From Patescibacteria group bacterium (GTDB lineage Bacteria; Patescibacteriota; Saccharimonadia; Saccharimonadales; 2-12-FULL-41-12): a stretch of DNA of 64,000 nucleotides. The DNA lies in NCBI GenBank assembly GCA_038064875.1, contig JBBTSC010000001.1, positions 443,004 through 507,003 on the forward strand, read 5' to 3'. The notes below the pieces were generated by a model. That model had not been told where the DNA came from. It saw only the letters and a program-made list of their open reading frames with translations, and made no database searches. The translations under genes were made by a program, and so were the position numbers. Below, in pieces: positions 1 through 64,000 of the stretch; within the stretch, counting starts at the first letter, position 1, and every line of letters begins with the position of its first letter.

Positions 1-284
1 TCAACGCTCGAAATGAGCACTTCTCTATCGTCACCGACAAAGCTTTGCAATGCAAGGTTATTGGCTTCTGTCCCACCTGAAGTAATCACTATTTCAGTTG
101 ATTTTACACCTAAATTTTGCGCAATTCTCTGCAAAGAATCCTCAAAGATTTTTCTAGCTTCACGAGCAGAAGCATACTCAGCCGACGGATTAACCCAGCC
201 GAATTCTAATTCATTCATTTTCTTTGTAACACCCGGATCTACAGGTGTTGAGCTCGCATAATCAAAGTAATAGATTTTACTCAT
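1..284 (-). CDS. cysteine desulfurase / class V aminotransferase (NifS/IscS-like), N-terminal part only; the gene runs off the left edge
   Basis: My translation of the minus strand from ATG 284-282 gives MSKIYYFDYASSTPVDPGV...VITSGGTEANNLALQSF, a typical NifS/IscS N-terminus. Track ORF 13..261(+) is its antisense shadow. Confidence 0.7.
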   Translation of the reverse strand, partial: MSKIYYFDYASSTPVDPGVTKKMNELEFGWVNPSAEYASAREARKIFEDSLQRIAQNLGVKSTEIVITSGGTEANNLALQSFVGDDREVLISSV

Positions 285-303
285 TTACTAATTATATCTG
301 ATT

Positions 304-693
304 TTAGGATTGAAAGATTGGTTGATAGATTTCTTCAGAAACTTTTGCTTCATATATCTTGGCAGCCTTGATAAGACGACGAAGCTCCTCACTGCCCACT
401 TTTTGGTACTGCATCTGACCATCCTGAGCCTTAACAACTCCATCAGGCCTAATCTCGTACCGTGTTGTCTGATAATGATCTTGTCCGTTTGCATCAAGCC
501 ATTCTTCGTGCCAAATCCAAGTATGGCTATCCAGACAAAAGAATTCACGACGTCGGTTGCGTGGAACAGGGCCAAATAGCTTACCGCCAATCCTTGCCTC
601 ATGTCGCATAAAATCATTGCTAAGTTTTGTGGCTCTATCGACACCTTCTGTTGTATCGCTGAAACCAAATAAATTACTAAACCAATCGAACAT
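304..693 (-). CDS. hypothetical protein (129 aa)
   Basis: Track ORF. Its start overlaps the stop of the upstream ORF (TAATG at 691-695). No family recognised. Confidence 0.55.
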   Translation of the reverse strand: MFDWFSNLFGFSDTTEGVDRATKLSNDFMRHEARIGGKLFGPVPRNRRREFFCLDSHTWIWHEEWLDANGQDHYQTTRYEIRPDGVVKAQDGQMQYQKVGSEELRRLIKAAKIYEAKVSEEIYQPIFQS

Positions 694-1031
694 TACAGCA
701 AGCTCCCTTCGTGGGAATCTGCAAACGGTGTACCCAGTTCTTCACTACTTATAGCTACACGATTTGCCTCCGCTCTAACCTGATCAAGAGCTTCTTGATC
801 AAAGCCGTCTTGACTTGTTACAGCAAGCTCACCCGCAACAATCACCGGTGTGCTAGTTTCAATAGTAGGATGATTTTTAACAGCTTCTGCTACCTTTTGG
901 TCAACATGACTTTCAAATACCACAAGGTTCCGAACACCATGACTCACAAGATTTTGCCTATACTGGGCAATCTCTAGCGGAGTTCTTTCTATCTCATGTG
1001 GACTTGCTTGTCCTGTGTTACTGTAAAACAT
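693..1031 (-). CDS. hypothetical protein (112 aa)
   Basis: Track ORF in an operon-like arrangement, overlapping the end of tatD by 14 nt. No family recognised. Confidence 0.5.
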   Translation of the reverse strand: MFYSNTGQASPHEIERTPLEIAQYRQNLVSHGVRNLVVFESHVDQKVAEAVKNHPTIETSTPVIVAGELAVTSQDGFDQEALDQVRAEANRVAISSEELGTPFADSHEGSLL

Positions 1032-1809
1032 CCTTTGTATTACCGAATAATTCCTTCGTATTTCTTAGTGTTATGTTTGCTACTTGCTCAACGTCAACTC
1101 TCTTGAGGTCACTCAAGAATTTGGCTACCAATCCCACATATTCTGGTTTATTTATTTTACCACGATATGGCTTTGGCGTCAAATATGGTGCATCCGTTTC
1201 TAGTAACATCTTCTCCAGCGGGGCTTGCCTGATAGCTTCAAGCATTTCCTCCTCACGGGAAAAAGTGATTATACCATTTATGCCTACATAAAGTCCATAC
1301 CCTATTATTGCGTCCATATCTTTTTGGCTACTACTAAAACTATGTACAACTCCACGCACTTTTTTAAACTTGCTCAAAACCTCCCAAAAATCATCAAAAG
1401 CCCCGCGTACGTGAAAACTTACCGGCAAATCATACGCTATAGCTAGTTCTAGTTGCATTTTCAGTAGCTTCTTTTGATCATCTCTGGGAGAATGCTCATA
1501 ATAATAATCCAGTCCACACTCGCCAATTCCACTGATGTTTTCTCTATTTTCTTTAACTAGCTTCTCCAGCTCTACAAATTCATTTCTTGCCAATGCTTCT
1601 TTTGCCTCATGTGGGTGAATTCCCACAAGTGCGGTAACATCGCTGTTTTCGCCAGCAAATTTGATTGATTCTCTAGATGTTTTTAAGTCAGTACTGACAG
1701 CAACGATATGGACTACTCCCGCATCTCTAGCGTCAGCAAGCGTCTTCTTAATATCATAATCGTACTCAGAAAAATGAATATGACAGTGCGAGTCGGCTAA
1801 TTGGATCAT
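1018..1809 (-). CDS. tatD: TatD-family metal-dependent hydrolase/DNase
   Basis: N-terminal DSHCHI motif, about 260 aa, 4-nt overlap with metG. Confidence 0.85.
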   Translation of the reverse strand: MIQLADSHCHIHFSEYDYDIKKTLADARDAGVVHIVAVSTDLKTSRESIKFAGENSDVTALVGIHPHEAKEALARNEFVELEKLVKENRENISGIGECGLDYYYEHSPRDDQKKLLKMQLELAIAYDLPVSFHVRGAFDDFWEVLSKFKKVRGVVHSFSSSQKDMDAIIGYGLYVGINGIITFSREEEMLEAIRQAPLEKMLLETDAPYLTPKPYRGKINKPEYVGLVAKFLSDLKRVDVEQVANITLRNTKELFGNTKDVLQ

Positions 1810-3260
1810 TTTACTGATTCTATACGCGGGAAGAGTGGAGTTAATTCTTTAGCAACAACGCCACTTTTGAAAGTTGTGATAATTTTTTCTGCGGTCTCCG
1901 GCATAAACGGCAACAATAAGTCACCGATTTCAAGTAGACAACTAGTCATATAAGCTAGCACTTCTTTAAGGTGATCCATGTCACCTGACTTAGCAATAGT
2001 CCAGGGTTTTTGCTCATCAATATATTGATTAAGCCCTCTAATTTGTTGCCAAACAACTTCGAGCGCAAGATCAAAATGGCAGTTTTCTAGATGTTTGATA
2101 TACTCTGCGATATCGTGTTCTGCAGGTGGTATGTCGCCAATGATTCCGCCTTGATATTGGTTGATCATTGCCGTAGTCCTCTGCACCGTATTGCCCAGTT
2201 CATTTGCAAGCTCTGAATTAAACACCGCTTCAAATCGCTCCCTGGAATAATCCCCATCTCCATACGAAGGGATATGCCTTAAAAAGAAATAACGAAAAGC
2301 GTCCACGCCGTAGGTGTCAACTATAGAATCTGGTGTAACGGCATTCCCAAGACTTTTGCTCATCTTCTGACCGCCAACTGCATTGATATATCCATGTACA
2401 TAGACAATCTGAGGCAAATCAATTTCGAGAGCGAGCAATATTCCTGGCCAGATTGCGGTGTGAAAACGATTGATACCCTTACCGATAACCTGGACATTGG
2501 CTGGCCAGAAGTCGGCAAAATCTTTGTGTTCAGGATAGCCTAGAACAGTTATATAGTTCATCAACGCCTCGAACCAAACATACATAATCTGCGTATCATC
2601 GCCTGGAACTGGTATGCCCCAGTCCAATTTGTCTTTAGGACGGCTGATACTTATGTCCTCTAGTCCTCCGCGGATTAAAGCTAGGGTTTCGTTCCTTCGA
2701 GTATCTGGAATAACCCTAAAGCTGGAATTTTCGATTTTTTCTTTTATGACGCCTTGGTATTTACTCAGTGCAAAGAAATAGTTTTCTTCCTCTAGCCTCT
2801 CGTACTTACGATTATGGTCCGGGCAGACCCCGTTAGTTTCTTTAACATGTGCTTCTGATTTGTATTCTTCACATCCCGTGCAGTACCACCCGATATAAGT
2901 GTTTTTATAAATATCTTTCTTCAGTTTTTCCCAAATTAATTTAGCACGTTGTTGATGTCCTGCGTCTGTAGTTCTTATAAATCTGTCGTTGCTAATATTC
3001 AATTTTTTAATCAAATCTTTGAAAGCCTGACTATTTATATCTGTCAGTTCTTTGATGGGCATATTTTTTTCTTTAGCTTTTTCTGCGATCTTGCTACCGT
3101 GCTCATCCGTGCCTGTAGAGAAAATGACTTTCTTTTTATTCTTACGAGCATACCGTGCCAGCACATCCGCCATAACAAATTCCATTGCGTGCCCTAAATG
3201 CGGTGCGCCATTTACATAAGGCAATGAGGTTGTAACATAGTAATTATCTTTTGTTGACAT
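1806..3260 (-). CDS. metG: methionine--tRNA ligase
   Basis: HIGH-type motif (APHLGHAMEF), KMSKS motif (KMSKSLGN) and a CxxC knuckle (WYCTGCEEY). Confidence 0.95.
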   Translation of the reverse strand: MSTKDNYYVTTSLPYVNGAPHLGHAMEFVMADVLARYARKNKKKVIFSTGTDEHGSKIAEKAKEKNMPIKELTDINSQAFKDLIKKLNISNDRFIRTTDAGHQQRAKLIWEKLKKDIYKNTYIGWYCTGCEEYKSEAHVKETNGVCPDHNRKYERLEEENYFFALSKYQGVIKEKIENSSFRVIPDTRRNETLALIRGGLEDISISRPKDKLDWGIPVPGDDTQIMYVWFEALMNYITVLGYPEHKDFADFWPANVQVIGKGINRFHTAIWPGILLALEIDLPQIVYVHGYINAVGGQKMSKSLGNAVTPDSIVDTYGVDAFRYFFLRHIPSYGDGDYSRERFEAVFNSELANELGNTVQRTTAMINQYQGGIIGDIPPAEHDIAEYIKHLENCHFDLALEVVWQQIRGLNQYIDEQKPWTIAKSGDMDHLKEVLAYMTSCLLEIGDLLLPFMPETAEKIITTFKSGVVAKELTPLFPRIESVK

Positions 3261-3277
3261 AGGTTAGTTCTATTTTA

Positions 3278-4315
3278 TCACTTTGAAATTGGTTTTAGTC
3301 TTTTTTCTTGGACCGAGTGAATTATTGAAGCTGTGATCACCACAACACCACTGAGCCCTGTGATGTACTCAGGAATCTCGTATTTGAGGCTAAGTATCAT
3401 GATCACCGCCAAAAGCCCAATAGCATAATGCGCCCCATGCTCCATGTATCTATAATTATCAAGCGTGTTACTTCTAAGCATATGGATAGTCATACTCCTC
3501 ACATAGATAGCACCTATCCCTAAGCCCACAGCGATGATCAAAATTTCCTTTGTTATTGCAAAAGCCCCGATAACACTATCTAGACTAAAGCTAGCATCTA
3601 CAACCTGTAGGTATATAAAGCCTATCAGCCCAGCTTTGAACGTTGCCTTTGCGCCTTTTGTGAGCGTCTTGTTGACGCCAGAGCGTGCTAGGACTATGTT
3701 CATCGCCCTGATAGCCAAGTAGACGAACATACCGACAATACCTGCCGTAAAGACATCTATTCTATGACTAGGATCAACCAAACTCGCAGCAAAAGGCAGG
3801 ACTAAAAGAGCAATCATTACGGTCAGACTTTCCATAGTTCCGGCTTTCATCATGATTGACTCAATTCCCTTAAGCCAACGAACTTTCTTGTTCTCAAAAA
3901 AGAAATCAAGCGCCAACATCAAAAGAAATATTCCACCAAAACTAGATATCATGTAATGAGCCTCATCGAGTAAATGTGCGTATTGCTCAGGATCATTAAG
4001 TGCCATATTCGTAATTTCAACTACGCTACTGCCGGCTATCATCGACACGATGAGTAGTGGTAAAAACACCCTGACACCAAAAACTGCTATCGGTATACCC
4101 ACCCAAATAAATGCCTGTTGCCAACCAGTGCTCATATTTTTTAATATTTTGGCATTGATGACTGCGTTGTCGAAACTAAAGGTAATCTCAAGTGCAGCTA
4201 ATACCAAAGTCAATATCAGAGCGCTCGTGCCAATCTTCCAACCAACCAAACCAATCAAGATCAAGCTGATAGCAGTCGATGTACCGTAAAATCGAATTAA
4301 GCTTTTATTATTCAT
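3278..4315 (-). CDS. integral membrane protein, DUF475/TerC-like
   Basis: Multi-TM protein with an FSFDNAVINA motif typical of the DUF475/TerC superfamily. Confidence 0.65.
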   Translation of the reverse strand: MNNKSLIRFYGTSTAISLILIGLVGWKIGTSALILTLVLAALEITFSFDNAVINAKILKNMSTGWQQAFIWVGIPIAVFGVRVFLPLLIVSMIAGSSVVEITNMALNDPEQYAHLLDEAHYMISSFGGIFLLMLALDFFFENKKVRWLKGIESIMMKAGTMESLTVMIALLVLPFAASLVDPSHRIDVFTAGIVGMFVYLAIRAMNIVLARSGVNKTLTKGAKATFKAGLIGFIYLQVVDASFSLDSVIGAFAITKEILIIAVGLGIGAIYVRSMTIHMLRSNTLDNYRYMEHGAHYAIGLLAVIMILSLKYEIPEYITGLSGVVVITASIIHSVQEKRLKPISK

Positions 4316-4357
4316 TTCTTGCTAGATATTATAGCACGCTCTAACCTGTTACAATGC

Positions 4358-4386
4358 TTGTGTTTTGTTGTGATTTGTGCTATAAT
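4358..4386 (+). promoter_or_regulatory. candidate sigma70-type promoter of ssrA
   Basis: TTGTGT (4358-4363), 17-nt spacer, extended -10 TGcTATAAT (4378-4386), 9 nt before the tmRNA 5' GGGG. Confidence 0.45.
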
Positions 4387-4395
4387 TTTACTAAT

Positions 4396-4793
4396 GGGGC
4401 TGATTTTAGCTCGACATTGGACTTTTACAGATTGGTTCGCATATCGCTTGCTGAGCGTCATACGGCAAAACCCTTAACTGCAAATGCATTTAAGAGCGTA
4501 AAGAATTTTGTTGCTAGTATTTTTACTCCTCAATATTCTTACGCAATAGCCTAAGTTTAATCTTAAGCCACGGACTTGATCGACATCAGATAGATCATCT
4601 TCCGTGTTATATTATCTGATTGCTAGAATCCCGCGCCTCTTTCCGTGGATTCTCTAAGACCATGAAAGATGCGAAAATATCGTTTTGTTTGTTTAACCGA
4701 TGTTTTCTAAGACAACTCAAACAAACTAAATATGTAGAAGACCAGTCAAAGTAAAACCGATGGACGTGGGTGCAATACCCACCAGCTCCACCA
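4396..4793 (+). ncRNA. ssrA: tmRNA (SsrA)
   Basis: 5' GGGGCTGATTTTAGCTCGAC and 3' GGACGTGGGTGCAATACCCACCAGCTCCACCA form the tRNA-Ala-like domain. The internal tag frame ends ...SIFTPQYSYAIA then TAA (4552-4554). Confidence 0.85.
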
Positions 4794-4798
4794 AAAAC

Positions 4799-4825
4799 AC
4801 ATCAGCGAAAGCTGGTGTTTTTTTA
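4799..4825 (+). terminator. intrinsic terminator after ssrA
   Basis: An 8-bp stem (ACATCAGC/GCTGGTGT, one G:U) with a GAAA loop, followed by a T-run. Confidence 0.55.
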
Positions 4826-4885
4826 TTAGACGACTACCCTTTGAGAGCAAATGACTGATATAATACCAGCAATTAAAGGGAAAAT

Positions 4886-5053
4886 ATGAGTAAATCAAAG
4901 AATCTAACAACGCCTCAGTTGCTTACTATCACATTAGTTTGCGTGGCATTGTGGCAAATACTGGGATCTGGGAAATTTCTCGGTTCGATGTTCTTTATTC
5001 TTGCTTTAATATTTGGCTTATTCACAATATCTAACTTTTTTAGAAAAAAATGA
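4886..5053 (+). CDS. small membrane protein (55 aa), below the ORF-track cutoff
   Basis: My translation: MSKSKNLTTPQLLTITLVCVALWQILGSGKFLGSMFFILALIFGLFTISNFFRKK. Two hydrophobic helices; AAAGGGAAAA lies upstream. Confidence 0.45.
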   Translation: MSKSKNLTTPQLLTITLVCVALWQILGSGKFLGSMFFILALIFGLFTISNFFRKK

Positions 5054-5223
5054 AGTTTTATATATATTTAGGAATTACGGTTGGTGGAGCTCTAGGTGGC
5101 TGGATAGGAACAATGCTGGACCATGGAAATGGGTTTGGACCGTGGAGTTTACTTCTTAGTACAGTTGGTGGGTTTGGCGGACTCTACATCGGTTATAAAT
5201 TTGGGAAAGCTGTTGGCAATTAG
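5050..5223 (+). CDS. small Gly-rich membrane protein (57 aa), below the ORF-track cutoff
   Basis: ATGA overlap with the previous micro-ORF. Sequence: MKFYIYLGITVGGALGGWIGTMLDHGNGFGPWSLLLSTVGGFGGLYIGYKFGKAVGN. Confidence 0.45.
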   Translation: MKFYIYLGITVGGALGGWIGTMLDHGNGFGPWSLLLSTVGGFGGLYIGYKFGKAVGN

Positions 5224-5366
5224 GTTTTAGGTCTGTTCCAGGCTATACTATAGATGTAAGAACTGAGAATTTCTCAGATATAACTCCGGAAGGTAGACGA
5301 TAATGTCAAAAGATAAAGGCCGAAAAGAAGTCAAAAAACCTAAGAAAATAAAGACTTAAGGTTTAT

Positions 5367-5618
5367 ATGATACAAAAGAACACAAAAGCAACTGCTCTAA
5401 AGATGATGGAAGAAGCAGGAGTTCATGACGCTCTTAGAGTTATGGAAAAAGACACTACGCTAAAGACAGAAGCTAGCTATAGTGGAAATGTAAATCTATA
5501 TCCTGATCACCAAATACCTTTTGTCGAAAAGCATATCACCTATCTTTTAGCGCATCCAAAAGTTGACCCAAAGCATTATTTGTCTAACCTCAGACTGATG
5601 CTCCGCGTCAAATCATAG
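5367..5618 (+). CDS. hypothetical protein (83 aa)
   Basis: Track ORF. No family recognised. Confidence 0.45.
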   Translation: MIQKNTKATALKMMEEAGVHDALRVMEKDTTLKTEASYSGNVNLYPDHQIPFVEKHITYLLAHPKVDPKHYLSNLRLMLRVKS

Positions 5619-5626
5619 CCTTCACA

Positions 5627-6040
5627 TCATAGTTTTGTCATATCTTTGTTGATAGTCTTTAGGGTTTTGATAATCTCGTCTTTTTTATTTATTTTGGAAA
5701 TTTTATTATTGAAATAACCATCAATGACTTTGTTACAGTTTTTTAGAACGAGCGCGCCCTTTTTAGTCAGTGCGATTACCTTCACCCTATCATCTGTGCG
5801 ATTATTTTTTCTTTTAATTATTAGCTCTTTTTCAAGCATTGCGATCTGTCGACTTATAGATGCTTCTGTCTTTCCTAAATTTTTAGAAATAATATTCGAC
5901 GTGTTATGACCTTCATTAATCTGCACGAGTATCAAAAATTTCGCATACGTTATGCCTAATCTCTCGCGGAGTATCTGGTCTGTGACACGACGATAGTTGT
6001 TCGACAATATTAGAGCTTGTTCAATAACTTCTGCTTTCAT
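5627..6040 (-). CDS. MarR-family transcriptional regulator
   Basis: Winged-HTH pattern (...ISKNLGKTEASISRQIAMLEKELIIKRKNNRTDDRVKVIALTKKG). I chose ATG 6040, which gives an ATGA overlap with the rsmA stop. Confidence 0.8.
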   Translation of the reverse strand: MKAEVIEQALILSNNYRRVTDQILRERLGITYAKFLILVQINEGHNTSNIISKNLGKTEASISRQIAMLEKELIIKRKNNRTDDRVKVIALTKKGALVLKNCNKVIDGYFNNKISKINKKDEIIKTLKTINKDMTKL

Positions 6041-6834
6041 ATAATACCCTCGTTTTTTAAAGTTTTGCATAGTACCTTCCAGTCGCTAACCTGCAAGTTT
6101 TGAGGACGAAGAGTTAAATCGACATCTTTGTGTTTACTTAAAACTTGTTCAAGGGTAGATTTTTCAATACCTAGCCCGCCTTGAAGCGAATTAAGAAGTG
6201 TTTTTCTTTTACTGTTAAACGCCAACTTGGCTAGACGAAACACTTGCCCTACTTCCTCCTCGGTTAGTTCCGGCCTATCGAGACGAACAAGTTTTACCAC
6301 TTGTGATTCGACTTTTGGCGGTGGGCTGAAAGCCTCTTTTCCTACTACAACACCGAGGGAAACTTCAAAATAAATCTTTGCAGCGAGCGACAAAAGAGAC
6401 ATATCACCCTCTTTGCCAACGAGCCTCTGGGCAACTTCTTTTTGTATCAGCAGGACAATTTCTTTTGGAAGATTTTCGCTCTCTGTAATGTTGCGAATCA
6501 ACTTTGAGGTCAGATAGTAAGGAATATTTGCCACTATTTTGAAATCTTTGGGCAAAGTGCTGAAGTCAAATTCCAAAATGTCTTGATTAATGACTTTTAA
6601 ATTATCAGCTTTTACTTTGTTCTTTAGCATGCTCGCCAAAGTATCATCAAATTCTATAGCCAAAACTTCTGATGCCTGAGCAACCAAATATTGAGTTAAA
6701 ACCCCATGACCTGGGCCAATCTCTAGAACAAAATCTTCTGAGTTCAGGTCCGCAAATTCTACTATTGCGTCTAAACTTCCTACGTCTACCAACCAATGTT
6801 GGCCGAGTGACTTCTTTGCAAAAGGTGTATCCAT
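6037..6834 (-). CDS. rsmA: 16S rRNA (adenine1518/1519-N6)-dimethyltransferase
   Basis: KKSLGQHWL and EIGPGHGVLT SAM motifs. Start trimmed to ATG 6834, just after the upstream stop at 6836. Confidence 0.9.
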   Translation of the reverse strand: MDTPFAKKSLGQHWLVDVGSLDAIVEFADLNSEDFVLEIGPGHGVLTQYLVAQASEVLAIEFDDTLASMLKNKVKADNLKVINQDILEFDFSTLPKDFKIVANIPYYLTSKLIRNITESENLPKEIVLLIQKEVAQRLVGKEGDMSLLSLAAKIYFEVSLGVVVGKEAFSPPPKVESQVVKLVRLDRPELTEEEVGQVFRLAKLAFNSKRKTLLNSLQGGLGIEKSTLEQVLSKHKDVDLTLRPQNLQVSDWKVLCKTLKNEGII

Positions 6835-6835
6835 A

Positions 6836-8002
6836 TTATCTGTAAATATCCTGTAGCCCCATTTTGTTCTTACAGGTTGGCCATGGTTGCCAACCACGTC
6901 GCTTGTAAGTCTCCCAAGCTTTTTGGTCTTGTACAGATGGAGGGGCTTGAGCAGCATTGAGATATCCACCATAATTGTTCCAGGTACCTACATCGAACTG
7001 ATATGCCCCGTAATAGCCATTCCCCGTAGCGCTTGTGTAGCTACCTTCACAACTCCGCAGACGTGACAATGCAGATGCAAAATCACCATCAAATTTAGCA
7101 TCTTGATTTGCTTTTGCGCCACGAGCGACTAGTTTCCTGACCGGCTGTAGAACAATTATTTCTTGCAGGGCTTTCTTACTGCCATTTTGAGATACTTCGT
7201 AAATGACTACTTTTTTGCCAACTGCTCCTTCTTCTCTGACTTTAGAAGAACCAATAGGCAAATCTGTACTATCTACATATTCTATTTTCTGAGCGATTGC
7301 TTCTTCTGTCGTAGTTATTTGTTTGCCTGGCTCCGTGATGAAAACTACATCGTTAGCTTTTAATTTTGCTTCTGGTTTGGGTAAAATAGAACTGTTATCA
7401 TAGTTAATCTTTCGCTCACGAGCCAAATCCGCAACTGTATTGGCTTGAGTACGAATGTCATAAATAACTCCATAGAGGCTTAGCTTTATCGGCAATGCCC
7501 GATCGATCACAATTTTTTCTCCCACTATCCCGCTACCTAAAGGATCGTTAGAAGTAGCAACGTCGATTTTGTCTTCTGGATATACCTTGAGGCCTGCTCT
7601 TTTAGCGATCTCCTCGGGTCGTCGTTCTGCGAGCCTGGCAGTAATCGGCTTATTATTGTCGTCGATGATAGTCACAGGCCGGGAATAATAGACATTAATA
7701 CTGAATTTATCCCCTGTTATCGGAGCGTCGCGAGCAGGCTCAACAACATCTTCCTCCCGCAAATTTATATTCATAGACTCCAGCAACTCTCCAACGCTTT
7801 TTGCCCTTGTTGGTATGGTTTTTGTACTACCATCTATGGTAATCCGAACCGCATGAACATCATCTGCACCTGATAGTGATCCGCCGAAAAATATGAAGCC
7901 AACAAAAGACATCACAACTAACAAAAAAGTTGTTGCGACTGGAATGATCAGTCTGTGACTTAACACGTTCGTGTTCTTGTTATTCCTTTTATTCTTCATC
8001 AC
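6836..8002 (-). CDS. RpfB-like secreted muralytic protein (DUF348 repeats, G5 domain, Rpf-type transglycosylase-like domain)
   Basis: N-terminal TM helix. C-terminus CEGSYTSATGNGYYGAYQFDVGTWNNYGG...GWQPWPTC matches the resuscitation-promoting-factor catalytic domain. Confidence 0.8.
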   Translation of the reverse strand: MMKNKRNNKNTNVLSHRLIIPVATTFLLVVMSFVGFIFFGGSLSGADDVHAVRITIDGSTKTIPTRAKSVGELLESMNINLREEDVVEPARDAPITGDKFSINVYYSRPVTIIDDNNKPITARLAERRPEEIAKRAGLKVYPEDKIDVATSNDPLGSGIVGEKIVIDRALPIKLSLYGVIYDIRTQANTVADLARERKINYDNSSILPKPEAKLKANDVVFITEPGKQITTTEEAIAQKIEYVDSTDLPIGSSKVREEGAVGKKVVIYEVSQNGSKKALQEIIVLQPVRKLVARGAKANQDAKFDGDFASALSRLRSCEGSYTSATGNGYYGAYQFDVGTWNNYGGYLNAAQAPPSVQDQKAWETYKRRGWQPWPTCKNKMGLQDIYR

Positions 8003-8097
8003 CTGCTATTGTTAGTTATCTCTGGTAGTATCAATTTCTAAAATATCTGTTTTTCTACAATTGAACTAACAATGTAAACTACATTTTACCATATATC

Positions 8098-10212
8098 TTA
8101 AAGCTTTGTGACCGGGGCAAACTCTAGGTTAATCTTCTTGTTGCCCTTACCTTTGAAGTAAATTAGAGCAAAAGACCCATCAACTTCAATCACTGTGCCA
8201 TTGCCAAACAACCCATGAGAGACACCGTCACCGGGATTTAGCTCAGGTATGTACACCGGCTCATCAGCTGTAACTTGCTGATTGATTGTCTCAAAAAAAC
8301 CTTTGGTATTTTTAGCAAAATTCTCATCAATATCACTCAAAAAACGTGATGGAATATTATAATCTTGCTTGCCAAAGAACATCCTACTGGTCGCATAGCT
8401 GAGATATAGTTTTTCTTTGGCCCTGGTCATACCAACGTAACAAAGTCGTCGCTCTTCTTCGATTTCACCACTGTCCATTATTGACCTTGAATGAGGGAAA
8501 ATCCCTTCCTCCATCCCAGAGATTATCACTACTGGAAATTCAAGTCCTTTTGCTGCATGAATGGTAGTAAGTGTAACCACTCCGTTAATCTTGTCTTTGT
8601 CATCCAAATCACTAATCAAAGCAGTCTGCTCTAAAAATTCACCTAAGCCCAAACCAGCAAATTGACTAGCAACGCTCAGAAGTTCTTTGACGTTCTCTTG
8701 CCTCGACTCACCCTGGACAGTGCCATCATGTAGATACTCGTAGTAATCTAGTTTTTCGACCAACTGACTGATCAGCTCTTCAACAGAGGTTGTGGCTACT
8801 TTTTCCCTAAAACTACTTAAAATATTATTGAATTCGCTGAAGCCACTTTTAGCAGTCGGTGTTAATTCGTCGCACGCTCCAGAGTTATTGAGCGCTTGCT
8901 CTAGATTCAGTCCCCTAGCTATCTTAAAATTATAGAAATTTGCCAAAGATTTATCGCCAATTTTTCGGCTCGGTACATTGTAGACTCTCTCAAAGCTTGC
9001 TTGATCTTCTGGCTGAACGATTAGTCGCAGGTACGCCAATATATCCTTGATTTCTTTGCGGTCATAAAATTTGACCCCACCAACAATTTTATAAGTAATA
9101 CTGTAGTGGATCATTGCCTCTTCCAGCGCACGGCTCTGGGCATTAGTCCTATACAACACCGCAATATCGTCATATGACTTTCCGCTAGCTAGCTCTTGTT
9201 GGATGATTAGAGCTACTCTTCGCCCTTCATCCCTCTCATTATGAGTCTGGACTATCTCTACTGGCTCGCCTGCCCCTGCGTCTGTATAGAGCTTCTTGTC
9301 TGAACGATTTGTATTTTTTGTTATAACCGAATGTGCAGAATCAAGAATATTCTTTGTGCTTCGATAATTTTTTTCCAGTTTGACCACATTTGCGCCAACA
9401 AAATCTTTCTCAAATTTTAAAATATTACGAAAATCTGCTCCACGCCAGGAGTAAATACTCTGCCAATCATCACCAACAACAGTGATGTTTTTGTTTGAAT
9501 TAATCAATAGTTTTACCAGTGTATATTGTGCCTGATTTGTGTCTTGATATTCATCAATAAAAATATAGTTTATTTTTTTGTGAAGCAGTGCCTTAGTTTG
9601 CTCTCCATGCTCCAACAAACGAACTGTTTTCATGATTAGATCATCAAAATCAAGCGCCTTAGAATTGGTGAGCTCTCTCTGATAGTCCAAAAATACACTG
9701 TAGACTACTTCAGCAAGTGGCCCATTTGAAACCTCTATGTAGTCGTCTGGCGACATTAAATCATTTTTTGCACCTGATATAACTGCCGAAATTTGTGCTG
9801 GGGGGTACTTCTTTTCGTCAATATGGTGAGTTTTTAGAATTTTTTTTATAAGATTTTTTTTATCCGCTTCGTCATAAATAACAAAGTTACTCGGAATATC
9901 AATTTCTTGACCATATTGCCTAAGCAACCTAACGCAAACACTGTGAAAAGTCCCAAGATAAGGCAAAGTTACCGGATGACCCATTATTTCCTCTAAACGA
10001 TCTGACATTTCTCTAGCTGCTTTATTGGTAAATGTTACTGCGAGAATCTGTGCCGGGTGGACATGTTTGTTCTGAAGTAAATATGCGATTTTGTGTGTCA
10101 GAGTTTTAGTCTTGCCACTACCAGCTCCTGCGAGTATCAGCATAGGTCCATCAGTCGTCACAACTGCAGATTTTTGCGATTCATTTAGCTGGCCCAAGAG
10201 AGACTCCGTCAT
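8098..10212 (-). CDS. pcrA: ATP-dependent DNA helicase, UvrD/PcrA family
   Basis: Walker A AGAGSGKT, DEYQDT, the VGDDWQSIYSWRGA motif and the TIHAAKGLEF motif. Confidence 0.9.
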   Translation of the reverse strand: MTESLLGQLNESQKSAVVTTDGPMLILAGAGSGKTKTLTHKIAYLLQNKHVHPAQILAVTFTNKAAREMSDRLEEIMGHPVTLPYLGTFHSVCVRLLRQYGQEIDIPSNFVIYDEADKKNLIKKILKTHHIDEKKYPPAQISAVISGAKNDLMSPDDYIEVSNGPLAEVVYSVFLDYQRELTNSKALDFDDLIMKTVRLLEHGEQTKALLHKKINYIFIDEYQDTNQAQYTLVKLLINSNKNITVVGDDWQSIYSWRGADFRNILKFEKDFVGANVVKLEKNYRSTKNILDSAHSVITKNTNRSDKKLYTDAGAGEPVEIVQTHNERDEGRRVALIIQQELASGKSYDDIAVLYRTNAQSRALEEAMIHYSITYKIVGGVKFYDRKEIKDILAYLRLIVQPEDQASFERVYNVPSRKIGDKSLANFYNFKIARGLNLEQALNNSGACDELTPTAKSGFSEFNNILSSFREKVATTSVEELISQLVEKLDYYEYLHDGTVQGESRQENVKELLSVASQFAGLGLGEFLEQTALISDLDDKDKINGVVTLTTIHAAKGLEFPVVIISGMEEGIFPHSRSIMDSGEIEEERRLCYVGMTRAKEKLYLSYATSRMFFGKQDYNIPSRFLSDIDENFAKNTKGFFETINQQVTADEPVYIPELNPGDGVSHGLFGNGTVIEVDGSFALIYFKGKGNKKINLEFAPVTKL

Positions 10213-10257
10213 CTATTTATTATACTCGAATTAGGCCTAAATATCTTGTTGTATAAG

Positions 10258-10905
10258 TTATTGCTGGGTCGTCATGTAGTAGTAGCCTACGCCAAGAGCC
10301 ACGGCAACTATCAAAATAAGAACTGCCAGGATTGCCCCCATCTTGCTATTCGTAGCTGAGTCTTTTATTGGCAAGAAATATTCCTTGGATTCAATTTTTT
10401 CCTCTAAGGCTTTAAGTTTTTCTTCTCTCTCTTTATTGGCAAGCTCCTCTTGGCGCTTTGTGTTAACCTCCCCAGCTAGAGCATCAACTTCTGCGGATCC
10501 CTCGTCTGAATTGGTGGAGTCAGGAGTCTTGTCTGAAGACTCTTCTTTTTTGACTTCAGAGGATTCTTCTTTTTCGTCCTTTGGTTGCTCAGCTTCTTCT
10601 GGCTCTTTCTGCCCTTCAGGATCCTTTGACTCTTCTTTCTCTTCTGGTTTTGGAGGATCAACCTTCACCTCTACTTTTTCAGAATCAGACTCTGCCTCTT
10701 TTTCTGTAGATGGAGCTTCTGTTGACTGTATTGTTGCCTTTTTCTCTTCATCTGTTAGGGGTGCAATAACTTTCTTTGACTTCTCAACTATTGTGCTGTC
10801 TACGACTTCGTTACTATTGCCTACAACTACCGGACGTGAAGTTGCTGACTGAGCCACCTTGTCCGCATCCTTAACATCATCCATTGATTTATTTTTTTCT
10901 GCCAT
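10258..10905 (-). CDS. acidic Glu/Lys/Ser-rich, tail-anchored membrane protein
   Basis: Low-complexity E/K/S-rich body with a single C-terminal TM helix (MGAILAVLILIVAVALGVGYYY). Its start abuts the tpiA stop. Confidence 0.55.
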   Translation of the reverse strand: MAEKNKSMDDVKDADKVAQSATSRPVVVGNSNEVVDSTIVEKSKKVIAPLTDEEKKATIQSTEAPSTEKEAESDSEKVEVKVDPPKPEEKEESKDPEGQKEPEEAEQPKDEKEESSEVKKEESSDKTPDSTNSDEGSAEVDALAGEVNTKRQEELANKEREEKLKALEEKIESKEYFLPIKDSATNSKMGAILAVLILIVAVALGVGYYYMTTQQ

Positions 10906-11690
10906 TATTTCCTCTCAGACGCCTTTTTTGTTGCTACTTCTATAATTTTATTAAATTTATGATAATTCAAACTGGCAGAACCTGGCAAAGCCCCATCACA
11001 TCCTTCAATATCTAGATAGCCCCCGACTGTATGTTCGTCAACACTCCCACCGTATATAATGCGAGTTTTTTTGGCCGTAGCTTCACCATAAAGATCACTC
11101 ACTTGTTTGCGAATAAATTTTATGTCTTCTTTAATCACACTTGGTTTTGCGAGCTGGCCACCGAAGGTGCTAATAGCCCAAACAGGCTCGTAGGCTATAA
11201 CCACCTCAGAAACTTCTTCTGCTGTTAAGTTGGAAAGGGCGGTTGTCACTTGATCATGAAGAACCATTTTTGTTTCTTTATCTCTACGCTCTTCTGCTGT
11301 CTCCCCAACACAAAGAATCGGCGTAATCTTATTACGCACACTAGCAGCTACCTTATCACGTATCGTCTCAAGGCTCTCGCCAAAATAAATTCTTCGCTCT
11401 GAATGACCGATAATTACATAATCAACTAAATTTCTAAGTTGTGAGAAAGAGACTTCACCCGTGAATGCTCCCTCATCTTTGAAATACGCATCCTGAGCAC
11501 ACAATTTGATACGGCGTCGGTCTACTTCAAGTGAAAGCGGTTGGAGCGCTAAAAAGCCTGGCGCGACCACCACCTCAACATTCCGATGAGGCACTATATG
11601 CTGATACAGACGAGCCAACAAAGTGCTTGATTGATGCACGTTGTTAAACATCTTCCAGTTTCCGACAATTAATGTTTTTCTCCCACTCAT
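10905..11690 (-). CDS. tpiA: triose-phosphate isomerase
   Basis: GNWKMF, IGHSERR and AYEPVWAI motifs. Confidence 0.92.
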   Translation of the reverse strand: MSGRKTLIVGNWKMFNNVHQSSTLLARLYQHIVPHRNVEVVVAPGFLALQPLSLEVDRRRIKLCAQDAYFKDEGAFTGEVSFSQLRNLVDYVIIGHSERRIYFGESLETIRDKVAASVRNKITPILCVGETAEERRDKETKMVLHDQVTTALSNLTAEEVSEVVIAYEPVWAISTFGGQLAKPSVIKEDIKFIRKQVSDLYGEATAKKTRIIYGGSVDEHTVGGYLDIEGCDGALPGSASLNYHKFNKIIEVATKKASERK

Positions 11691-11752
11691 AATTCTAGTG
11701 GTTATTTTACCACAAAATTGTAAGTGCTAGCTCTATTTAAATAATTTTTATA

Positions 11753-11789
11753 CTAACCCTTTTATTTACTTGGTCAATAAAAGGGTTAG
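11753..11789 (-). other. 14-bp perfect inverted repeat hairpin in the pgk-tpiA spacer
   Basis: CTAACCCTTTTATT (11753-11766) pairs with AATAAAAGGGTTAG (11776-11789) around a 9-nt loop. An A/U-rich tract follows on the minus strand. Confidence 0.4.
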
Positions 11790-11861
11790 ACCTAGGAAAG
11801 GGAGGATCACGAAGCAAAGCGGAGTCTAAGGAGGCGAAAAACCTATCTGGGTTTTCCCTCC

Positions 11862-13151
11862 TTAAGCTTTATTATCAAGAACTTCGACACCTGGTAATTT
11901 CTTACCTACCATCAAATCCATGCAAGCACCACCTCCGGTCGAAACATGATCAAAAAGATCAGAGATGCCTCTGTTTTCAACGTATCCTGCGGTGTCACCA
12001 CCACCAACGACAACTTTTGGTTTTTTGCCAAATTGCCCAGTCATAGCCTGAACTACCAAATCCGTACCATGTGAAAACGGCCCAATCGGTGAGTGCAGAG
12101 CATTAACTTCAATTACACCCATCGTTCCATTCCAAACAACTGTGCTCGCCATCTGTATAACCCCAGCCATAAATGCTCCAGAAAATGGTCCGATATCATA
12201 AATTGCCTCATTTTCTCTTAGCATATTGGTGATCATAGCCGGCTTCCTCGGATAACTTTCGATGTTGGCAATTGCATGTGCTGACCAATCAACTATCCGC
12301 GTAGTCGTACGACTATCCATCTTGGCTGAGACTACAGCATCCTGCGGTAGGTAGAAAAGGAAGTCCCCAGAATCTACTCGAGCATGAGCTTTGTCCATGA
12401 TCCTTTTAGCCTCACCTATCATATCTGGCTCATAAAGACTCTTACCAACATCATAGCCATTGGCCTTCAAAAAGGTATTTCCCATGGCTCCGCCGATCAA
12501 TACAACATCTGCTATTTCGATAAATTTATCGATCAGCTCAATCTTATCACTTACTTTTGCCCCACCTATCAATGCTACAAGTGGCTTCTGTGGATTTTTC
12601 ATAGCTAGGTTAATCTTTGTGACTTCTTTTTCTAACAAAAATCCCGCAACCCTATGTTTGATAAGTTTTGGTACTGCCTCAGTACTAGCATGTGCACGGT
12701 GGACAACCCCAAAACCGTCTTGAACAAAAACATCTATTCCTTCTGCAAGATTCTTAGCAAATTGGGCATTGTTGTCTGTCTCTCCTGAATAAAACCGGAC
12801 GTTCTCTATCATCAGAGCCTCACCTGGCTTCAGATCTTTCTTAAGTTTCCCTACATCATCCCCGACTGTTGATTCAGTAAATGCAATTTTTTTATCAAGT
12901 AATTTACTGAGTCTGTCTGCAACAGGGCGAAGACTGGAAGCCTTTTCTGGACCCTTTGGACGACCAAGATGCGAGCAAATTACCAATTTGGCTCCATGCT
13001 CCATCAAATACTTTACGGTGGGTAGAGATTGCTTGATCCTCAGATCACTGGTGATATGACCATTTTCGATAGGCACATTGTAGTCAGCCCGAAGCAGAAC
13101 TAATTTATTTTTGACGTCTACATCTTCAATTGTTTTTTTGTTGAAGCTCAT
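11862..13151 (-). CDS. pgk: phosphoglycerate kinase
   Basis: RADYNVP, SHLGRPKG and GGGDTA/STGGGA motifs. Confidence 0.95.
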   Translation of the reverse strand: MSFNKKTIEDVDVKNKLVLLRADYNVPIENGHITSDLRIKQSLPTVKYLMEHGAKLVICSHLGRPKGPEKASSLRPVADRLSKLLDKKIAFTESTVGDDVGKLKKDLKPGEALMIENVRFYSGETDNNAQFAKNLAEGIDVFVQDGFGVVHRAHASTEAVPKLIKHRVAGFLLEKEVTKINLAMKNPQKPLVALIGGAKVSDKIELIDKFIEIADVVLIGGAMGNTFLKANGYDVGKSLYEPDMIGEAKRIMDKAHARVDSGDFLFYLPQDAVVSAKMDSRTTTRIVDWSAHAIANIESYPRKPAMITNMLRENEAIYDIGPFSGAFMAGVIQMASTVVWNGTMGVIEVNALHSPIGPFSHGTDLVVQAMTGQFGKKPKVVVGGGDTAGYVENRGISDLFDHVSTGGGACMDLMVGKKLPGVEVLDNKA

Positions 13152-13158
13152 GTTTATA

Positions 13159-14592
13159 TTATTCTAGCATCCTTATCTTGATAGTATCAGTTGTTCCGAC
13201 GACACCAGGATGTTTGCCTGAGGCAGTGACAATAACATCGCCCTTTTTCATAATTTTATTTCTCTGCAACCAGTTGGATAATTTAGTCGCCATGATCGCA
13301 GACTCTGGCATAACGTAGCTCTGCACCCCAAAAACAATCGCCAGTTGCTGAGCCACACGGGAAGAAGAAGTTACAGCTATCTGCGGAACATCTGACCTAA
13401 ATGCCGCCACCTGCAGAGCAGTAGCACCCGATTTTGTCTCCGAGACTATTGCCTTTGCTGATACATCATTTGCCATCTTGATGATAGCTTTGCAAATAGC
13501 CTGTTGCATAGAAAGGTTCTTGAATTTTAATTTTTGATACAGGATATCTTCGTTAGTCTGCGTGTAAGTGATAACCTCTCTCATGACTTTAACAGCCTTG
13601 TCCGGATATTTACCTACCGCTGTCTCATCACTGAGCATGATCCCATCAGATCCTAGTATCACAGCGGTTGCTATATCGGAGACTTCGGCACGAGTCGGTT
13701 CTGGCTGGTCAGTCATGCTCGCTAGCATCTGTGTTGCCACAATAGTTGGCTTAGCATAATTCTTACCAATATGGATAATCCTTCGCTGAATTACCGGCAC
13801 TGATTCGGCTGAAACTTCATTTGCCAAATCACCTCTGGCTACCATAACAGCATCTGCTGTTTCGACTATTGCCTCAAGGTTGTTGACTGCTGACTCAGTC
13901 TCGATCTTGGCAATTATCCTGGAAGTGGAACCAAGATTGGTCAGTATCTTTCTCAAACTTTCTATATCTTCGGCTGTTTGCACAAAGCTCATTGCCACGT
14001 AATCAATATCTTTGGTTGACCCAAAGGCCAAATCCTCACGATCTTTTACCGTGATTACGTCTCCTGCAAAATCAGTTTCTGGCAGGTTTATACCTTTTCT
14101 CTTTACTATCACACCTGAATTTTCCGCTCGTAGATAGAGTGCGCCATCTTTTATCGTTTTGATCGTTGTGACTAATTTTCCGTCATTGAGCAATAACTTC
14201 TGACCACGCTTGGCTTTTTTGCTGAGATCGTATTGGGTCGGAAAATAGCCAGTTTTTTTATAGTCTGCATTATATTTGATACCGATTATCTCGCCTTTGC
14301 TGACCGCAACAGTCTCTTCAAAGTCACCAAGTCTGATCTTAGGACCCTGCAGATCCTGAATGATCGCTATTGGTTTGCCAGTATTTTTTGAAACTTCGCG
14401 AACCCATTTGATATGTCGCTCTTTTTCTGCGTGAGTACCGTGGCTAAAGTTCAGTCGTATACCATTTGCACCGTTTTTTATCAGCTTTTCGATAGCTTCT
14501 AGAGAATCAGTCGACGGGCCAATCGTTGCAATTATCTTAGTTCTTTTAAAGTCTTCCAGTGCTACACTCGGAAGCCCACTCTTTGTAACCAT
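13159..14592 (-). CDS. pyk: pyruvate kinase
   Basis: TKIIATIGPS, NFSHG and MVARGDL motifs. 477 aa. Confidence 0.95.
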   Translation of the reverse strand: MVTKSGLPSVALEDFKRTKIIATIGPSTDSLEAIEKLIKNGANGIRLNFSHGTHAEKERHIKWVREVSKNTGKPIAIIQDLQGPKIRLGDFEETVAVSKGEIIGIKYNADYKKTGYFPTQYDLSKKAKRGQKLLLNDGKLVTTIKTIKDGALYLRAENSGVIVKRKGINLPETDFAGDVITVKDREDLAFGSTKDIDYVAMSFVQTAEDIESLRKILTNLGSTSRIIAKIETESAVNNLEAIVETADAVMVARGDLANEVSAESVPVIQRRIIHIGKNYAKPTIVATQMLASMTDQPEPTRAEVSDIATAVILGSDGIMLSDETAVGKYPDKAVKVMREVITYTQTNEDILYQKLKFKNLSMQQAICKAIIKMANDVSAKAIVSETKSGATALQVAAFRSDVPQIAVTSSSRVAQQLAIVFGVQSYVMPESAIMATKLSNWLQRNKIMKKGDVIVTASGKHPGVVGTTDTIKIRMLE

Positions 14593-14642
14593 AGTATCAG
14601 TATAACGATTAACGCTTATGATTTAAAGTTTTCTTATCAAAT

Positions 14643-14665
14643 CAAAAACCCCACTTTGCGTGGGG
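14643..14665 (-). terminator. intrinsic terminator after tRNA-Glu
   Basis: CCCCAC/GTGGGG stem with a 5-nt loop, followed by TTTTT on the minus strand. Confidence 0.6.
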
Positions 14666-14674
14666 TACTTGATT

Positions 14675-14749
14675 TGGTGATCTCACGGGGAATCGAACCC
14701 CGATTGCCAGGATGAAAACCTGGTGTCCTAACCGTTAGACGATGAGACC
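14675..14749 (-). tRNA. tRNA-Glu (anticodon UUC), CCA encoded
   Basis: Hand-folded cloverleaf: GGTCTCA acceptor, anticodon arm CCAGG-TTTTCAT-CCTGG, T arm CGGGG-TTCGATT-CCCCG. Confidence 0.9.
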
Positions 14750-14773
14750 ATACATGCTGGGTGAATTGTTAAA

Positions 14774-14837
14774 GTGATCTTCTTCGAAGTTGCCAGGACG
14801 GAAAAATGATGTCCTAGACCGCTCTGACGATGAGACC
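14774..14837 (-). pseudogene. decayed tandem copy of tRNA-Glu (T arm collapsed, CCA lost)
   Basis: Shares GGTCTCATCGTC, the D/anticodon-region stretches (GTCCTA.ACCG, TTGCCAGGA) and GTGATCT with the adjacent tRNA-Glu. The anticodon stem is broken, and TTCGAAG replaces the T arm. Confidence 0.55.
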
Positions 14838-14847
14838 TCGAACCAAA

Positions 14848-14876
14848 ATTATAGCGTATTACCCCTGTAATATCAA
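14848..14876 (-). promoter_or_regulatory. consensus-like promoter firing into the pseudo-tRNA and tRNA-Glu
   Basis: On the minus strand: TTGATA, 17-nt spacer, TATAAT, ending 10 nt before the pseudo-tRNA 5' G. Confidence 0.5.
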
Positions 14877-14888
14877 TATTTTTGATAC

Positions 14889-14919
14889 AAAAAACCTCCC
14901 AGTCATAACAACTGGGAGG
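14889..14919 (-). terminator. intrinsic terminator after the LPXTG protein gene
   Basis: 9-bp stem CCTCCCAGT/ACTGGGAGG followed by TTTTTT on the minus strand. Confidence 0.65.
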
Positions 14920-15023
14920 CCTTTGACCTTTATAAGTACTTGAGCGGTCAGTCTTTGCTCTTATAGCTTATCTTTACTTTAGCATAAATTTGCTAATTTG
15001 TATAGATCTTATCCACAGGTGGA

Positions 15024-15725
15024 TTAGCTATTTCGACGAACAAGAGCTGAATAAGCTAATGTACTTAGACCAGTTACTCCAGCAAAGATAGCTAGAACAC
15101 TACCAGCACCAGTGTTTGGTAAGCTAGTTGGTGTTTTTGGAGTTTCTGGAGTCTTTGGAGTCTCACACTTTGGATAAACACCAGTTGTGCCTTCTGGGCA
15201 AACCTGGGTTTCAGGACAGCTTAGTTTTGCTTTAAACTGAACGAAACGTATCTGTTGTGTAGAAACACCGACGCTACCAACGTCAACACCAGCACCGATA
15301 ATACCATCAGGCAATGTGTTTAAGACGCTACTGTTAGCATCTAGAAGTTCTGTACTACCAGCAACGTAGCTAATAGTTGAACTTGTTGATACGTTTACTC
15401 CAGCAGTATCGGTAATAACACTTGGGTTACCGTTGCTTGAAGTAGTTGTAGCTAGTGAGCTAAAGCTAGTGTTTGTACCACTAGGCATAGTAGCCTTTAC
15501 GTTAACGTTGCCCAGAACTTCTGGACCACCGTTGTGCAAACGAATTTTGAACTGAATCACATCACATGGGTCAGCAGTGCTTGGGTCTGCATATGCACTA
15601 TTTTTAGTAAGGTTTTTTGAGTAGTAGATGTTTCCGCCGTCAACTTGAGCAGCAGAAGCAACACCACTTATTGCAACAGTTAATGTAACTGCAGCAACTG
15701 TGAAAAGTTTTGCAAATTTATTCAT
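15024..15725 (-). CDS. LPXTG-anchored surface protein with a DUF11-like repeat domain
   Basis: Signal peptide, then C-terminal LPNTG plus a hydrophobic stretch plus an RRNS tail (sortase signal). Also a PKTPETPKTP stalk. Confidence 0.8.
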   Translation of the reverse strand: MNKFAKLFTVAAVTLTVAISGVASAAQVDGGNIYYSKNLTKNSAYADPSTADPCDVIQFKIRLHNGGPEVLGNVNVKATMPSGTNTSFSSLATTTSSNGNPSVITDTAGVNVSTSSTISYVAGSTELLDANSSVLNTLPDGIIGAGVDVGSVGVSTQQIRFVQFKAKLSCPETQVCPEGTTGVYPKCETPKTPETPKTPTSLPNTGAGSVLAIFAGVTGLSTLAYSALVRRNS

Positions 15726-15809
15726 AAAATAAATCTCCTTCTTTAATTACTTATTGTTATTTGATCTGCAAATTAGATAGTCACTTATCTTTAATGGGGT
15801 TGTGTGCGA

Positions 15810-15864
15810 GGCTACTTCTTATGGATATTTTGGAGCGAGTTGCTCAACAAAAAAAGAAGTAGCC
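15810..15864. repeat. 11-bp perfect inverted repeat (33-nt loop)
   Basis: GGCTACTTCTT (15810-15820) pairs with AAGAAGTAGCC (15854-15864). Confidence 0.8.
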
Positions 15865-15870
15865 GTCGCA

Positions 15871-15930
15871 GGCGAGTTCGTCTCGAACAAATTTCGGTGA
15901 TTAAACCAAATTTCGTGAAACGAACTCGCC
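15871..15930. repeat. 11-bp perfect inverted repeat (38-nt loop with an internal CAAATTTCG direct repeat)
   Basis: GGCGAGTTCGT (15871-15881) pairs with ACGAACTCGCC (15920-15930). Confidence 0.8.
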
Positions 15931-15952
15931 CACAGTCGACTAATTGGTTGGG

Positions 15953-17125
15953 TTACTGGATGCGCGGGATGATCGTGGCTGTGAAGAACAGCGGATCGGC
16001 AGGTTTGCCTCCAGCGCTCGCGATTGCCTTGAACTCAGCAGTTCCGGGTGAGTCCGCCCACAGCGTTGCCGTGAAGCATTTTGACTTTGCCGGACATGGC
16101 TGATTGCTTCCGAGCACGGTGACTGGCTGAATGCCAGAAACGTGCGCGTATGGGTTGGGGCCAGTGGTCTGACCGTTTGTACCGGGAACGATCGAGAGGA
16201 TGTTGAAGGAGTCAATGTTGTCTCCGTCGGGATCCGTAACGATGAACCACAGTTGTCGGTTGTCACCGGCCATGGTGTGCGCGGTCATGCCGTCGTTGCT
16301 GATTGTTGGTGGACGATCACAGTCTCCATTGCTGGGGATTGGACGTCCGTCCGGGCACTTCGGCGTCGGTGGTGGTTCTGTTGGACCGCAGATGACTGTG
16401 CCACCTGGACTGTTCACGTTCGAACAGATGTTCGTGACGTTGCAGTTACCTCCTTGGTCGTTGTTATCTCCACCAACGTTGACGTTGCCACATTGGTTTT
16501 GAATCACAACGCATTGGTTGCCTTGCTTGATGGTGCCGGCCTGACAGTCTTGCGTGGTGGTCTGTGTCTGTACAACACATTGGTCGACGGAGTTAACCAC
16601 CTTGCCAGAGTCAGAGCAGACGATGGTCCCCTTGGGAGGCTTGGGCTTCTTCGGGGGCTTCGGCTTCTTCTTGCACGGACGTTTGACGAGCAAGTTTCCT
16701 ACCTGCTTGTTACCGCATCGTGCTTCGTAGCCGTGCTTCGTGCGTGCCTTCTTGCATGGCGCCGGAGCGTACTTCTCGGGAACCCAGTAGACGGATCCTT
16801 CCGGGATGTACTTCTTCGGGCCCTTGACCTTCTTGAACTTGCCACCTGTGCAGGTGAAGTTCGTCACGTAACCGCCCTTGACGACGATCGTTTTCACGAT
16901 GCCACCTTTGACGATTGAACGAGCCGAGCCGTCGAGGCCTGGTTTCTGACCGGTTGAACGTGCGACCTCGTCGAGGACGCCTTTGGACTTCCAGCCATTG
17001 ATGACCGAGGAAATTGACTTTCCTCCACCACAGGCTCCCGCTGCTGACGCAGATGAGACAAAAATCGTCCCAACCACAGCCATGCAGGCGAGCACCGCAG
17101 TCGTAGTTGCTATTACCTTACGCAT
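15953..17125 (-). CDS. secreted Cys/Gln/Asn-rich protein of unknown function, GC-rich (probably foreign) gene
   Basis: Longest ORF in a GC-rich block. Signal peptide MRKVIATTTAVLACMAVVGTIFVSSASA; SD GGAGGTG 7 nt upstream. The antisense track ORFs here are GC artefacts. Confidence 0.7.
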   Translation of the reverse strand: MRKVIATTTAVLACMAVVGTIFVSSASAAGACGGGKSISSVINGWKSKGVLDEVARSTGQKPGLDGSARSIVKGGIVKTIVVKGGYVTNFTCTGGKFKKVKGPKKYIPEGSVYWVPEKYAPAPCKKARTKHGYEARCGNKQVGNLLVKRPCKKKPKPPKKPKPPKGTIVCSDSGKVVNSVDQCVVQTQTTTQDCQAGTIKQGNQCVVIQNQCGNVNVGGDNNDQGGNCNVTNICSNVNSPGGTVICGPTEPPPTPKCPDGRPIPSNGDCDRPPTISNDGMTAHTMAGDNRQLWFIVTDPDGDNIDSFNILSIVPGTNGQTTGPNPYAHVSGIQPVTVLGSNQPCPAKSKCFTATLWADSPGTAEFKAIASAGGKPADPLFFTATIIPRIQ

Positions 17126-17152
17126 TGTTTTTCACCTCCATGGTGATCGAGA

Positions 17153-17176
17153 GTTTCCGATCGGGTTTCCGATCGG
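17153..17176. repeat. perfect tandem 12-mer x2, each holding the palindrome CCGATCGG
   Basis: GTTTCCGATCGG repeated at 17153-17164 and 17165-17176, in the 5' leader of the GC-rich gene. A CCGGG-TGCGCAT-CCCGG hairpin follows at 17181-17197. Confidence 0.8.
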
Positions 17177-17574
17177 ATCTCCGGGTGCGCATCCCGGGTC
17201 ACAACCTATTGTGGTCGGAACAAAAAACAGACAAAAATTGCCTGCTCATTATTCCGACCAATAGATGTTCACTTGGTAACGTTATCTTTCATTAGTCGAT
17301 TGTGTGGGCTAAATTCTGCGAGTCAAAATACAGAGACTCAAGCAGTCTTAAAGACCCATGACTATCTAATTTGCTAGGTGAAGACATCGGTATTGATGTC
17401 TATCAAAGCATAAATTGTTAATATGCCATCTTCTCCCCGAGTGACTTCCACCTCACCAGAAGCGATTCCAATAACCAGTTTATCATAAACGTTATGTTTT
17501 GTCAAGATCATTACAGAGTATAGAAAAGCTTATGCTATCTATTAAAATGTCCAAAATGTTATAATTATTACTAA

Positions 17575-18888
17575 ATGAACATAGTTATTTTAGGATTTGG
17601 AGCGCAAGGCAAAAGTTCTCTTAAGTATTGGCAAAAACTTGGCGCATCAGTAACAGTGGCAGATATCAATCCCAAGCTGGAGTTAACATATGGTGTAACT
17701 GGCAAACTTGGGCCTGACTATCTGTCAAATCTAGATCAGTATGACCGTATAGTTCGTGCTCCAATAATCCACCCACACCAGATCGTGGAGGCAAACCCAG
17801 ATAGCCCTAATATCCTCGAGAAAGTCACTAGTAACACTAACGAATTCTTCCATACTAGCAAAACTAAAAACATTATCGGTGTAACTGGCACTAAAGGCAA
17901 AGGCACCACAAGCACACTGATCACCAAGATGTTAGAAGCTAGTGGCAAAAAAGCACATCTGATAGGCAATATTGGGACCCCACCTCTGGACGTATCTGAA
18001 CAGATACAGCCAGATGACTGGGTAGTTATGGAACTAGCTAATTTTCAGCTGATTGACCTCAAATATTCACCTCATATCGCCGTTTGTGTCATGGTAGAGC
18101 CTGAACACTTGGATTGGCACGAAGATACCGAAGAGTATATATCCGCAAAACAGCAACTTTTCATTAATCAAAAAGAGACAGATATCGCCATCTACTACCA
18201 TGATAATGAGCTATCTGAAGAAGTAGCCAGCGCTAGTATTGGACGGCTAGTATCCTACTACAGCCCTGATGGAGCATATGTCAAAGATGACAAAGAAGTG
18301 TGGATAGAAAATCAGAAAATCTGTGGTGTTGAGGAGATCAAACTTGTTGGTAAGCACAACTGGCAGAATATATGCGCCGCGATAACCGCCATCTGGCAAA
18401 TTGATCAAAATATTAAAGCTATTCGCCAAGTTGTTACCACTATAACAAGTCTGCATTATAGACTTGAATTTGTCAGAGAAGTTGGTGGTGTTAAATTCAT
18501 TAATGATTCATTCTCTTCTGCTCCCGGTGCATGCAATGCAGCAATTAATGCTATCTCTGGGCCAAAAATCATAATCATCGGAGGAAAAGATAGAATGCTT
18601 GATCTTAAAGAACTCTGTCAAGAAGTTATTAAGAATAGCTCTTCAATTAGTAAGATTCTACTTATTGGTGAATCAAAAGATCGGATTGCAAAAGAATTTA
18701 AGTCTGTTGGGTTTGATAATTTCATGATCATTAAAGAAACCACTATGACAGAAATAGTACACCAAGCTAAAAATCTGGCAAAGCCAGGTGACTGTGTTGT
18801 ACTAAGCCCTGGGTTCCCAAGTTTTGATATGTTTAAAAACTTCGAAGACAGGGGTGATAAATTTGTTTCAGAGGTGAACGCACTATGA
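17575..18888 (+). CDS. murD: Mur ligase, MurD-like (UDP-MurNAc-L-Ala--glutamate ligase)
   Basis: Rossmann-like N-terminus IVILGFGAQGKS, P-loop GVTGTKGKGTT and the Mur-ligase central and C-terminal pattern. Confidence 0.8.
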   Translation: MNIVILGFGAQGKSSLKYWQKLGASVTVADINPKLELTYGVTGKLGPDYLSNLDQYDRIVRAPIIHPHQIVEANPDSPNILEKVTSNTNEFFHTSKTKNIIGVTGTKGKGTTSTLITKMLEASGKKAHLIGNIGTPPLDVSEQIQPDDWVVMELANFQLIDLKYSPHIAVCVMVEPEHLDWHEDTEEYISAKQQLFINQKETDIAIYYHDNELSEEVASASIGRLVSYYSPDGAYVKDDKEVWIENQKICGVEEIKLVGKHNWQNICAAITAIWQIDQNIKAIRQVVTTITSLHYRLEFVREVGGVKFINDSFSSAPGACNAAINAISGPKIIIIGGKDRMLDLKELCQEVIKNSSSISKILLIGESKDRIAKEFKSVGFDNFMIIKETTMTEIVHQAKNLAKPGDCVVLSPGFPSFDMFKNFEDRGDKFVSEVNAL

Positions 18889-20156
18889 GCAAATACCGAA
18901 CTTTTTGTTTTGACAACTATGTTTTTGATAAAGCCAACAAAACCCTAGTGCTTAGATATAATTTCGACTCTCAGGAATCACTAGAAGAAAGATACGTATT
19001 TAATTGTGATTTTGTAGATTATAACCAGGACGCCCTGGATCGTGCTTTGCAATTACTTTTTTTGATGGCAGGAATTTCATATTATAAAGCTTATCTGCCA
19101 CCAAAAATAATTACCAAGAACTTAACTATTGATCCTACTGTAGCTAATTTTTTGTCTAAAACATACCAAAAAGGTTTGGGAGAATTTTTTTATGAAAATT
19201 CTTTAGCTTTTAATAATTCTATCGAATTCCCGATTACTGCCACCGAAATATCTCCTCTAGAAATTGATTCAGATGGAACATTAGTTGCGGTCGGGGGAGG
19301 CAAAGATTCTATCGTATCTGTAGAAAAAATGAAAGGCAATCTTGATGTCACCACTTGGTCTCTTGGCCACAGGCAACAACTTGAGCCCTTGATCAAACAG
19401 CTAGATACAGAGCATATATGGGTTGAGCGACAACTCGACCCAAAGCTTTTTAAACTAAATTCTCAAGGAGCTTATAACGGACATGTTCCTATTTCTGCTA
19501 TTTTTGGTTGTGTTGGCGCTATCTTATGTATTCTAACCGGTAAAAAAGATATTGTTATGTCTAATGAGTATTCAGCTAATGAAGAAACGATGGTGTATCA
19601 GGGATATAAGATAAATCACCAGTATTCTAAGACTTCTGAATTTGAAGAAGATTTTCAGAGAATACTCACACACCTATTTGGTAATGGTATTCGGTATTAC
19701 TCCTTGCTCAGACCCTTTTCAGAGCTACAGATCAGCGAAATGTTTGCCCAATATTTTGATAAATACCGTGATGTATTCAGCTCTTGCAATCGTGCTTTTG
19801 TCCAACGAAGCGATGCTTTAGGTTGGTGTGGCGAATGTCCAAAATGTGTTTTTACTTTTCTAGCCTTGGCAACATATTTGGATATTGACCAAGTTACTGC
19901 ACTTTTTGGTGGAAAGAACTTACTACTAAATAAGGATTTGCGTAAATCTTTTCAAAAGCTCATCAGTTCCGACCAACGAAAGCACTTTGATTGTGTTGGC
20001 ACGATAGAAGAAAGTCGATACGCTATGAAGCAACTACTCGATCAATTCCCTGAGTCAAAAGCACTTTTCGGTGAACTTCACACCAATTATGATCACGCTA
20101 CTACGCAACCTCATTTGATACCGCAAGATATTGTGTCGAAATTAGATCTTTTGTGA
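18885..20156 (+). CDS. PP-loop (adenine nucleotide alpha-hydrolase-like) protein with a C-terminal CxxCxxC; possible MurL-type partner of MurD
   Basis: ATGA overlap with murD. Has VAVGGGKDS (PP-loop-like) around aa 135 and WCGECPKC near aa 315. Confidence 0.65.
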   Translation: MSKYRTFCFDNYVFDKANKTLVLRYNFDSQESLEERYVFNCDFVDYNQDALDRALQLLFLMAGISYYKAYLPPKIITKNLTIDPTVANFLSKTYQKGLGEFFYENSLAFNNSIEFPITATEISPLEIDSDGTLVAVGGGKDSIVSVEKMKGNLDVTTWSLGHRQQLEPLIKQLDTEHIWVERQLDPKLFKLNSQGAYNGHVPISAIFGCVGAILCILTGKKDIVMSNEYSANEETMVYQGYKINHQYSKTSEFEEDFQRILTHLFGNGIRYYSLLRPFSELQISEMFAQYFDKYRDVFSSCNRAFVQRSDALGWCGECPKCVFTFLALATYLDIDQVTALFGGKNLLLNKDLRKSFQKLISSDQRKHFDCVGTIEESRYAMKQLLDQFPESKALFGELHTNYDHATTQPHLIPQDIVSKLDLL

Positions 20157-20945
20157 AATTGCTTTAAGAACATTTTCGTAGAGCGCTGTAACCGTTAGTG
20201 GGCCAACGCCACCTTTGAGTGGAGTTATCGTAATATCCGACATTTCTCGAACTTCATCTGATACGTCACCCACGAGACCATTTTTGTCTGTGGCTACTCC
20301 AGCATCGACTATTACCGCATCTGGCTTAACCATATCACCAGTTATAAGCGCCGGCACTCCAGTACAAGTGACTATAACATCGGCTTTCAAAGTCTCAGCT
20401 TTCAAATCAGTGGTTTTTTTATCGGCACCGTGGACATCCAGACTTGAATCTTTCATCATTTTAAGTAGTGGCGCACCGACAAGACCACCAAGACCGACAA
20501 TTAAAATTCTCTTATCCCTCAAATCTATATTGTAGCCAGCCAGTAGCCAGATAATAGCAAGTGGTGTCGGACAGTCAAATTTACTCCCTTGTGCTAACCC
20601 ATCAACATCCTTTTCAAGCGCCACAGTATTGAGCACTTCCTTTTCCAGAGATCTGTCAGGCAGTGGTATCTGAACAATTATTCCGTGAATCAGGTAGTCT
20701 TTGTTCAGCTTTTTTATCAGATCTACTGCTTTTGATTGGTCTATTTCGTAAACCTCAGCCTCGGCACCTATGTCACGCGCGTAGCCAGTTTTTATTTTCA
20801 TGTAACTACTCACCACTGGGTCAGGGTTGGTTCTGATTATCGCTAGCTTTGGCACGACGCCATGTTCTTGAATAAGTTCGCGGACTACTTTTTCTTGTCG
20901 TTGCTTGATATACGAAGCAACTTCGAGGCCATTTAGTATTTTCAC
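20142..20945 (-). CDS. folD: bifunctional methylenetetrahydrofolate dehydrogenase/cyclohydrolase
   Basis: Typical FolD layout (YxxxK region SYMKIKTGYA, GxGxxVG LGGLVGAP, PGGVGP-like KGGVGPLT). Confidence 0.9.
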   Translation of the reverse strand: MKILNGLEVASYIKQRQEKVVRELIQEHGVVPKLAIIRTNPDPVVSSYMKIKTGYARDIGAEAEVYEIDQSKAVDLIKKLNKDYLIHGIIVQIPLPDRSLEKEVLNTVALEKDVDGLAQGSKFDCPTPLAIIWLLAGYNIDLRDKRILIVGLGGLVGAPLLKMMKDSSLDVHGADKKTTDLKAETLKADVIVTCTGVPALITGDMVKPDAVIVDAGVATDKNGLVGDVSDEVREMSDITITPLKGGVGPLTVTALYENVLKAISQKI

Positions 20946-20981
20946 TGTTTTATTATACAGACTGTTGGCTAGATCATCAAT

Positions 20982-21404
20982 CTAGAGAGGTGCTTTTTTA
21001 ATTTTCTTAACGATAGTCTTGGCTACCTGTTTACGTTCATGCTCATCGTCACCCACTCCGTGCTCCTCAAGTGCCGCCACAATAGCACGGTCTAGCTCTA
21101 GATCTTGCCTGATCTCTTCTTTCATCAGCCTATCTTCGCGCACCAATATTTCAAGTTGCCTACTCGTCTCTTGGACTAATTGAGATGCACGCTTGGTTAT
21201 CTTTGCTTGGCGCGCAATGGATATGCTCTGAGTTGTTGTCATGATAAGTGCCGCTACAGTAAGAACAAAGGCAACTAATCCAAAGGCTATGACACTAGGT
21301 TTTTGATCAAAGTTGCTCGCAAAAAAAGCAATCAGCCCTATCACCCCTGTCACCAAAAAGATCTTTACTAGCAGAATAAATCTTTCTTCGTACTTCAAAT
21401 TCAT
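20982..21404 (-). CDS. hypothetical membrane protein with a coiled-coil tail
   Basis: Track ORF with two N-terminal TM helices. Confidence 0.5.
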   Translation of the reverse strand: MNLKYEERFILLVKIFLVTGVIGLIAFFASNFDQKPSVIAFGLVAFVLTVAALIMTTTQSISIARQAKITKRASQLVQETSRQLEILVREDRLMKEEIRQDLELDRAIVAALEEHGVGDDEHERKQVAKTIVKKIKKAPL

Positions 21405-21422
21405 AAGTTGATTATAGCATTA

Positions 21423-22880
21423 TTATTGATCAAGTGGCTTGCCGGTGTTCGACAAATCTTTGACCAAGAAAAGAGCAAAAATTGATGCAGCCACGGCAAA
21501 TCCCGCGCCGACATAAAAGGCACTGTGAAATCCTTGAACCAATGCATCCGCTTGGACCAAGGGAGTAATCTGTCCTTGTGCTTTTTCTAAAACGTCTGCG
21601 GTCTTCGATGCAGAAACGCCACTGAGTATGGCCAAGCCCAAGGCTCCACCAATCTGCTGAGAAGTGTTTAGCACTCCTGATGCAAGACCCGATTCGTCCT
21701 TTGGTACCCCAGAAGTAGCTGCTATCGTAAGTGAGACAAACGACATTCCAAGCCCTACTGCCATCACAGCAAGTCCTGGGAACACATCGCCCAAATAAGT
21801 TCCGCCAACAGGAGTCCCTTTAGCAAGGATAAAAAGGCCGAGCGCCATCACAAGTGGTGCTATAACTAAAATCTTTTTATAGCCTGTTCTAGCGATGAGG
21901 CTAGAAACAATTCCGGAGACAATACCAATTATTATCGTCACTGGCAAGAAGCTCAGTCCTGATTTTACCGGAGAATACTGTAAAATCGTTTGGATGTAGA
22001 GTGATAGGAAAAAGAACATTGAGAACAAGCTAGCGGTGATCGGAAACTGTGTTAAGTTGGCTCCAAGCACATTTCTTATCTTAAATAACTGTAGAGGCAT
22101 CAGTGGATGCTTGACTTTAATCTCGTTGACGATAAAGCCTATCAGCAGAATCGCTGAAAGTCCTAAAGTTATAATGCTGTTATCCGAAGTCCACCCTTTA
22201 CTCGGCGCTTCTGTTAGACCATAAACTAGAAGCATAAGTCCTGATGTAACCAGCGTTGCGCCTCTAAGATCAAGATGTCTGTGCCCCAAATCTGTTGTGC
22301 TCTCAGGAATATGTTTGAGACCAAGATAAACCACACCAAGGGCAACTGGTACGTTGATGAAGAAATTCCACCGCCAGCTAGCATATTCAGTTATGATTCC
22401 GCCGAGCAGTACACCAGCAGCCGCACCTCCGGCTGCAACGGCAGCCCATACACCAAGCGCTTTGTTACGTTCTTTTCCTTCTTTGAACATAGTGATCACA
22501 ATAGATAGGGCTGCTGGGGACATGAAGGCAGCTGTAAGTCCTTGTAGGGCCCTTGCCAGGATCATAGTTGTTTCAGAATTTGAAAATCCAGTGATCAGCG
22601 AAGCTATGCCGAATAGTGCAGTTCCGATAAGAAAAGTTCTTTTGCGACCATACAGATCGGCCACACGCCCACCAAGTAGCAGAAATCCACCTACTGCTAA
22701 CGTATAGGCAGTAACAATCCACTGTAGATTTTCCGGACTGAATCTAAGAGCGCTTTGTATGTGTGGCAATGCTATGTTCACGACAGAAACATCCAAAACA
22801 ACCATAAACTGGGCGATTGCCAGAAGCGTCAGAACAAACCACTTATTTTTATCTTCCTTAATTTTGTCTTTTTTAGCCAT
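21423..22880 (-). CDS. MFS transporter, DHA2/EmrB-like (14-TM type)
   Basis: Motifs LDVSVVNIALP and GGRVADLYGRKR. Start trimmed to ATG 22880 (MAKKDKIKEDK...). Confidence 0.85.
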   Translation of the reverse strand: MAKKDKIKEDKNKWFVLTLLAIAQFMVVLDVSVVNIALPHIQSALRFSPENLQWIVTAYTLAVGGFLLLGGRVADLYGRKRTFLIGTALFGIASLITGFSNSETTMILARALQGLTAAFMSPAALSIVITMFKEGKERNKALGVWAAVAAGGAAAGVLLGGIITEYASWRWNFFINVPVALGVVYLGLKHIPESTTDLGHRHLDLRGATLVTSGLMLLVYGLTEAPSKGWTSDNSIITLGLSAILLIGFIVNEIKVKHPLMPLQLFKIRNVLGANLTQFPITASLFSMFFFLSLYIQTILQYSPVKSGLSFLPVTIIIGIVSGIVSSLIARTGYKKILVIAPLVMALGLFILAKGTPVGGTYLGDVFPGLAVMAVGLGMSFVSLTIAATSGVPKDESGLASGVLNTSQQIGGALGLAILSGVSASKTADVLEKAQGQITPLVQADALVQGFHSAFYVGAGFAVAASIFALFLVKDLSNTGKPLDQ

Positions 22881-22948
22881 GATAATCACTACCTTCCTGA
22901 TGCATTTTATTATCTTTAGAGACATGGTATCACAAAATACTTTAATAT

Positions 22949-22979
22949 ATCAAGTATTGATTTCATCAAGTATTTTGAT
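22949..22979. promoter_or_regulatory. two palindromic boxes (candidate MarR operator) in the MFS/marR divergent region
   Basis: ATCAAGTATTGAT (22949-22961) and ATCAAGTATTTTGAT (22965-22979), directly upstream of TATAAT 22981-22986. Confidence 0.4.
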
Positions 22980-22995
22980 GTATAATATACATACT

Positions 22996-23415
22996 ATGTT
23001 ACCGGAATCTTCTAACTTATATTTGAAACTCATGGAGAGTTTGTTTAAAGGTAAGCAAGCTCTTATCCCTACATTTGAAAAGTACGGACTTACTTCCCTT
23101 CAGGCTTTTTTATTACTCCTTCTCTCATCAGACAAAGGCACTTCTATGAGCTCACTTGCACAGTACTTGCACTGTGACGCTTCGAACATCACGATACTTA
23201 CAGAAAAACTTGCAAGCGCAAAACTAATAAAACGAGTTGAAGACCCTGATGACAGACGATACAAACTGATATTCCTTTCTAAAAAAGGCGATCTTTTGAA
23301 AAAAAGAATTCTCTCAGAAATAAAAAAGATTCAGGAAGCTTCGCTCAAAAGTAACAAGATCTCACCTAAACAGCTCGACGGCGCTATAGACACTATAAAT
23401 AAATTTTTTGCCTAA
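22996..23415 (+). CDS. MarR-family transcriptional regulator
   Basis: Winged-HTH pattern (SSLAQYLHCDASNITILTEKLASAKLIKRVEDPDDRRYKLIFLSKKG). Start trimmed to ATG 22996, 9 nt after the TATAAT. Confidence 0.8.
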   Translation: MLPESSNLYLKLMESLFKGKQALIPTFEKYGLTSLQAFLLLLLSSDKGTSMSSLAQYLHCDASNITILTEKLASAKLIKRVEDPDDRRYKLIFLSKKGDLLKKRILSEIKKIQEASLKSNKISPKQLDGAIDTINKFFA

Positions 23416-23419
23416 GACT

Positions 23420-24151
23420 TCAGGCGTTTGCAGATTCAATAAAAGCTTTAAAAAGTTTTGCCCACTCTACAACGGTGGTTGATTCGACAGATTCGGGATG
23501 AGATTGAACGCCTATCCAAAAAGTCTTGCTTGGATCCTCAACTGCTTCGACCATGCCATCGTCAGCTTTGGCTACAACTCTAAGCCCTGTACCCAGCGAA
23601 TCGATTGCCTGGTGATGATAGCTGTTAGCTTGTATCTGTTCTTGCCCCAGGATAGTGGCAAGTTTTGAATCTGGTTCAATGAGTATTGGGTGTGAAACGC
23701 TATCAAGACCTTTATTCTTCAGGTCTCCCATGTGATCAATATCACCATCTGGCAGGTCTTGGATAAGTGTACCTCCACGATGCACATTCATCAGTTGCAT
23801 ACCCCTACAAATGCCAAGTGTAGGCTTATCGTCTGCTTCGGCCCATTTCATGATCTGAATTTCGCTATTATCACGCACTTCTGAAGCGTGACCATCGTCA
23901 TATTCTGAAGAACCTCCATAGAGATTTGGAGTTAGGTCATATCCACCAGAGAAGAGAATACCATCACATTTGTCATAGACAGCTTTTAGGGTCTGCGTAT
24001 CCTCTAAGTTAGGTATAAAAACGGGCGCACCACCGGAATTAACAACTGCATCAATATATGTGTAGAATTGGCCCTGCATCGTCGGAGATCCAGGCCTCTC
24101 TAGATCATTTACGTAAGAAATCGTGATACCAATAATTGGCTTTTTCTTCAT
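23420..24151 (-). CDS. class I glutamine amidotransferase-like hydrolase, peptidase C26 / PuuD family
   Basis: Nucleophile elbow GICRGMQ and C-terminal HH...HPE. Confidence 0.8.
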   Translation of the reverse strand: MKKKPIIGITISYVNDLERPGSPTMQGQFYTYIDAVVNSGGAPVFIPNLEDTQTLKAVYDKCDGILFSGGYDLTPNLYGGSSEYDDGHASEVRDNSEIQIMKWAEADDKPTLGICRGMQLMNVHRGGTLIQDLPDGDIDHMGDLKNKGLDSVSHPILIEPDSKLATILGQEQIQANSYHHQAIDSLGTGLRVVAKADDGMVEAVEDPSKTFWIGVQSHPESVESTTVVEWAKLFKAFIESANA

Positions 24152-24170
24152 ATTCGCATACTATGATAGC

Positions 24171-24470
24171 ATGTCTGATCATCGTAGACGCAATGATTCA
24201 CTCTTTGACTCTTGGAGCGTTGTCCATGTGTTTTCTGGTGTTTTGTTTGGCTGGATAATGGATCCTTTTGTAGCACTGGTGATCTTAACGCTATGGGAGC
24301 CATTAGAAATACTTGTAATCTCGCCCATTCTAGCAAAGTACGGGATAGTTTTTGGTCACGAGGCGCTCAGAAATTCCTTATCTGACATTGTTTTCAATAT
24401 CATTGGTTTGATTATCGGTATTTATTTGCTGAGAGAATTCGCTCCCCCGCCATTTTATCTATTTGGCTAG
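24171..24470 (+). CDS. small membrane protein
   Basis: Track ORF 24123..24470; ATG 24171 preferred. Three hydrophobic helices. Confidence 0.45.
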   Translation: MSDHRRRNDSLFDSWSVVHVFSGVLFGWIMDPFVALVILTLWEPLEILVISPILAKYGIVFGHEALRNSLSDIVFNIIGLIIGIYLLREFAPPPFYLFG

Positions 24471-24988
24471 ATAGGAGAACCACTAGTCGCAAGAGAGTGA
24501 TTACTAAAATCTGGGTTTCCGGTCACTTCTTCTCCGAACCAATTCGGTGGTTCAAAAGCTTGCGCTTGATCTTCGTCAGCAAATTCAACTTCTGCTACTT
24601 TGAGGCCTTCGAGAGCTCCGCCATAAACATCATATTCTATGACACTACCTTCGTAAGGTAGCTCATATCTAGTTTTTTCAACAATGCCTTCTACTTTCTC
24701 CCAAAGTGCATCAAAAACCTTTCGGGTGATGACTTTTTCCGTCTCTTCTCTGACTATTCCCGCGCCTTGTTTTCTGGTTCTTGTATAGACATCGTCGCCA
24801 CGATAAGTTTTTGTGTGGCGAACTCTCTCTTCGTTACCAACAGCTCTGACGGGTAAATATCCTTGACGGATTTTGGCTCTCGCAAAATGATCTAAAAAAC
24901 CTTCGGGAAGTTCGTCTGTAATTAGAAATTTTCTCTCGATTTCCTTTTTTCTTGTTTCGCCTGTTGTTGGTGTTTCTAGATTTGTCAT
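24467..24988 (-). CDS. CYTH-domain protein (CyaB / thiamine triphosphatase family)
   Basis: N-terminal EIERKFLI signature. Confidence 0.8.
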   Translation of the reverse strand: MTNLETPTTGETRKKEIERKFLITDELPEGFLDHFARAKIRQGYLPVRAVGNEERVRHTKTYRGDDVYTRTRKQGAGIVREETEKVITRKVFDALWEKVEGIVEKTRYELPYEGSVIEYDVYGGALEGLKVAEVEFADEDQAQAFEPPNWFGEEVTGNPDFSNHSLATSGSPI

Positions 24989-25032
24989 AGGATGTATTCT
25001 ATATTATTGAGTCGTATATGCAAGCTTGAGCT

Positions 25033-25302
25033 TTACAGAAGAGTTGCGTTCTCGCTAACGTTGGGATCAATTACAACTACGTTTTCTACACCTAGCTGAC
25101 TTAGAGAATCAACTACTTCTTCACGTGAATATGGATCAGTCCCACCATCTATAGTTGCCCTCAAAGCCAAGCCAGTATCGGAAGAGATGGCACGAACAGT
25201 CATATTGAGTCCTGGGAAAAATTCACCCATATATTCTCTAGTCTCATCTATCACGCCCTGTGCGCACTCTGTTTCGATAGTTGTAATTCTACGTCCTGCC
25301 AT
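25033..25302 (-). CDS. hypothetical protein (89 aa)
   Basis: Track ORF trimmed to ATG 25302. No family recognised. Confidence 0.45.
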   Translation of the reverse strand: MAGRRITTIETECAQGVIDETREYMGEFFPGLNMTVRAISSDTGLALRATIDGGTDPYSREEVVDSLSQLGVENVVVIDPNVSENATLL

Positions 25303-25357
25303 AATGTAAGAAATTTTACACCTATAGATGTGGACTTGCAAGCATAAGCCTAATATA

Positions 25358-25933
25358 TTAAATTATTTCTGCTGATTTGAGCTGTGTCTCTAGCCCAGGG
25401 CAATCCACATATTCAATACTCCTCAGACCATATTTCTCTGCTGCCTGCGTGTTGATAGCACTATCGTCAATAAAGATAGATTCCTGTATATTACAGCCGA
25501 GTTTTGAGATAGTGTGCTCAAAAATATTTCTGTCCGGCTTGATTATGCCAATATCTGATGAGACAACAATCACATCAAACAAATCACTTATTTTATGTTC
25601 GTCTAATATTTCTAAGACTGTCTCGCTTTGTGCGTTAGACAATAGAGCTATTTTATATTGTTTTTTAAGTTTTCTGGTGAGACTAACGAGATTTTGATCT
25701 ATTATCATCGCCTCTTGCATACCCTTTATAACATCATCTGCATCAACACCTGCTAAATTAGCCAGTTTTTCATGGAACTGGTCTATGGTTATTTTTCCTG
25801 CATCGTTCTGCTGACATATTTCAAGATACTCTGGTAGCTTTTTCTCATAATCCGGAGATGTAGTCTTCAGCCATTCAAGAGATAAGTTAGTACAAAAAAC
25901 ACCGAAAAAATCAAAAATAATAGCCTTGTACAT
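25358..25933 (-). CDS. HAD-superfamily hydrolase
   Basis: Motif I IIFDFFGV and motif IV FIDDS. Confidence 0.8.
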   Translation of the reverse strand: MYKAIIFDFFGVFCTNLSLEWLKTTSPDYEKKLPEYLEICQQNDAGKITIDQFHEKLANLAGVDADDVIKGMQEAMIIDQNLVSLTRKLKKQYKIALLSNAQSETVLEILDEHKISDLFDVIVVSSDIGIIKPDRNIFEHTISKLGCNIQESIFIDDSAINTQAAEKYGLRSIEYVDCPGLETQLKSAEII

Positions 25934-25975
25934 AAGGATATTGTATCAAATATAGGTATTAGTCGGGGGTGATGA

Positions 25976-26521
25976 CTATTTGGCTCGAACTCCACCCGGC
26001 TGGATTACCCACCACAGACCTCCGTGTGTACTAACATTGTGGCATTTTACTTCACCGACTTTCTCATGCGCATAGTAGTATAACGGGTGACCATTGTAGG
26101 TAACTTGAGTGGTACCATCAGTGCGTTCTGTCGTTCCGAGAAGTTCACTATTGATGCCACTGGATGCGACTGGTGAACCACTTGTAACTACAGGTGGCCA
26201 CGCTTTGGCACAATCACCGTAACATTCAGCTTTCGTTGACTTCTCTAATTCCCAGATGTATATGGCCTGTCCTCTGCTGTCAAAAAGTATTGGACCAAAC
26301 TCGCTGTTACCAGACTTTATAATTGTTCCTGTAGCAACATCTTCCTTTTTAACTTCAGCTTTGGCCTCAGGTTGCGTTACTCTAGTTTCTTGATTAATTG
26401 CGGGTTCATTGCTTTTAGTGTTTGATTTAGATACAAAATAGCCAACGCCAGCGACTCCTATTACAACCACAAGTACAGCCAGCCAGACCAAACGAGTACG
26501 CTTTACGCTTATTAATGTCAT
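25976..26521 (-). CDS. secreted/lipoprotein-like protein, COG4315 (Lipoprotein_15 repeat) family
   Basis: N-terminal TM/signal helix, CAKAWPP, and a GHPLYYY repeat pattern. Confidence 0.7.
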   Translation of the reverse strand: MTLISVKRTRLVWLAVLVVVIGVAGVGYFVSKSNTKSNEPAINQETRVTQPEAKAEVKKEDVATGTIIKSGNSEFGPILFDSRGQAIYIWELEKSTKAECYGDCAKAWPPVVTSGSPVASSGINSELLGTTERTDGTTQVTYNGHPLYYYAHEKVGEVKCHNVSTHGGLWWVIQPGGVRAK

Positions 26522-26705
26522 GAACTAATCATATCAAAAACAAAGACAAATTGCTTATATTTGGAGGACTCGCCCACATTCTACGGGCCCAGAACTTTCA
26601 AGCTAGCAACAAGTAGCTATGCTGAAAGATTCTCTTGCAAAATGCTAACAGCATTTCTCACCCTCTCCACCCTTTTGGCGTGTTGAAGTTTCGAGCCCGC
26701 TATCC

Positions 26706-26733
26706 AAATAAAATACCGATCACAAGGATCGGC
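26706..26733 (-). terminator. intrinsic terminator after tRNA-Lys
   Basis: CCGATC/GATCGG stem followed by TATTTTATTT on the minus strand. Confidence 0.45.
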
Positions 26734-26741
26734 GCTTTATT

Positions 26742-26818
26742 TGGAGGGCCAGGAGGGACTCGAACCCTCGACACCCTGCTTAAGAGGCAGGTGCTCTAAC
26801 CAGCTGAGCTACTGGCCC
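26742..26818 (-). tRNA. tRNA-Lys (anticodon CUU), CCA encoded
   Basis: Hand-folded: acceptor GGGCCAG/CTGGCCC, anticodon arm CCTGC-CTCTTAA-GCAGG, T arm GAGGG-TTCGAGT-CCCTC. Confidence 0.9.
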
Positions 26819-26889
26819 ATGATCACTCAACTTTACCAGATTATCTCTGTTAATTCAAGCTGGGAGGTGGTATAATGATCTTCTGATTT

Positions 26890-26966
26890 GCACCCGTAGC
26901 TCAGCGGATTAGAGCACTGGTCTTCGGAACCAGGTGTCGTAGGTTCGAATCCTACCGGGTGTACCA
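26890..26966 (+). tRNA. tRNA-Arg (anticodon UCG), CCA encoded
   Basis: Hand-folded: anticodon arm CTGGT-CTTCGGA-ACCAG, T arm GTAGG-TTCGAAT-CCTAC. TGgTATAAT lies upstream. Confidence 0.9.
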
Positions 26967-26980
26967 AGATTGTTAATTTA

Positions 26981-27012
26981 AAAATCCTGAGTATTTTCTT
27001 AGGATTTTTTGT
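26981..27012. terminator. bidirectional hairpin between tRNA-Arg and the convergent HTH gene
   Basis: AAAATCCT/AGGATTTT stem flanked by A- and T-runs. The stop codon of the minus-strand gene lies inside it. Confidence 0.45.
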
Positions 27013-27520
27013 TTTGATCGAAAGATTTGATTGTCTCTTTGAGAACTTCTATCATTTTCTCTGCATGCTCTCGGCTCATGCCTACACGTGATACGGGGGT
27101 TGATTGCCCGTTTATCTGTTGTGAGAATTGGATAACTACTCCACCTTGATTGACTGTGGCCTGCATACTGTCTGTATAAACTACTTTGCTGTCCAAGGGC
27201 ATGAGCATTACCATTTGTTTAGTTAGCGCATCCTCAAGTCCACGACCGAGCGCCTCCTGAGTCTTCGTATCATAATCTTCAATTGTTTTGAGCAGTTCAT
27301 CAGCCTGTTCGTCTGTCAGCAAGAAGTGCTCGATAATCATATCCAAAATGTCTTCACTCGGTAGGGTTTTTCCAGACTCTATAGCGTGTAACAAAGCCTC
27401 ATCGAGTTCTAATGTACCAGACAGTTCACCAATGGACTGATTCCATTGCTCTCGCAGAGATCGTATCTTGGCACCGAGATCTTGAAATGGTTGATTTTGG
27501 TCGTTTTTGTTAGAACCCAT
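26999..27520 (-). CDS. XRE-type HTH protein with a DUF3467-like C-terminal domain
   Basis: N-terminal HTH pattern (LGAKIRSLREQWNQSIGELSG...IESGK). The C-terminal VVYTDSMQATVNQGGVVIQFSQ...MSREHAEKMIEVL resembles DUF3467. Confidence 0.6.
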   Translation of the reverse strand: MGSNKNDQNQPFQDLGAKIRSLREQWNQSIGELSGTLELDEALLHAIESGKTLPSEDILDMIIEHFLLTDEQADELLKTIEDYDTKTQEALGRGLEDALTKQMVMLMPLDSKVVYTDSMQATVNQGGVVIQFSQQINGQSTPVSRVGMSREHAEKMIEVLKETIKSFDQNKKS

Positions 27521-28604
27521 ATCTACATGCTACGCCTATTTAACGTACGATTCAAGCATAACAAGTTATAATAATAATGTGATAGATATCAAAGAAAATA
27601 TTAGCTTAAAAGAACACTCGACAATGCGACTGGGTGGCAATGCTCGCTACTACTGCGTCGTAACCACTATGTTTGAGCTAAAAGAAGCTGTGGAATTCGC
27701 TGATAGCAAGTCAATCGATGCAATCATGATTGGCGGAGGAAGTAATATCATCTGGCAAGACAGTGGATACGACGGACTTGTTATTGTGGGTAATATAAAG
27801 AATTATGAAGTTAATGATTCGCTTGATCAAACATTTGTAACGGTTGGCAGTGGCGAGAATTGGGACGAAGTCGTTGGAAAAACTGTTGAAGCGGGACTAT
27901 CTGGACTAGAATTTATGTCTCTCATACCAGGAACCGCTGGTGGCACACCAGTGCAAAATGTTGGTGCATATGGTGGTGAAGTTGCGCAAACACTTGTTTC
28001 TGTCCAAGCTTATGACCGGAAGGCCAAAAATTTTGTAACTCTTTCTAACGCAGATTGTGAATTTGGTTATCGCACCAGTCGATTTAAAACAAATGACAAG
28101 GGTCGGTTTTTTATCTTTTCACTAACATTCTCCTTGTCTATGAATCCACCGAAAGGTCCTTTTTATGGATCTCTCGAGGGTTATTTGAAACAAACTGGCG
28201 TGACGAGCCCTACATCAGCCGACATAAGAAATGCTGTCGTAGAAATTCGAACCAATAAATTACCAAATCCTGAGCAATACCCTAATTGTGGATCCTTTTT
28301 TGCTAATCCTGTAATCGAGATGAACCAACTAAGACTTATAAAAGAGAGTTATCCGGGCATTAAATACTGGGAAGTTCCAGGCGGAAAGGCAAAGATTTCG
28401 GCTGCTTGGCTGATAGAAGCTATCGGACTAAAGGGATTTGTGGAGCAAAATACAGGAATTCGCGTCTGGGACAAACAGCCACTTGTTCTAATAAATGATC
28501 ATGCTACGAGTACAGCTCAGCTGATTGCATTTCGTGACGCAGTCATTCAAAAAATAAAAGCTAAATTTGAAATCACCCTACACCAAGAACCGGAGATTAT
28601 TTAA
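27507..28604 (+). CDS. murB: UDP-N-acetylenolpyruvoylglucosamine reductase
   Basis: HSTMRLGGNARYY, GGGSNI and the C-terminal MurB pattern. The true start may be GTG 27579, 6 nt after TATAAT 27567-27572. Confidence 0.9.
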   Translation: MLEPISTCYAYLTYDSSITSYNNNVIDIKENISLKEHSTMRLGGNARYYCVVTTMFELKEAVEFADSKSIDAIMIGGGSNIIWQDSGYDGLVIVGNIKNYEVNDSLDQTFVTVGSGENWDEVVGKTVEAGLSGLEFMSLIPGTAGGTPVQNVGAYGGEVAQTLVSVQAYDRKAKNFVTLSNADCEFGYRTSRFKTNDKGRFFIFSLTFSLSMNPPKGPFYGSLEGYLKQTGVTSPTSADIRNAVVEIRTNKLPNPEQYPNCGSFFANPVIEMNQLRLIKESYPGIKYWEVPGGKAKISAAWLIEAIGLKGFVEQNTGIRVWDKQPLVLINDHATSTAQLIAFRDAVIQKIKAKFEITLHQEPEII

Positions 28605-29038
28605 AAATTATATTCGCTGTAGTACTGATCTTTTGCCAGCAAAGGTAATACTGTTGATACGTCGGGTGCAATATTAGTTGGTAAATTATCCATATCAAAC
28701 CATTTAAGTTCATCGCATTTGCTTGGTTCTGCATTATGTAAATCACCAGACCATTCTGTAATCTCAAAGAAAAAATGCACCCGTTCATGATCTTTTTTGT
28801 CCGACATAGCATGTGCTACATGGACAAATTTTAATTGTTCAACTACAACATCAATGCCAATTTCTTCTTTTAATTCACGGATGATTGAACTTTTGGCACT
28901 CTCTTTAGTTTCAACGTGTCCAGCCGGTAGACTATACATTCCATCCATGTACCCAGTGTTTGCACGCTTAATTAATAATACTTGGTTCTTGTTACGCACG
29001 ATGCCATAAACTGCTGGAACTATTTTATGTCTAGCCAT
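28601..29038 (-). CDS. NUDIX hydrolase
   Basis: Nudix box GHVETKESAKSSIIRELKEEIGI. Confidence 0.85.
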   Translation of the reverse strand: MARHKIVPAVYGIVRNKNQVLLIKRANTGYMDGMYSLPAGHVETKESAKSSIIRELKEEIGIDVVVEQLKFVHVAHAMSDKKDHERVHFFFEITEWSGDLHNAEPSKCDELKWFDMDNLPTNIAPDVSTVLPLLAKDQYYSEYNF

Positions 29039-30320
29039 TTTTCTGATCGCTTGGGAGTGGGAATTGATGAGCTAGTTCAGTGACTTCTTTTTTGATCTGC
29101 GCGAGTTTTTTCTCGTCATTTCTATTTACTACTGCTTGTTTCATCCATTCGGCAATCAATATCATGTGCTCTTCCTTGAGCCCACGTGTTGTGATAGCGG
29201 GAGTGCCAAGTCGTAGCCCTGACGGCCTAAATGGCGGATTTGTATCATTAGGAATTGAATTACAGTTAGCATTAAGCTCTACTCTATCGAGAACGTCTTG
29301 AATTTCTCTACCATCAACGTCAAAACTCTTAACCATATCAATCATGATCAGATGATTATCTGTACCATTGGTGATAAGTTTAAAACCTCGACTCATTAGC
29401 TCGTCAGCGAGTTTGCTGGCATTAACAACAATTTGCTTTGCATATGTCTTGAATTCTGGCTGAAGCGCTTCCTGGAAAGCTACCGCCTTGGCAGCAATGG
29501 TGTGCATGTGTGGGCCACCTTGGAATCCTGGAAATACTTCTCGGTCAATTAGAGTTGGTAGATTTTCAATGGTCTTTTCTGGAGCTTTCATTGGATTACT
29601 AACGGTTCCGTTACTCAAAACTAATCCTCCGCGTGGGCCACGGAGCGTCTTGTGAGTTGTGGTAGTAATAATATGAAAACCGAAGTCCAGTGGATTTGGT
29701 AGAATCTTACCGGCAATCAATCCCGCTATGTGCGCCATATCAGCCATCAAAACTGCACCTACTTCATTACCAATATCTGCAATCTTCTTATAGTCAAGAT
29801 TTCGCGGAAAAGCAGAAAATCCAGCAAGCAAAATTTTGGGTTTTTCTTTAAGAGCAACTGCACGCATCTCTTCATAGTCAATCTCACCTGTCTCAATATC
29901 TTTCATACCGTAACGAACAAAATTGTATAGTTTTGCACTTGAGGTTATTGGATGCCCGTGTGTTAAATGCCCGCCGTGGTCAAGCTTCATAGCCATGACC
30001 GTATCGCCAGGCTCAAGCCATGATTGATAAACAGCAATGTTCGCCGGGGCACCAGAGTGAGGTTGGACATTTGCATGATCAGACCCAAAAAGCTGTTTAG
30101 CACGGTCAATTGCAATCTGTTCTAATTTGTCAGTATTTTGCTGGCCACCGTAGTATCTTTTGCCCGGGTATCCCTCTGCGTATTTGTTGGTAAATTCACT
30201 ACCAAGAGCGTCAAGAACTTGACGTGAAACATAGTTTTCGCTGGGTATGAGCTCTAAGCCATCACGTTGCCTCTGAATCTCGGCAATGATTAGCTTGTCT
30301 ATGACCTCATCTCTCTTCAT
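29031..30320 (-). CDS. glyA: serine hydroxymethyltransferase
   Basis: LELIPSENY and TTTTHKTLRGPRGG (PLP lysine). Start trimmed to ATG 30320, 7 nt after a TATAAT. Confidence 0.95.
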   Translation of the reverse strand: MKRDEVIDKLIIAEIQRQRDGLELIPSENYVSRQVLDALGSEFTNKYAEGYPGKRYYGGQQNTDKLEQIAIDRAKQLFGSDHANVQPHSGAPANIAVYQSWLEPGDTVMAMKLDHGGHLTHGHPITSSAKLYNFVRYGMKDIETGEIDYEEMRAVALKEKPKILLAGFSAFPRNLDYKKIADIGNEVGAVLMADMAHIAGLIAGKILPNPLDFGFHIITTTTHKTLRGPRGGLVLSNGTVSNPMKAPEKTIENLPTLIDREVFPGFQGGPHMHTIAAKAVAFQEALQPEFKTYAKQIVVNASKLADELMSRGFKLITNGTDNHLIMIDMVKSFDVDGREIQDVLDRVELNANCNSIPNDTNPPFRPSGLRLGTPAITTRGLKEEHMILIAEWMKQAVVNRNDEKKLAQIKKEVTELAHQFPLPSDQKNG

Positions 30321-30410
30321 TACTTTAATTATAGCGAAAGTTATTGGCTCTACCAAACGTAAGCTGATCAAGTTGAAATAATTCATTTGATGATATAGAA
30401 TGTCTTACAC

Positions 30411-31931
30411 ATGCCAAAAACAAATGCGAAAATTGGTCTTTTAATCCAACACGTGCGACAAGAACGCGGAATGACCCAGGCCAGCCTAGCAAAACATCTA
30501 GGAACAAGTCAGAGTGCGATCAACCGCATAGAAAAAGGTAATCAGAACCTAAGTATTAATATGATCGGCAAGATCAGCGACATCCTCAACAAGCCGATCC
30601 TGCAAGTAGACAGTGGTGCCACAAACCTCCGAATAGAAGGCGGACAAGAGCTATCTGGAAGTGTATCTCTCAAAAAGAGCAAAAATGCAGCTGTTGCACT
30701 TCTGTGCGCGAGCTTGCTCAACCACGGGATAACTCGGTTCAAATCTTTTCCAAAAATAGAAGAGGTCAACAGAATTATTGAAACACTTGAGAGTATCGGC
30801 GTAAAAATCAAATGGGGCAAGAACGGTGACATAGAAATCAGAAGACCGGCAAAACTCAATCTAGAAAAAATAAACTCAAACTCAGCCAAAAAAACAAGAA
30901 GCGTTATTATGTTACTCGGCGCACTGATGCATGAATACAGTGAGTTCAAAATACCATATGCAGGGGGCTGTAAGCTGGGCGAACGTACGGTTACACCACA
31001 TCTTTATGCGCTGGAACAATTCGGTGTATCAATAGATACCAAAAATCATTATTATCATGTTAAATCTACTCCAAAGCACGTTAAGAGAGTAGTATTGTAC
31101 GAAGCTGGAAATACTGTTACCAACAACGTGCTGATGGCTGCGGCTTTCGATACGACTCCTACCATCATTCAGGGCGCAAGTGCTGACTATATGGTGCAAG
31201 ATCTTTGCTCATTTCTGAAAAGATTGGGTGTAAAGATAGACGGAGTTGGATCGCCAGTACTTACGGTCACAGGCATTTCAAAAGCAAAGAAAAATATATC
31301 TTTCAGTGCAACAGAAGACCCGATAGAGGCTATGTTCTTTATTTCTGCAAGTGTGACAACAAATTCTAGTATCACAATCGAGCGAGTACCTTTTCATTGG
31401 ATAGGTCTAGAGCTACTAAAGTTAGAGAAAATGGGCCTTGCCTTTAAAGTTGGTAAGCCCTACCCGTGTGACAACGGAGTTACTGAGCTTGCTGACATAA
31501 AAATCGAAAAGCACGATGGAAATCTCCGCGCACCTATAGAAAAGATCCATCCGAATTTGTGGCCTGGGCTCAACCCGGATAATATTCCATACTTCGTACC
31601 AATTTGTGCAACCGCAAAAGGTAGGACTCTAATCCACGACTGGATGTTTGAAAATCGAGCAATATACTACACCGAACTGACAAAGATTGGGGCACATGTA
31701 GAGCTAGCTGATCCTCATAGATTATATGTAACTGGACCAACAAAGTGGGAAAATAGCGACGTTATTTGCCCCCCTGCTCTACGCCCAGCTAGTCTGCTAC
31801 TGATAGGAATGCTTGCTGCCGATGGAATTAGCACTCTTCGAAATGTTTATACAATAAATAGAGGTTACGAAGATTTGGCTAATAGGCTTAATTCGCTTGG
31901 TGCTAAAATAACCGTAATGAGCGAAATCTAG
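30411..31931 (+). CDS. murA: fusion protein: N-terminal XRE HTH domain plus MurA-type UDP-GlcNAc 1-carboxyvinyltransferase
   Basis: aa 1-65 match the XRE HTH (RQERGMTQASLAKHLGTSQSAINRIEKG). The rest aligns by eye with MurA (SKNAAVALL for K22/N23; YAGGCKLGERTV for the Cys115 loop). Confidence 0.85.
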   Translation: MPKTNAKIGLLIQHVRQERGMTQASLAKHLGTSQSAINRIEKGNQNLSINMIGKISDILNKPILQVDSGATNLRIEGGQELSGSVSLKKSKNAAVALLCASLLNHGITRFKSFPKIEEVNRIIETLESIGVKIKWGKNGDIEIRRPAKLNLEKINSNSAKKTRSVIMLLGALMHEYSEFKIPYAGGCKLGERTVTPHLYALEQFGVSIDTKNHYYHVKSTPKHVKRVVLYEAGNTVTNNVLMAAAFDTTPTIIQGASADYMVQDLCSFLKRLGVKIDGVGSPVLTVTGISKAKKNISFSATEDPIEAMFFISASVTTNSSITIERVPFHWIGLELLKLEKMGLAFKVGKPYPCDNGVTELADIKIEKHDGNLRAPIEKIHPNLWPGLNPDNIPYFVPICATAKGRTLIHDWMFENRAIYYTELTKIGAHVELADPHRLYVTGPTKWENSDVICPPALRPASLLLIGMLAADGISTLRNVYTINRGYEDLANRLNSLGAKITVMSEI

Positions 31932-31982
31932 TATTTTCACCTCTGCTCATGTTATACTTTTCAAACCTGAGGCACGCCATAT

Positions 31983-32057
31983 GCGGGTGTCGTATAACGG
32001 CTAATATGCCTGCCTTCCAAGCAGGCGATGAGAGTTCGATTCTCTCCACCCGCACCA
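31983..32057 (+). tRNA. tRNA-Gly (anticodon UCC), CCA encoded
   Basis: Hand-folded: anticodon arm CCTGC-CTTCCAA-GCAGG, T arm GAGAG-TTCGATT-CTCTC. Confidence 0.9.
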
Positions 32058-32066
32058 AATTTAAAT

Positions 32067-32143
32067 GCCCTGGTAGCTCAGCTGGATAGAGCAGGAGACT
32101 TCTAAGCTCAAGGCCGTAGGTTCGAATCCTACCCGGGGCACCA
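32067..32143 (+). tRNA. tRNA-Arg (anticodon UCU), CCA encoded; weak anticodon stem
   Basis: Good acceptor, D and T arms. The anticodon loop CTTCTAA is flanked by only 3 Watson-Crick pairs (G27/A43 and A31/G39 are mismatched). Confidence 0.7.
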
Positions 32144-32194
32144 CATTTTTATAAACACTTTTCCCGATAAGTAATCAAGATTTGATAATTTATC

Positions 32195-32225
32195 GGGGCC
32201 AGGAGTTTACTCTTTGGCTCCACCA
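32195..32225 (+). other. tRNA-Ala-like acceptor minihelix ending in ACCA (relic or small RNA)
   Basis: GGGGCCA pairs with TGGCTCC, including G3:U70, then GGAG-TTTA-CTCT, then ACCA. The same acceptor signature occurs in tRNA-Ala and tmRNA. Confidence 0.35.
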
Positions 32226-32244
32226 CGTTTTTACTCAAAATTGT

Positions 32245-32322
32245 GGCGGGTGTAGCTCAGCTGGTTAGAGCGCCGGGTTGTGGTTCCGGAGGCCGTGGGT
32301 TCAAGACCCATCACTCGCCCCA
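32245..32322 (+). tRNA. tRNA-His (anticodon GUG) with encoded G-1 and CCA
   Basis: G-1 lies opposite C73. Anticodon arm CCGGG-TTGTGGT-TCCGG, T arm GTGGG-TTCAAGA-CCCAT. Confidence 0.9.
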
Positions 32323-32328
32323 AAATTA

Positions 32329-32979
32329 TTACAAATTTGAAATCAGAAAAACTACTGCTATGGGTACGAGCAGGTTATCCAAGCCCTTGATAGTGGTATT
32401 TTCTATAATGCTAAGAGTTATTGGCATTGCTATCAATAGCCAGACATAATCCTCGTACCTTCCAGAAAGCAAGATATAAAAAGTCGTTATCACCAAAGAA
32501 CATAGTAAGAAAGTTACTGAGCCGAGCACTGTCTTGGCTTCGTGTCCTATATGATAAGCAATCTTTTTGCCCCATTTTTTGCCAACAACTGCTGCCAAAC
32601 CATCAGCCAATGCCAAGTGTGCTACGGCAACAAAAAATACCCATGGGTCTTCTGTTATAAACGATGTCATGAGTATCCCTAGTGGGAAAAGCACTGCTCC
32701 GTACGTCTGTCGGCTGACACTATGTATCGACGAAAAAATCTTGAAGTAGTGCGAAGTGAGCGCTACAGTGAACATGAGAGCAGACAAAACTTTTATCTCT
32801 GGAAAATCTATCAAAAAGGGCCAGCTAGCTATCCAAAGACCGCCAACAATATGTATGAACTTCCGAGAGAGTTCGTTTGAAAGTATTTTTTTGTACCATA
32901 GTATTTCGCCTGCAAAAACCACAAAGCCAAGAACGGCTGATACTACAATAATTGAAAAGATATTCAGTTGCTCTATCAT
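32329..32979 (-). CDS. membrane protein of the CTP-dependent polyprenol/diacylglycerol kinase / cytidylyltransferase (CdsA-related) family
   Basis: Multi-TM protein with RKFIH and LADGLAAVVGKKWGK motifs. Confidence 0.6.
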   Translation of the reverse strand: MIEQLNIFSIIVVSAVLGFVVFAGEILWYKKILSNELSRKFIHIVGGLWIASWPFLIDFPEIKVLSALMFTVALTSHYFKIFSSIHSVSRQTYGAVLFPLGILMTSFITEDPWVFFVAVAHLALADGLAAVVGKKWGKKIAYHIGHEAKTVLGSVTFLLCSLVITTFYILLSGRYEDYVWLLIAMPITLSIIENTTIKGLDNLLVPIAVVFLISNL

Positions 32980-35378
32980 TGTTCTTGGCTCTCAAAATCA
33001 GCGACAGTCAAATTTATAACTCCACCTGCACCAATTTCTTGGCTGAGAACCTTTTTAGCAACAATGTTTTCAACATATCTCTGCGCCATGCGCCTCATAG
33101 GCCGGGCGCCAAGCATTGGGTCATACCCCTTATTGATCAACCATTTCTTGCCTGCTTCGTCGACGCTAACCTGAATTTTCTGTGGCTCAAGAGTTTTGTT
33201 GATTGAGCCAATTATAATACTAACTACCTGCACCAAATCATCCGGAGTTAGCGGTTCAAACAACACCACTTCGTCATATCTATTAACAAATTCTGGGGTA
33301 AATATTCTATCGTTGATCAGTTTTTCAACAATCTTATCCTCAGCATCTGGCTGATTAATTTCACCACTGGAGACCATTGATCTAATATCATTTGCCCCAG
33401 CGTTTGACGTGGCAATAATTATTGAATCTTTAAAAGAAACTTGTTTGTTATTTGAATCTTTCATGACTCCTTCGTCGAGCATTTGAAGCAACAGCCCTAG
33501 AACACTTGGATGTGCCTTTTCAATCTCATCTAGTAGCACCACACTAAATGGTTTCTTTCGCATTTGTCCTAGGAAACTAAGCTGATCGCCTTCGTTACCA
33601 GCGCTGACAAGTCTATTGACATCACTTGGTTCAACGAATTGGTTCATGTCTACTCTAACTATTGATGATTCATCCCCAAAATAAACTCTTGCTAAAGCCT
33701 TGGTAAGCTCTGTCTTACCAACACCAGTTGGGCCAATGAACAAGAATGTACCTACTGGTCGATCAGCAGACCCAACGCCACTCCTAGAACGACGTAGTGC
33801 ATCTGACACCGCTCTAATTGCCCGCTTTTGGCTAATAACATGCTGGCTGAGATTTTTCTCTAAATCGAGCAAGTTGGTTGCCTCTCCTGCCTGCGCAGTT
33901 TGCAGTTTTACACCTTTAGAACGCTCAAGGCTTAGCTTTATAACTGCATCTGTCACGTAACCATTTTCCGTATAGGCCGGGGCTTCTTCTAAAACTTTGA
34001 GGGCAGCACCTGGCATGGCCAGACTATCTTCATATCTTTTACCAAGCTTGTACGCCTCACGAAGAGCTTGATAAGTAAAAGTGCATTTATGTTTGAACTC
34101 AACCAAAAGTATTTGATTCTGCAAAATTCTGATAGAGTCTGATTCGTTTGCTTCAGGTAAATTAACAGACTGTATCTTGGATGTTAGTGAGCTTCCTCTC
34201 GCCTGCAAACTTTGCCACTGCTTTGGCGTTATCGCAAAAATCATTCTGACAGCGCCTGATTCAAGCGCCTGCGAGAGCACGTTAGACAGATCAACTGCTC
34301 CAACACCCTCACTGAAAAACACTTCTGCATTATCAAAAAACAAGATAATATTCTTGGCTTTATGTGCTTCGTTGATCATATGAATAACAAGCTGTTCGAG
34401 TTGACCGGGTCTGGTAGCCCTAGAAATCATAGCGCTGGCATCCAACATGACTACTTGCTTGTACCTGAGATTTTTTGGAGAAGAAGCGCTCAGGATTTGC
34501 TCGGCAAAAGCATATGCGGTAGTTGTTTTGCCAGATCCGTTTTCACCAACAATAGCTATAGATTTGTTTGTGTTGCTCATTGACTGAATCATGCCACCAA
34601 CCACCTGCTGATGAAGCGACGTGTCTTGGAAAAATCCATAGAGTTCAATTTCTCGCGAGATACTATAGCCAAAACTTTGAAGCACCGGCGTATAACCATA
34701 CGTCCAGTCACGAGCCAATCCTCCAAAATTCTTTTTTTCTCTTGCTTGTTTATGCTGATAACTTAGGCTACTCATCCAAAGCACTCCATTCTCAATATCG
34801 GCTCGTGACAACTTGAGTTTGTTCAGAAGACCCTCTGCGTCAGGCAAAGAAAGTATAAGGCCAGCCATGACAAGTTCCTGGGAATAGTAGCTCATGGATA
34901 GCTTGCTCCTGAGCGCCTCTGTATTGCGCCAAACCACGGCCTCACTGGAAGGATCTTTAGAGAGCATATTTTCAAAAATCTCTGTCGGTAACACAAATCT
35001 ATTTTGGAAAAAGTACCGAGCAGACAGTCTCTCTATCGCTTTCCAAATTAAATATGCAGACTGTGAGCCATTTTTCATATTTGCCAAAATCTGTTGATCA
35101 AGTACATCGTCTACTTTACCTGTCTTGTTGCCAATATTTTTATTTAACTGTGACAACTCACCTGCAGTCCAAAACCTAATTGACAAAGTTAACAGTCCTA
35201 CGCTCAAGAATAAGCCTGAAAGTTTCGGCATCGCATAGAGCAACATAAGTCCAAATAACAAGAAAGCCACTGCTGACAAATTCAAAATCTGGCGGAGGAA
35301 TTTATTATCAAGCGCTTTAAATATACGTGCTTTGACAGCTCTATCAGAATCTAGATTTAAATAATTACCCTGCACCAT
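32976..35378 (-). CDS. membrane-anchored double-AAA+ Clp/Hsp100-like ATPase
   Basis: Two N-terminal TM helices and Clp_N-like repeats. D1 has GENGSGKT and ILFFDNAE; D2 has GPTGVGKTE, LLDEIEKAH and GARPMRR. Start taken at ATG 35378. Confidence 0.85.
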   Translation of the reverse strand: MVQGNYLNLDSDRAVKARIFKALDNKFLRQILNLSAVAFLLFGLMLLYAMPKLSGLFLSVGLLTLSIRFWTAGELSQLNKNIGNKTGKVDDVLDQQILANMKNGSQSAYLIWKAIERLSARYFFQNRFVLPTEIFENMLSKDPSSEAVVWRNTEALRSKLSMSYYSQELVMAGLILSLPDAEGLLNKLKLSRADIENGVLWMSSLSYQHKQAREKKNFGGLARDWTYGYTPVLQSFGYSISREIELYGFFQDTSLHQQVVGGMIQSMSNTNKSIAIVGENGSGKTTTAYAFAEQILSASSPKNLRYKQVVMLDASAMISRATRPGQLEQLVIHMINEAHKAKNIILFFDNAEVFFSEGVGAVDLSNVLSQALESGAVRMIFAITPKQWQSLQARGSSLTSKIQSVNLPEANESDSIRILQNQILLVEFKHKCTFTYQALREAYKLGKRYEDSLAMPGAALKVLEEAPAYTENGYVTDAVIKLSLERSKGVKLQTAQAGEATNLLDLEKNLSQHVISQKRAIRAVSDALRRSRSGVGSADRPVGTFLFIGPTGVGKTELTKALARVYFGDESSIVRVDMNQFVEPSDVNRLVSAGNEGDQLSFLGQMRKKPFSVVLLDEIEKAHPSVLGLLLQMLDEGVMKDSNNKQVSFKDSIIIATSNAGANDIRSMVSSGEINQPDAEDKIVEKLINDRIFTPEFVNRYDEVVLFEPLTPDDLVQVVSIIIGSINKTLEPQKIQVSVDEAGKKWLINKGYDPMLGARPMRRMAQRYVENIVAKKVLSQEIGAGGVINLTVADFESQEQ

Positions 35379-35739
35379 CACCTCCAACGACCAACATTAA
35401 TATAGGCAGAATGATGATGGCGAGCGGGATAAAAGCCCAAGAGGCTAAAACAACAAAAAAACAAACGCTCAATAACGATATTATGATTCCTGCACCTATA
35501 AGTACAAATATCCTTATGATAAAACCAATTACCCTTGAAACAGTATTGTCCACTAACGCCTGGAAGAAATTACGAAGCGTAGCCTCTGTGTAGAGCTGTT
35601 TCCAGGGAGAGAACAGTGTTTTGAGCAATATAACAACTGAAAAACTCCTCAACAATGAAGATAATTTCTTGCTGTATTCGGATAAAATCCAAGCCCATCC
35701 AGCACCATACCACCACTTTAAATATAAGATAATTGCCAT
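35365..35739 (-). CDS. small polytopic membrane protein, overlaps the Clp-like gene start
   Basis: Track ORF, 124 aa, hydrophobic, with a 14-nt overlap with the downstream gene. Confidence 0.5.
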   Translation of the reverse strand: MAIILYLKWWYGAGWAWILSEYSKKLSSLLRSFSVVILLKTLFSPWKQLYTEATLRNFFQALVDNTVSRVIGFIIRIFVLIGAGIIISLLSVCFFVVLASWAFIPLAIIILPILMLVVGGDGAG

Positions 35740-35906
35740 AACTGGTAGTATTTTAACACTTATGGTTATCTATGTTAATTTGCATTAGAATATTATGTGC
35801 TGTAAAGTATTATCTGTGAAAACATTTGTAACAACCAGCAATCTCATTCTCCTCAGTCAAAAACTGATGGCTTGAGCGTGTAGTTACAAAAATAATTTAG
35901 AAAAAC

Positions 35907-35938
35907 AAAATCCCGTCTCAAGTCAGATGGGATTTTTT
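35907..35938 (+). terminator. orphan intrinsic terminator immediately upstream of an SD (candidate attenuator)
   Basis: AAAATCCCGTCT pairs with AGATGGGATTTT (one G:U) around a 6-nt loop, with six Ts. AAGGAG and ATG 35957 follow within 19 nt. There is no upstream plus-strand gene. Confidence 0.5.
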
Positions 35939-35956
35939 AATATATAAGGAGAAAAT

Positions 35957-36229
35957 ATGGAAGGCTCAATAACCGAAAGTTTAAGATCACAAAATATAGA
36001 ACCAAGTAGGTGCAATGTACCGGATGAAGCCACTGTCAGAAAATACGGCGCATTTACTTTCACTATGTACACTGGTCCTGGGTCTATCGAGCCCATGCGT
36101 GATTTTTTTGTGAATTTTCCAAATGAGGAAGATTTTGAACAGATGCTTCAAGAAAGATTGGGCGAATGGGCCCAAGAAAATGTAGTTAATAACCCCGATG
36201 GTAACTTTTGGAGAGACAAGCCCGCATAA
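35957..36229 (+). CDS. hypothetical protein (90 aa)
   Basis: Track ORF with a strong SD (AAGGAG). Confidence 0.5.
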   Translation: MEGSITESLRSQNIEPSRCNVPDEATVRKYGAFTFTMYTGPGSIEPMRDFFVNFPNEEDFEQMLQERLGEWAQENVVNNPDGNFWRDKPA

Positions 36230-36275
36230 GGTGTTAATTTGAAATTTGCCGAGATTTGAAGGATAATTAACATCT

Positions 36276-37178
36276 ATGGAAAGTTTTCTACCGAAATGCT
36301 ATTTTCAGGGCAAAATTATTAATTTTAAAGATGCCAAAATCTCGGTAGCAACCCACGCACTACATTATGGAACTGGAGCTTTTGGCGGACTCAGAGCAAC
36401 CGTAGACACAAAAACCAAACAGGTCGTACTTTTTAGATTAAAAGATCACTGCAAACGCCTAAGTAAAAGCGCCAAACTCCTAGGCTACGATTTATCACCT
36501 AAATTCATTGAAGAAAAAATTACCGAATTCGTAAAAGCCAATCCAACTAAAAAAGATTATTATATTAGGCCTTTGATTTATGTATCTGATCTTGGCATAG
36601 CACCTAGACTACATAATGTATCCTATGATTTTCTGATATATGGGTTACCAATGGGCGATTACCTCAACAAGGGAGGTGTGAAAGTTTGTTTTAGCTCATG
36701 GGTGCGCGGTGAAGATAGAAGCCTTCCCCTAAGAGGAAAAATAACGGGCACTTACGTCACAAGTGCGCTTTCAAAAACAGAAGCTCACGCTAGAGGCTTT
36801 GATGAAGCAGTCTTGCTCAATTCACAAGGGAAAATTGCTGAGGCAAGTGCTATGAATATATTTATTGTCAGAGATGGTGAGCTTATTACCCCTTCAGTTA
36901 ATCAAGATATTTTAGAAGGGATTACTCGTGACAGCATCATGAAGATTGCAGAAAATCTTGGCTACAAAGTGACTGAACGTGCTGTTGATAAATCAGAACT
37001 GATTATTGCCGATGAAGTTTTCCTTACCGGAACCGCTGCACGAATAACTCCTGTTAAAAAAATTGAAGGTTATAGCTTGCCAAGAAACAATCCCGTGACA
37101 AAAGCTCTTTCTAAAGAATTCGCAAATATATTTGAAAACCCAAATTCACAATACTCAGAGTGGCTGACTAAGATATAA
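36276..37178 (+). CDS. ilvE: branched-chain amino acid aminotransferase (class IV PLP enzyme)
   Basis: THALHYGTGAFGGLRA signature. 300 aa. Confidence 0.85.
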   Translation: MESFLPKCYFQGKIINFKDAKISVATHALHYGTGAFGGLRATVDTKTKQVVLFRLKDHCKRLSKSAKLLGYDLSPKFIEEKITEFVKANPTKKDYYIRPLIYVSDLGIAPRLHNVSYDFLIYGLPMGDYLNKGGVKVCFSSWVRGEDRSLPLRGKITGTYVTSALSKTEAHARGFDEAVLLNSQGKIAEASAMNIFIVRDGELITPSVNQDILEGITRDSIMKIAENLGYKVTERAVDKSELIIADEVFLTGTAARITPVKKIEGYSLPRNNPVTKALSKEFANIFENPNSQYSEWLTKI

Positions 37179-37184
37179 AAGTGA

Positions 37185-37904
37185 CTACCTGCCCAGAGAC
37201 CTGGCAACTTTGCGTGCTTCAACAGCCAACTGATCATCAACTAATTTTGGCTGATAGTTGCCGAATTTTCTGACAACTGCTTTTTCTATTAACCAGTCTG
37301 CTATAGCTGGATTTTTAGGCAAAAGCGATCCGTGGAGATAGCTACCAATTACGTTTTTATACAGAGCACCTTCTGATTTGTCTTTGCCGTTATTGCCTGC
37401 TCCTCTGACTACTTTCGCCAGCGCCTTTTGATCAGCATCAAGAACAGTCAACCCACTATGATTTTCATAGCCAACAATCTCGCCAAATAAATCACTCTTT
37501 GTCACGATATTACCAATCAATCTCTTTGGTCCACCGACTGTCTGAGCTCCAAAAATACCTATTCCTTCTATCCTATCGCCTTGTGCCGTTTCAAAATACC
37601 GGCCAAAGAGCTGATAGAGACCACAGATCATCAACATTGGCACTCCATCGTCAGCAAGTTTGTGTAAATTTTTACTTATTTTAAGAAGATCGTCACGAAT
37701 TTTATCCTGGCCAGAATCCTGTCCCCCGCCACCGACAATGATGTCCACTTCTTTAGGAAAAGGTTTCCCGGGATGGTGCTCTAAAATTTCAACGCTATAT
37801 CCCTGCCATTCGAGTCGTTTTTTTAAGGTCAGGGCATTTCCCCAGTCACCATATATATTCATCTCCGAGGGATAGAGTTGTAATAGTCTAATTTGCTTGG
37901 TCAT
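37185..37904 (-). CDS. gatD: lipid II isoglutaminyl synthase, glutamine amidotransferase subunit (GatD, CobB/CobQ-like GATase)
   Basis: LYPSEMNIYGDWGN, ICGLYQLFG (Cys nucleophile) and a 4-nt overlap with murT. Confidence 0.85.
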   Translation of the reverse strand: MTKQIRLLQLYPSEMNIYGDWGNALTLKKRLEWQGYSVEILEHHPGKPFPKEVDIIVGGGGQDSGQDKIRDDLLKISKNLHKLADDGVPMLMICGLYQLFGRYFETAQGDRIEGIGIFGAQTVGGPKRLIGNIVTKSDLFGEIVGYENHSGLTVLDADQKALAKVVRGAGNNGKDKSEGALYKNVIGSYLHGSLLPKNPAIADWLIEKAVVRKFGNYQPKLVDDQLAVEARKVARSLGR

Positions 37905-39169
37905 AATACCCTCTCTATATCTGTCTTTTTTCGAAGCAGTTGCCGGAATTCAAGCATTGCAGTATAGGTGCAAAAGATTCTCTTGGGTTTTGTTGGTTTA
38001 GACTCAATAAATTGGTTTAGCGCTTTTGAAAGCTTTGGCTCAACTAAATTTACATGAATATCATCGTACTGAAGTCTAAGAGCCATATCATAAGCACGAA
38101 TTCCGCTTACTGTATTGACCAAATGGCCCAGTGAAGTAAAATCAACATCCCAAAGCCACGACATATCACGCCCATCAGCATAATTATCATTTATTGCGAT
38201 CATGGTCTCCACATTGCTGGAGTTGAATGATTTAAGACCGAGACGAAATCCAGCTGGATTTTTTACCAGCACGAGCTCAAGTGGCTGGCCATTTACGTGG
38301 ACAACCTCGCCTCGCCCAAAAGCAGGCGTTATATCCTCTAAACGTTTTGCGAGAGCATCAAGGTTAATATCATCTTCACAGACCGCTTTTACTAAACAAA
38401 GTGCCGCTGCGATATTGAAAATATTGTAGATACCGGTTATCTTCAGATTAACTGCCAGTGGCTTATTATCAATATATATTTCTGCCTGACTATCTTTAAA
38501 ATCACTCAGTATGACTTCTGCTTCGACCGATGGCTGGTCTGATTTTTTGACACCGTACATCTCATCATCATTTGGAAAATTCTCCTGTAATTTGGGGTCA
38601 ATGCCAAAAAACTTTATTTTTTTGTCACCAAGATCGTCTGCTATTTTCCTAAGCCGAGCATCCTCGCGATTTATAACAACTGTGTCTTTTGTCGCTAGAG
38701 CAATCTTCTGAAGCATACCGGCCGTTACGTCTATCTCACCAAACCGATCGAGCTGATCACGCATGACATTTAGAAGCAAGCTATACCTCGGCTTTATTTC
38801 GCTCACAAAATGTACTGCGTGAGCTTCATCAAGTTCAAGTACGGCGATGTCTGCATCAAGATTGCCATTTAGATCCATCTCGCTAATCAGAGCTGATATC
38901 ACTCCTCTCTTAAAATTACTGCCTGTCGAATTAGAGAACACCTTAAAACCTTGGCTCTCTAAAAGTTCTGTGACTATTTTTGAAGTTGTTGTCTTACCAT
39001 TCGTTCCACTAATGACAATAACGCCATGAGGTAATGTACCAAGTGCTTTTTTTAGGAAAGTTTTGTCTATCTTTTCAACAGCCAAACCAGGCAAAGCTGA
39101 TCCGCCACCCCTGAGTCGTGACGCTACTCGAACGCCTTTACCTATTAATACGGTTGATTTCTTGACCAT
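37901..39169 (-). CDS. murT: lipid II isoglutaminyl synthase, Mur-ligase-like subunit (MurT)
   Basis: P-loop GTNGKTTT, Mur-ligase middle domain and a DUF1727-like C-terminus (DGRDMSWLWDVDF). Confidence 0.85.
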   Translation of the reverse strand: MVKKSTVLIGKGVRVASRLRGGGSALPGLAVEKIDKTFLKKALGTLPHGVIVISGTNGKTTTSKIVTELLESQGFKVFSNSTGSNFKRGVISALISEMDLNGNLDADIAVLELDEAHAVHFVSEIKPRYSLLLNVMRDQLDRFGEIDVTAGMLQKIALATKDTVVINREDARLRKIADDLGDKKIKFFGIDPKLQENFPNDDEMYGVKKSDQPSVEAEVILSDFKDSQAEIYIDNKPLAVNLKITGIYNIFNIAAALCLVKAVCEDDINLDALAKRLEDITPAFGRGEVVHVNGQPLELVLVKNPAGFRLGLKSFNSSNVETMIAINDNYADGRDMSWLWDVDFTSLGHLVNTVSGIRAYDMALRLQYDDIHVNLVEPKLSKALNQFIESKPTKPKRIFCTYTAMLEFRQLLRKKTDIERVL

Positions 39170-39271
39170 GTCAATAATTATAACAGTAAGCTACTACACA
39201 AATTACTAGAAAAAATATGTTATGATATATTTTGCTATTTCTGCAAAATCTATACTCCTGAGGAGGAGACA

Positions 39272-40243
39272 ATGCTAGATAATACGCACCTCGACAATTC
39301 AAGAGGAGCTGTTGTTGATGTCCAGCCTAACAGCTGGGTGCACGACGTTGTCACTCTTTTGGGAGTGACTCTGCCGATCGTGGCAGTTCTGATCGGAGCG
39401 ATCAGCCTGACAGATGGGCTTCCACCGCTCTACGTCATCGTGATGATGGTCGTCTTTCGCTACTTGACTGCCTGGGGAATAACGATTGGTTTTCACCGAT
39501 TGTTCACTCATCGCAGTTTCGAAGCAAGACGTCCTGTCGTAATCATGCTCGCAGTCCTGGGATCACTGGCTCTTGAAGGAGCTATCATCGCATGGGTTGC
39601 CGATCATCGACGACATCACGACTTCACGGACGAGCCGGAAGATCCACACTCCCCGCACGTTTCAACAAGTGGCGAATTCAAAGATCTGGCATGGGGAACA
39701 TTCCGCGGTCTTTGGCACGCCCATTGGGGATGGCTTTTCACCGTTGGTTCATCCAACGAAGGAAGGTACGCCAACGATCTGGTTAAAGACCCCACAATCC
39801 GCCTGATCAGCAAGCTGTTCCCGCTCTTTGCGCTTCTAACGATAGCCATTCCAGTAGTTTTGGGATATGCAATCGACGGGACGCAAGGTATGTGGGATTG
39901 TCTGATTTGGGCTGTAGGAGTCAGAATCTTCTGGGTTCACCACGCAACCTGGTTCGTCAACTCAATCGGCCATATGTACGGCAAACGTCCGTTTGTTCCG
40001 CGCACAAAAGAAGATAAGAGCACTAACAACGCCTTTGTTGCGCTCGTAGCCGAGGGAGAAGGATGGCATCACAACCATCACGTCTTTCCTTTGTCTGCAA
40101 AGCACGGCATTCTTCCCGGTCAAATCGATGTTTCATACCGCATCATCAAAGCCCTCGAAAAAGTCGGCCTCACAAGGAATGTGGACATGCACGTCCCGTC
40201 CGAGGAAAAAATTTCTGCCAAACTCGCCGAAGCCAAAAGCTGA
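39272..40243 (+). CDS. membrane acyl-CoA (stearoyl-CoA-type, DesA3-like) fatty acid desaturase; GC-rich gene
   Basis: Three His boxes (HRLFTH, HRRHH, HHNHH) and TM helices. GC is 50-60% in the sampled lines. Confidence 0.85.
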   Translation: MLDNTHLDNSRGAVVDVQPNSWVHDVVTLLGVTLPIVAVLIGAISLTDGLPPLYVIVMMVVFRYLTAWGITIGFHRLFTHRSFEARRPVVIMLAVLGSLALEGAIIAWVADHRRHHDFTDEPEDPHSPHVSTSGEFKDLAWGTFRGLWHAHWGWLFTVGSSNEGRYANDLVKDPTIRLISKLFPLFALLTIAIPVVLGYAIDGTQGMWDCLIWAVGVRIFWVHHATWFVNSIGHMYGKRPFVPRTKEDKSTNNAFVALVAEGEGWHHNHHVFPLSAKHGILPGQIDVSYRIIKALEKVGLTRNVDMHVPSEEKISAKLAEAKS

Positions 40244-40348
40244 CGCTTGAGTCGAACCGGACCAAAAGTCTGAAGGCAGTAACCCCCCGGTTATATAATT
40301 TATAAAATTATTAATCGGGGGGAGCAGTACAAAATTATTTTAGTTAAG

Positions 40349-40383
40349 AAAAAAGACCACCTGAAATGGTGATCTTTTTTGTT
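40349..40383. terminator. bidirectional hairpin with flanking A- and T-runs
   Basis: AAAAGACCACC pairs with GGTGATCTTTT (one C/A mismatch) around a 6-nt loop. Confidence 0.5.
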
Positions 40384-40500
40384 TGGTCGGGGTGAAAGGG
40401 GCTGCCTCTGGCACGTTTGCCAGAAGACTGGCTTCACGAGCAAACCTCCGACTATTGCCTGCCATAGGCAGTCAAGTCGAAGAACCGACTCTTTTCTCCA
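40384..40500. other. GC-rich hairpin-dense element (about 117 nt) whose minus-strand 3' end duplicates the tRNA-Pro 3' end
   Basis: The 16-nt TGGTCGGGGTGAAAGG at 40384-40399 is identical to 40538-40553. Hairpins at 40419-40432, 40459-40471 and 40475-40490. Terminator-like hairpins sit on both sides. Confidence 0.35.
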
Positions 40501-40501
40501 A

Positions 40502-40528
40502 CAAAAAAATACCCCGTCAAACGACAGG
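40502..40528 (-). terminator. intrinsic terminator after tRNA-Pro
   Basis: On the minus strand: CCTGTC-GTTT-GACGGG followed by GTATTTTTTT. Confidence 0.55.
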
Positions 40529-40537
40529 ATATTTTTC

Positions 40538-40613
40538 TGGTCGGGGTGAAAGGACTCAAACCTTCGACCTCTCGGTCCCAAACCGAGCGCGCTATCAACT
40601 GCGCCACACCCCG
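40538..40613 (-). tRNA. tRNA-Pro (anticodon UGG), CCA encoded; unusual D and T loops
   Basis: Hand-folded: anticodon arm CTCGG-TTTGGGA-CCGAG. T loop is TTTGAGT (U56) and D loop is AGTTGATA (A19). Confidence 0.88.
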
Positions 40614-40634
40614 ATAATCCAATTAGCCTATTAT

Positions 40635-40673
40635 AACAGATTGATTAGATGATAAAAAGATATTCAATCTGTT
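40635..40673. promoter_or_regulatory. 10-bp perfect inverted repeat in the tRNA-Pro / purF divergent region
   Basis: AACAGATTGA (40635-40644) pairs with TCAATCTGTT (40664-40673). It lies between a minus-strand TATAAT (40630-40635) and the purF TGgTATAAT (40692-40700). Confidence 0.35.
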
Positions 40674-40720
40674 TATCTAACCCACTATTTCTGGTATAAT
40701 ACTACCTTAGTAATCTAAAA

Positions 40721-42193
40721 GTGGTAAAGGATTATCATACACTCGTGGCTATAGACCATAAATTAAGTGAAAAATGTGCAGTATTCGGAATTTACGGATC
40801 CGAGGACGCAGCACGAACAGCTTACTTCGGTCTCTGGGCTCTCCAACATCGTGGCCAAGAAGGCTCTGGGATAGTCAGTAGTGACGGGCAACAAATCCAC
40901 CGCTTTGCAGACTTTGGGTTAGTCGCACACGTATACACAGAAGAAGATCTTTCAGCACTTCCTGGATCAATCGCAATAGGTCACAACCGATATGCAACTT
41001 CTGGTGAAACCGATGGAGACTATCTACAACCTTTCCTGGACAATAAGAATAGTTTTGCTGTAGCTCACAATGGCAACTTGCCAGATTGTAGCAAGCTTAT
41101 AGAATTTCTAAAGCAAAATAATCTCTGGGCTGAGAACCTAAATGACTCACAGATGATGCACCGGGCAATCGGACACTTTATGAGCCAAGGATCATCACTC
41201 CCTGAAAGCATAAAACAAGCATACCCCTTACTAACAGGGGTTTTTTCATGCGTTGCTATGGACAAGAACCAACTAGTAGCTTTCCGCGATGAGTGCGGAA
41301 TACGTCCTCTCTCTATAGGTCATCTAGAAAATGGTAGTTACGTCGTCGCATCGGAGACTTGTGCTTTTGAAACTATCGGTGCAACCTATGTTCGTGACGT
41401 GGCACCTGGAGAAATAGTCTTTATTGATGATAATGGTATCAACTCTATCCAGGCTGTCACCGCCAACCCCAAATTTGATATTTTTGAATTTGTATATTTT
41501 GCGCGACCTGATAGCGTGATCATGGGTAAAAGCGTCAGTACAGTACGCGAAAATCTTGGCAAACAAATGGCAAAAGAATTTAACGTAACTGCAGATGTTG
41601 TTATACCGGTTCCGGATTCATCTGTCCCAGCAGCACTTGGTTATGCAGAGCAAAGTGGTATCAAATTCAGCATGGGACTTGTCAAAAACAGATACATCAA
41701 TAGAACTTTTATCCAACCTACCGATGCCCTCCGAAAAAGAGATGTAAAAATGAAACTCAACCCTGTTATTGACATGATAAAGGGCAAACGAGTTATCTTG
41801 GTAGATGATTCGATCGTCCGCGGAACAACTATGAGACAAGTTATTGAAATGCTCCGTTCAGCTGGTGCTACAGAAGTGCATCTTGCTATTAGCTCCCCCC
41901 CTATTCGCTATCCTGACTTTTACGGCATAAACACCCCTCTTCAAAGTGAACTGATAGCTTCTAAAATGAGCGTCAAAGAAATGTGTGATAACCTCGGTGC
42001 AGACTCACTTAATTTCCTATCTATTGACGGGATGATTGCCTCTACAGGGCTCCCTGCAGACGGATTCTCTTTGTCATTTTTTGACGGGGTTTATCCTATT
42101 GATATCGGGAGCCGAGCTAAGGAAGTAGCTCAGATAGCAGAAGATTTTGACTCCACTCAAGAGACAAGTAATCTGGTAGAATCTCACGCCTAG
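40721..42193 (+). CDS. purF: amidophosphoribosyltransferase
   Basis: GTG start. Has a propeptide then CAVFGIYG (N-terminal Cys nucleophile) and the PRPP motif VILVDDSIVRGTT. Confidence 0.9.
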   Translation: MVKDYHTLVAIDHKLSEKCAVFGIYGSEDAARTAYFGLWALQHRGQEGSGIVSSDGQQIHRFADFGLVAHVYTEEDLSALPGSIAIGHNRYATSGETDGDYLQPFLDNKNSFAVAHNGNLPDCSKLIEFLKQNNLWAENLNDSQMMHRAIGHFMSQGSSLPESIKQAYPLLTGVFSCVAMDKNQLVAFRDECGIRPLSIGHLENGSYVVASETCAFETIGATYVRDVAPGEIVFIDDNGINSIQAVTANPKFDIFEFVYFARPDSVIMGKSVSTVRENLGKQMAKEFNVTADVVIPVPDSSVPAALGYAEQSGIKFSMGLVKNRYINRTFIQPTDALRKRDVKMKLNPVIDMIKGKRVILVDDSIVRGTTMRQVIEMLRSAGATEVHLAISSPPIRYPDFYGINTPLQSELIASKMSVKEMCDNLGADSLNFLSIDGMIASTGLPADGFSLSFFDGVYPIDIGSRAKEVAQIAEDFDSTQETSNLVESHA

Positions 42194-42202
42194 GATGGGT
42201 CT

Positions 42203-42856
42203 ATGAGTCATCCGAAAATCGCAATCTTAGCATCAGGATCTGGGACAACCGCTGAAGCCTTTGTCTTAGCTGGAGTTAATGGCACTATAGATACTCAAGT
42301 GGAGCTTGTTATATGTAGCAACAGATCTGCTGGTATATTTGAGAGGATTGAAAATTTAAACAAGATGCATGGACTGAACATCAAATGTATCTACATCGGT
42401 AAAGATAGCCATCCAGATCCCAAAGGTGAAGAAGAAGCATTACTTAACATGTTAAGTAACTCAAATGTTGATGCTATTGTTCTGATGGGTTACATGAAAA
42501 AGATTGGGCCAAAGTTAGTGAAAGCTTTTGGTTGGCGGAACGACTTCACCAGCCCATATCAAGCAAAAATGCTAAATACCCACCCGGGGCTTTTACCTGA
42601 ATCAGCAGGAATGTATGGCAGGAACGTTCAGCAACACACACTAGACCTGGACCTACCTTTTAGCGGGCAAACCCTCCATGTAGTATCTGAGCAATACGAT
42701 GAAGGACCAATCATTGCAGAACACAAAGTTGCTGTGGCATCTGGTGAAACTGCAGACACTTTATTTGCGAAAGTTCAGAAAGCAGAAAAAGAATACTTAC
42801 CAAAAGATGTTGATACCTTCATAAAGAAAAGGTTAGAGTATTTAGAGGAGAATTGA
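42203..42856 (+). CDS. purN: phosphoribosylglycinamide formyltransferase
   Basis: ILASGSGT, NTHPGLLP and the DEGPIIAEHKV pattern. Confidence 0.85.
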   Translation: MSHPKIAILASGSGTTAEAFVLAGVNGTIDTQVELVICSNRSAGIFERIENLNKMHGLNIKCIYIGKDSHPDPKGEEEALLNMLSNSNVDAIVLMGYMKKIGPKLVKAFGWRNDFTSPYQAKMLNTHPGLLPESAGMYGRNVQQHTLDLDLPFSGQTLHVVSEQYDEGPIIAEHKVAVASGETADTLFAKVQKAEKEYLPKDVDTFIKKRLEYLEEN

Positions 42857-44127
42857 TGAGCAAGACTTTATTAGTTATTGGTAGCGGTGGCCGTGAGCAT
42901 GCATTGATCTGGAAACTCGCCCAGTCGCCTAAAGTTGGCAAAATCTATTGTGCGCCTGGAAACGGGGGAATTTCAGAGATTGCTGAGATTGTACCAATAG
43001 GGATGCTAGAAACAGACAAGTTGGTAGATTTTGCAAAGAAAAATTCTATCGATTTCACAGTAGTAGCACCTGATGACGCGCTGGCGGCAGGGGTAGTCGA
43101 TGCTTTTGAATCAGCGGGCTTGAGAGCATTTGGACCGACAAAATCAGCTTCACAAATAGAAGCCTCTAAAGCATTCTCTAAAGACCTCATGCAAAAAAAT
43201 AATATACCAACAGCAAATTATATGAACTTCTCTGATGCTGAACAGGCAAAAAAATATCTAGAAACCTGCAAATACCCGACAGTTGTAAAAGCCAGTGGAC
43301 TCGCTGCCGGAAAAGGCGTAATCATATGCGAAGACTACGGCGCTGCAACAAAAGCTATAGATGAAATTATGGGTGACAAAATATTTGGAAGCTCTGGCGA
43401 TACTATAGTCATAGAAGATTTTTTAGTTGGCCAAGAAGTCTCTATCCACGCGCTCAGTGACGGTAAGAAATTCGTTCTTTTCCCCACTTCACAAGACCAC
43501 AAACAAGTTTTTGACGGTGACAAAGGACCAAATACCGGTGGCATGGGAGTCATTGCTCCAATAGATTGGGTTACGGAAGCCAATCTCAACACCGTTAAAG
43601 AAAAGATAGTCCAGCCAGTGCTTGACGGTCTACGTAATGAAAATGCTAATTTTGTTGGTTGCCTGTATCCAGGGCTGATGATCAATGGTGATGATGTTAA
43701 TACGGTTGAATTCAATTGTAGATTTGGCGACCCAGAGACTGAAGCCTACATGCGACTTTTCGACGGAGATCTATATGAGGTGTTTGAATCTTGTGTAGAT
43801 GGCAACCTAGATCCTAGTGCCGTCAAATGGCAAGATGGATATGCGGTCACAATCATCCTGGCTTCTGGAGGATATCCAGCAAAATACGAAACAGGGCTAC
43901 CCATTTCTGGTATTGATAAAGCTCAGAAAATTGAAAATGTAATTGTCTTTCATGCCGGAACTAAAAAAACAGATTCTGGTTTTGTAACCGCAGGTGGAAG
44001 AGTCCTAAATGTAACTGCAACCGGTGCTACTTTGGATCAAGCACTAGCGACCGCCTACAAAGCTGTTGATTTGATTCATTTTGAGGGTATGCACTACCGC
44101 ACCGACATCGGCCGACGTCCAAGTTAG
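42853..44127 (+). CDS. purD: phosphoribosylamine--glycine ligase
   Basis: VIGSGGREHAL, an ATP-grasp core and a 4-nt overlap with purN. Confidence 0.9.
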   Translation: MMSKTLLVIGSGGREHALIWKLAQSPKVGKIYCAPGNGGISEIAEIVPIGMLETDKLVDFAKKNSIDFTVVAPDDALAAGVVDAFESAGLRAFGPTKSASQIEASKAFSKDLMQKNNIPTANYMNFSDAEQAKKYLETCKYPTVVKASGLAAGKGVIICEDYGAATKAIDEIMGDKIFGSSGDTIVIEDFLVGQEVSIHALSDGKKFVLFPTSQDHKQVFDGDKGPNTGGMGVIAPIDWVTEANLNTVKEKIVQPVLDGLRNENANFVGCLYPGLMINGDDVNTVEFNCRFGDPETEAYMRLFDGDLYEVFESCVDGNLDPSAVKWQDGYAVTIILASGGYPAKYETGLPISGIDKAQKIENVIVFHAGTKKTDSGFVTAGGRVLNVTATGATLDQALATAYKAVDLIHFEGMHYRTDIGRRPS

Positions 44128-44143
44128 TTTTCAGTTCTTAAGT

Positions 44144-45112
44144 TTATGTTTGGTTTTCGCCGTCAAATAGTGCTGAGACTGATCCATCTTCAAAGATAGC
44201 TTGGATTGCTTGAGCAATCAAGTCGACTACTGAAATAACTTCTATCTTAGGTGATTTAGGCAAATTCTTAGGCAAAGGCAAAGTATCAGTGACTGCTAGA
44301 TAGTCAATATCTGATTTACCAATACGATCCATCGCAGGGTTAGAAAACAGTCCATGAGTTGCCACGACTGAGACTGATTTGGCACCTTTTTTCTTCAACA
44401 TCTCGGCTGCTACACAAATAGTACCAGCAGTGTCTATCATATCGTCGTTTATCACACAGTGCCTACCTTTGATGTCCCCAATTACATCAAGAGCTTCTGC
44501 TTGATTGTTCTTGACTCTTCTCTTGTGGACTATCGCGATATCAGTGCCAAGACGACTGGCGTATCTCTCTGTTAGCTTCACTCTACCTGCATCAGGTGAG
44601 ACCATGACACAGTCGGTTCCAAATCGTTTTTTTATGTGACTAGCTATCGCTGGCAAAGCTATTAGGTGATCAAATGGCCCGTTGAAAAATCCTTGTATCT
44701 GACCAGAATGCAAATCTACACTTACAATCCTATTAGCACCCGCTGTACTCAGGATATCTACAACTAGTTTTGCAGTTATCGGCTCACGACCTTTTGATTT
44801 TCTATCTTGTCTGGCATAACCAAAAAACGGACAGACTGCTGTAATATGTGCGGCCGAAGCTCTTTTTGCAGCGTCGATTAAAACCGCTTGCTCAATGATG
44901 GCTTCTGCAACAGATTCATTATGCGCCTGAAAAATAAAAACGTCGGCTCCACGAACCGACTCATCTAGTTGATACTTAACTTCACCGTTTGCAAAACTTT
45001 GTTTACCGGACCGACTGACTTTTACTCCAAGTTTTTTTGCTATATTTTCAGCCAGCTCAGGATAATGGCTTCCTGCCAAGATCATCAGTCTCTTGTTTTT
45101 TACTTCGATCAT
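44144..45112 (-). CDS. prs: ribose-phosphate pyrophosphokinase
   Basis: ARQDRK and DDMIDTAGT motifs. Confidence 0.9.
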   Translation of the reverse strand: MIEVKNKRLMILAGSHYPELAENIAKKLGVKVSRSGKQSFANGEVKYQLDESVRGADVFIFQAHNESVAEAIIEQAVLIDAAKRASAAHITAVCPFFGYARQDRKSKGREPITAKLVVDILSTAGANRIVSVDLHSGQIQGFFNGPFDHLIALPAIASHIKKRFGTDCVMVSPDAGRVKLTERYASRLGTDIAIVHKRRVKNNQAEALDVIGDIKGRHCVINDDMIDTAGTICVAAEMLKKKGAKSVSVVATHGLFSNPAMDRIGKSDIDYLAVTDTLPLPKNLPKSPKIEVISVVDLIAQAIQAIFEDGSVSALFDGENQT

Positions 45113-45138
45113 TGGCTATATTCTACCACATTAAGAAG

Positions 45139-45762
45139 CTACTTTTGCAATAGATCAGCTATATAAGGTTGTATTTGTTGGAACAGCCAGTCATGGCCAT
45201 CAGTGTTAGGATGGGTGCCATCATCGATCATACTAGCCCAACCAATTTTCTTTGCCTCTGAATTAAGATCCAAATATTTTACTTCTTTTTCAGAACATAG
45301 ATTTTGAATACTAACGTTATAAGAATCAATAGTCTCATTAAAATATGAAATATCTTCCCAGGACACAGGCGTTGATCTTAATTCATCAACTGGCAATATT
45401 GAACATATAAATACATATTTCGCTTCAACTTTCGCCATATCAATTAATCGAGAAAAATCCGTAACAAATGCAGATTTGTCTGTTACCGAATCTGGATTTT
45501 TTCCCTGTTTGTAAGTGTCATTTGTTCCTACGGCCAATATAATCACTGAATCATCAAAACTATCCCAACGTTTAGTCCTAGCTTCTGTTTCATGTTTGAA
45601 TCTTTTTACAACGTGCTCGACTTTATCTCCGCTTATTCCAAGATTAAATATCGATGCATCTTTTTGATTTTTTAAAACATAATTTTGGAGTCGACCAACC
45701 CATCCTCCATTTGTATCGTGATAACCCTGTGCGATACTATCACCAAAGACAATTACCCTCAC
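45139..45762 (-). CDS. SGNH/GDSL-family hydrolase
   Basis: GDS block (VFGDSIAQG), GTND and DGTHP. GTG start with SD GGAGGT. Confidence 0.75.
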   Translation of the reverse strand: MRVIVFGDSIAQGYHDTNGGWVGRLQNYVLKNQKDASIFNLGISGDKVEHVVKRFKHETEARTKRWDSFDDSVIILAVGTNDTYKQGKNPDSVTDKSAFVTDFSRLIDMAKVEAKYVFICSILPVDELRSTPVSWEDISYFNETIDSYNVSIQNLCSEKEVKYLDLNSEAKKIGWASMIDDGTHPNTDGHDWLFQQIQPYIADLLQK

Positions 45763-45859
45763 TCTTTACCTCCTATTAATTTCAGGAGCTCTGAATACGT
45801 ATAATAGCCTGTGTCAGTATTTAGGTGACCGTCAATACCAAGAATGGTAAGTACTATTT

Positions 45860-46324
45860 TCATTCTATTTCCATTTCGAGCTCTAGAGAATATGGCTCAA
45901 AGCCAACTGACTTGTAAAATTCTATTGCCGAAGTATTTGGAATTGATGGGCTTACTGTCATTTTCTGCGCCCCATTCTCTTTTGACCAGTTTTTTAATTC
46001 TTCAAACAACCGTCTGCCAATACTTTGATGTCGGTATTTTTCTTCAATAAATATGTTTTCAAGTTCTGAGATATGAACAGATCGCCAGCTTATATCCTTT
46101 TTTACTTCACCTGTTATATAACCAACCACCTCGCCATCATCCTCTGCAACAAAACAAACACCTCTATTTTCAATTCGATCGGTAAAATATTTTTCGCCCT
46201 CTGGCCCCTGCGACCAGTCCATAACAAGATTGGATATCCGCCCTTCATCATTTCTAAAAAGTTTATAGCTTAAATTTTGTATTGGTTTTAGGTCGCCGAT
46301 ATTAGCTTTTCGAATAGTGATCAT
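45860..46324 (-). CDS. GNAT-family N-acetyltransferase
   Basis: Acetyl-CoA motif HQSIGRRLFEEL. Start trimmed to ATG 46324 (GGAG upstream) to remove the overlap with rny. Confidence 0.8.
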   Translation of the reverse strand: MITIRKANIGDLKPIQNLSYKLFRNDEGRISNLVMDWSQGPEGEKYFTDRIENRGVCFVAEDDGEVVGYITGEVKKDISWRSVHISELENIFIEEKYRHQSIGRRLFEELKNWSKENGAQKMTVSPSIPNTSAIEFYKSVGFEPYSLELEMEIE

Positions 46325-46337
46325 GAGAGACAGTCTC

Positions 46338-47852
46338 CTATTTAGCGTATTCTGTGGCACGAGTTTCGCGAATGACATTAACCTTGATTGTTCCAGGATA
46401 CTGCATAGTGGATTCAATCTTTGTGGCTACATCACGAGCTAATTTGATAGCTCCGAGATCATCAAGCTGAGTTGGCTTTACAAAGACACGTACCTCTCGT
46501 CCAGCGCTGATCGCATATGCTTTTTCAACTCCGCTAAATCCTGTGGCAACATTTTCAAGTTCCTTCATTCGCTCTGCAAAGTTTTCTACGCTGATATTTC
46601 GACCGCCTGGTCGGGCAGCAGAGATAGCGTCAACAACACGGACAACTAAAGCTTCTGGCGTTGTGGCCTCCATGTCATCGTGGTGAGCTTCGGCTGCATG
46701 AGCAACTGCTTCTGACACACCGTATTTTCGAGCTATTTCACCGGTAATGTGGTGGTGTTTTCCTTCAACTTTGTGGGTTAAGGCTTTGCCCATATCGTGG
46801 ATTAGAGCCGCATATTTAGCCACTTTTGCATCTGCACCTATTTGGTCAGCTATAACACCGGCGATGTGAGCCATCTCAGTACTGTGCTTCAACACGTTCT
46901 GTCCATAACTTGTTCGGAATTTAAGTTCGCCAAGGTATTGTAAAATCTCTTTTGGAATTCCTACGATCCCAACTTCTCGAGCAGCATCTTCACCGGTTCG
47001 CATAACATCTTTTTGAACTTGCTTTTGTGCTTTTTCAACAACTTCCTCGATTCGACCTGGGTGAATACGCCCGTCCTTGAGAAGCATCTCAAGAGTCAAC
47101 CTAGCAACTTCACGTCGCACTGGGTCAAATGAGCTAAAGACGATCATGCCTGGCGTATCATCAACCATGATGTCCACACCTGTGGCTTTTTGTAGCGCCT
47201 GGATATTACGTCCTTCTTTACCGATAATTCGGCCTTTCATTTCCTCGTCTTCTAGTTTCATAGATGTCAGCGTTCTCTCGGCAGTTACTTCACTAGCCAT
47301 ACGCTCCATTGCCTCGACTATTATCACGCCTGCCTTTTCCTCTGCATTGTCGCGCGCTTCATTTTGCAATTTTGCGACAAGTCCGACTAGGTCTTCCTTG
47401 ATGTCTCGCTCTGTCATCTGCATTAATTTATCAGCTGCATCTTTTTTGGTCAGCTTGGCGATTTTTTCTAATTTGTCTTGTTGTTTTGTCCGAATCTCTT
47501 TGATGTGATTCTTTAGGCTCTCATTTTCATCTTCGCTCTTGCGAAGTGATTCACTCCTCTTGTCGAGCTCATCAAGTTTTTTGTCTAAAGATTCCTCGCG
47601 AGTTAAAAGTCGCTTTTCGATATCTTTGTATTCCTCACGTCGCTTGGCATCGCCTTTGCGCGCTTCGTCGCTCAATTTAGTTGCTTCAGCTTTAGCCTCT
47701 TCGACTAATTTGTCAGCTTTTGCTTTTGCTTTTTTTAGCTCTTTTTCTGCTTCTGCTTCAGCGTTGTTTAGTTTTTTCTTAGTTGTATATGTACTAGCAC
47801 CATAACCCGCGCCCAAGGCGATTACGGCAAGCACGATAGAAATTGGTTCCAT
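46338..47852 (-). CDS. rny: ribonuclease Y
   Basis: N-terminal TM helix, coiled coil, KH (IGKEGRNIQ) and an HD domain (HDMGK). Confidence 0.92.
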   Translation of the reverse strand: MEPISIVLAVIALGAGYGASTYTTKKKLNNAEAEAEKELKKAKAKADKLVEEAKAEATKLSDEARKGDAKRREEYKDIEKRLLTREESLDKKLDELDKRSESLRKSEDENESLKNHIKEIRTKQQDKLEKIAKLTKKDAADKLMQMTERDIKEDLVGLVAKLQNEARDNAEEKAGVIIVEAMERMASEVTAERTLTSMKLEDEEMKGRIIGKEGRNIQALQKATGVDIMVDDTPGMIVFSSFDPVRREVARLTLEMLLKDGRIHPGRIEEVVEKAQKQVQKDVMRTGEDAAREVGIVGIPKEILQYLGELKFRTSYGQNVLKHSTEMAHIAGVIADQIGADAKVAKYAALIHDMGKALTHKVEGKHHHITGEIARKYGVSEAVAHAAEAHHDDMEATTPEALVVRVVDAISAARPGGRNISVENFAERMKELENVATGFSGVEKAYAISAGREVRVFVKPTQLDDLGAIKLARDVATKIESTMQYPGTIKVNVIRETRATEYAK

Positions 47853-48021
47853 CAGTGTCTCCTTTTTGTTTCTCGCAGTTTTTAGTAGAGAGTACCTGGG
47901 GTCATCACTATCACTTCATTAGACCAGAGGTAGACTCAGAAAATTCTTCGAAAATATTAATAATTTGTTATCTGTAAACTCACTTAGATAAGTCTTCTTA
48001 TCTGGCAATAATTATACCACA

Positions 48022-48414
48022 TTATTTACGGGGTTTTGTAATGTTTGGCTCGTTGCCATAATGTATTTTTGCAATTCTGTCATTGACGCCCTTTTTAATA
48101 CTCGCCAAGCCTTTATCTTGCCAATCTTTCCCGCTCACGCCAACAATAGGGACTTTTAGAGAATAGGCTAGCGTATTTGCGACTGATGCGCCTATCCGAA
48201 GTCCTGTGAAACTACCAGGGCCAGCAAAAAAGACGATCCCTGAGATGTCTTTAAATTCGAGATTATTCTCTTTCAGAAGTTTTTCTATTTTAGCATTCAA
48301 GGTCAACGAAAGTTGGTTGCCAGCCAGCCATTCAAGGCTCGCGGTTACTTCTAAATCTTCAGCAAGTCCAACAAAAGCGTCTGTCTGATCTGTCTTTATA
48401 AGTAAAATTCCCAT
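48022..48414 (-). CDS. tsaB: tRNA t6A biosynthesis protein TsaB (short form)
   Basis: GPGSFTGLRIG motif. 130 aa. Confidence 0.75.
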   Translation of the reverse strand: MGILLIKTDQTDAFVGLAEDLEVTASLEWLAGNQLSLTLNAKIEKLLKENNLEFKDISGIVFFAGPGSFTGLRIGASVANTLAYSLKVPIVGVSGKDWQDKGLASIKKGVNDRIAKIHYGNEPNITKPRK

Positions 48415-48875
48415 CAGGCTAGACCTTCAGTAATATATGAGTATTTGCTCGGTGCAGATATTGTTATCTTTCTCTTGTTCTCATCCGGCTGTGACTGTAG
48501 CTGTATTTTTATGAGATCATCAATGTATTCGATTTGCTTAGCCCATTCGATAATTGTGATTGCGCCAGGCTGACTTATCGCTTCGTCAATTTCATGCTTC
48601 ACTTCACCTATATCTTCTAGTCTATATAAATCAAAGTGGTTGATCAGAAAGGCTGTTTTGTAAACATTGAGCAGACTAAAGGTTGGACTAGTCACAGGGC
48701 CTGCATATCCTAAAGCTCTTGCGAGCCCAGACACAAAAGTTGTCTTGCCCGCGCCTAGATCACCGATCATTTCTATAACCTCTCCGCCCCTCAGGTTTTT
48801 AGCTAGGGCCTCCGCCAAAGATACCGTTGATTCGGAATTGTCGGAATAAATTTGATATCTCAAATCTGTACTCAT
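48414..48875 (-). CDS. tsaE: tRNA t6A biosynthesis ATPase TsaE
   Basis: P-loop GDLGAGKTTF. ATG 48875 preferred over the TTG at 48896. Confidence 0.8.
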   Translation of the reverse strand: MSTDLRYQIYSDNSESTVSLAEALAKNLRGGEVIEMIGDLGAGKTTFVSGLARALGYAGPVTSPTFSLLNVYKTAFLINHFDLYRLEDIGEVKHEIDEAISQPGAITIIEWAKQIEYIDDLIKIQLQSQPDENKRKITISAPSKYSYITEGLA

Positions 48876-50190
48876 ATATACCGTATGATAACGCAAGCAG
48901 TCCTGTCATGGCTAGCATAAGTGGATGAACTGTCTGCGGAGCTTCTGTTTCTTGGAAATTATTTGTCGGCCCTTTTTCATCCTTCTTTGTAGATTTTTTC
49001 TGCGCAGTAGCTTTGGCTGTTTTTGCTGAGGCTTGCTTTGCTTTGGTGGTCTTTGCGGTAGTTGTCTTTGGTTTTTTGGCACTTACTGCCTTCAAGGTTG
49101 AGAGGGCTGTCGGCAAAGTTTGTATGTTATTAGCTCCCGGCGACCCAGAGATTGACCATTGCCAAGCTCCTGCATAAAATTGCCACACTTCGCCTTCTTT
49201 AGCATCGCTGTATGGATCTGTTTCGCTCACTGTCTGACCTTCCTTGTCCTGGAGTCGAGCTTTGGATGAAGTATTGGATAAAGTCAATCCGCTATCTTTA
49301 GAATAAAATGCTACGTATGATTTTGCTGGAATACTAATGCCACTTATAGCATACGAGTAAGAGTATGTATTACCTGTCTGAATTTTATAGCCAGATAGAT
49401 CAAAAGCAACGTCGTTAGGATTATAAAGTTCAACATATTCATCATCTGCATCAGTCAGTGGTGAAGCAGGATTTGGCAGTAGCTCCGTAATATATGGTTC
49501 TAATAATTGAACAACAGGTGGCAAAACAACAGGAACTTCTTCTACCGGAGCTTGTTCTTCTGGATTGTCTGTACTCTCTGGCGATTCTTCGATTGGTACT
49601 TCTGGTGGCAATTCTTCTTCAGGAACATAAATATAATTTACTAGCCTAGGGTTTGGGGTATCAAGTGTACTAAAATCACTATGATTATTATCAGTATCAA
49701 TGTAGTCTGTCTGCCCGATGGAACGAGCAAGACTTTTGCTTTTGGCAGGTGCAGAGCTAGCTTGCCCTTCAAATCGAGTTGAGCCTCCCCAACCCAAGCC
49801 GTCGACAACAAGCCCCGAGTTCTTTTGCACAATTCGAACATAGCCACCACTATCAGCAAGGGCGCTGGTAAATTCCTGGTCTCTTTTGTCCGTCAAATAA
49901 CTTGTCCGTGCCAGCAAATAATAGCTGTCTGCTCCTAAATTACCAGTCAATTCAACTGACCAAGTCGCTGTCGCTGAGGTTGAGCTTGCAGAAAAATATT
50001 CTAAAACGTAATTGGACAGATCGACACTATTTTCCGCAGAATTATAGACTTCAATAAATTCTTGGTTGGAGGATGTGGTTGTTGCTGTCTGAAGTTCAGT
50101 GAGCAAAAGTTCATTTTGCCCAGTATCAGCGTGCGCCAAATTAGAACAAAAGAAAACAGAGCAAAATACAATAAGCATAAGCTTTTTCAT
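48799..50190 (-). CDS. secreted protein with two lamin-tail domains (LTD) and a C-terminal TM anchor
   Basis: Signal peptide. Two LTD signatures (NQEFIEVYNSAENSVDLSNY and DDEYVELYNPNDVAFDLSGY). Lys/Thr/Ala-rich stalk and a TM helix. Confidence 0.75.
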   Translation of the reverse strand: MKKLMLIVFCSVFFCSNLAHADTGQNELLLTELQTATTTSSNQEFIEVYNSAENSVDLSNYVLEYFSASSTSATATWSVELTGNLGADSYYLLARTSYLTDKRDQEFTSALADSGGYVRIVQKNSGLVVDGLGWGGSTRFEGQASSAPAKSKSLARSIGQTDYIDTDNNHSDFSTLDTPNPRLVNYIYVPEEELPPEVPIEESPESTDNPEEQAPVEEVPVVLPPVVQLLEPYITELLPNPASPLTDADDEYVELYNPNDVAFDLSGYKIQTGNTYSYSYAISGISIPAKSYVAFYSKDSGLTLSNTSSKARLQDKEGQTVSETDPYSDAKEGEVWQFYAGAWQWSISGSPGANNIQTLPTALSTLKAVSAKKPKTTTAKTTKAKQASAKTAKATAQKKSTKKDEKGPTNNFQETEAPQTVHPLMLAMTGLLALSYGIYEYRFEISNLFRQFRINGIFGGGPS

Positions 50191-50249
50191 TCAATGAATT
50201 TTAACATCTATATATTTGGTCATCCAAATACTTAGCTGTGGATATTCCC

Positions 50250-51767
50250 CTATCTTACTGAATCTTCGCCGAAGTGCTTTATTAGTCTGGCTCTTATTGA
50301 CCCTGGATGACGACCAAACTTTTCTGTGAGATCTTTGATCTTTATTGGCTTGTTTGCAGAAAATAATTTAACCAGTTTTTCATCATCTTCTTTTTTCCAT
50401 GGTCTGTAGGCATTCGGATACTGCTCACGCATTTTAGATAGCTTGTCATTCCAGTTACCACTTTTACTCTTTGTTTCTGGCAGTGGTTTTAATTTACGCT
50501 TTTTAGCTTGCTCCCGCAGATGTTCAAATTTCTTAGCATGCTTGGCAGAACTACTACGAAGCTTTTTGTCGATTTCCAGAGCCTCAGGACTAACCCTAAG
50601 CGCCATCTGGTTAATGCCTTCCAGGCTCAGAGTATCTAGACTCCTGACTCTAGACAATGCGACGTAACCCATGCCTTCTACAAATGCTTTCCGCAGATCA
50701 ACTCGTGCAGAGTCAAGAGTCATCCCCTGACTTTTGTGCACTGTTATTGCCCATGCAAGTCGTAGTGGCAACTGTGTCAGACCCGCACGCTTCTTGTCCC
50801 CGTCTCTCAGATCCCAAGTCTCTGGCGTTATGGTCAAAGTCCGCCCGTTTTTAAGTTCGACAATTGGGTACTCTGATTCTTTATCAAATCCAACTATAAT
50901 GCCCAGAGACCCATTCACGTATCTTTTTTCTGGATTGTTTTTAATGCACATAACCAATGCACCTTTTTTAAGAACCAATGTCTCAAGTGCCAAACAAGAT
51001 CTTTTGAGATTTTCTACATAATTGGAGGAGCCAGTGCTGTTCATCGAATAATAATATTCCTCTCCAGGAAGCTCTGACAGGCGCTGCGTGTTAATACTAT
51101 CCACATCGATATTATTGGTATGGAGCTCCGTCGCCTCACCCACGTCAATTCCTCTACGACCCAGCAGTGTCTCTGCGTGACCACGCCTAATGTCTCCAGC
51201 CCTAAGTGCTGTCAAAATCTCTAAAAACTTATCATCATTCTGTCTGTACTGTTCATCCAGATAACAAATAACTGGGTCAAATTCTTCCCAGACGTTTGCT
51301 CCCACAACGAAAGAGCCTTGCGGTCCATCCGCTCTGTTAATAGGTGGCAATTGGAAAAAATCCCCACACAAAATAACTTGTATGCCACCAAAAGGCTCAT
51401 CTGTCTCCCTAACCTCTCTAGCCACCCAATCGACCATATCTAACCTAAAATCATGCAACATCGATATTTCATCTATGATCAAGACATCTGTGGATTTTAT
51501 AGTATCCAGTCTGCCCTTTGCCATATCCTGCAACAAATATTTTGACACCGAGTCTTTAATACCTATACCACTCCACGCATGGATAGTGTTCCCACCAAGA
51601 TGCGTTGCAGCCAAGCCTGTTGTTGCAGTCACTGCCACTTTTTTCCCGGAATTTTTAGCGTGCCGAATAAACTGATTTAACACATACGTTTTTCCAGACC
51701 CGGCTGGGCCTGTCAGCAGTGAGTTTTCTCCAGATATTAATATTTCAAGCGCTAAAGACTGATCCAC
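50250..51767 (-). CDS. Pif1/RecD-like SF1 DNA helicase with a C-terminal HTH extension
   Basis: GPAGSGKT, IIDEISM, CGDFFQLPP and TVHKSQG motifs. Confidence 0.85.
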   Translation of the reverse strand: MDQSLALEILISGENSLLTGPAGSGKTYVLNQFIRHAKNSGKKVAVTATTGLAATHLGGNTIHAWSGIGIKDSVSKYLLQDMAKGRLDTIKSTDVLIIDEISMLHDFRLDMVDWVAREVRETDEPFGGIQVILCGDFFQLPPINRADGPQGSFVVGANVWEEFDPVICYLDEQYRQNDDKFLEILTALRAGDIRRGHAETLLGRRGIDVGEATELHTNNIDVDSINTQRLSELPGEEYYYSMNSTGSSNYVENLKRSCLALETLVLKKGALVMCIKNNPEKRYVNGSLGIIVGFDKESEYPIVELKNGRTLTITPETWDLRDGDKKRAGLTQLPLRLAWAITVHKSQGMTLDSARVDLRKAFVEGMGYVALSRVRSLDTLSLEGINQMALRVSPEALEIDKKLRSSSAKHAKKFEHLREQAKKRKLKPLPETKSKSGNWNDKLSKMREQYPNAYRPWKKEDDEKLVKLFSANKPIKIKDLTEKFGRHPGSIRARLIKHFGEDSVR

Positions 51768-51892
51768 TAGCTACTATTTTCTTTTGATTGTTCATGTAAC
51801 TAACATTGTACACCTACTCAGAGAACGGAAATATTGTGTTTTTTGTGATAAAATTAGTTTCAGTCCTCAAAAATTTCAACAAGGAAAATTCA

Positions 51893-53023
51893 ATGACAAA
51901 GAAATCTATTAAAGTAGCCATTGTAGGTGTTGGTAACTGTGCCAGTTCACTCTACCAAGGATTCGCATATTACACAGGTAAGAAGGGAGATAATATCCCA
52001 GGACTTATGTTCGCCGACATCGGCGGATACAGACTAGATGACATCGAAGTGGTCGCAGCATTTGATGTAGATAGCCGTAAAGTTGGCAAGCCCATAGGAG
52101 AAGCTATCTTTGCCCTACCTAACTGTGCTCGTCAGTTCTCAAAAGTGCCAAAGGGTCCAAAAGTACAGATGGGACACATTCTTGACGGCGTATCAAGCCA
52201 CATGCTTGAGCAACCCGAAGACGAAGGATTTAGAATCGCCAAACAAAAGCCAGTTGATATAGTCAAAGTTCTTAAAGATACTAAAGCGGATATATTAATC
52301 AACTACCTGCCTGTGGGGTCTCAAGAAGCAAGCGAATATTATGCTCAGTGTGCTATCGACGCGGGAGTTATGTTCCTCAACTGTATTCCTGTGTTTATCG
52401 CATCTGATCCAAAATGGGAAAAGAAATTTATTAACGCAGGACTCGCACTTATTGGTGACGATATGCGAAGTGCTCTTGGTGCCAGCATTATGAGCCAAGT
52501 TCTTCAAGAACTAGCCTTTGACCGAGGATTTGAAGTTGATTTTCATCAACAAATTAATATTGGCGGAAATACTGACTTCAACAACATGATGGTTCAATCT
52601 CGCCTCGCTAGCAAAAAGAAATCTAAAGAAAACGTTATCCGCGCCCAGAACGAAATTCGTGGAATTCCTGTGGCAAAAAACAGTCTGTTTGCAGGACCAA
52701 GCACTTACCTTCCATACCTGGAAGACAACAAAGTTGCTTACTTTAACATCAGACTTCGTGGATTTGGTGATGCACCAGTCACAATCGACGCGAAATTGTC
52801 TGTTCAAGATTCAGAAAATTCTGCTGGAGTTGTTGTAGATGCAATTCGCTATCTCAAAGTTGCTCAGGAGCTTGGAGTAGTTGGAGCTCTTCGTGGCCCA
52901 AGTGCTTGGACACAAAAAACGCCTCCAGTACAAATGATGTACGCCGACGCCAAGGCTGAATGTGAATCTCTAGCACAACGCAAAGCTAACGGCACTATTG
53001 CTTCACAGATCAAGAAAAAATAA
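51893..53023 (+). CDS. ino1: myo-inositol-1-phosphate synthase
   Basis: VAIVGVGNCASSL Rossmann start and the overall MIPS pattern. Start trimmed to ATG 51893 (AAGGAAAA upstream). Confidence 0.85.
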   Translation: MTKKSIKVAIVGVGNCASSLYQGFAYYTGKKGDNIPGLMFADIGGYRLDDIEVVAAFDVDSRKVGKPIGEAIFALPNCARQFSKVPKGPKVQMGHILDGVSSHMLEQPEDEGFRIAKQKPVDIVKVLKDTKADILINYLPVGSQEASEYYAQCAIDAGVMFLNCIPVFIASDPKWEKKFINAGLALIGDDMRSALGASIMSQVLQELAFDRGFEVDFHQQINIGGNTDFNNMMVQSRLASKKKSKENVIRAQNEIRGIPVAKNSLFAGPSTYLPYLEDNKVAYFNIRLRGFGDAPVTIDAKLSVQDSENSAGVVVDAIRYLKVAQELGVVGALRGPSAWTQKTPPVQMMYADAKAECESLAQRKANGTIASQIKKK

Positions 53024-53047
53024 CCCGCTATAGGTTATAATTAACCT

Positions 53048-53569
53048 ATGCTTAAATTATCAAAAGCTCTGATAAATTACCCTATCATGTCACTGCGTGC
53101 AGGTGGACAGATAGCTACTACAATTGGGCCGATCATCAACCCTGACAATTTAAAAATCGAAGCGTGGGCAGTACAAGATACATTCAACAAAAAGACGCTA
53201 TATCTATTGTCACAGGATATTAGAGAAACTCTACCTGTGGGGTTTGCTATAAATGACTACGACAACCTGGCGGAAGCTGAAGACCTGATTCGACTCAAGT
53301 CATTGCTCGAGCTCAATTACTCAGTTATCGGAAAGTACGTAACAACTGAACGCAACCGAAATATAGGCAAGGTTACTGACTACGCCGTAGAGATTGAAAG
53401 CATGATGATCAAAAAAATTTATTGCTCTAAGGGCCTGATCAAAGGTTTTGCTTCTGGAGAAATAAGTATTGACCGAACTCAGGTTATTGAAACCACCAAA
53501 ACTCGAATTATTGTCGAAGACACTGAGGTAAAATCTCAAGAGCCAGACTTCAACCCAGCTAGCGCCTAG
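53048..53569 (+). CDS. PRC-barrel-like domain protein (two repeats)
   Basis: Pattern resembles YlmC/YmxH-type PRC barrels (GKYVTTERNRNIGKVTDYAVE). By-eye call only. Confidence 0.5.
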   Translation: MLKLSKALINYPIMSLRAGGQIATTIGPIINPDNLKIEAWAVQDTFNKKTLYLLSQDIRETLPVGFAINDYDNLAEAEDLIRLKSLLELNYSVIGKYVTTERNRNIGKVTDYAVEIESMMIKKIYCSKGLIKGFASGEISIDRTQVIETTKTRIIVEDTEVKSQEPDFNPASA

Positions 53570-53572
53570 TGA

Positions 53573-53740
53573 CTAAGGTTTTTTCTTTGTAATCGGTGTC
53601 TCAGTAACGACCCAAGCGTCGTCGTCTTCACATTGATAGGTTATCTTTTTATATTCTTTGTATAGCTCAGCCTGCTTTAGATTATTAGAAATTCCGTCAT
53701 TAACTTTCTTCATTTCTTTACCGCAAACAGGGCATTTCAT
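53573..53740 (-). CDS. small Cys-containing (zinc-ribbon-like) protein, 55 aa, below the ORF-track cutoff
   Basis: My translation: MKCPVCGKEMKKVNDGISNNLKQAELYKEYKKITYQCEDDDAWVVTETPITKKKP. Starts 8 nt after the recX stop. Confidence 0.4.
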   Translation of the reverse strand: MKCPVCGKEMKKVNDGISNNLKQAELYKEYKKITYQCEDDDAWVVTETPITKKKP

Positions 53741-53747
53741 GAGAATA

Positions 53748-54338
53748 TTATATCAAACCTTTGATGTCTGAGTAGTTGAAGCCTTGACGAATTAGGTACT
53801 GGATTAGTTTTTGATCGTCCTGATAGCGTGTTTGCGAACGCTTTTTTTCTATTAGAGCTTTGAGCACATCGGCCTCATCGGTAGGATCTTCGCTTAGAAC
53901 TTTTTGGATAATTTCATCACTAACTCTCTTCTGACGAAGCTCTTGCTGAAGACGCCTTTTACTAGTATTTTTAAACATGCGTCTATCACGAACCCAAGCT
54001 TCTGCAAACTTCTCATCGTCAACATATTTTTTATTACTTAGCATGTTAAGTATTTGTTCTATCACTTCCTCTCCGTAGTCTTTGCGCTTTAAATAATCTC
54101 TTATTTCCCAGGTGGACCTTACCCTGCGCGCGATGAGATTTAGAGTACTGTCATATGCTTTATCTAGCACAACCTTCTTCTGAAGATTATCCAGATCAGC
54201 ACCTTCATATTCTTGCCCAATCTTGATTCCTGAATTCAGAAGCTCATGCTCTGACAATGAAAAACTATATTTGCCATCAGCATAGATCGAATACCTGTCT
54301 GAACGCTTAACCTGTTTTTTGATATCGGTAATTTTCAT
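53748..54338 (-). CDS. recX: recombination regulator RecX
   Basis: Three-helix repeat pattern (RSTWEIRDYLKRK..., YVDDEKFAEAWVRDR). Confidence 0.85.
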   Translation of the reverse strand: MKITDIKKQVKRSDRYSIYADGKYSFSLSEHELLNSGIKIGQEYEGADLDNLQKKVVLDKAYDSTLNLIARRVRSTWEIRDYLKRKDYGEEVIEQILNMLSNKKYVDDEKFAEAWVRDRRMFKNTSKRRLQQELRQKRVSDEIIQKVLSEDPTDEADVLKALIEKKRSQTRYQDDQKLIQYLIRQGFNYSDIKGLI

Positions 54339-54901
54339 CGAAGATCCTTGATGAATTTTATTAATTCTCTGCCATCTTGTTTGACATGAGTTCCTTGCTC
54401 TGCAAATCCTGCGCGTGTGAGCAACCTCTTTGACGCACTATTTTCTGGCATCACTAGAGCGTACAGCTCTCTAAAGCCTACATCTTGAGCTGACTTGATC
54501 AAAGAATTTAGAGCATTAGTCATATAACCTTTAGTTCCCTCTGTATCCGACCAATATCCAACTTCTGCCGTGTACTGATCTGGTAGCTTAATCCCTACTG
54601 TTCCGACAATATTATTGACTTCGTCTCGCACCATATATGAAGACCTCACCCCCGCATGCCATTCTTGATTAGACGAATCAACAAATTTGCGTGCATCATC
54701 TACAGTATATTCACCATCTACGCCAGTAGCGTACTGAAAAGTAACCCATTTCTTAACTTCTGGTTGATTGCAGATATTAACAATCCTTTTTAGATCCAGC
54801 TCTGTGATGTCATCGTAAGCTATAGAAATCAGTCGCGCTCTACCACCACCAAATCTCTCAAACGATATTTCTCTCTCTAGGTTGGATAAATTTGGCTTCA
54901 T
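54335..54901 (-). CDS. GNAT-family N-acetyltransferase
   Basis: RimJ/RimL-like layout with a 4-nt overlap with recX. Confidence 0.7.
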   Translation of the reverse strand: MKPNLSNLEREISFERFGGGRARLISIAYDDITELDLKRIVNICNQPEVKKWVTFQYATGVDGEYTVDDARKFVDSSNQEWHAGVRSSYMVRDEVNNIVGTVGIKLPDQYTAEVGYWSDTEGTKGYMTNALNSLIKSAQDVGFRELYALVMPENSASKRLLTRAGFAEQGTHVKQDGRELIKFIKDLR

Positions 54902-54914
54902 AATCCCATTTTAT

Positions 54915-55463
54915 CTACTTGTCTGAACTCAGCCAAGTCAAATCAAGTTCCATGACACGTGCATTCTTCAGTTTTGGTACGTCAAAAAAGTTTGCGGGAT
55001 TTTCGCCCGATTTTAAAATATCTATCATTTTTGCAGTTCCACCATGGGCTACAACCAACGTGGTACCTGGATACTCATTAAATTCCAATAAAGCGTCCTT
55101 AACCCTCTTGGCAAACATATTGGGATCTTCTGAACCCTCCGCATAGGCTACCATTTCTGCTGTGACGTCTTTTAGAGGCGTCCCTCCAAGGGTTCCTGTA
55201 TCCCTTTCTGTGATCCGAGACTCCTTTTGAATATCATTTGGATCAAATCCTATTTCTTTGGCGATAATTACTGCTGTATCGTAAGCCCTAGCTTTTGGAG
55301 AACAGATAATACGGTCTATTTGGGTGCCTTTTAACTCTTGCCCTAATTCCTTTGCTTGTTGCCTGCCTGTATCGGTTAACTGAGTCTCGTCTGTGCTATC
55401 TGACAATACACCAAGCACGTTAGATTCTGTCTGTCCGTGTCTAACGTAAAGAACTTTTGCCAT
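54915..55463 (-). CDS. histidine phosphatase (phosphoglycerate mutase-like) family protein
   Basis: RHG motif (YVRHGQTESN) and a distal HGG. Confidence 0.8.
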   Translation of the reverse strand: MAKVLYVRHGQTESNVLGVLSDSTDETQLTDTGRQQAKELGQELKGTQIDRIICSPKARAYDTAVIIAKEIGFDPNDIQKESRITERDTGTLGGTPLKDVTAEMVAYAEGSEDPNMFAKRVKDALLEFNEYPGTTLVVAHGGTAKMIDILKSGENPANFFDVPKLKNARVMELDLTWLSSDK

Positions 55464-55465
55464 GG

Positions 55466-56494
55466 CTACTCTTGTTCAGCGACTTCTCTTACCTTTTTAG
55501 CTATTTCATCGAGAACTTTTGGATTTTCTTCTAGGTATTTCTTTGCCGCTTCACGTCCTTGGGCAATCTTGGCGTCTTTGTAGGCAAACCAAGCGCCTGA
55601 CTTTTCAACAATTTCGTCCGCTACAGCAAGATCAAGTATATCGCCCGATTTTGAAATTCCTTGATTGTACATAATATCGAATTCGGCTTCGCGGAAAGGT
55701 GCTGCCACCTTGTTTTTTACCACTTTTACCCGCACACGGTTGCCTATTATCTCGTCAGCTTGTTTGATCTGCCCGATTCTGCGAATATCCATACGCACAC
55801 TTGCGTAGAATTTCAGCGCATTTCCGCCAGTTGTTGTCTCTGGGTTGCCAAACATCACCCCAATTTTCATACGAATTTGGTTAATAAATATGACTGTGCA
55901 GTTAGACCGACTTACAATTCCTGTTAATTTACGAAGTGCCTGGCTCATCAAACGTGCTTGAAGCCCCATGTGTGAATCACCCATGTCGCCTTCTATCTCA
56001 GCCCTAGGAACAAGTGCCGCCACTGAGTCGACAACTACGAGGTTAACTGCACTCGATCGAACCAATGTCTCGGTAATTTCCAGTGCTTGTTCACCGTTAT
56101 CTGGCTGAGAGATTAGCAAATTGTCTGTGTCTACCCCAAGTCTTTTAGCATATGACGGGTCAAGTGCGTGCTCCGCATCGATGAAGGCTGCTGTACCGCC
56201 AGCCTTTTGGACTTCAGCAATAGCATGCAAGGCAAGTGTTGTCTTGCCCGAACTCTCAGGCCCATAAACTTCTATAATTCGACCTTTGGGAATTCCTCCG
56301 CCAAGGGCAAGATCTAGGCTCAAACAGCCTGTCGGTACCGTCTCGACGTTGACCTTGTGCGCTTCGCCTAGTTTCATGATTGAGCCTTTGCCAAATTGCT
56401 TTTCGATTGAGTCCAATGCTACACCTAGCGCTTGATCTTTGCCTGCATTCTCTTCTGGTGTTGATTTTTCAGATTTAGCTACTTTTTTTGCCAC
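55466..56494 (-). CDS. recA: recombinase RecA
   Basis: [17 protein letters not shown] and canonical RecA sequence throughout. Confidence 0.97.
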
Positions 56495-56601
56495 TATAAT
56501 TACCCTCTCTATTTTACTTCTCTTTTATTTGTATTTATTATACCAGGATTAATGGTAAAATGTATCCAGAATGAAAACGGTTATGGTGGGAAAATCCTAG
56601 T

Positions 56602-58410
56602 ATGAAGATCAGTGATAAGCAACTCGAGAAGTTACTCGTTGGTTCTGGAGTAATTGGCAAAGAAGCCCTGGATACTATCAAGGCTCAAGCAGATACGGAG
56701 AAAGTTGGCCTTCAAGAAGTTGTCATAAAAAATGGTACTATCAGCGAAAAAGAGCTGACCAAGATGTATTCCGAGACCATTGATACTAACTTTATTGACC
56801 TAAATCCAAAAGAAATAAAACGCGAAATTCTAAAACTTATCCCAGAGAAATTTGCCAAGCAGTACAAAGTAGTACTTTTTGGAGTAGAAGAAGACGGTGG
56901 CAAGCTAATTGCCATGGAAGACCCTGATGATGTACAAGCCATCAACTTCCTTCAAAAACAAATAGGCACTAACCTAAAAACATATATTGCTCCTAGTTCA
57001 TCTATACTCCAAGCTCTGGATCAATACCGTGAAAATGCGTCCTCAGAGCTTACTAAAGTCCTAGCGCCAGACGAAGAAGAGGCGGATGAAGACGAAGAAG
57101 TTTCTGAAGAAGATCTGACGGAAGATTCACCGATAGCACAGACTGTGAATCTGGTTATCGAATATGCTATTAAGTCCGGAGCCAGCGATATTCATATTGA
57201 ACCCCGTGAAACATATGTAAGTGTTCGTTATAGAATAGATGGGATCTTAAAGGAAGCAAACAAGCTACCGAAAAAAGTCCATGGACCATTAGTCAGCCGT
57301 ATCAAAATCCTAAGTAACCTAAAAATTGATGAAAGGCGGGCCCCACAAGATGGTCGATTCAAGATACAAATAGGCTCTGGATTTTATGCCCTTCGTGTAT
57401 CGACCCTACCGATATCCGAGGGAGAGAAAGTCGTTATGCGTATTCTCAACGAATCAAACAAAGCTCTAACTCTTGAAGAGCTCGGTTATTGGGGAGTATC
57501 TCTTGGCAATATAAATAAGGCAATTGTTCAACCACACGGTATGATTTTGGTAACAGGACCAACAGGCTCAGGAAAATCAACAAGTTTGTTTAGCACACTG
57601 AGTTTGCTCAACAAACCAAGTATCAATATCTCAACTATTGAAGATCCTGTTGAGTACAAAATACCTGGGGCTAACCAAACACAAGTAAACCCAAAAGCTG
57701 GAATGACCTTCGCAGCCGGACTGCGTGCCCTACTTCGACAAGACCCAAATGTGATTATGGTAGGTGAGATTCGTGATGGTGAAACTGCAGGACTCGGTGT
57801 TCAAGCAGCACTAACCGGTCACTTGGTTTTTGCAACACTTCACACCAACAACGCTGCCACTTGTCTACCACGTCTACTAGATATGGGGATTGAGCCATTT
57901 TTGATTGCTAGCACCGTACGTGCGGTAGTAGGACAAAGGTTGGTTAGAAGACTCTGCGTCGACTGTAGATCTTCAGAAAAGCCAGACGCAGCCACAATAA
58001 AAGAGATCTTTGAAACATTCAACATAGTGGATAAAACCAAGATGAAATACATACATGACCTTGAGAAACAGGCAGTTGCTGGTGGTATCGGTAAAAGCAA
58101 CGATAAAGCTTCTGACACAGATGCTCTATCTACATCAGAAGATACTATCGAAAAAATTTGGAAAGCAAAAGATGGTGGCTGTGAATCATGCAATCATACT
58201 GGATACAAAGGCAGGATGGGTATATATGAAGTACTTGATAATTCAAACGAGGTCCAAAAACTAATTGTTAAGAACGGTACCAGTGACGACATACAAAACC
58301 AAGCAATTGCCGATGGTATGATAACCATGCAGATAGACGGATTTATCAAAGCGTTGCGTGGACAGACTAGCGTAGAAGAGATATTAAGAGTAACTACTTC
58401 AGAAAGATAA
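56602..58410 (+). CDS. pilB: type IV pilus assembly ATPase PilB (GspE family)
   Basis: GPTGSGKST Walker A, Asp/His boxes and the tetracysteine CVDC...CESC. Confidence 0.9.
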   Translation: MKISDKQLEKLLVGSGVIGKEALDTIKAQADTEKVGLQEVVIKNGTISEKELTKMYSETIDTNFIDLNPKEIKREILKLIPEKFAKQYKVVLFGVEEDGGKLIAMEDPDDVQAINFLQKQIGTNLKTYIAPSSSILQALDQYRENASSELTKVLAPDEEEADEDEEVSEEDLTEDSPIAQTVNLVIEYAIKSGASDIHIEPRETYVSVRYRIDGILKEANKLPKKVHGPLVSRIKILSNLKIDERRAPQDGRFKIQIGSGFYALRVSTLPISEGEKVVMRILNESNKALTLEELGYWGVSLGNINKAIVQPHGMILVTGPTGSGKSTSLFSTLSLLNKPSINISTIEDPVEYKIPGANQTQVNPKAGMTFAAGLRALLRQDPNVIMVGEIRDGETAGLGVQAALTGHLVFATLHTNNAATCLPRLLDMGIEPFLIASTVRAVVGQRLVRRLCVDCRSSEKPDAATIKEIFETFNIVDKTKMKYIHDLEKQAVAGGIGKSNDKASDTDALSTSEDTIEKIWKAKDGGCESCNHTGYKGRMGIYEVLDNSNEVQKLIVKNGTSDDIQNQAIADGMITMQIDGFIKALRGQTSVEEILRVTTSER

Positions 58411-58416
58411 TAAAAG

Positions 58417-59640
58417 ATGGCTTCATATAAATTTACCGGAACAAAAGAAGGCAAGAAAATATCTGGCAATGTTGATGCTCCGACCAAAGATGTGGCCATG
58501 TCAACACTATCACACCAGAACGTACATGTACTGAGCCTACGCGCTACTTCGGGCGGTAGCATAATGAGCAAACTACCTATCGGTAAACCTAAAGTAAAGC
58601 AAAAAGATTTGGTTATCTTTACTCGCCAACTTTCTACTATGATTTCCGCAGGTGTTCCTTTAACTCGCTCTTTGACTACCATGCAAACTCAAGCCGAAAA
58701 TAAATATTTTGGCAGTATCATAGGTTCAATATCCAAAGACATAGAAGGCGGTATGGCTTTGGCTGATTCATTTGAAAAACACCCTGACACATTTAGTGAT
58801 GTATACGTGAACATGGTTAGAGCCGGTGAATCAGGAGGAATACTTGACGAAATTCTGCAGAGGTTGGCGGCACAGGTAGAAAAAGACGCCACTATCCGCA
58901 AAAAAGTAAAAAGTGCCATGGCCTACCCTGTAGTTATCCTTGGCGTGACAGTAATCGCATTTTTTGGAATCATGATATTCGTCATTCCGAAACTTGGAAA
59001 AATCATTAAAGACTTAGGTGGACCAGATGCTGAGTTGCCTGTTTATACCCAGGCTATGCTGGGGCTCAGTGGTTTTATGCAAAAAAACGCTATTCTCATA
59101 TTTATTGTTATGTTTATTGGAACATTCTTCTTCCGTCGCTACATAAAAACACCAAAAGGCAAATACAAACTGCATTCTACACTACTGAAAATACCAGTTA
59201 TTAAAGTCATTTTGATCAAAATAGCTATTGCCCGTTTTGCCAGAACTTTTGCCTCTCTTATGGCTGCAGGTGTGGGTGTGCTTGATGCTTTAGAAGTGAC
59301 AGGAAAAGCTATCGGAAATTTAGTCATAGAAGAGGAGCTAAAAGAAGCAGCTGATCAGATAAAAGCCGGCAAACAATTATCTGAACCTCTGAGCAAGAGC
59401 CCCCACTTCCCAGCTATTGTGGCGCAGATGCTCGCTATTGGTGAAGAGACAGGTCAGATTGACACGATACTGCTCAAAGTAGCTGACTTTTATGAAGAAG
59501 AGGTTGATGCGGTTATAGATGGTATTAGCTCACTAATAGAGCCTGTGATGATCTTAGTATTGGGTGGCATGGTAGGTATAATTGCGGCCAGTGTTATGGG
59601 CCCTATCGCTAGCTTGAGTCAAAATGTTGGCAAAGAGTAA
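58417..59640 (+). CDS. pilC: type IV pilus platform protein PilC (GspF family)
   Basis: Duplicated T2SS-F domains with three TM segments. Confidence 0.9.
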   Translation: MASYKFTGTKEGKKISGNVDAPTKDVAMSTLSHQNVHVLSLRATSGGSIMSKLPIGKPKVKQKDLVIFTRQLSTMISAGVPLTRSLTTMQTQAENKYFGSIIGSISKDIEGGMALADSFEKHPDTFSDVYVNMVRAGESGGILDEILQRLAAQVEKDATIRKKVKSAMAYPVVILGVTVIAFFGIMIFVIPKLGKIIKDLGGPDAELPVYTQAMLGLSGFMQKNAILIFIVMFIGTFFFRRYIKTPKGKYKLHSTLLKIPVIKVILIKIAIARFARTFASLMAAGVGVLDALEVTGKAIGNLVIEEELKEAADQIKAGKQLSEPLSKSPHFPAIVAQMLAIGEETGQIDTILLKVADFYEEEVDAVIDGISSLIEPVMILVLGGMVGIIAASVMGPIASLSQNVGKE

Positions 59641-59683
59641 TAGGCATAAATAGCATTTATGAAACAATTTGGGGAAAAGTCTC

Positions 59684-59712
59684 TTGACTTCTTAAGCGCT
59701 TATGGTTACTAT
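59684..59712 (+). promoter_or_regulatory. near-consensus promoter of pilA
   Basis: TTGACT (59684-59689), 17-nt spacer, TACTAT (59707-59712). SD AAGGAGGG lies before ATG 59782. Confidence 0.5.
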
Positions 59713-59781
59713 ATCTTCAGATGCTTACCCCCTATGGTAAGATCGTGTTAAAAATTAATAATTCAAGGAGGGTGGGTCCAT

Positions 59782-60255
59782 ATGGTCTCTCTAAAAAATA
59801 AGCAACAAGGTTTCACTATTGTTGAGCTCTTGATCGTAATCGTTGTGATTGGTATCTTGGCTGCATTAGTGGTAACAACATTTAGCGGAATACAACAAAA
59901 AGCTCGAAACACAGAGCGAGAAACAGATATTAAGGCTATTCATGGTCAGCTAGAAGCTTACTATGCACAAAATGGTCGATATCCAACACTTGACAACATG
60001 AACGACAGCGGAACTGCAACTGCGTTTGTTGAAACAAGTCTTAAAGGTCTAGACCGTGAGTCATTAAAAGACCCTAAGAGTAATGCAGCCGATACTTATG
60101 ATCTAGGTGCTGCTGCAGCCAACATCTACGGCTACGCCCCACTTGATTCAGGTGGCGGTGCTTGTAACAACGCTGGTGGCGACGACTGTGTCAGCTACAC
60201 TTTGACTGCTACAAAAGAAGGTGGCGGTACATTCGAAAAGAAATCTCTTAACTAG
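59782..60255 (+). CDS. pilA: type IV pilin
   Basis: Prepilin signature KQQG/FTIVELLIVIVVIGILAAL (G-1, F+1, E+5). Confidence 0.88.
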   Translation: MVSLKNKQQGFTIVELLIVIVVIGILAALVVTTFSGIQQKARNTERETDIKAIHGQLEAYYAQNGRYPTLDNMNDSGTATAFVETSLKGLDRESLKDPKSNAADTYDLGAAAANIYGYAPLDSGGGACNNAGGDDCVSYTLTATKEGGGTFEKKSLN

Positions 60256-60276
60256 AATATAAGATTTCACAAAATT

Positions 60277-60311
60277 AAGCCCTCTCTTAAAAGTAAGATT
60301 GGGCTTTTTTG
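60277..60311 (+). terminator. intrinsic terminator after pilA
   Basis: AAGCCC/GGGCTT outer stem with a TCTTA/TAAGA inner stem, then TTTTTT. Confidence 0.55.
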
Positions 60312-60357
60312 TTGTAGCAGATCATTAAAATATTGTATAATTTGAGAAGAAAACATT

Positions 60358-61434
60358 ATGGGTGGCCAAAACAAAACACTAATCTTCAAAGACAGACCGA
60401 TTTTCGGGCTAGATATTGGCTCTAGCACTGTTAAAGTGATGCAACTCTCTGAAGTCAACAAAAAGACCTGTAAGCTACAGGCGTACGGAGTTGGCAAGTT
60501 TGATCAGTCGGCTATCAAAGATGGGGTTATCGAAGACTTTGACTCTATGGCAAAGTCTATAGTTGAGCTTTTTAACAAAAATGTCGTCGGCAAAGTCACC
60601 ACCTCGCGCGTTGCGATGACAGTCCCGGCTAATCATACATTCAGCAAAGTATTGACCCTACCCAAGATTAAGGCTAGTGAGCTTAAACAAGCTGTAGAAC
60701 TAGAATCAGAGCAATATATCCCGATGGCTTTTGATGAGCTATATTTTGACTACTCGGTTATAGAGTCTAGGAAAGACGATATTGAGGTATTAGTGGTTGC
60801 ATCTCCTAGAAAAATTGTTGATTCACATATGACACTAGCCAGGCTTTTAGGTCTTGAGCCCATTGCCTTTGAAACAAATATAAGTGCTGTGGCGAGACTT
60901 TTTGAAAAACAAGACCAGCACAACGATGTTCCTTCTGTTTTAATAGATCTTGGATCTTTCTCTTCAGACATAACTATCCACGACAAGACAATGATTGTCA
61001 CCAACACCATACCTTCTGGTGGCGAAATGTTTACCAACAGCCTTGTAGAGAAACTGAACGTAAGCCCTCAAGAAGCCCATATAATCAAGACTAAGTACGG
61101 GCTGGGAAAAAGCAAAAAGCAAAAACAAGTTATCGAAGCGCTGACTCCTGAACTAGAGCAACTTATCAAAGAGATTAAGAGAATGATCCGATACTATGAA
61201 GATAGAGTTGATAAAAAATCTCAGATTGGCCAGATAGTAACTATGGGTGGCGGTGCGAATATGCTTGGACTTAGTGAATACATAATCCAATCTCTACGGC
61301 TACCAGTACGGACATGCAACCCTTGGCAAAATATTGACCTCAATAAATTACAATCACCTTCACAAATAGAAAAATCAATGTACGTAACAGTAGCTGGATT
61401 AGCCCTGATTGACTCAAAGGAGATCTTTGCATGA
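60358..61434 (+). CDS. pilM: type IV pilus assembly protein PilM (actin-like ATPase fold)
   Basis: FGLDIGSSTVKVMQL start and its position in the pilMNO order. Confidence 0.85.
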   Translation: MGGQNKTLIFKDRPIFGLDIGSSTVKVMQLSEVNKKTCKLQAYGVGKFDQSAIKDGVIEDFDSMAKSIVELFNKNVVGKVTTSRVAMTVPANHTFSKVLTLPKIKASELKQAVELESEQYIPMAFDELYFDYSVIESRKDDIEVLVVASPRKIVDSHMTLARLLGLEPIAFETNISAVARLFEKQDQHNDVPSVLIDLGSFSSDITIHDKTMIVTNTIPSGGEMFTNSLVEKLNVSPQEAHIIKTKYGLGKSKKQKQVIEALTPELEQLIKEIKRMIRYYEDRVDKKSQIGQIVTMGGGANMLGLSEYIIQSLRLPVRTCNPWQNIDLNKLQSPSQIEKSMYVTVAGLALIDSKEIFA

Positions 61435-62054
61435 TAAATCTACTACCTACAGACTATAGAGAAGATATATTCTATGCACGAAAAAACACTATTTTAATAA
61501 AGTGGCTAGTGGTTTTGGTGATTTCAAGCTTGGGCGTAGCTCTTATAATCGTCAGTGGGCTACTATACACTAGGCATCTTGCTCAAGTTCAGTCTAAAGA
61601 AAATAGTGTAAAACTTGAGAGCCTAAAATCTCAGAATATTGATGAGGTTAACAAAGAACTAGCTACGATCTCTGACAACATAAAATTAACGCTACAAGTT
61701 CTCTCTAAAGAAGTTCTGTTCTCAAAACTTATCAAACAAATTGGTTCGATTCTGCCAGCCAACACCGCGCTAGATGGTCTGACTATTGAAAGTATCGAAG
61801 GTGGCCTAACACTAAAAGCATCAGCTCAAGATGTCGAGTCAGCTACCCAACTCCAACTTAATTTAGAAGATAAAAACAATGGCATTTTTGAAAAAGCAGA
61901 TATAGATAACATTTCATGCAAAACAGAATCCTCAGGAGGATATCCTTGCACGGTCCTAATAAGAGCAGTCTTCAAAAAACAGAATAACCCTTACCTATTC
62001 ATCGACCCCAAATATGCTCCAAAAGCCAGCAGTAGCACGGAGAAAAAACCATGA
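61431..62054 (+). CDS. pilN: PilN-like bitopic membrane protein
   Basis: MINLLP start, a single TM helix and a 4-nt overlap with pilM. Confidence 0.7.
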   Translation: MINLLPTDYREDIFYARKNTILIKWLVVLVISSLGVALIIVSGLLYTRHLAQVQSKENSVKLESLKSQNIDEVNKELATISDNIKLTLQVLSKEVLFSKLIKQIGSILPANTALDGLTIESIEGGLTLKASAQDVESATQLQLNLEDKNNGIFEKADIDNISCKTESSGGYPCTVLIRAVFKKQNNPYLFIDPKYAPKASSSTEKKP

Positions 62055-62692
62055 ATTCAAAAAGATTTTTCTACGCACTAATAGCGCTTGTCACCCTAAC
62101 ACTTATGGCAATTATTGGAATGGCAGTGCTGGGCAATATTGTTCTTAAAAAACAGTCCGTAAAACTTATAGAAGCAAAGACTGAGTACGCTAGCTTGGAA
62201 GCCCAGGAAATATCGCTCAACCAAGCCAAGAAAGATGTAATCAAATATTCTGAACTGAATAAACTGACAAAGAGCATTGTCCCTCAAGACAAAGACCAAG
62301 CAAAAACCGTGAGAGAAATATACAAAATAGCTGCAAATAATGGTGTGCCCGTTAAGTCTATAGTCTTCAATAGCTCAACCTTAGGTCAAACCACCTCAAA
62401 TGCCTCAGGCGGTAGCACCACCACAAAAACCAAGCAAACTCCTCCACCTATCACCCAAGCAAAGCCTGTTGAGGGCATAAATGGGGTTTATACTATAGAA
62501 ATAGTGATATCAAATGATTCTGAAAGCCTAGTGAGCTATAACAACATCATAAAATTCTTGAGTTCTCTAGAATCAAATAGACGGACTGCCCATATCAGCA
62601 ATATCATCCTGACCCCTGACAGAAAGAACAATAACAACCTAACTTATAACATCACTTTAAAGGTTTACGTTAAACCAGAGGCAACCAAATGA
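62051..62692 (+). CDS. pilO: PilO-like bitopic membrane protein
   Basis: Single TM helix, coiled coil, position after pilN and a 4-nt overlap. Confidence 0.6.
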   Translation: MNSKRFFYALIALVTLTLMAIIGMAVLGNIVLKKQSVKLIEAKTEYASLEAQEISLNQAKKDVIKYSELNKLTKSIVPQDKDQAKTVREIYKIAANNGVPVKSIVFNSSTLGQTTSNASGGSTTTKTKQTPPPITQAKPVEGINGVYTIEIVISNDSESLVSYNNIIKFLSSLESNRRTAHISNIILTPDRKNNNNLTYNITLKVYVKPEATK

Positions 62693-62985
62693 AAGATATA
62701 AATGTATCAGTATACTTAGAAAAAATAAAGAACGGTTTTGTTTCTTATCGAAAAGTAATTTTTGTGGTGTTCATAATATTACTTTACTCGGCTCTAGTAT
62801 TCAGGATCAACCAACTATCTTCTCAGGCCCCGACTGATGACCAAATATCTCAAAAACTATCAGAGACAAAAAGGCCAAAAATCGATCAAGATTCACTGGA
62901 TAAAATACAAAAGCTTCAAGACGAAAGTGTATCAGTTCAGGCTCTATTCAAGGAAGCCAGAGATAATCCGTTCTCTGACGAATAA
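62689..62985 (+). CDS. small bitopic membrane protein, last gene of the pilus operon
   Basis: Track ORF with a 4-nt overlap with the pilO-like gene and one TM helix. Confidence 0.45.
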   Translation: MKDINVSVYLEKIKNGFVSYRKVIFVVFIILLYSALVFRINQLSSQAPTDDQISQKLSETKRPKIDQDSLDKIQKLQDESVSVQALFKEARDNPFSDE

Positions 62986-62997
62986 TAGGGTAAACTA

Positions 62998-63576
62998 CTA
63001 TTCTGACTTGTGTTGCATTAAAAAGGATTCGCGTGCATCAAGTATTAACTTGGCAGCAACGTTAGGATTTACGCAATATGTGTAAGTAAAGTTATTCTGC
63101 TCACCTGCAGTCTCAATCTTCAAAACACCAAAATTAAATATCGTAGGGAATATTCCCTCTTTGTGACTTGTAACATCCTCTATATTCGTCATCGCGATTT
63201 CTGAGACTTTGCGATTGAATAATCCTATCTGATTTATCAGAGTCACATTCCTAGTGGTCACAATCAACAAGCTCCTGTTATATATCCATGTCGCTATCAG
63301 CAAAAACAAAACCACTAGCACCAAAGCAATGAGCCCAAATAGTCCAACAATTGCATTAGTCGCGCCAGAAGAAAGACCAAGGGTCTCTGTCACAGATGGC
63401 AGTAAAAATACTATCAAAAGTGTTGACAGCAAAAGTGCAAAAGTCGCTTGTATATATAGGATAATAATCCCAAAAGGGTGTCTTCGAATCTCGGTGAGCT
63501 TTTGTTCGCCAACGCTCAGTGTGTCTATGGCTGTCTTTGTTGCAGTAGGATCTACTCCCTGATAACTATCGTGCAT
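62998..63576 (-). CDS. membrane protein with a bacterial PH domain (YdbS/YdbT-like)
   Basis: RRHPFGIIILY, two TM helices and a C-terminal bPH-like region. Confidence 0.65.
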   Translation of the reverse strand: MHDSYQGVDPTATKTAIDTLSVGEQKLTEIRRHPFGIIILYIQATFALLLSTLLIVFLLPSVTETLGLSSGATNAIVGLFGLIALVLVVLFLLIATWIYNRSLLIVTTRNVTLINQIGLFNRKVSEIAMTNIEDVTSHKEGIFPTIFNFGVLKIETAGEQNNFTYTYCVNPNVAAKLILDARESFLMQHKSE

Positions 63577-63584
63577 AGGTATAA

Positions 63585-64000
63585 TTATAGCAGTTTTTCT
63601 TGCTTAGTATCTTTGTGGCTGGATGGGAAATCTTTTTTCAAATGTTTGTAGGCCTTTTCTGTAACCTTTCGCCCTCTTGGAGTCCTTTCCAGAAGTCCTA
63701 TCTGCATCAGGTACGGCTCAAAGAAATCCTCTATAGTGATCTTCTCATCACCGGTCAACGCAGAAATTGTATCAAGCCCCACAGGACGTGTCTGATAATT
63801 TTCAATTATAGTCTGCAGTATCTTCCTATCTGCCGGGTCAAGCCCGAGCTCGTCAATCTCAAGCATCTCCATTGCCTTATGGCTGATAACCCCGTCGATA
63901 AATCCATCACCGTTAACATCAGCATAATCACGCACTCTCTTAAGGAGCCTGTTGGCTATTCGTGGAGTCAGACGCGATCTCTTTGCTAAATGCTCAGCTG
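63585..64000 (-). CDS. ruvB: Holliday junction helicase RuvB, C-terminal part; the gene runs off the right edge
   Basis: The frame stays open to 64000 (...[28 protein letters not shown]...), and the LDPADRKIL...[18 protein letters not shown] winged-helix domain is present. Confidence 0.9.

Follow-up and report, generated by a model that had tools for sequence, protein, structure and literature searches.

How does a bacterium whose group is described as relying on hosts for lipids come to carry a fatty-acid desaturase, and what would it do with it? The literature describes CPR bacteria, among them Saccharibacteria, as host-dependent and unable to make fatty acids or membrane lipids (PMC8406219, PMC10939385). 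The DNA analysed here, a 64-kb stretch that we call the window, belongs to a Saccharibacterium (Patescibacteria) of oxic Hainich groundwater; the source well, H51, contains 2.7 mg/L O2 (PMC8672522). On its forward strand, at 39272-40243, it holds a gene whose GenBank name is already 'acyl-CoA desaturase'. Our literature search for a fatty-acid desaturase of Saccharibacteria or other Patescibacteria returned nothing relevant, its one apparent match being a carotenoid desaturase.

Family and fold of the desaturase

The open reading frame is intact, starts with ATG and encodes 323 aa. An earlier note on this DNA had described a membrane desaturase with three His boxes, and all three are readily located: HRLFTH at residues 75-80, HRRHH at 112-116 and HHNHH at 266-270. 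They follow the canonical order and spacing HX4H, HX2HH and HX2HH, and the protein reaches 64.2 bits with the Pfam profile FA_desaturase (PF00487), whose cut-off is 29.7. The sole sequence match in the PDB is SCD1 (4ymk and 4zyo, E 1e-26). The boxes align with those of SCD1, the aligned pairs being HRLFTH/HRLWSH, DHRRHH/DHRAHH, NSIGH/NSAAH and HHNHH/HNYHH. The Asn/His pair of TM4 (NxxxH) and the tunnel tryptophan correspond as well: ATWFVNSIGH (W227, N230, H234) aligns with ATWLVNSAAH of SCD1, whose tunnel tryptophan, equivalent to W227, is W262 (PMC5037126). No variation is seen among 48 homologues at H75, H80, H112, H115, H116, N230, H234, H266, H269, H270 and W227.

The AlphaFold model of the protein (pLDDT 85.9, pTM 0.84) has significant matches in the PDB to SCD1 entries only, at TM 0.69-0.75, E 1e-11 and 24-26% identity; the SCD1 fold consists of four TM helices and a cytosolic cap. 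Judged by sequence and predicted fold, the protein is a member of the 'first desaturase' family of SCD1, Ole1 and DesC, a putative four-helix membrane di-iron enzyme. The label 'DesA3-like', given to it earlier, probably names the wrong subfamily: sequence and fold match SCD1, and DesA3 is assigned to a separate front-end cluster, FE4 (PMC5037126). An NCBIfam identity was also considered and rejected, the sole match being the equivalog NF049918 ('DesA family fatty acid desaturase') with 85.3 bits, far under its cut-off of 400. Two stretches of SCD1 that we take to be regions contacting CoA are altered in the alignment: 'WARDH' reads 'WVADH' in our protein, and the basic loop 'VRKHPAVKEKGGK' is mostly deleted.

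Base composition

The gene has 51.5% GC and a GC3 of 0.543, in a window of 41.6% GC. The rise is limited to the open reading frame, the intergenic DNA having 28% GC upstream and 37% downstream. The AT-rich flanks of the earlier note are thereby borne out, and its three sampled 60-nt lines (39361, 39601 and 39901) give on recomputation exactly 60%, 60% and 50% GC. The GC3 of 56 other ORFs is 0.357±0.041 and does not exceed 0.433. When the amino-acid sequence of the desaturase is re-coded with native codon usage, GC3 becomes 0.388±0.026 and none of 2000 simulations reaches the observed value; the codon-bias distance is 0.453, against a simulated 0.259±0.031. Amino-acid content therefore cannot account for the GC3 excess, and the codon-usage test proposed earlier marks the gene as a clear outlier.

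Only one other gene of the window is similarly GC-rich, at 15953-17125 on the minus strand. It has just 14 homologues, and its single labelled match is from Saccharibacteria; we rejected it as a second actinobacterial gene.

Expression signals

A Shine-Dalgarno sequence, GAGGAGGAG, is read at 39260-39268 (plus strand) and ends 3 nt before the ATG. It lies in the divergent intergenic region (39170-39271, 28% GC) between MurT, on the minus strand, and the desaturase. The same region contains two candidate promoter elements: a possible extended -10, TG-A-TATATT (39223-39231), and a TTGCTA/TATACT pair (39232-39237 and 39252-39257). The earlier note had taken promoter and Shine-Dalgarno sequence for native. 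Of these, the Shine-Dalgarno sequence is real, but the promoter is not convincing: the spacer of the pair has only 14 nt, a consensus scan finds no sigma-70-like site, and we rejected the pair as a native promoter. Nor is the native look of the signals established; a 5-mer Shine-Dalgarno sequence precedes just 10 of the 58 ORFs as called, sequences as strong as that of the desaturase being a minority.

Downstream, the 3' untranslated stretch (40283-40383, plus strand) comprises a CCCCCCG...CGGGGGG hairpin at 40283-40322 and a terminator-like hairpin with a T-run at 40354-40383. The latter was missed by a strict terminator scan owing to one stem mismatch.

The tRNA-Pro slot

A tRNA-Pro (UGG) gene, found by both ARAGORN and Rfam at 40538-40613 on the minus strand, turns its 3' end towards the desaturase. 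It also stands beside purF in the closest sequenced species (locus L007) and in a related locus, L087. At 40384-40399, on the edge of the variable slot, we found a 16-nt exact duplicate of this 3' end, TGGTCGGGGTGAAAGG, which looks like an att site. The window contains two exact copies of the repeat, the expected number of matches with 3 mismatches or fewer being 0.27, and the duplicate is kept in L001, L002, L087, L088 and L089 and missing in L007. A third copy upstream of the desaturase was not found at up to 3 mismatches.

The two copies enclose a spacer of 138 nt (40400-40537, minus strand), conserved in L087 and including the terminator hairpin of tRNA-Pro; the desaturase sits outside the outer copy and is not bracketed. 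The 120-nt segment 40384-40503 (minus strand), composed of a repeat copy and part of the spacer, folds at -47.5 kcal/mol (z = -3.0), and neither it nor the spacer matches an Rfam family. The possibility that the repeat is a decayed second tRNA was rejected: the similarity stops at 16 nt, and ARAGORN and Rfam are blank at this place. From MurT to purF no ORF encodes an integrase or other mobility gene.

Distribution and selection

In the closest sequenced species, whose flanking proteins are 72-85% identical to ours, the order purF–tRNA-Pro…MurT–GatD–IlvE–Clp is common with the window, and the slot holds three unrelated genes instead of the desaturase. No desaturase occurs within 10 kb of other Saccharibacteria MurT loci either, so that a comparison of presence and absence across relatives, as the earlier note had suggested, agrees with its reading of an acquired gene. 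In L087 the desaturase is present, and a 2.8-kb insert of three genes replaces 40341-40383, adjoining the 16-nt tRNA-Pro repeat.

The same junctions are seen in at least seven contigs, assembled independently of one another from different samples and by different pipelines (ENA, Logan, NCBI), and in relatives whose nucleotide identity is 98% and 89% and whose flanks have co-diverged. The eight variants of the cluster are full length (322-324 aa), with the metal ligands kept in every one. Compared with L087, dN/dS of the desaturase is about 0.19, and that of the neighbouring core genes is lower, 0.004-0.10. The desaturase is under purifying selection. At third codon positions it is more similar to L087 (identity 0.84) than are five flanking genes (0.70-0.74), which suggests a later spread within the clade by recombination; the intergenic region 39170-39271 is 95-98% identical between the two loci.

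A second Saccharibacteria lineage possesses a desaturase 47-48% identical to ours (proteins P0021 at locus L091 and P0013 at locus L106), at 49-52% GC versus 43% in the flanks. The L106 gene begins 70 bp after a tRNA-Ala(GGC), and the L091 gene lies upstream of a Saccharibacteria murF. Upstream of both lies TGATACAAT, similar to a candidate promoter element in the intergenic region before our gene. The desaturase is missing in the relatives L104 and L105, whose MurF is 91% and 84% identical. The second-lineage protein is 57% identical to a sequence of a 67%-GC organism, versus 47% to ours.

Relatives and origin

Among about 15 billion proteins, none falls between the protein's own cluster at ≥90% identity and about 55% identity; in 5.8 billion clusters the next-best match is at most 55% identical. 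An exhaustive HMMER scan leaves the protein alone in its 50%-identity cluster, with the next representative at 49%. The near matches that carry a taxon label are all from Actinomycetota (14/14), mostly Solirubrobacterales, at 43-55% identity, and the contigs of near matches have 52-73% GC and a non-CPR gene content. Known hosts of Saccharibacteria belong to the same phylum. In a neighbour-joining tree without the Nonomuraea outgroup, the clade of our protein (8 members, 100% bootstrap) is nested in a clade of 127 sequences (98%) whose labelled members are Actinomycetota; bootstraps for its placement inside the latter are 36-54%.

The best homologues being only about 50% identical, the donor phylum rests on these 14 labelled sequences and on a tree with weak inner nodes. 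The description 'actinobacterial-type' in the earlier note holds only at the identities given above, and no donor can be named. Its proposal of horizontal acquisition fares better and is well supported, by the atypical composition, the absence from the syntenic site of the nearest species, the variable slot beside a tRNA and the lack of a homologue in the lineage.

Lipid and redox context, and a predicted role

The neighbours of the gene are MurT and GatD on one side, tRNA-Pro and purF on the other, and, as the earlier note remarked, no partner oxidoreductase or lipid gene is adjacent. The same is true of the entire 64 kb: motifs of rubredoxin, ferredoxin, cytochrome b5 and thioredoxin are absent from every ORF of 35 aa or more, Pfam detects no lipid-synthesis or redox-partner gene in 40 other ORFs, and neither beside the gene nor farther away does the window contain an acyl-CoA synthetase, acyltransferase or regulator. 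Some homologues adjoin a gene for rubredoxin or TetR. The sole lipid-related gene of the window encodes a GDSL lipase/acylhydrolase (45139-45762, minus strand), about 5 kb away.

We consider it probable that the gene encodes a functional SCD1-type desaturase, obtained by horizontal transfer as a single-gene cassette in the tRNA-Pro slot and desaturating host-derived chains. The ancestor of a small groundwater Saccharibacteria clade would have gained this cassette, whose relatives are in Actinomycetota, from an unsampled lineage, and the insertion would have taken place in the purF–MurT interval, in the variable slot adjoining the 3' end of tRNA-Pro. The enzyme would take O2, and two electrons from a general redox carrier, and place the first cis double bond (Δ9-type) in saturated C16/C18 acyl chains. 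These chains, which the cell presumably cannot make, would be obtained from the host, and the cell might in this way adjust how fluid its own membrane is in cold, oxic groundwater. The predicted role is most likely an O2-dependent Δ9-type desaturation of host-derived acyl chains, and the remodelling of imported acyl chains put forward in the earlier note is plausible. As to the form of the substrate, acyl-CoA or intact glycerolipid, we lean slightly towards the acyl-lipid.

The locus bears on how far CPR bacteria can alter the lipids they scavenge: a desaturase that is selected and was independently re-acquired is a concrete, cloneable candidate. Its presence would imply O2 use by Saccharibacteria cells in oxic groundwater, and it offers a clean case of single-gene capture beside a tRNA by an organism whose genome is very small, the gene's relatives belonging to the phylum of known hosts. 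A wider proposal, which we advance as tentative and rather doubtful, is that Saccharibacteria of the environment have acquired stand-alone SCD-type cassettes on repeated occasions, at the 3' ends of tRNAs, and desaturate intact host-derived lipids in place, with a general electron donor. If it is true, an obligate lipid scavenger would possess its own O2-dependent control of membrane fluidity, and the protein would be the first lipid-remodelling enzyme to be defined in the CPR.

Alternative explanations

A GC jump that falls exactly at the gene boundaries could also come from a misjoined or misbinned actinobacterial fragment on a Saccharibacteria contig. We give this almost no credence: the identical junctions come from different samples and pipelines and recur in the 98% and 89% relatives with co-diverged flanks, and sequenced organisms offer no copy above 55% identity that might be the source of contamination. 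Vertical inheritance of an old Saccharibacteria gene, lost in most lineages and of odd composition by selection or chance, would fit its one fixed locus in a clade that diverges by up to about 11% in nucleotides, and would fit the two further Saccharibacteria desaturases in its subgroup of the tree (36% bootstrap). It is nevertheless very unlikely, with the gene missing at the syntenic site of the nearest species and at other Saccharibacteria MurT loci, a second lineage that uses another locus and whose protein is nearer to that of a 67%-GC organism, a GC3 excess that amino-acid content does not produce, and an empty range of 55-90% identity in some 15 billion proteins.

Other readings accept the transfer. 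The gene might be a silent or decaying passenger without an electron donor, or an enzyme of another substrate or position, rather than a working fatty-acid Δ9 desaturase; the lack of a redox partner or lipid gene in 64 kb, a dN/dS 2-40 times that of neighbouring genes and the changes at 'WARDH' and 'VRKHPAVKEKGGK' all point in this direction. We find it improbable in view of the intact frame, the metal ligands of every variant and the invariant W227, a dN/dS well under 1, a strong Shine-Dalgarno sequence and terminator, and the independent gain of a desaturase by the second lineage. Alternatively, the gene may have come directly from a phage, from a different Saccharibacterium or other CPR member, or from an unsampled lineage of moderate GC, the actinobacterial signal reflecting only a deep ancestry of the family. 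We regard such a donor as unlikely, if not by far. In its favour, identity to any Actinomycetota sequence does not exceed 55%, most near homologues have 60-73% GC, far from the 51.5% of our gene, which resembles a 52%-GC contig (L100) in this respect, and the third-position identity to L087 suggests recombination within the clade. Transfers into groundwater Patescibacteria, moreover, come mostly from other Patescibacteria, according to a study of New Zealand groundwater that does not mention desaturases (PMC12455944). Against it, the sole CPR near matches examined, those of L091 and L106, are no closer than the actinobacterial ones, and the gene order of L100 (rplS, rnhB, ..., yraN) is one that we take to be typical of Actinomycetota.

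Comparison with known systems

Like members of the SCD1 (4YMK, 4ZYO, 6WF2) and Ole1 family, our protein has the His boxes and the TM4 Asn/His in one-to-one correspondence; it resembles SCD1 also in its fold, in a helical N-terminal half like the SCD1 membrane domain and in the tunnel tryptophan, and presumably has the O2-dependent, two-electron Δ9 chemistry in common with it. It differs from SCD1 by its low identity (24-26%), its bacterial host, the loss of most of the basic loop that follows the second His box, and the lack of a cytochrome b5 or b5 reductase in the 64 kb. M. tuberculosis DesA3 (Rv3229c), an actinobacterial membrane enzyme that forms oleate and palmitoleate from acyl-CoA, is set apart by its published classification in the front-end cluster FE4 (PMC5037126), while the PDB relatives of our protein are SCD1 only. 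DesA3 moreover has a dedicated NADPH oxidoreductase (Rv3230c) next to it, and none adjoins our gene.

The nearest relatives are uncharacterised genes named 'acyl-CoA desaturase' in Actinomycetota, Solirubrobacterales among them, 43-55% identical over the full length, with equal length and the same invariant residues. Several of these are single genes beside TetR or rubredoxin, whereas the Saccharibacteria copy has neither; their GC is 60-73% and their GC3 0.75-0.96, compared with 51.5% and 0.54 here. The locus itself is reminiscent of tRNA-linked islets and integrative elements by its tRNA 3' end, 16-nt direct repeat, varying slot and atypical composition, and the second-lineage desaturase after tRNA-Ala is a parallel. 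It departs from them in that it has no integrase and that the repeat pair spans 138 nt without the desaturase.

The acyl-lipid Δ9 desaturases DesC of cyanobacteria and ADS of plants (cluster FD-C, PMC5037126) belong to the same SCD-type family. DesC is, like our protein, prokaryotic and single-domain, and a Nostoc homologue is about 42% identical to it; the clade of 127 sequences (98% bootstrap) that contains our protein includes neither the Nostoc nor the Polaromonas sequences. The electron donor in cyanobacteria is ferredoxin, and no ferredoxin was found in our window. DesC and ADS enzymes use intact glycerolipids as substrates and no longer have the positive charge that binds CoA (PMC5037126). 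By analogy, such an acyl-lipid mode would suit a lipid scavenger. Our desaturase, a foreign-looking gene beside a tRNA with relatives in Actinomycetota, is best described as an enzyme of known type whose host, a presumably lipid-dependent bacterium, is unusual.

Composition of the desaturase gene

As homology and a structural model show, the 323-residue product of ORF 39272-40243 (+, ATG start) is a di-iron membrane desaturase of the SCD type; its Saccharibacteria host acquired the gene and has maintained it. The three His boxes described in an earlier note on this DNA are found at residues 75-80 (HRLFTH), 112-116 (HRRHH) and 266-270 (HHNHH). The gene is already annotated in GenBank: the identical protein MEK7626225.1, on a 766-kb contig, is titled 'MAG: acyl-CoA desaturase [Patescibacteria group bacterium]'.

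Its GC content is 51.5%, against 41.6% for the window, and the rise begins and ends at the ORF limits (28% in the intergenic sequence upstream, 37% in the stretch downstream). The three 60-nt samples of the earlier note (60%, 60% and 50% GC) are reproduced exactly, and the codon-usage test suggested with them singles the gene out as an outlier: its GC3 is 0.543, versus 0.357±0.041 (maximum 0.433) for the 56 other ORFs of the window. Re-coding the protein with the window's codon usage gives a GC3 of 0.388±0.026, and none of 2000 simulations reached 0.543; the GC excess is therefore not due to amino-acid content. The codon-bias distance is 0.453, for an expected 0.259±0.031.

Only one other gene of the window, 15953-17125 (-), is similarly GC-rich (56% GC, GC3 0.65). 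It encodes 390 residues, rich in Cys, Pro and Lys, with a signal-peptide-like N-terminus, a strong Shine-Dalgarno sequence and no Pfam domain. It has just 14 homologues in 5.8 billion clusters (33-63% identity), the sole labelled one from Saccharibacteria; judged by these homologues, the gene is not actinobacterial. Its neighbour 15024-15725 (-), with a weak DUF11 match, is the second strongest codon-usage outlier, yet its GC3 is low (0.25).

Host genome and insertion site

The same gene with the same neighbours occurs on contigs from Hainich groundwater well H51 and from other samples. The adjacent MurT matches Saccharibacteria genomes, the closest being RIFCSPHIGHO2_12_FULL_41_12 (72%), and the rest of the window carries housekeeping genes of the usual Saccharibacteria kind, for glycolysis, purine and murein synthesis, the type IV pilus and RecA. 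MurT, native in composition, shares 57-61% of its amino acids with Arthrobacter/Pseudarthrobacter MurT, about the same as with most other Saccharibacteria (56-63%), a sign that Actinomycetota and Saccharibacteria may long ago have exchanged the MurT/GatD pair (37185-39169, -), the direct neighbour of the desaturase. Further away, ORF 51806-53023 (+) matches the domain of myo-inositol-1-phosphate synthase, a trait usually tied to Actinomycetota lipid and mycothiol biology.

Compared across relatives, as the earlier note proposed, the desaturase is missing from the syntenic slot of L007 and present in L087, L088 and L089. Of the species in the genome collection, L007 is the nearest (flanking proteins 72-85% identical) and has the gene order of the window, purN–purF–tRNA-Pro … MurT–GatD–IlvE–Clp, with three unrelated genes between tRNA-Pro and MurT. 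No desaturase lies within 10 kb at any other MurT locus. L088 and L089 (98-99% nucleotide identity) are arranged as the window, and L087 (89%) carries, besides the desaturase, a 2.8-kb three-gene insert that adjoins exactly a 16-nt copy of the tRNA-Pro 3' end. In the window, this exact repeat is at 40384-40399 and the tRNA-Pro end at 40538-40553 (chance expectation 0.27 at three mismatches or fewer). As the content of the L007 slot differs and the L087 insert abuts the repeat, the desaturase slot is variable and bounded by an att-like duplicate of the tRNA end. Since the two copies do not enclose the desaturase and no integrase is present at the slot, we can only infer the mechanism of its insertion.

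The L087 insert (6049-8882), between the desaturase and the repeat, occupies the place of 43 nt in the window; it encodes a DUF7192 protein, an AAA_5 ATPase and an NrtR-type winged-helix protein, and may be a defence-type cassette. Within 40384-40537 (-), a conserved 138-nt spacer separates tRNA-Pro from the 16-nt repeat. For the 120 nt at 40384-40503 (-), the computed folding energy is -47.5 kcal/mol (z = -3.0), and the two ends pair as in an acceptor stem; no Rfam family is matched. The repeat was rejected as a decayed tRNA; the segment 40384-40537 could be an integrated-element remnant or a small RNA.

A second Saccharibacteria lineage

Among near matches beyond the query's own cluster, the desaturase P0021 has the most AT-type amino-acid composition. 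On its contig, L091, it stands directly upstream of a murF most similar, among labelled sequences, to those of Saccharibacteria (84-85%). It is 77% identical to P0013, which lies on L106, 70 bp downstream of tRNA-Ala(GGC), where homology to relatives stops 11 nt past the tRNA. In L104 and L105 (MurF 91% and 84% identical), tRNA-Ala is followed directly by murF, without a desaturase. Both desaturase genes are GC-rich (49-52% versus 43% in their flanks); the proteins are 47-48% identical to the query and nearer, at 57%, to one from an organism of 67% GC. The second lineage is thus an independent case: its single-gene desaturase cassette differs from that of the window, and both lie just beyond a tRNA 3' end and are absent from close relatives.

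Origin and spread

The query's own cluster at 90% identity or more has eight members, and the next matches in 5.8 billion protein clusters are 43-55% identical. The gap recurs when 1.84 billion representatives are scanned exhaustively with HMMER: the query forms a 50% cluster of its own, and the next representative is 49% identical. Horizontal acquisition, as originally inferred, is thereby upheld by composition, absence from the same site in the nearest species and the identity gap.

All 14 organism-named matches are Actinomycetota (8 Solirubrobacterales), and the unlabelled near matches come from contigs of 52-73% GC with ordinary free-living gene content. In a neighbour-joining tree (200 bootstrap replicates), the clade of the query (100%) is nested in a 127-sequence clade (98%), outside which fall plasmid-borne paralogues of Polaromonas, Nostoc, Rhodococcus, Pseudonocardia and Ralstonia; inside it, the bootstraps around the query are just 36-54%. 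Given these labels, identities and inner bootstraps, an affinity with Actinomycetota is supported, without a nameable donor. Of the proposed phylogenetic comparison with actinobacterial desaturases, it is this affinity that stands and not a placement within the larger clade. The explanation is either an old transfer, followed by substantial amelioration, or a donor lineage not yet sampled.

All eight cluster variants are full length (322-324 residues), and dN/dS against L087 is 0.19, versus 0.004-0.10 for neighbouring genes. Divergence from L087 changes sharply at tRNA-Pro: to its left (34295-40340) nucleotide identity is 89% (dS 0.5-0.9), to its right (40721-44127, purF to purD) 79% (dS 1.2-1.7). 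This step marks the region as a mosaic formed by recombination between related Saccharibacteria. At third codon positions, the desaturase is 0.84 identical to its L087 counterpart and the five left-flank genes 0.70-0.74; the desaturase alleles seem to go back to a younger common ancestor than their flanks do, and a subsequent spread through the clade would fit this. A GDSL lipase/acylhydrolase gene (45139-45762, -), some 5 kb away from the desaturase, is 31% identical to the same-position gene of L087, with flanking genes at 85-99%, and seems to mark a replaced or fast-turnover lipid-hydrolase slot.

The native expression signals first proposed hold in part. The Shine-Dalgarno sequence GAGGAGGAG (39260-39268, +) is real; the native promoter does not hold, as its spacer is 14 nt and a consensus scan finds no sigma-70-type site. 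An alternative candidate promoter is the extended -10-like TG-A-TATATT at 39223-39231; the similar TGATACAAT precedes the second-lineage desaturases.

Predicted function and comparison with known desaturases

The Pfam FA_desaturase score is above threshold, and sequence relatives in the PDB are limited to SCD1 of mouse and human (E 1e-26), where each of the His boxes finds its counterpart, as does the Asn/His motif of TM4. Across 48 homologues, neither these ligands nor the tunnel tryptophan varies, and the AlphaFold model (pLDDT 85.9) has significant structural matches to SCD1 only (TM 0.69-0.75). On these grounds, the protein belongs to the SCD1/Ole1/DesC 'first desaturase' family. Its substrate may be acyl-CoA or an intact glycerolipid. 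The basic loop, which we take to be among the SCD1 residues relevant to head-group binding, is partly missing in the alignment, and this hints at a substrate head group other than CoA.

SCD-type enzymes use O2 and two electrons to form a cis double bond, typically Δ9, in saturated C16/C18 chains. CPR bacteria, including Saccharibacteria, are described as lacking membrane-lipid synthesis and relying on hosts for these lipids (PMC10939385, PMC8406219), and well H51 is oxic, with 2.7 mg/L O2 (PMC8672522). The enzyme would desaturate host-derived acyl chains, allowing the epibiont to adjust its own membrane. A search of the 64 kb for an electron donor gave none. Among homologues, a rubredoxin gene lies 80 bp upstream in one case and a TetR regulator downstream in two others; rubredoxin is a candidate donor for this bacterial desaturase clade. 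The former pair is on L102, from a 67%-GC organism (rubredoxin 9724-9921, desaturase 10001-10972), and its assemblies have accession prefixes JBFOM*/JBFON*, adjacent to those of L087.

In the literature searched, fatty-acid desaturases of Saccharibacteria are the subject of no paper that we found. The label 'DesA3-like' of the earlier note is not borne out: the PDB relatives are exclusively SCD1, the NCBIfam DesA equivalog scores 85 bits, far under its cut-off of 400, and M. tuberculosis DesA3 is placed in a separate front-end cluster, FE4 (PMC5037126). DesA3 also has a dedicated reductase (PMC5037126), whereas no oxidoreductase gene adjoins the present desaturase, as had been noted. The enzyme family is a known one and the host unusual; the case is of moderate interest for the recurrent gain beside tRNA genes and the implied lipid remodelling.

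What the first reader, a model, noticed from the sequence alone, without database searches (positions are those of the whole stretch)
40349..40553. 16-nt duplicate of the tRNA-Pro 3' end closing a hairpin-dense ~117-nt element boxed in by two terminators
Seen:
- TGGTCGGGGTGAAAGG occurs twice, at 40538-40553 (the 3' end of tRNA-Pro including CCA, minus strand) and at 40384-40399.
- On the minus strand the second copy gives an RNA ending ...CCTTTCACCCCGACCA, exactly like the tRNA.
- Just upstream, CGGGGTA (inside the tRNA-Pro terminator) mimics the tRNA 5' end CGGGGTG.
- D and anticodon arms are absent. In their place are three 5-bp GC hairpins: GCCAG-AAGA-CTGGC (40419-40432), CTGCC-ATA-GGCAG (40459-40471) and AGTCG-AAGAAC-CGACT (40475-40490). 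Alternative long-range pairing is possible between 40402-40413 and 40460-40471.
- Terminator-like hairpins with A/T runs flank it on both sides (40349-40383 and 40502-40528).
- It lies between tRNA-Pro and the GC-rich desaturase.

Inference, three options:
1. An att-type scar from an integration at the tRNA 3' end.
2. A tandem tRNA-Pro copy whose core was replaced.
3. A small structured RNA with a tRNA-like CCA terminus.

I could not match it to SRP, 6S or RNase P motifs.
Basis: partly seen in the sequence, partly recalled or inferred. Interest (0 to 1): 0.6.

Follow-up and report, generated by a model that had tools for sequence, protein, structure and literature searches.

The report
Leftover tRNA-Pro fragment beside tRNA-Pro
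Next to the proline tRNA gene of this groundwater Saccharibacteria genome lies a 154-base optional insert that ends in a copy of the tRNA's last 16 bases; it is most likely a non-functional leftover of DNA recombination at the tRNA gene, a well-known kind of scar, and not a new RNA gene.

Summary

Two close relatives (L028, L006) have tRNA-Pro joined directly to the window's distal terminator. The window therefore carries a 154-nt insert bounded by the 16-nt direct repeat.

The insert has two parts:
- a substitute terminator for the tRNA;
- a 104-nt rearranged partial tRNA-Pro copy with no 5' acceptor strand and no D arm. ARAGORN and Rfam call no tRNA or RNA family there.

The "CGGGGTA acceptor mimic" exists only in the window.

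I found the element in 3 of 10 lineages examined, including one very distant Saccharibacteria lineage (L017).

Its 92% identity to the L007 copy equals that of the neighbouring non-coding DNA (93%), in a recently exchanged block. Four-fold sites there are 87% identical, against 46% in purF. So nothing points to selection on the element.

No integrase lies nearby, and no phage or plasmid match was found.

Best reading: a decayed att-type scar, that is, a tRNA gene fragment at a recombination hotspot. This is a known kind. A tRNA-derived structured RNA is not excluded (about 15%), because one long hairpin shows two compensatory pairs.

The parts
40538..40613 (-). Intact tRNA-Pro(UGG) with encoded CCA. 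Its last 16 nt (40538-40553) are direct-repeat copy 1.
   Evidence: ARAGORN; Rfam tRNA model 64.6 bits. The sequence is identical in L006, L007 and L028.
40502..40539 (-). Term1: hairpin plus U run directly after the tRNA. It is inside the insert and acts as the substitute terminator of the tRNA. It contains the CGGGGTA 'acceptor mimic'.
   Evidence: Inverted repeat I3. It cannot be aligned with the L007 term1, which instead resembles the L017/L026 terminator.
40384..40487 (-). 104-nt core: a rearranged partial tRNA-Pro copy. In order it holds CGGTT (anticodon-stem 5' strand), a long hairpin, TAGTCGGAGGTTTG (variable loop, T stem and T-loop start), 41 nt of filler, then the 16-mer.
   Evidence: (D5). 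Identity to the L007 core is 96/104 with no indels. ARAGORN calls no tRNA here and Rfam finds no family.
40446..40482 (-). Stem A: CUUCGAC/GUCGGAG closing UUG-A-CUGCC-UAU-GGCAG-G-CAA. It is the only helix kept in all three family members.
   Evidence: RNAalifold gives 15 pairs in stem A (19 with the adjoining basal pairs). Two pairs are compensatory in L017 and one changes U-A to U-G in the window. Single-sequence folds agree.
40400..40440 (-). 41-nt filler at the T-loop position. It holds the GCCAG-UCUU-CUGGC hairpin and the alternative CUGGC-AAACGU-GCCAG pairing. L017 has an unalignable 51-nt filler at the same place.
40384..40399 (-). Direct-repeat copy 2 (CCTTTCACCCCGACCA on the tRNA strand): T-stem 3' strand, acceptor 3' strand, discriminator base and CCA.
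   Evidence: The boundaries are the same in L007. In L017 the repeat is 28 nt and runs 12 nt past CCA.
40346..40383 (-). Term2: the ancestral tRNA-Pro terminator. In relatives without the insert it follows the tRNA directly.
   Evidence: Inverted repeat I5. The alignment with L028 and L006 shows the tRNA CCA joined to this hairpin.
40283..40322 (.). CCCCCCGG...CGGGGGG inverted repeat downstream of the desaturase. It is context, conserved in L007 and L028, and not part of the insert.
   Evidence: (I2/I4).
39272..40243 (+). Acyl-CoA desaturase, recently exchanged foreign DNA on the variable side of the tRNA. It serves as the local yardstick of divergence.
   Evidence: PF00487. The best homologs outside the clade reach at most about 54% identity; the named ones are Actinomycetota. 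Four-fold sites are 87% identical between the window and L007, against 46% in purF.

Best explanation
[quoted passage not shown] I read it as the decayed footprint of recombination at this tRNA's attachment site.

**Layout, read along the tRNA strand:**
1. the intact tRNA;
2. a substitute terminator (term1);
3. a rearranged partial tRNA-Pro copy, with anticodon-stem 5' strand, a hairpin, variable-loop/T-stem/T-loop start, filler, and the last 16 nt of the tRNA;
4. the ancestral terminator (term2).

Site-specific integration into a tRNA gene produces this layout: a regenerated gene at one end and a tRNA gene fragment in direct repeat at the other. Here essentially no cargo is left, so it resembles a fully decayed element that kept only attL and attR (CIME-like).

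**Shown:**
- the repeat;
- exact empty sites in relatives;
- no tRNA fold;
- sporadic distribution, including one very distant lineage;
- a variable, recently exchanged block that starts at this tRNA;
- no conservation beyond the local neutral level.

**Inferred:** an integrase made the repeat; the core is the element-side arm or the displaced tRNA fragment; and relatives without it either never had it or lost it by recombination or slippage between the repeats.
For: 1. **Perfect 16-nt direct repeat of the tRNA 3' end.** Chance expectation is 0.01. It is unique among the window's seven tRNAs.
2. **Exact empty sites.** L028/L027 and L006 have tRNA-CCA joined directly to term2 and the same downstream DNA, so the window equals the empty site plus 154 nt.
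3. **Sharp-edged perfect repeats in all three carriers** (16, 16 and 28 nt), with unrelated sequence on both sides.
4. **Sporadic distribution.** The element is present in the window, L007 and L017. It is absent in L006, L008/9, L021, L022/23, L026 and L027/28.
5. **Very distant carriers.** The window clade and the L017 clade share only 24-31% (GDSL lipase) and 38% (RNase Y) protein identity. They still share derived features: the CTTCGAC inverted block, TAG-TCG with one G fewer than the tRNA, and filler at the T-loop. The L007 term1 matches the L017/L026 terminator in 12+19 flanking nt. Horizontal spread would explain this.
6. **Hotspot.** The MurT-to-tRNA-Pro interval holds different genes in every relative. 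Window versus L007 DNA is about 90% identical on that side and about 79% on the purF side. Four-fold sites are 87% identical in the desaturase and 46-50% in purF/purN/purD.
7. **No sign of function.**
   - Core identity between the window and L007 is 96/104 = 92.3%, against 90/97 = 92.8% in the adjacent spacer.
   - Neither ARAGORN nor Rfam calls a tRNA or any family there.
   - The 5' acceptor mimic is absent from L007 and L017.
8. **The same tRNA end serves as an att site elsewhere.** An IMG/VR contig (L020) carries a partial tRNA-Pro fragment ending in this 16-mer, 0.5 kb from a tyrosine integrase.
9. **Literature.** tRNA gene fragments are the expected marks of integration (PMC9897764, PMC4383910). 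Decayed elements that keep attL/attR are described as CIMEs (PMC5704250).
Against: - No integrase lies between the repeats (138 nt, no ORF), among 30 scanned ORFs of the window, or among the variable genes of L006, L007 and L008.
- No full-length parent element was found. IMG/VR, phage and plasmid collections hold nothing like the core.
- tRNA homology extends upstream of the repeat, to the D-loop region in L007, and is interrupted by filler. A simple single integration does not predict this.
- In L026 the terminator next to the tRNA is the L017 term1 type, not the term2 type. The 'distal terminator is ancestral' rule therefore holds only in the window clade.
- Term1 is unalignable between the window and L007 although the core is 92% identical, so the history is mosaic.
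- Stem A has two compensatory pairs, which could mean selection on a hairpin.
Confidence: 0.55

Rival explanations
1. An old tandem duplication of the unit [tRNA-Pro + terminator]. The downstream copy lost its 5' third and picked up filler in the anticodon and T loops. It persists by chance in a few lineages. In others it was removed cleanly by slippage or recombination between the repeats. No mobile element was ever involved.
For: - tRNA-derived blocks lie in the correct order beyond the 16-mer: ATAGCGC-TCGGTT in L007, and TAGTCGRAGGTTYG in all three.
- Each copy has its own terminator.
- In L017 both copies are followed by the same 12 nt, AACAAAGAGTCC.
- The element's GGTTTG/GGTTCG matches the T loop of the tRNA in the same genome.
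- No integrase was found anywhere.
Against: - Identity is all-or-none, with perfect 16-28 nt and then unrelated sequence, rather than graded.
- The element is shared by lineages whose proteins are only 24-38% identical, yet it is missing from 7 of 10 lineages. Vertical descent would need very many independent clean losses plus long-term preservation of a useless sequence in streamlined genomes.
- The L007 term1 resembles that of the distant L017/L026 clade, not that of its near relative, the window.
Confidence: 0.15
2. A functional small structured RNA that evolved from a tRNA-Pro copy. It would be about 105-115 nt, made by read-through of term1 from the tRNA-Pro promoter. It would have a long hairpin (stem A), a variable middle hairpin, a T-arm-like hairpin (RAAGG/CCUUU) and a tRNA-identical 3' tail. 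It might act as a decoy or substrate for a factor that recognises the tRNA-Pro 3' end.
For: - Stem A is kept in all three members, with two compensatory pairs and a conserved A-G mismatch.
- CUUCGAC is not tRNA-derived, yet it is invariant across very distant clades.
- All 8 differences between the window and L007 fall in loops, at a terminal pair, or change G-U to A-U on the tRNA strand.
- Folding z-scores are -2.2 and -3.1 for the window and L007 cores.
- A hairpin plus U run follows the element in all three.
Against: - Conservation is no higher than in the adjacent spacer: 92.3% against 92.8%.
- The 3' half differs in sequence and topology between clades.
- No promoter is found, and a strong terminator lies upstream.
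- It is absent from most relatives, including the nearest ones.
- The L017 fold is not better than shuffles (z = -1.2). The opposite strand folds about as well.
- There is no Rfam match.
- Only three sequences are available, and the L017 copy was found with a pattern that required the exact 16-mer.
Confidence: 0.15
3. A still-mobile, non-autonomous miniature integrative element of about 155-170 nt. It would consist only of the two att arms and be moved in trans by an integrase specific for the tRNA-Pro 3' end and encoded elsewhere. That would explain its presence in distant Saccharibacteria.
For: - Precise presence/absence at the repeat.
- Sporadic occurrence across clades, with shared derived features.
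- Different left arms (term1) joined to similar right arms, like the mosaicism of mobile elements.
Against: - There is one copy per genome.
- No integrase was found in the window or loci.
- A circle of about 155 bp is a poor recombination substrate (general knowledge).
- The metagenome scan found only one further copy.
- Transfer can equally be explained by homologous exchange of the whole flank.
Confidence: 0.1

Closest known systems
tRNA gene fragments (attR/attL direct repeats) left by integrative genetic elements, as mapped by Islander/TIGER (PMC4383910, PMC7192596; examples in PMC9897764; Williams 2002, cited there)
   Same: - An intact tRNA gene plus a direct-repeat copy of its 3' part.
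- The repeat starts inside the T arm and runs to or past the 3' end.
- Relatives show the uninterrupted site.
- The flank is a gene-content hotspot.
   Different: - Only 138 nt lie between the repeats, with no integrase and no cargo.
- The fragment carries extra, interrupted tRNA homology upstream of the perfect repeat.
- No parent element has been identified.
[quoted passage not shown]
   Same: - att-like repeats retained around a remnant without recombination genes.
- Further variable DNA begins right after the distal repeat. In L007 a 2.8-kb three-gene block starts at the CCA of repeat copy 2.
   Different: - Described CIMEs are kilobases long and derive from identified ICE families in Firmicutes.
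- Here the remnant is about 0.15 kb, in Saccharibacteria.
- Neither its derivation from an ICE/IME nor its mobilisation has been shown.
Tandemly duplicated tRNA genes and tRNA pseudogenes
   Same: - Same strand, directly downstream of the tRNA, with its own terminator.
- Ordered blocks of homology to the D/anticodon region, the T arm and the acceptor 3' strand.
   Different: - No 5' acceptor strand and no D arm.
- 29-nt and 41-51-nt fillers at the anticodon-loop and T-loop positions.
- Not recognised by ARAGORN or by the Rfam tRNA model.
tRNA-like small RNAs (bacterial Y RNA-like YrlA, the tRNA-like domain of tmRNA)
   Same: A T-arm-like hairpin and a 3' end identical to that of a tRNA.
   Different: - No closing acceptor helix.
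- No Rfam hit to any of these families.
- No associated protein gene.
- A standard tmRNA lies elsewhere in the window (4396-4793).

Membership tests
tRNA gene fragment / att direct repeat of an integrative element | An intact target tRNA gene plus a partial copy of its 3' part in direct orientation | tested here: met
   The 16-mer occurs twice on the same strand, once as the tRNA 3' end. The same holds in L007 and L017.
tRNA gene fragment / att direct repeat of an integrative element | Relatives carry the uninterrupted (empty) site with the same flanks | tested here: met
   In L028/L027 and L006 the tRNA CCA is joined directly to term2 and the same downstream DNA.
tRNA gene fragment / att direct repeat of an integrative element | An integrase (tyrosine or serine recombinase) gene between or next to the repeats | tested here: not met
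   Only 138 nt lie between the repeats. No PF00589 hit was found in 30 window ORFs or in the variable genes of L006, L007 and L008. tblastn with the L020 integrase was negative.
tRNA gene fragment / att direct repeat of an integrative element | Foreign or cargo DNA between the repeats, or a matching attP on a phage, plasmid or ICE | tested here: not met
   IMG/VR pattern scans and phage and plasmid blastn found nothing resembling the core. These collections hold few, if any, Saccharibacteria elements.
tRNA gene fragment / att direct repeat of an integrative element | Excision or integration activity (circular junction, empty-site reads) | not testable with these tools
   This needs raw reads or an experiment.
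CIME (decayed integrative element keeping attL/attR) | Demonstrable derivation from a full ICE/IME, and mobilisation in cis | not testable with these tools
   No parent element was found. Only the attL/attR-like repeats are seen.
Functional tRNA (second tRNA-Pro gene) | A cloverleaf recognised by tRNA models, with a 5' acceptor strand pairing with CACCCCG | tested here: not met
   ARAGORN and the Rfam tRNA model find only 40538-40613. CGGGGTA is present only in the window, inside term1, and is absent in L007 and L017.
Any curated structured RNA family (Rfam 15: tmRNA, Y RNA-like, SRP, 6S, RNase P and others) | A covariance-model match at or near the gathering score | tested here: not met
   Apart from the tRNA, the best match in 40230-40730 scores 25 bits against a gathering score of 48, with E = 0.59.
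Conserved structured non-coding RNA (generic criteria) | Conservation above the local neutral level, and covariation in several helices | tested here: inconclusive
   Conservation equals that of the neighbouring spacer, 92.3% against 92.8%. Stem A has 2 compensatory pairs out of 15, from three sequences. The 3' half is not conserved in topology.
Intrinsic terminators (term1, term2) | A GC-containing hairpin followed by a U run on the transcribed strand, kept as a structure in relatives | tested here: met
   Inverted repeats I3 and I5. Relatives have hairpin plus T run at both positions with different stem sequences. The consensus scanner did not call them.

The most novel reading that the evidence does not exclude
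The core is not junk. One version: it is a tRNA-Pro-derived structured RNA (stem A, a T-arm-like hairpin and a tRNA-identical 3' tail), made by read-through from the tRNA-Pro promoter. The other version: it is the business end of a miniature, non-autonomous element that targets the tRNA-Pro 3' end and moves between deeply divergent Saccharibacteria.
Probability: 0.15. Interest if true: 0.6.

Novelty: new member of a known kind. Interest (0 to 1): 0.25.

Why it matters
In practice it marks tRNA-Pro(UGG) as a recombination and integration hotspot in a clade of groundwater Saccharibacteria. The genes on its 3' side, including a desaturase apparently acquired from Actinomycetota, are swapped between lineages much faster than the rest of the genome. 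That helps explain how these tiny genomes gain accessory functions. It also warns against annotating the fragment as a second tRNA or as a new sRNA. Only if the hairpin-bearing core turned out to be transcribed, or mobile in its own right, would it be of wider interest.

Tried and rejected
- **Rfam.** Searches at gathering and at permissive thresholds gave nothing but the tRNA.
- **Promoter and terminator scan.** No promoter was found for the element on either strand. The flanking terminators were not called by the simple rule.
- **Other copies.** There are none in the window or in any fetched locus.
- **GTDB genome collection.** The purF-based scan and a 20-mer of the core both found nothing. 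The organism's clade is not represented there.
- **IMG/VR.** Four pattern scans gave only chance 17-mer hits and one unrelated phage att fragment.
- **Phage and plasmid blastn.** Nothing was found.
- **JGI metagenome scan.** A gapped pattern (GGTTYG, 30-56 nt, 16-mer) gave one true member, L017, and four chance hits inside genes.
- **Relatives L010 and L011.** Their contigs break inside tRNA-Pro, so they were uninformative.
- **'Conserved because functional'.** I first took the 92% identity against 46% at purF four-fold sites as purifying selection. I rejected this after the desaturase (87% at four-fold sites) and the adjacent spacer (92.8%) gave the same local level.
- **Acceptor-stem mimic (CGGGGTA).** Rejected, because it is absent in L007 and L017.
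- **Hairpin AGTCG/CGACT.** Rejected in favour of CUUCGAC/GUCGRAG (stem A), which is the pairing kept in all three members.
- **Primer-binding-site idea.** The plus-strand complement of the tRNA 3' end resembles a retroelement primer-binding site. I did not pursue it: no reverse transcriptase is present, and any antisense copy would have this property.

Full report
**1. The observation**

The 16-mer TGGTCGGGGTGAAAGG occurs exactly twice in the 64-kb window, at 40384-40399 and 40538-40553. This holds even when two mismatches are allowed. Chance expectation is 0.01, and 0 of 100 shuffles gave two matches.

The second copy is the 3' end, CCA included, of tRNA-Pro(UGG) at 40538-40613 on the minus strand. 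None of the other six tRNAs in the window has a duplicated end.

The three 5-bp hairpins, the 11-of-12 long-range complementarity and the two flanking inverted repeats with A/T runs are all at the stated coordinates.

The region is identical in independent assemblies from other sequencing runs (L001, L002, L005). It is therefore not an assembly artefact.

**2. Host and neighbourhood**

The purF gene next to the tRNA is 84% identical to that of a Candidatus Saccharibacteria MAG. The source contigs come from groundwater metagenomes.

Gene order in the window is:
- MurT/GatD (minus strand);
- desaturase (plus strand);
- a GC-clamped inverted repeat;
- term2, the element, term1 and tRNA-Pro (all minus strand);
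- purF, purN and purD (plus strand).

**3. Relatives**

Using purF, YmdB and desaturase homologs as anchors, I retrieved the tRNA-Pro locus of ten lineages.

*Carriers.* The element is present in three:
- the window;
- L007 (purF 86% identical, assembly GCA_040959485.1);
- L017 (a JGI contig with different neighbouring genes, found with a gapped DNA pattern).

*Non-carriers.* It is absent in L006, L008/L009, L021, L022/L023, L026 and L027/L028.

*Empty sites.* L028 and L006 are exact empty sites. The tRNA's CCA is joined directly to a terminator homologous to the window's term2. In L028 the same downstream inverted repeat and desaturase follow. The window therefore equals the empty site plus 154 nt bounded by the 16-nt direct repeat.

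**4. Anatomy of the insert, read on the tRNA strand**

*a) Term1.* This is a hairpin plus U run (window 40502-40539). Functionally it replaces the tRNA's own terminator.

*b) The 104-nt core (40384-40487).* In order, it contains:
- CGGTT, the 5' strand of the tRNA's anticodon stem. In L007 it is preceded by ATAGCGC, which comes from the D loop and D stem.
- A 29-nt segment that starts with CTTCGAC, the inverted complement of the following GTCGRAG. Together they form a long hairpin, stem A.
- TAGTCGRAGGTTYG, which corresponds to the tRNA's variable loop, T-stem 5' strand and T-loop start. It has one G fewer than the tRNA in all three members.
- 41 nt of filler (51 nt in L017, unalignable with the window).
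- The 16-mer.

*c) What is missing.* There is no D arm and no 5' acceptor strand. It has no counterpart in L007 (TCAGGGC) or L017 (GATGGGC).

*d) Model searches.* ARAGORN and the Rfam tRNA model see nothing here, and no Rfam family comes near its threshold.

**5. Is it conserved because it works?**

At first sight, yes. The cores of the window and L007 are 96/104 identical with no indels. Four-fold degenerate sites of purF, purN and purD are only 46-50% identical.

The local yardstick tells a different story:
- Desaturase four-fold sites are 87% identical.
- The non-coding stretch between the desaturase and term2 is 90/97 = 92.8% identical.
- The whole MurT-desaturase side aligns at about 90%, against about 79% on the purF side.

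The DNA on the 3' side of tRNA-Pro was therefore shared much more recently than the rest of the genome. The core is exactly as similar as its neutral neighbours: P = 0.32 against the local whole-block rate of 9.6% divergence, and P = 0.06 against the 13% divergence at desaturase four-fold sites. This comparison gives no evidence of purifying selection.

**6. Structure**

RNAalifold on the three sequences keeps one long helix, stem A. It consists of CUUCGAC/GUCGRAG plus an inner hairpin. It has two compensatory pairs in L017 and one U-A to U-G change in the window.

A T-arm-like RAAGG/CCUUU hairpin is also possible.

The middle and 3' parts differ in sequence and topology between clades.

| Core | z-score, tRNA strand | z-score, opposite strand |
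|---|---|---|
| Window | -2.2 | -1.5 |
| L007 | -3.1 | -2.9 |
| L017 | -1.2 | -1.3 |

(All.)

No promoter is predicted, and a strong terminator separates the element from the tRNA promoter.

This is too little to call an RNA gene and too much to dismiss entirely.

**7. Origin**

The window clade and the L017 clade are very distant. Their GDSL lipases are 24-31% identical and their RNase Y proteins 38%.

They nevertheless share the derived peculiarities of the core. In addition, the L007 term1 matches the terminator of L017 and L026 in 12 + 19 flanking nucleotides, with compensatory changes in the stem. The term1 of L007's near relative, the window, is unalignable with it.

Four features fit recombination at a tRNA attachment site, with horizontal spread, better than an ancient tandem duplication followed by many independent clean losses:
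- the sporadic distribution (3 of 10 lineages);
- the all-or-none repeat identity (16, 16 and 28 nt);
- the exact empty sites;
- a gene-content hotspot that starts at the repeat. In L007 a 2.8-kb block encoding NrtR-like, AAA_5 and DUF7192 proteins begins right after the CCA of repeat copy 2.

The same tRNA end is used by integrase-bearing elements elsewhere. An IMG/VR contig (L020) has a partial tRNA-Pro fragment ending in this 16-mer, 0.5 kb from a PF00589 integrase.

tRNA gene fragments as marks of integration are well documented (PMC9897764, PMC4383910). So are decayed elements that keep only attL and attR, known as CIMEs (PMC5704250).

**8. Weak points of that reading**

- No integrase was found between the repeats, in 30 scanned ORFs of the window, or in the variable genes of the relatives.
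- No parent element was found in the viral, phage or plasmid collections.
- tRNA homology upstream of the perfect repeat, broken by fillers at the anticodon-loop and T-loop positions, is not what one simple integration leaves.
- The L026 terminator is of the term1 type.

A tandem duplication with later decay therefore remains a serious rival. So does a small functional RNA.

**9. Verdict**

The 'tandem copy with replaced core' is a fair description of the anatomy. The 'tRNA-like RNA closed by an acceptor mimic' is not supported.

This is a new example, in Saccharibacteria, of a known kind of feature. Interest is low to moderate. The residual interest lies in the conserved hairpin and in the cross-clade distribution.

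Noticed in passing
window 39272-40243, with L007 762-1730 and L028 574-1542: The acyl-CoA desaturase looks recently acquired and recently exchanged. The 39-40 kb window has 48% GC against about 42% background. Outside its own 90% cluster the best homologs reach at most about 54% identity, and the named ones are Actinomycetota (Solirubrobacterales). Between lineages its four-fold sites are 75-87% identical, against 44-51% in purF.
   Followed up: partly
window 37901-40613; L006 2138-4705; L007 1852-4572; L008 2590-4298: The interval between MurT and tRNA-Pro holds a different gene set in every relative. These are three genes without Pfam matches (L006); DUF7192, an AAA_5 ATPase and an NrtR-like regulator (L007); and Ham1 plus two unknowns (L008). 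None is an integrase.
   Followed up: partly
window 40283-40322: A GC-clamped inverted repeat, CCCCCCGG-(AT-rich)-CGGGGGG, lies downstream of the desaturase. It is nearly identical in the window, L007 and L028. It may be the desaturase terminator or a protein-binding palindrome.
   Followed up: no
window 4396-4793 (+): Rfam finds a full-length tmRNA (87.5 bits) that ARAGORN did not report.
   Followed up: no
window 15953-17125 (-): A 390-aa ORF with no Pfam match sits in the only strongly GC-rich kilobase of the window (56.5% against about 41%). It may be foreign.
   Followed up: no
window 30411-31931 (+): This 506-aa protein combines an N-terminal Cro/C1-type HTH domain with an EPSP-synthase/MurA-type domain, which is an unusual fusion.
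   Followed up: no
L020 7344-7403 and 7934-8962 (IMG/VR UViG_3300019776_000373): A phage-like contig from a GC-rich host carries a partial tRNA-Pro(UGG) fragment. The fragment runs from the anticodon stem to CCA and ends in the same 16 nt. It lies 0.5 kb from a tyrosine integrase and a phage Gp49-family gene, and is probably an att site.
   Followed up: partly
L010 1-50 and L011 1-20: Logan contigs of two further relatives end inside the tRNA-Pro gene. This is what happens when assembly graphs branch at a conserved tRNA followed by strain-variable DNA.
   Followed up: no
L017 648-760 and L026 3344-3455: tRNA-Pro plus its 38-nt terminator are identical in L017 and L026, although their YmdB proteins are only 84% identical and the tRNA upstream regions differ. 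This hints that the tRNA 3' flank is exchanged in that clade too.
   Followed up: no
L008 4436-4939 (-): A 167-aa ORF without a Pfam match lies between purF and tRNA-Pro and overlaps the tRNA's 5' end by about 20 nt. It is absent from the window clade.
   Followed up: no
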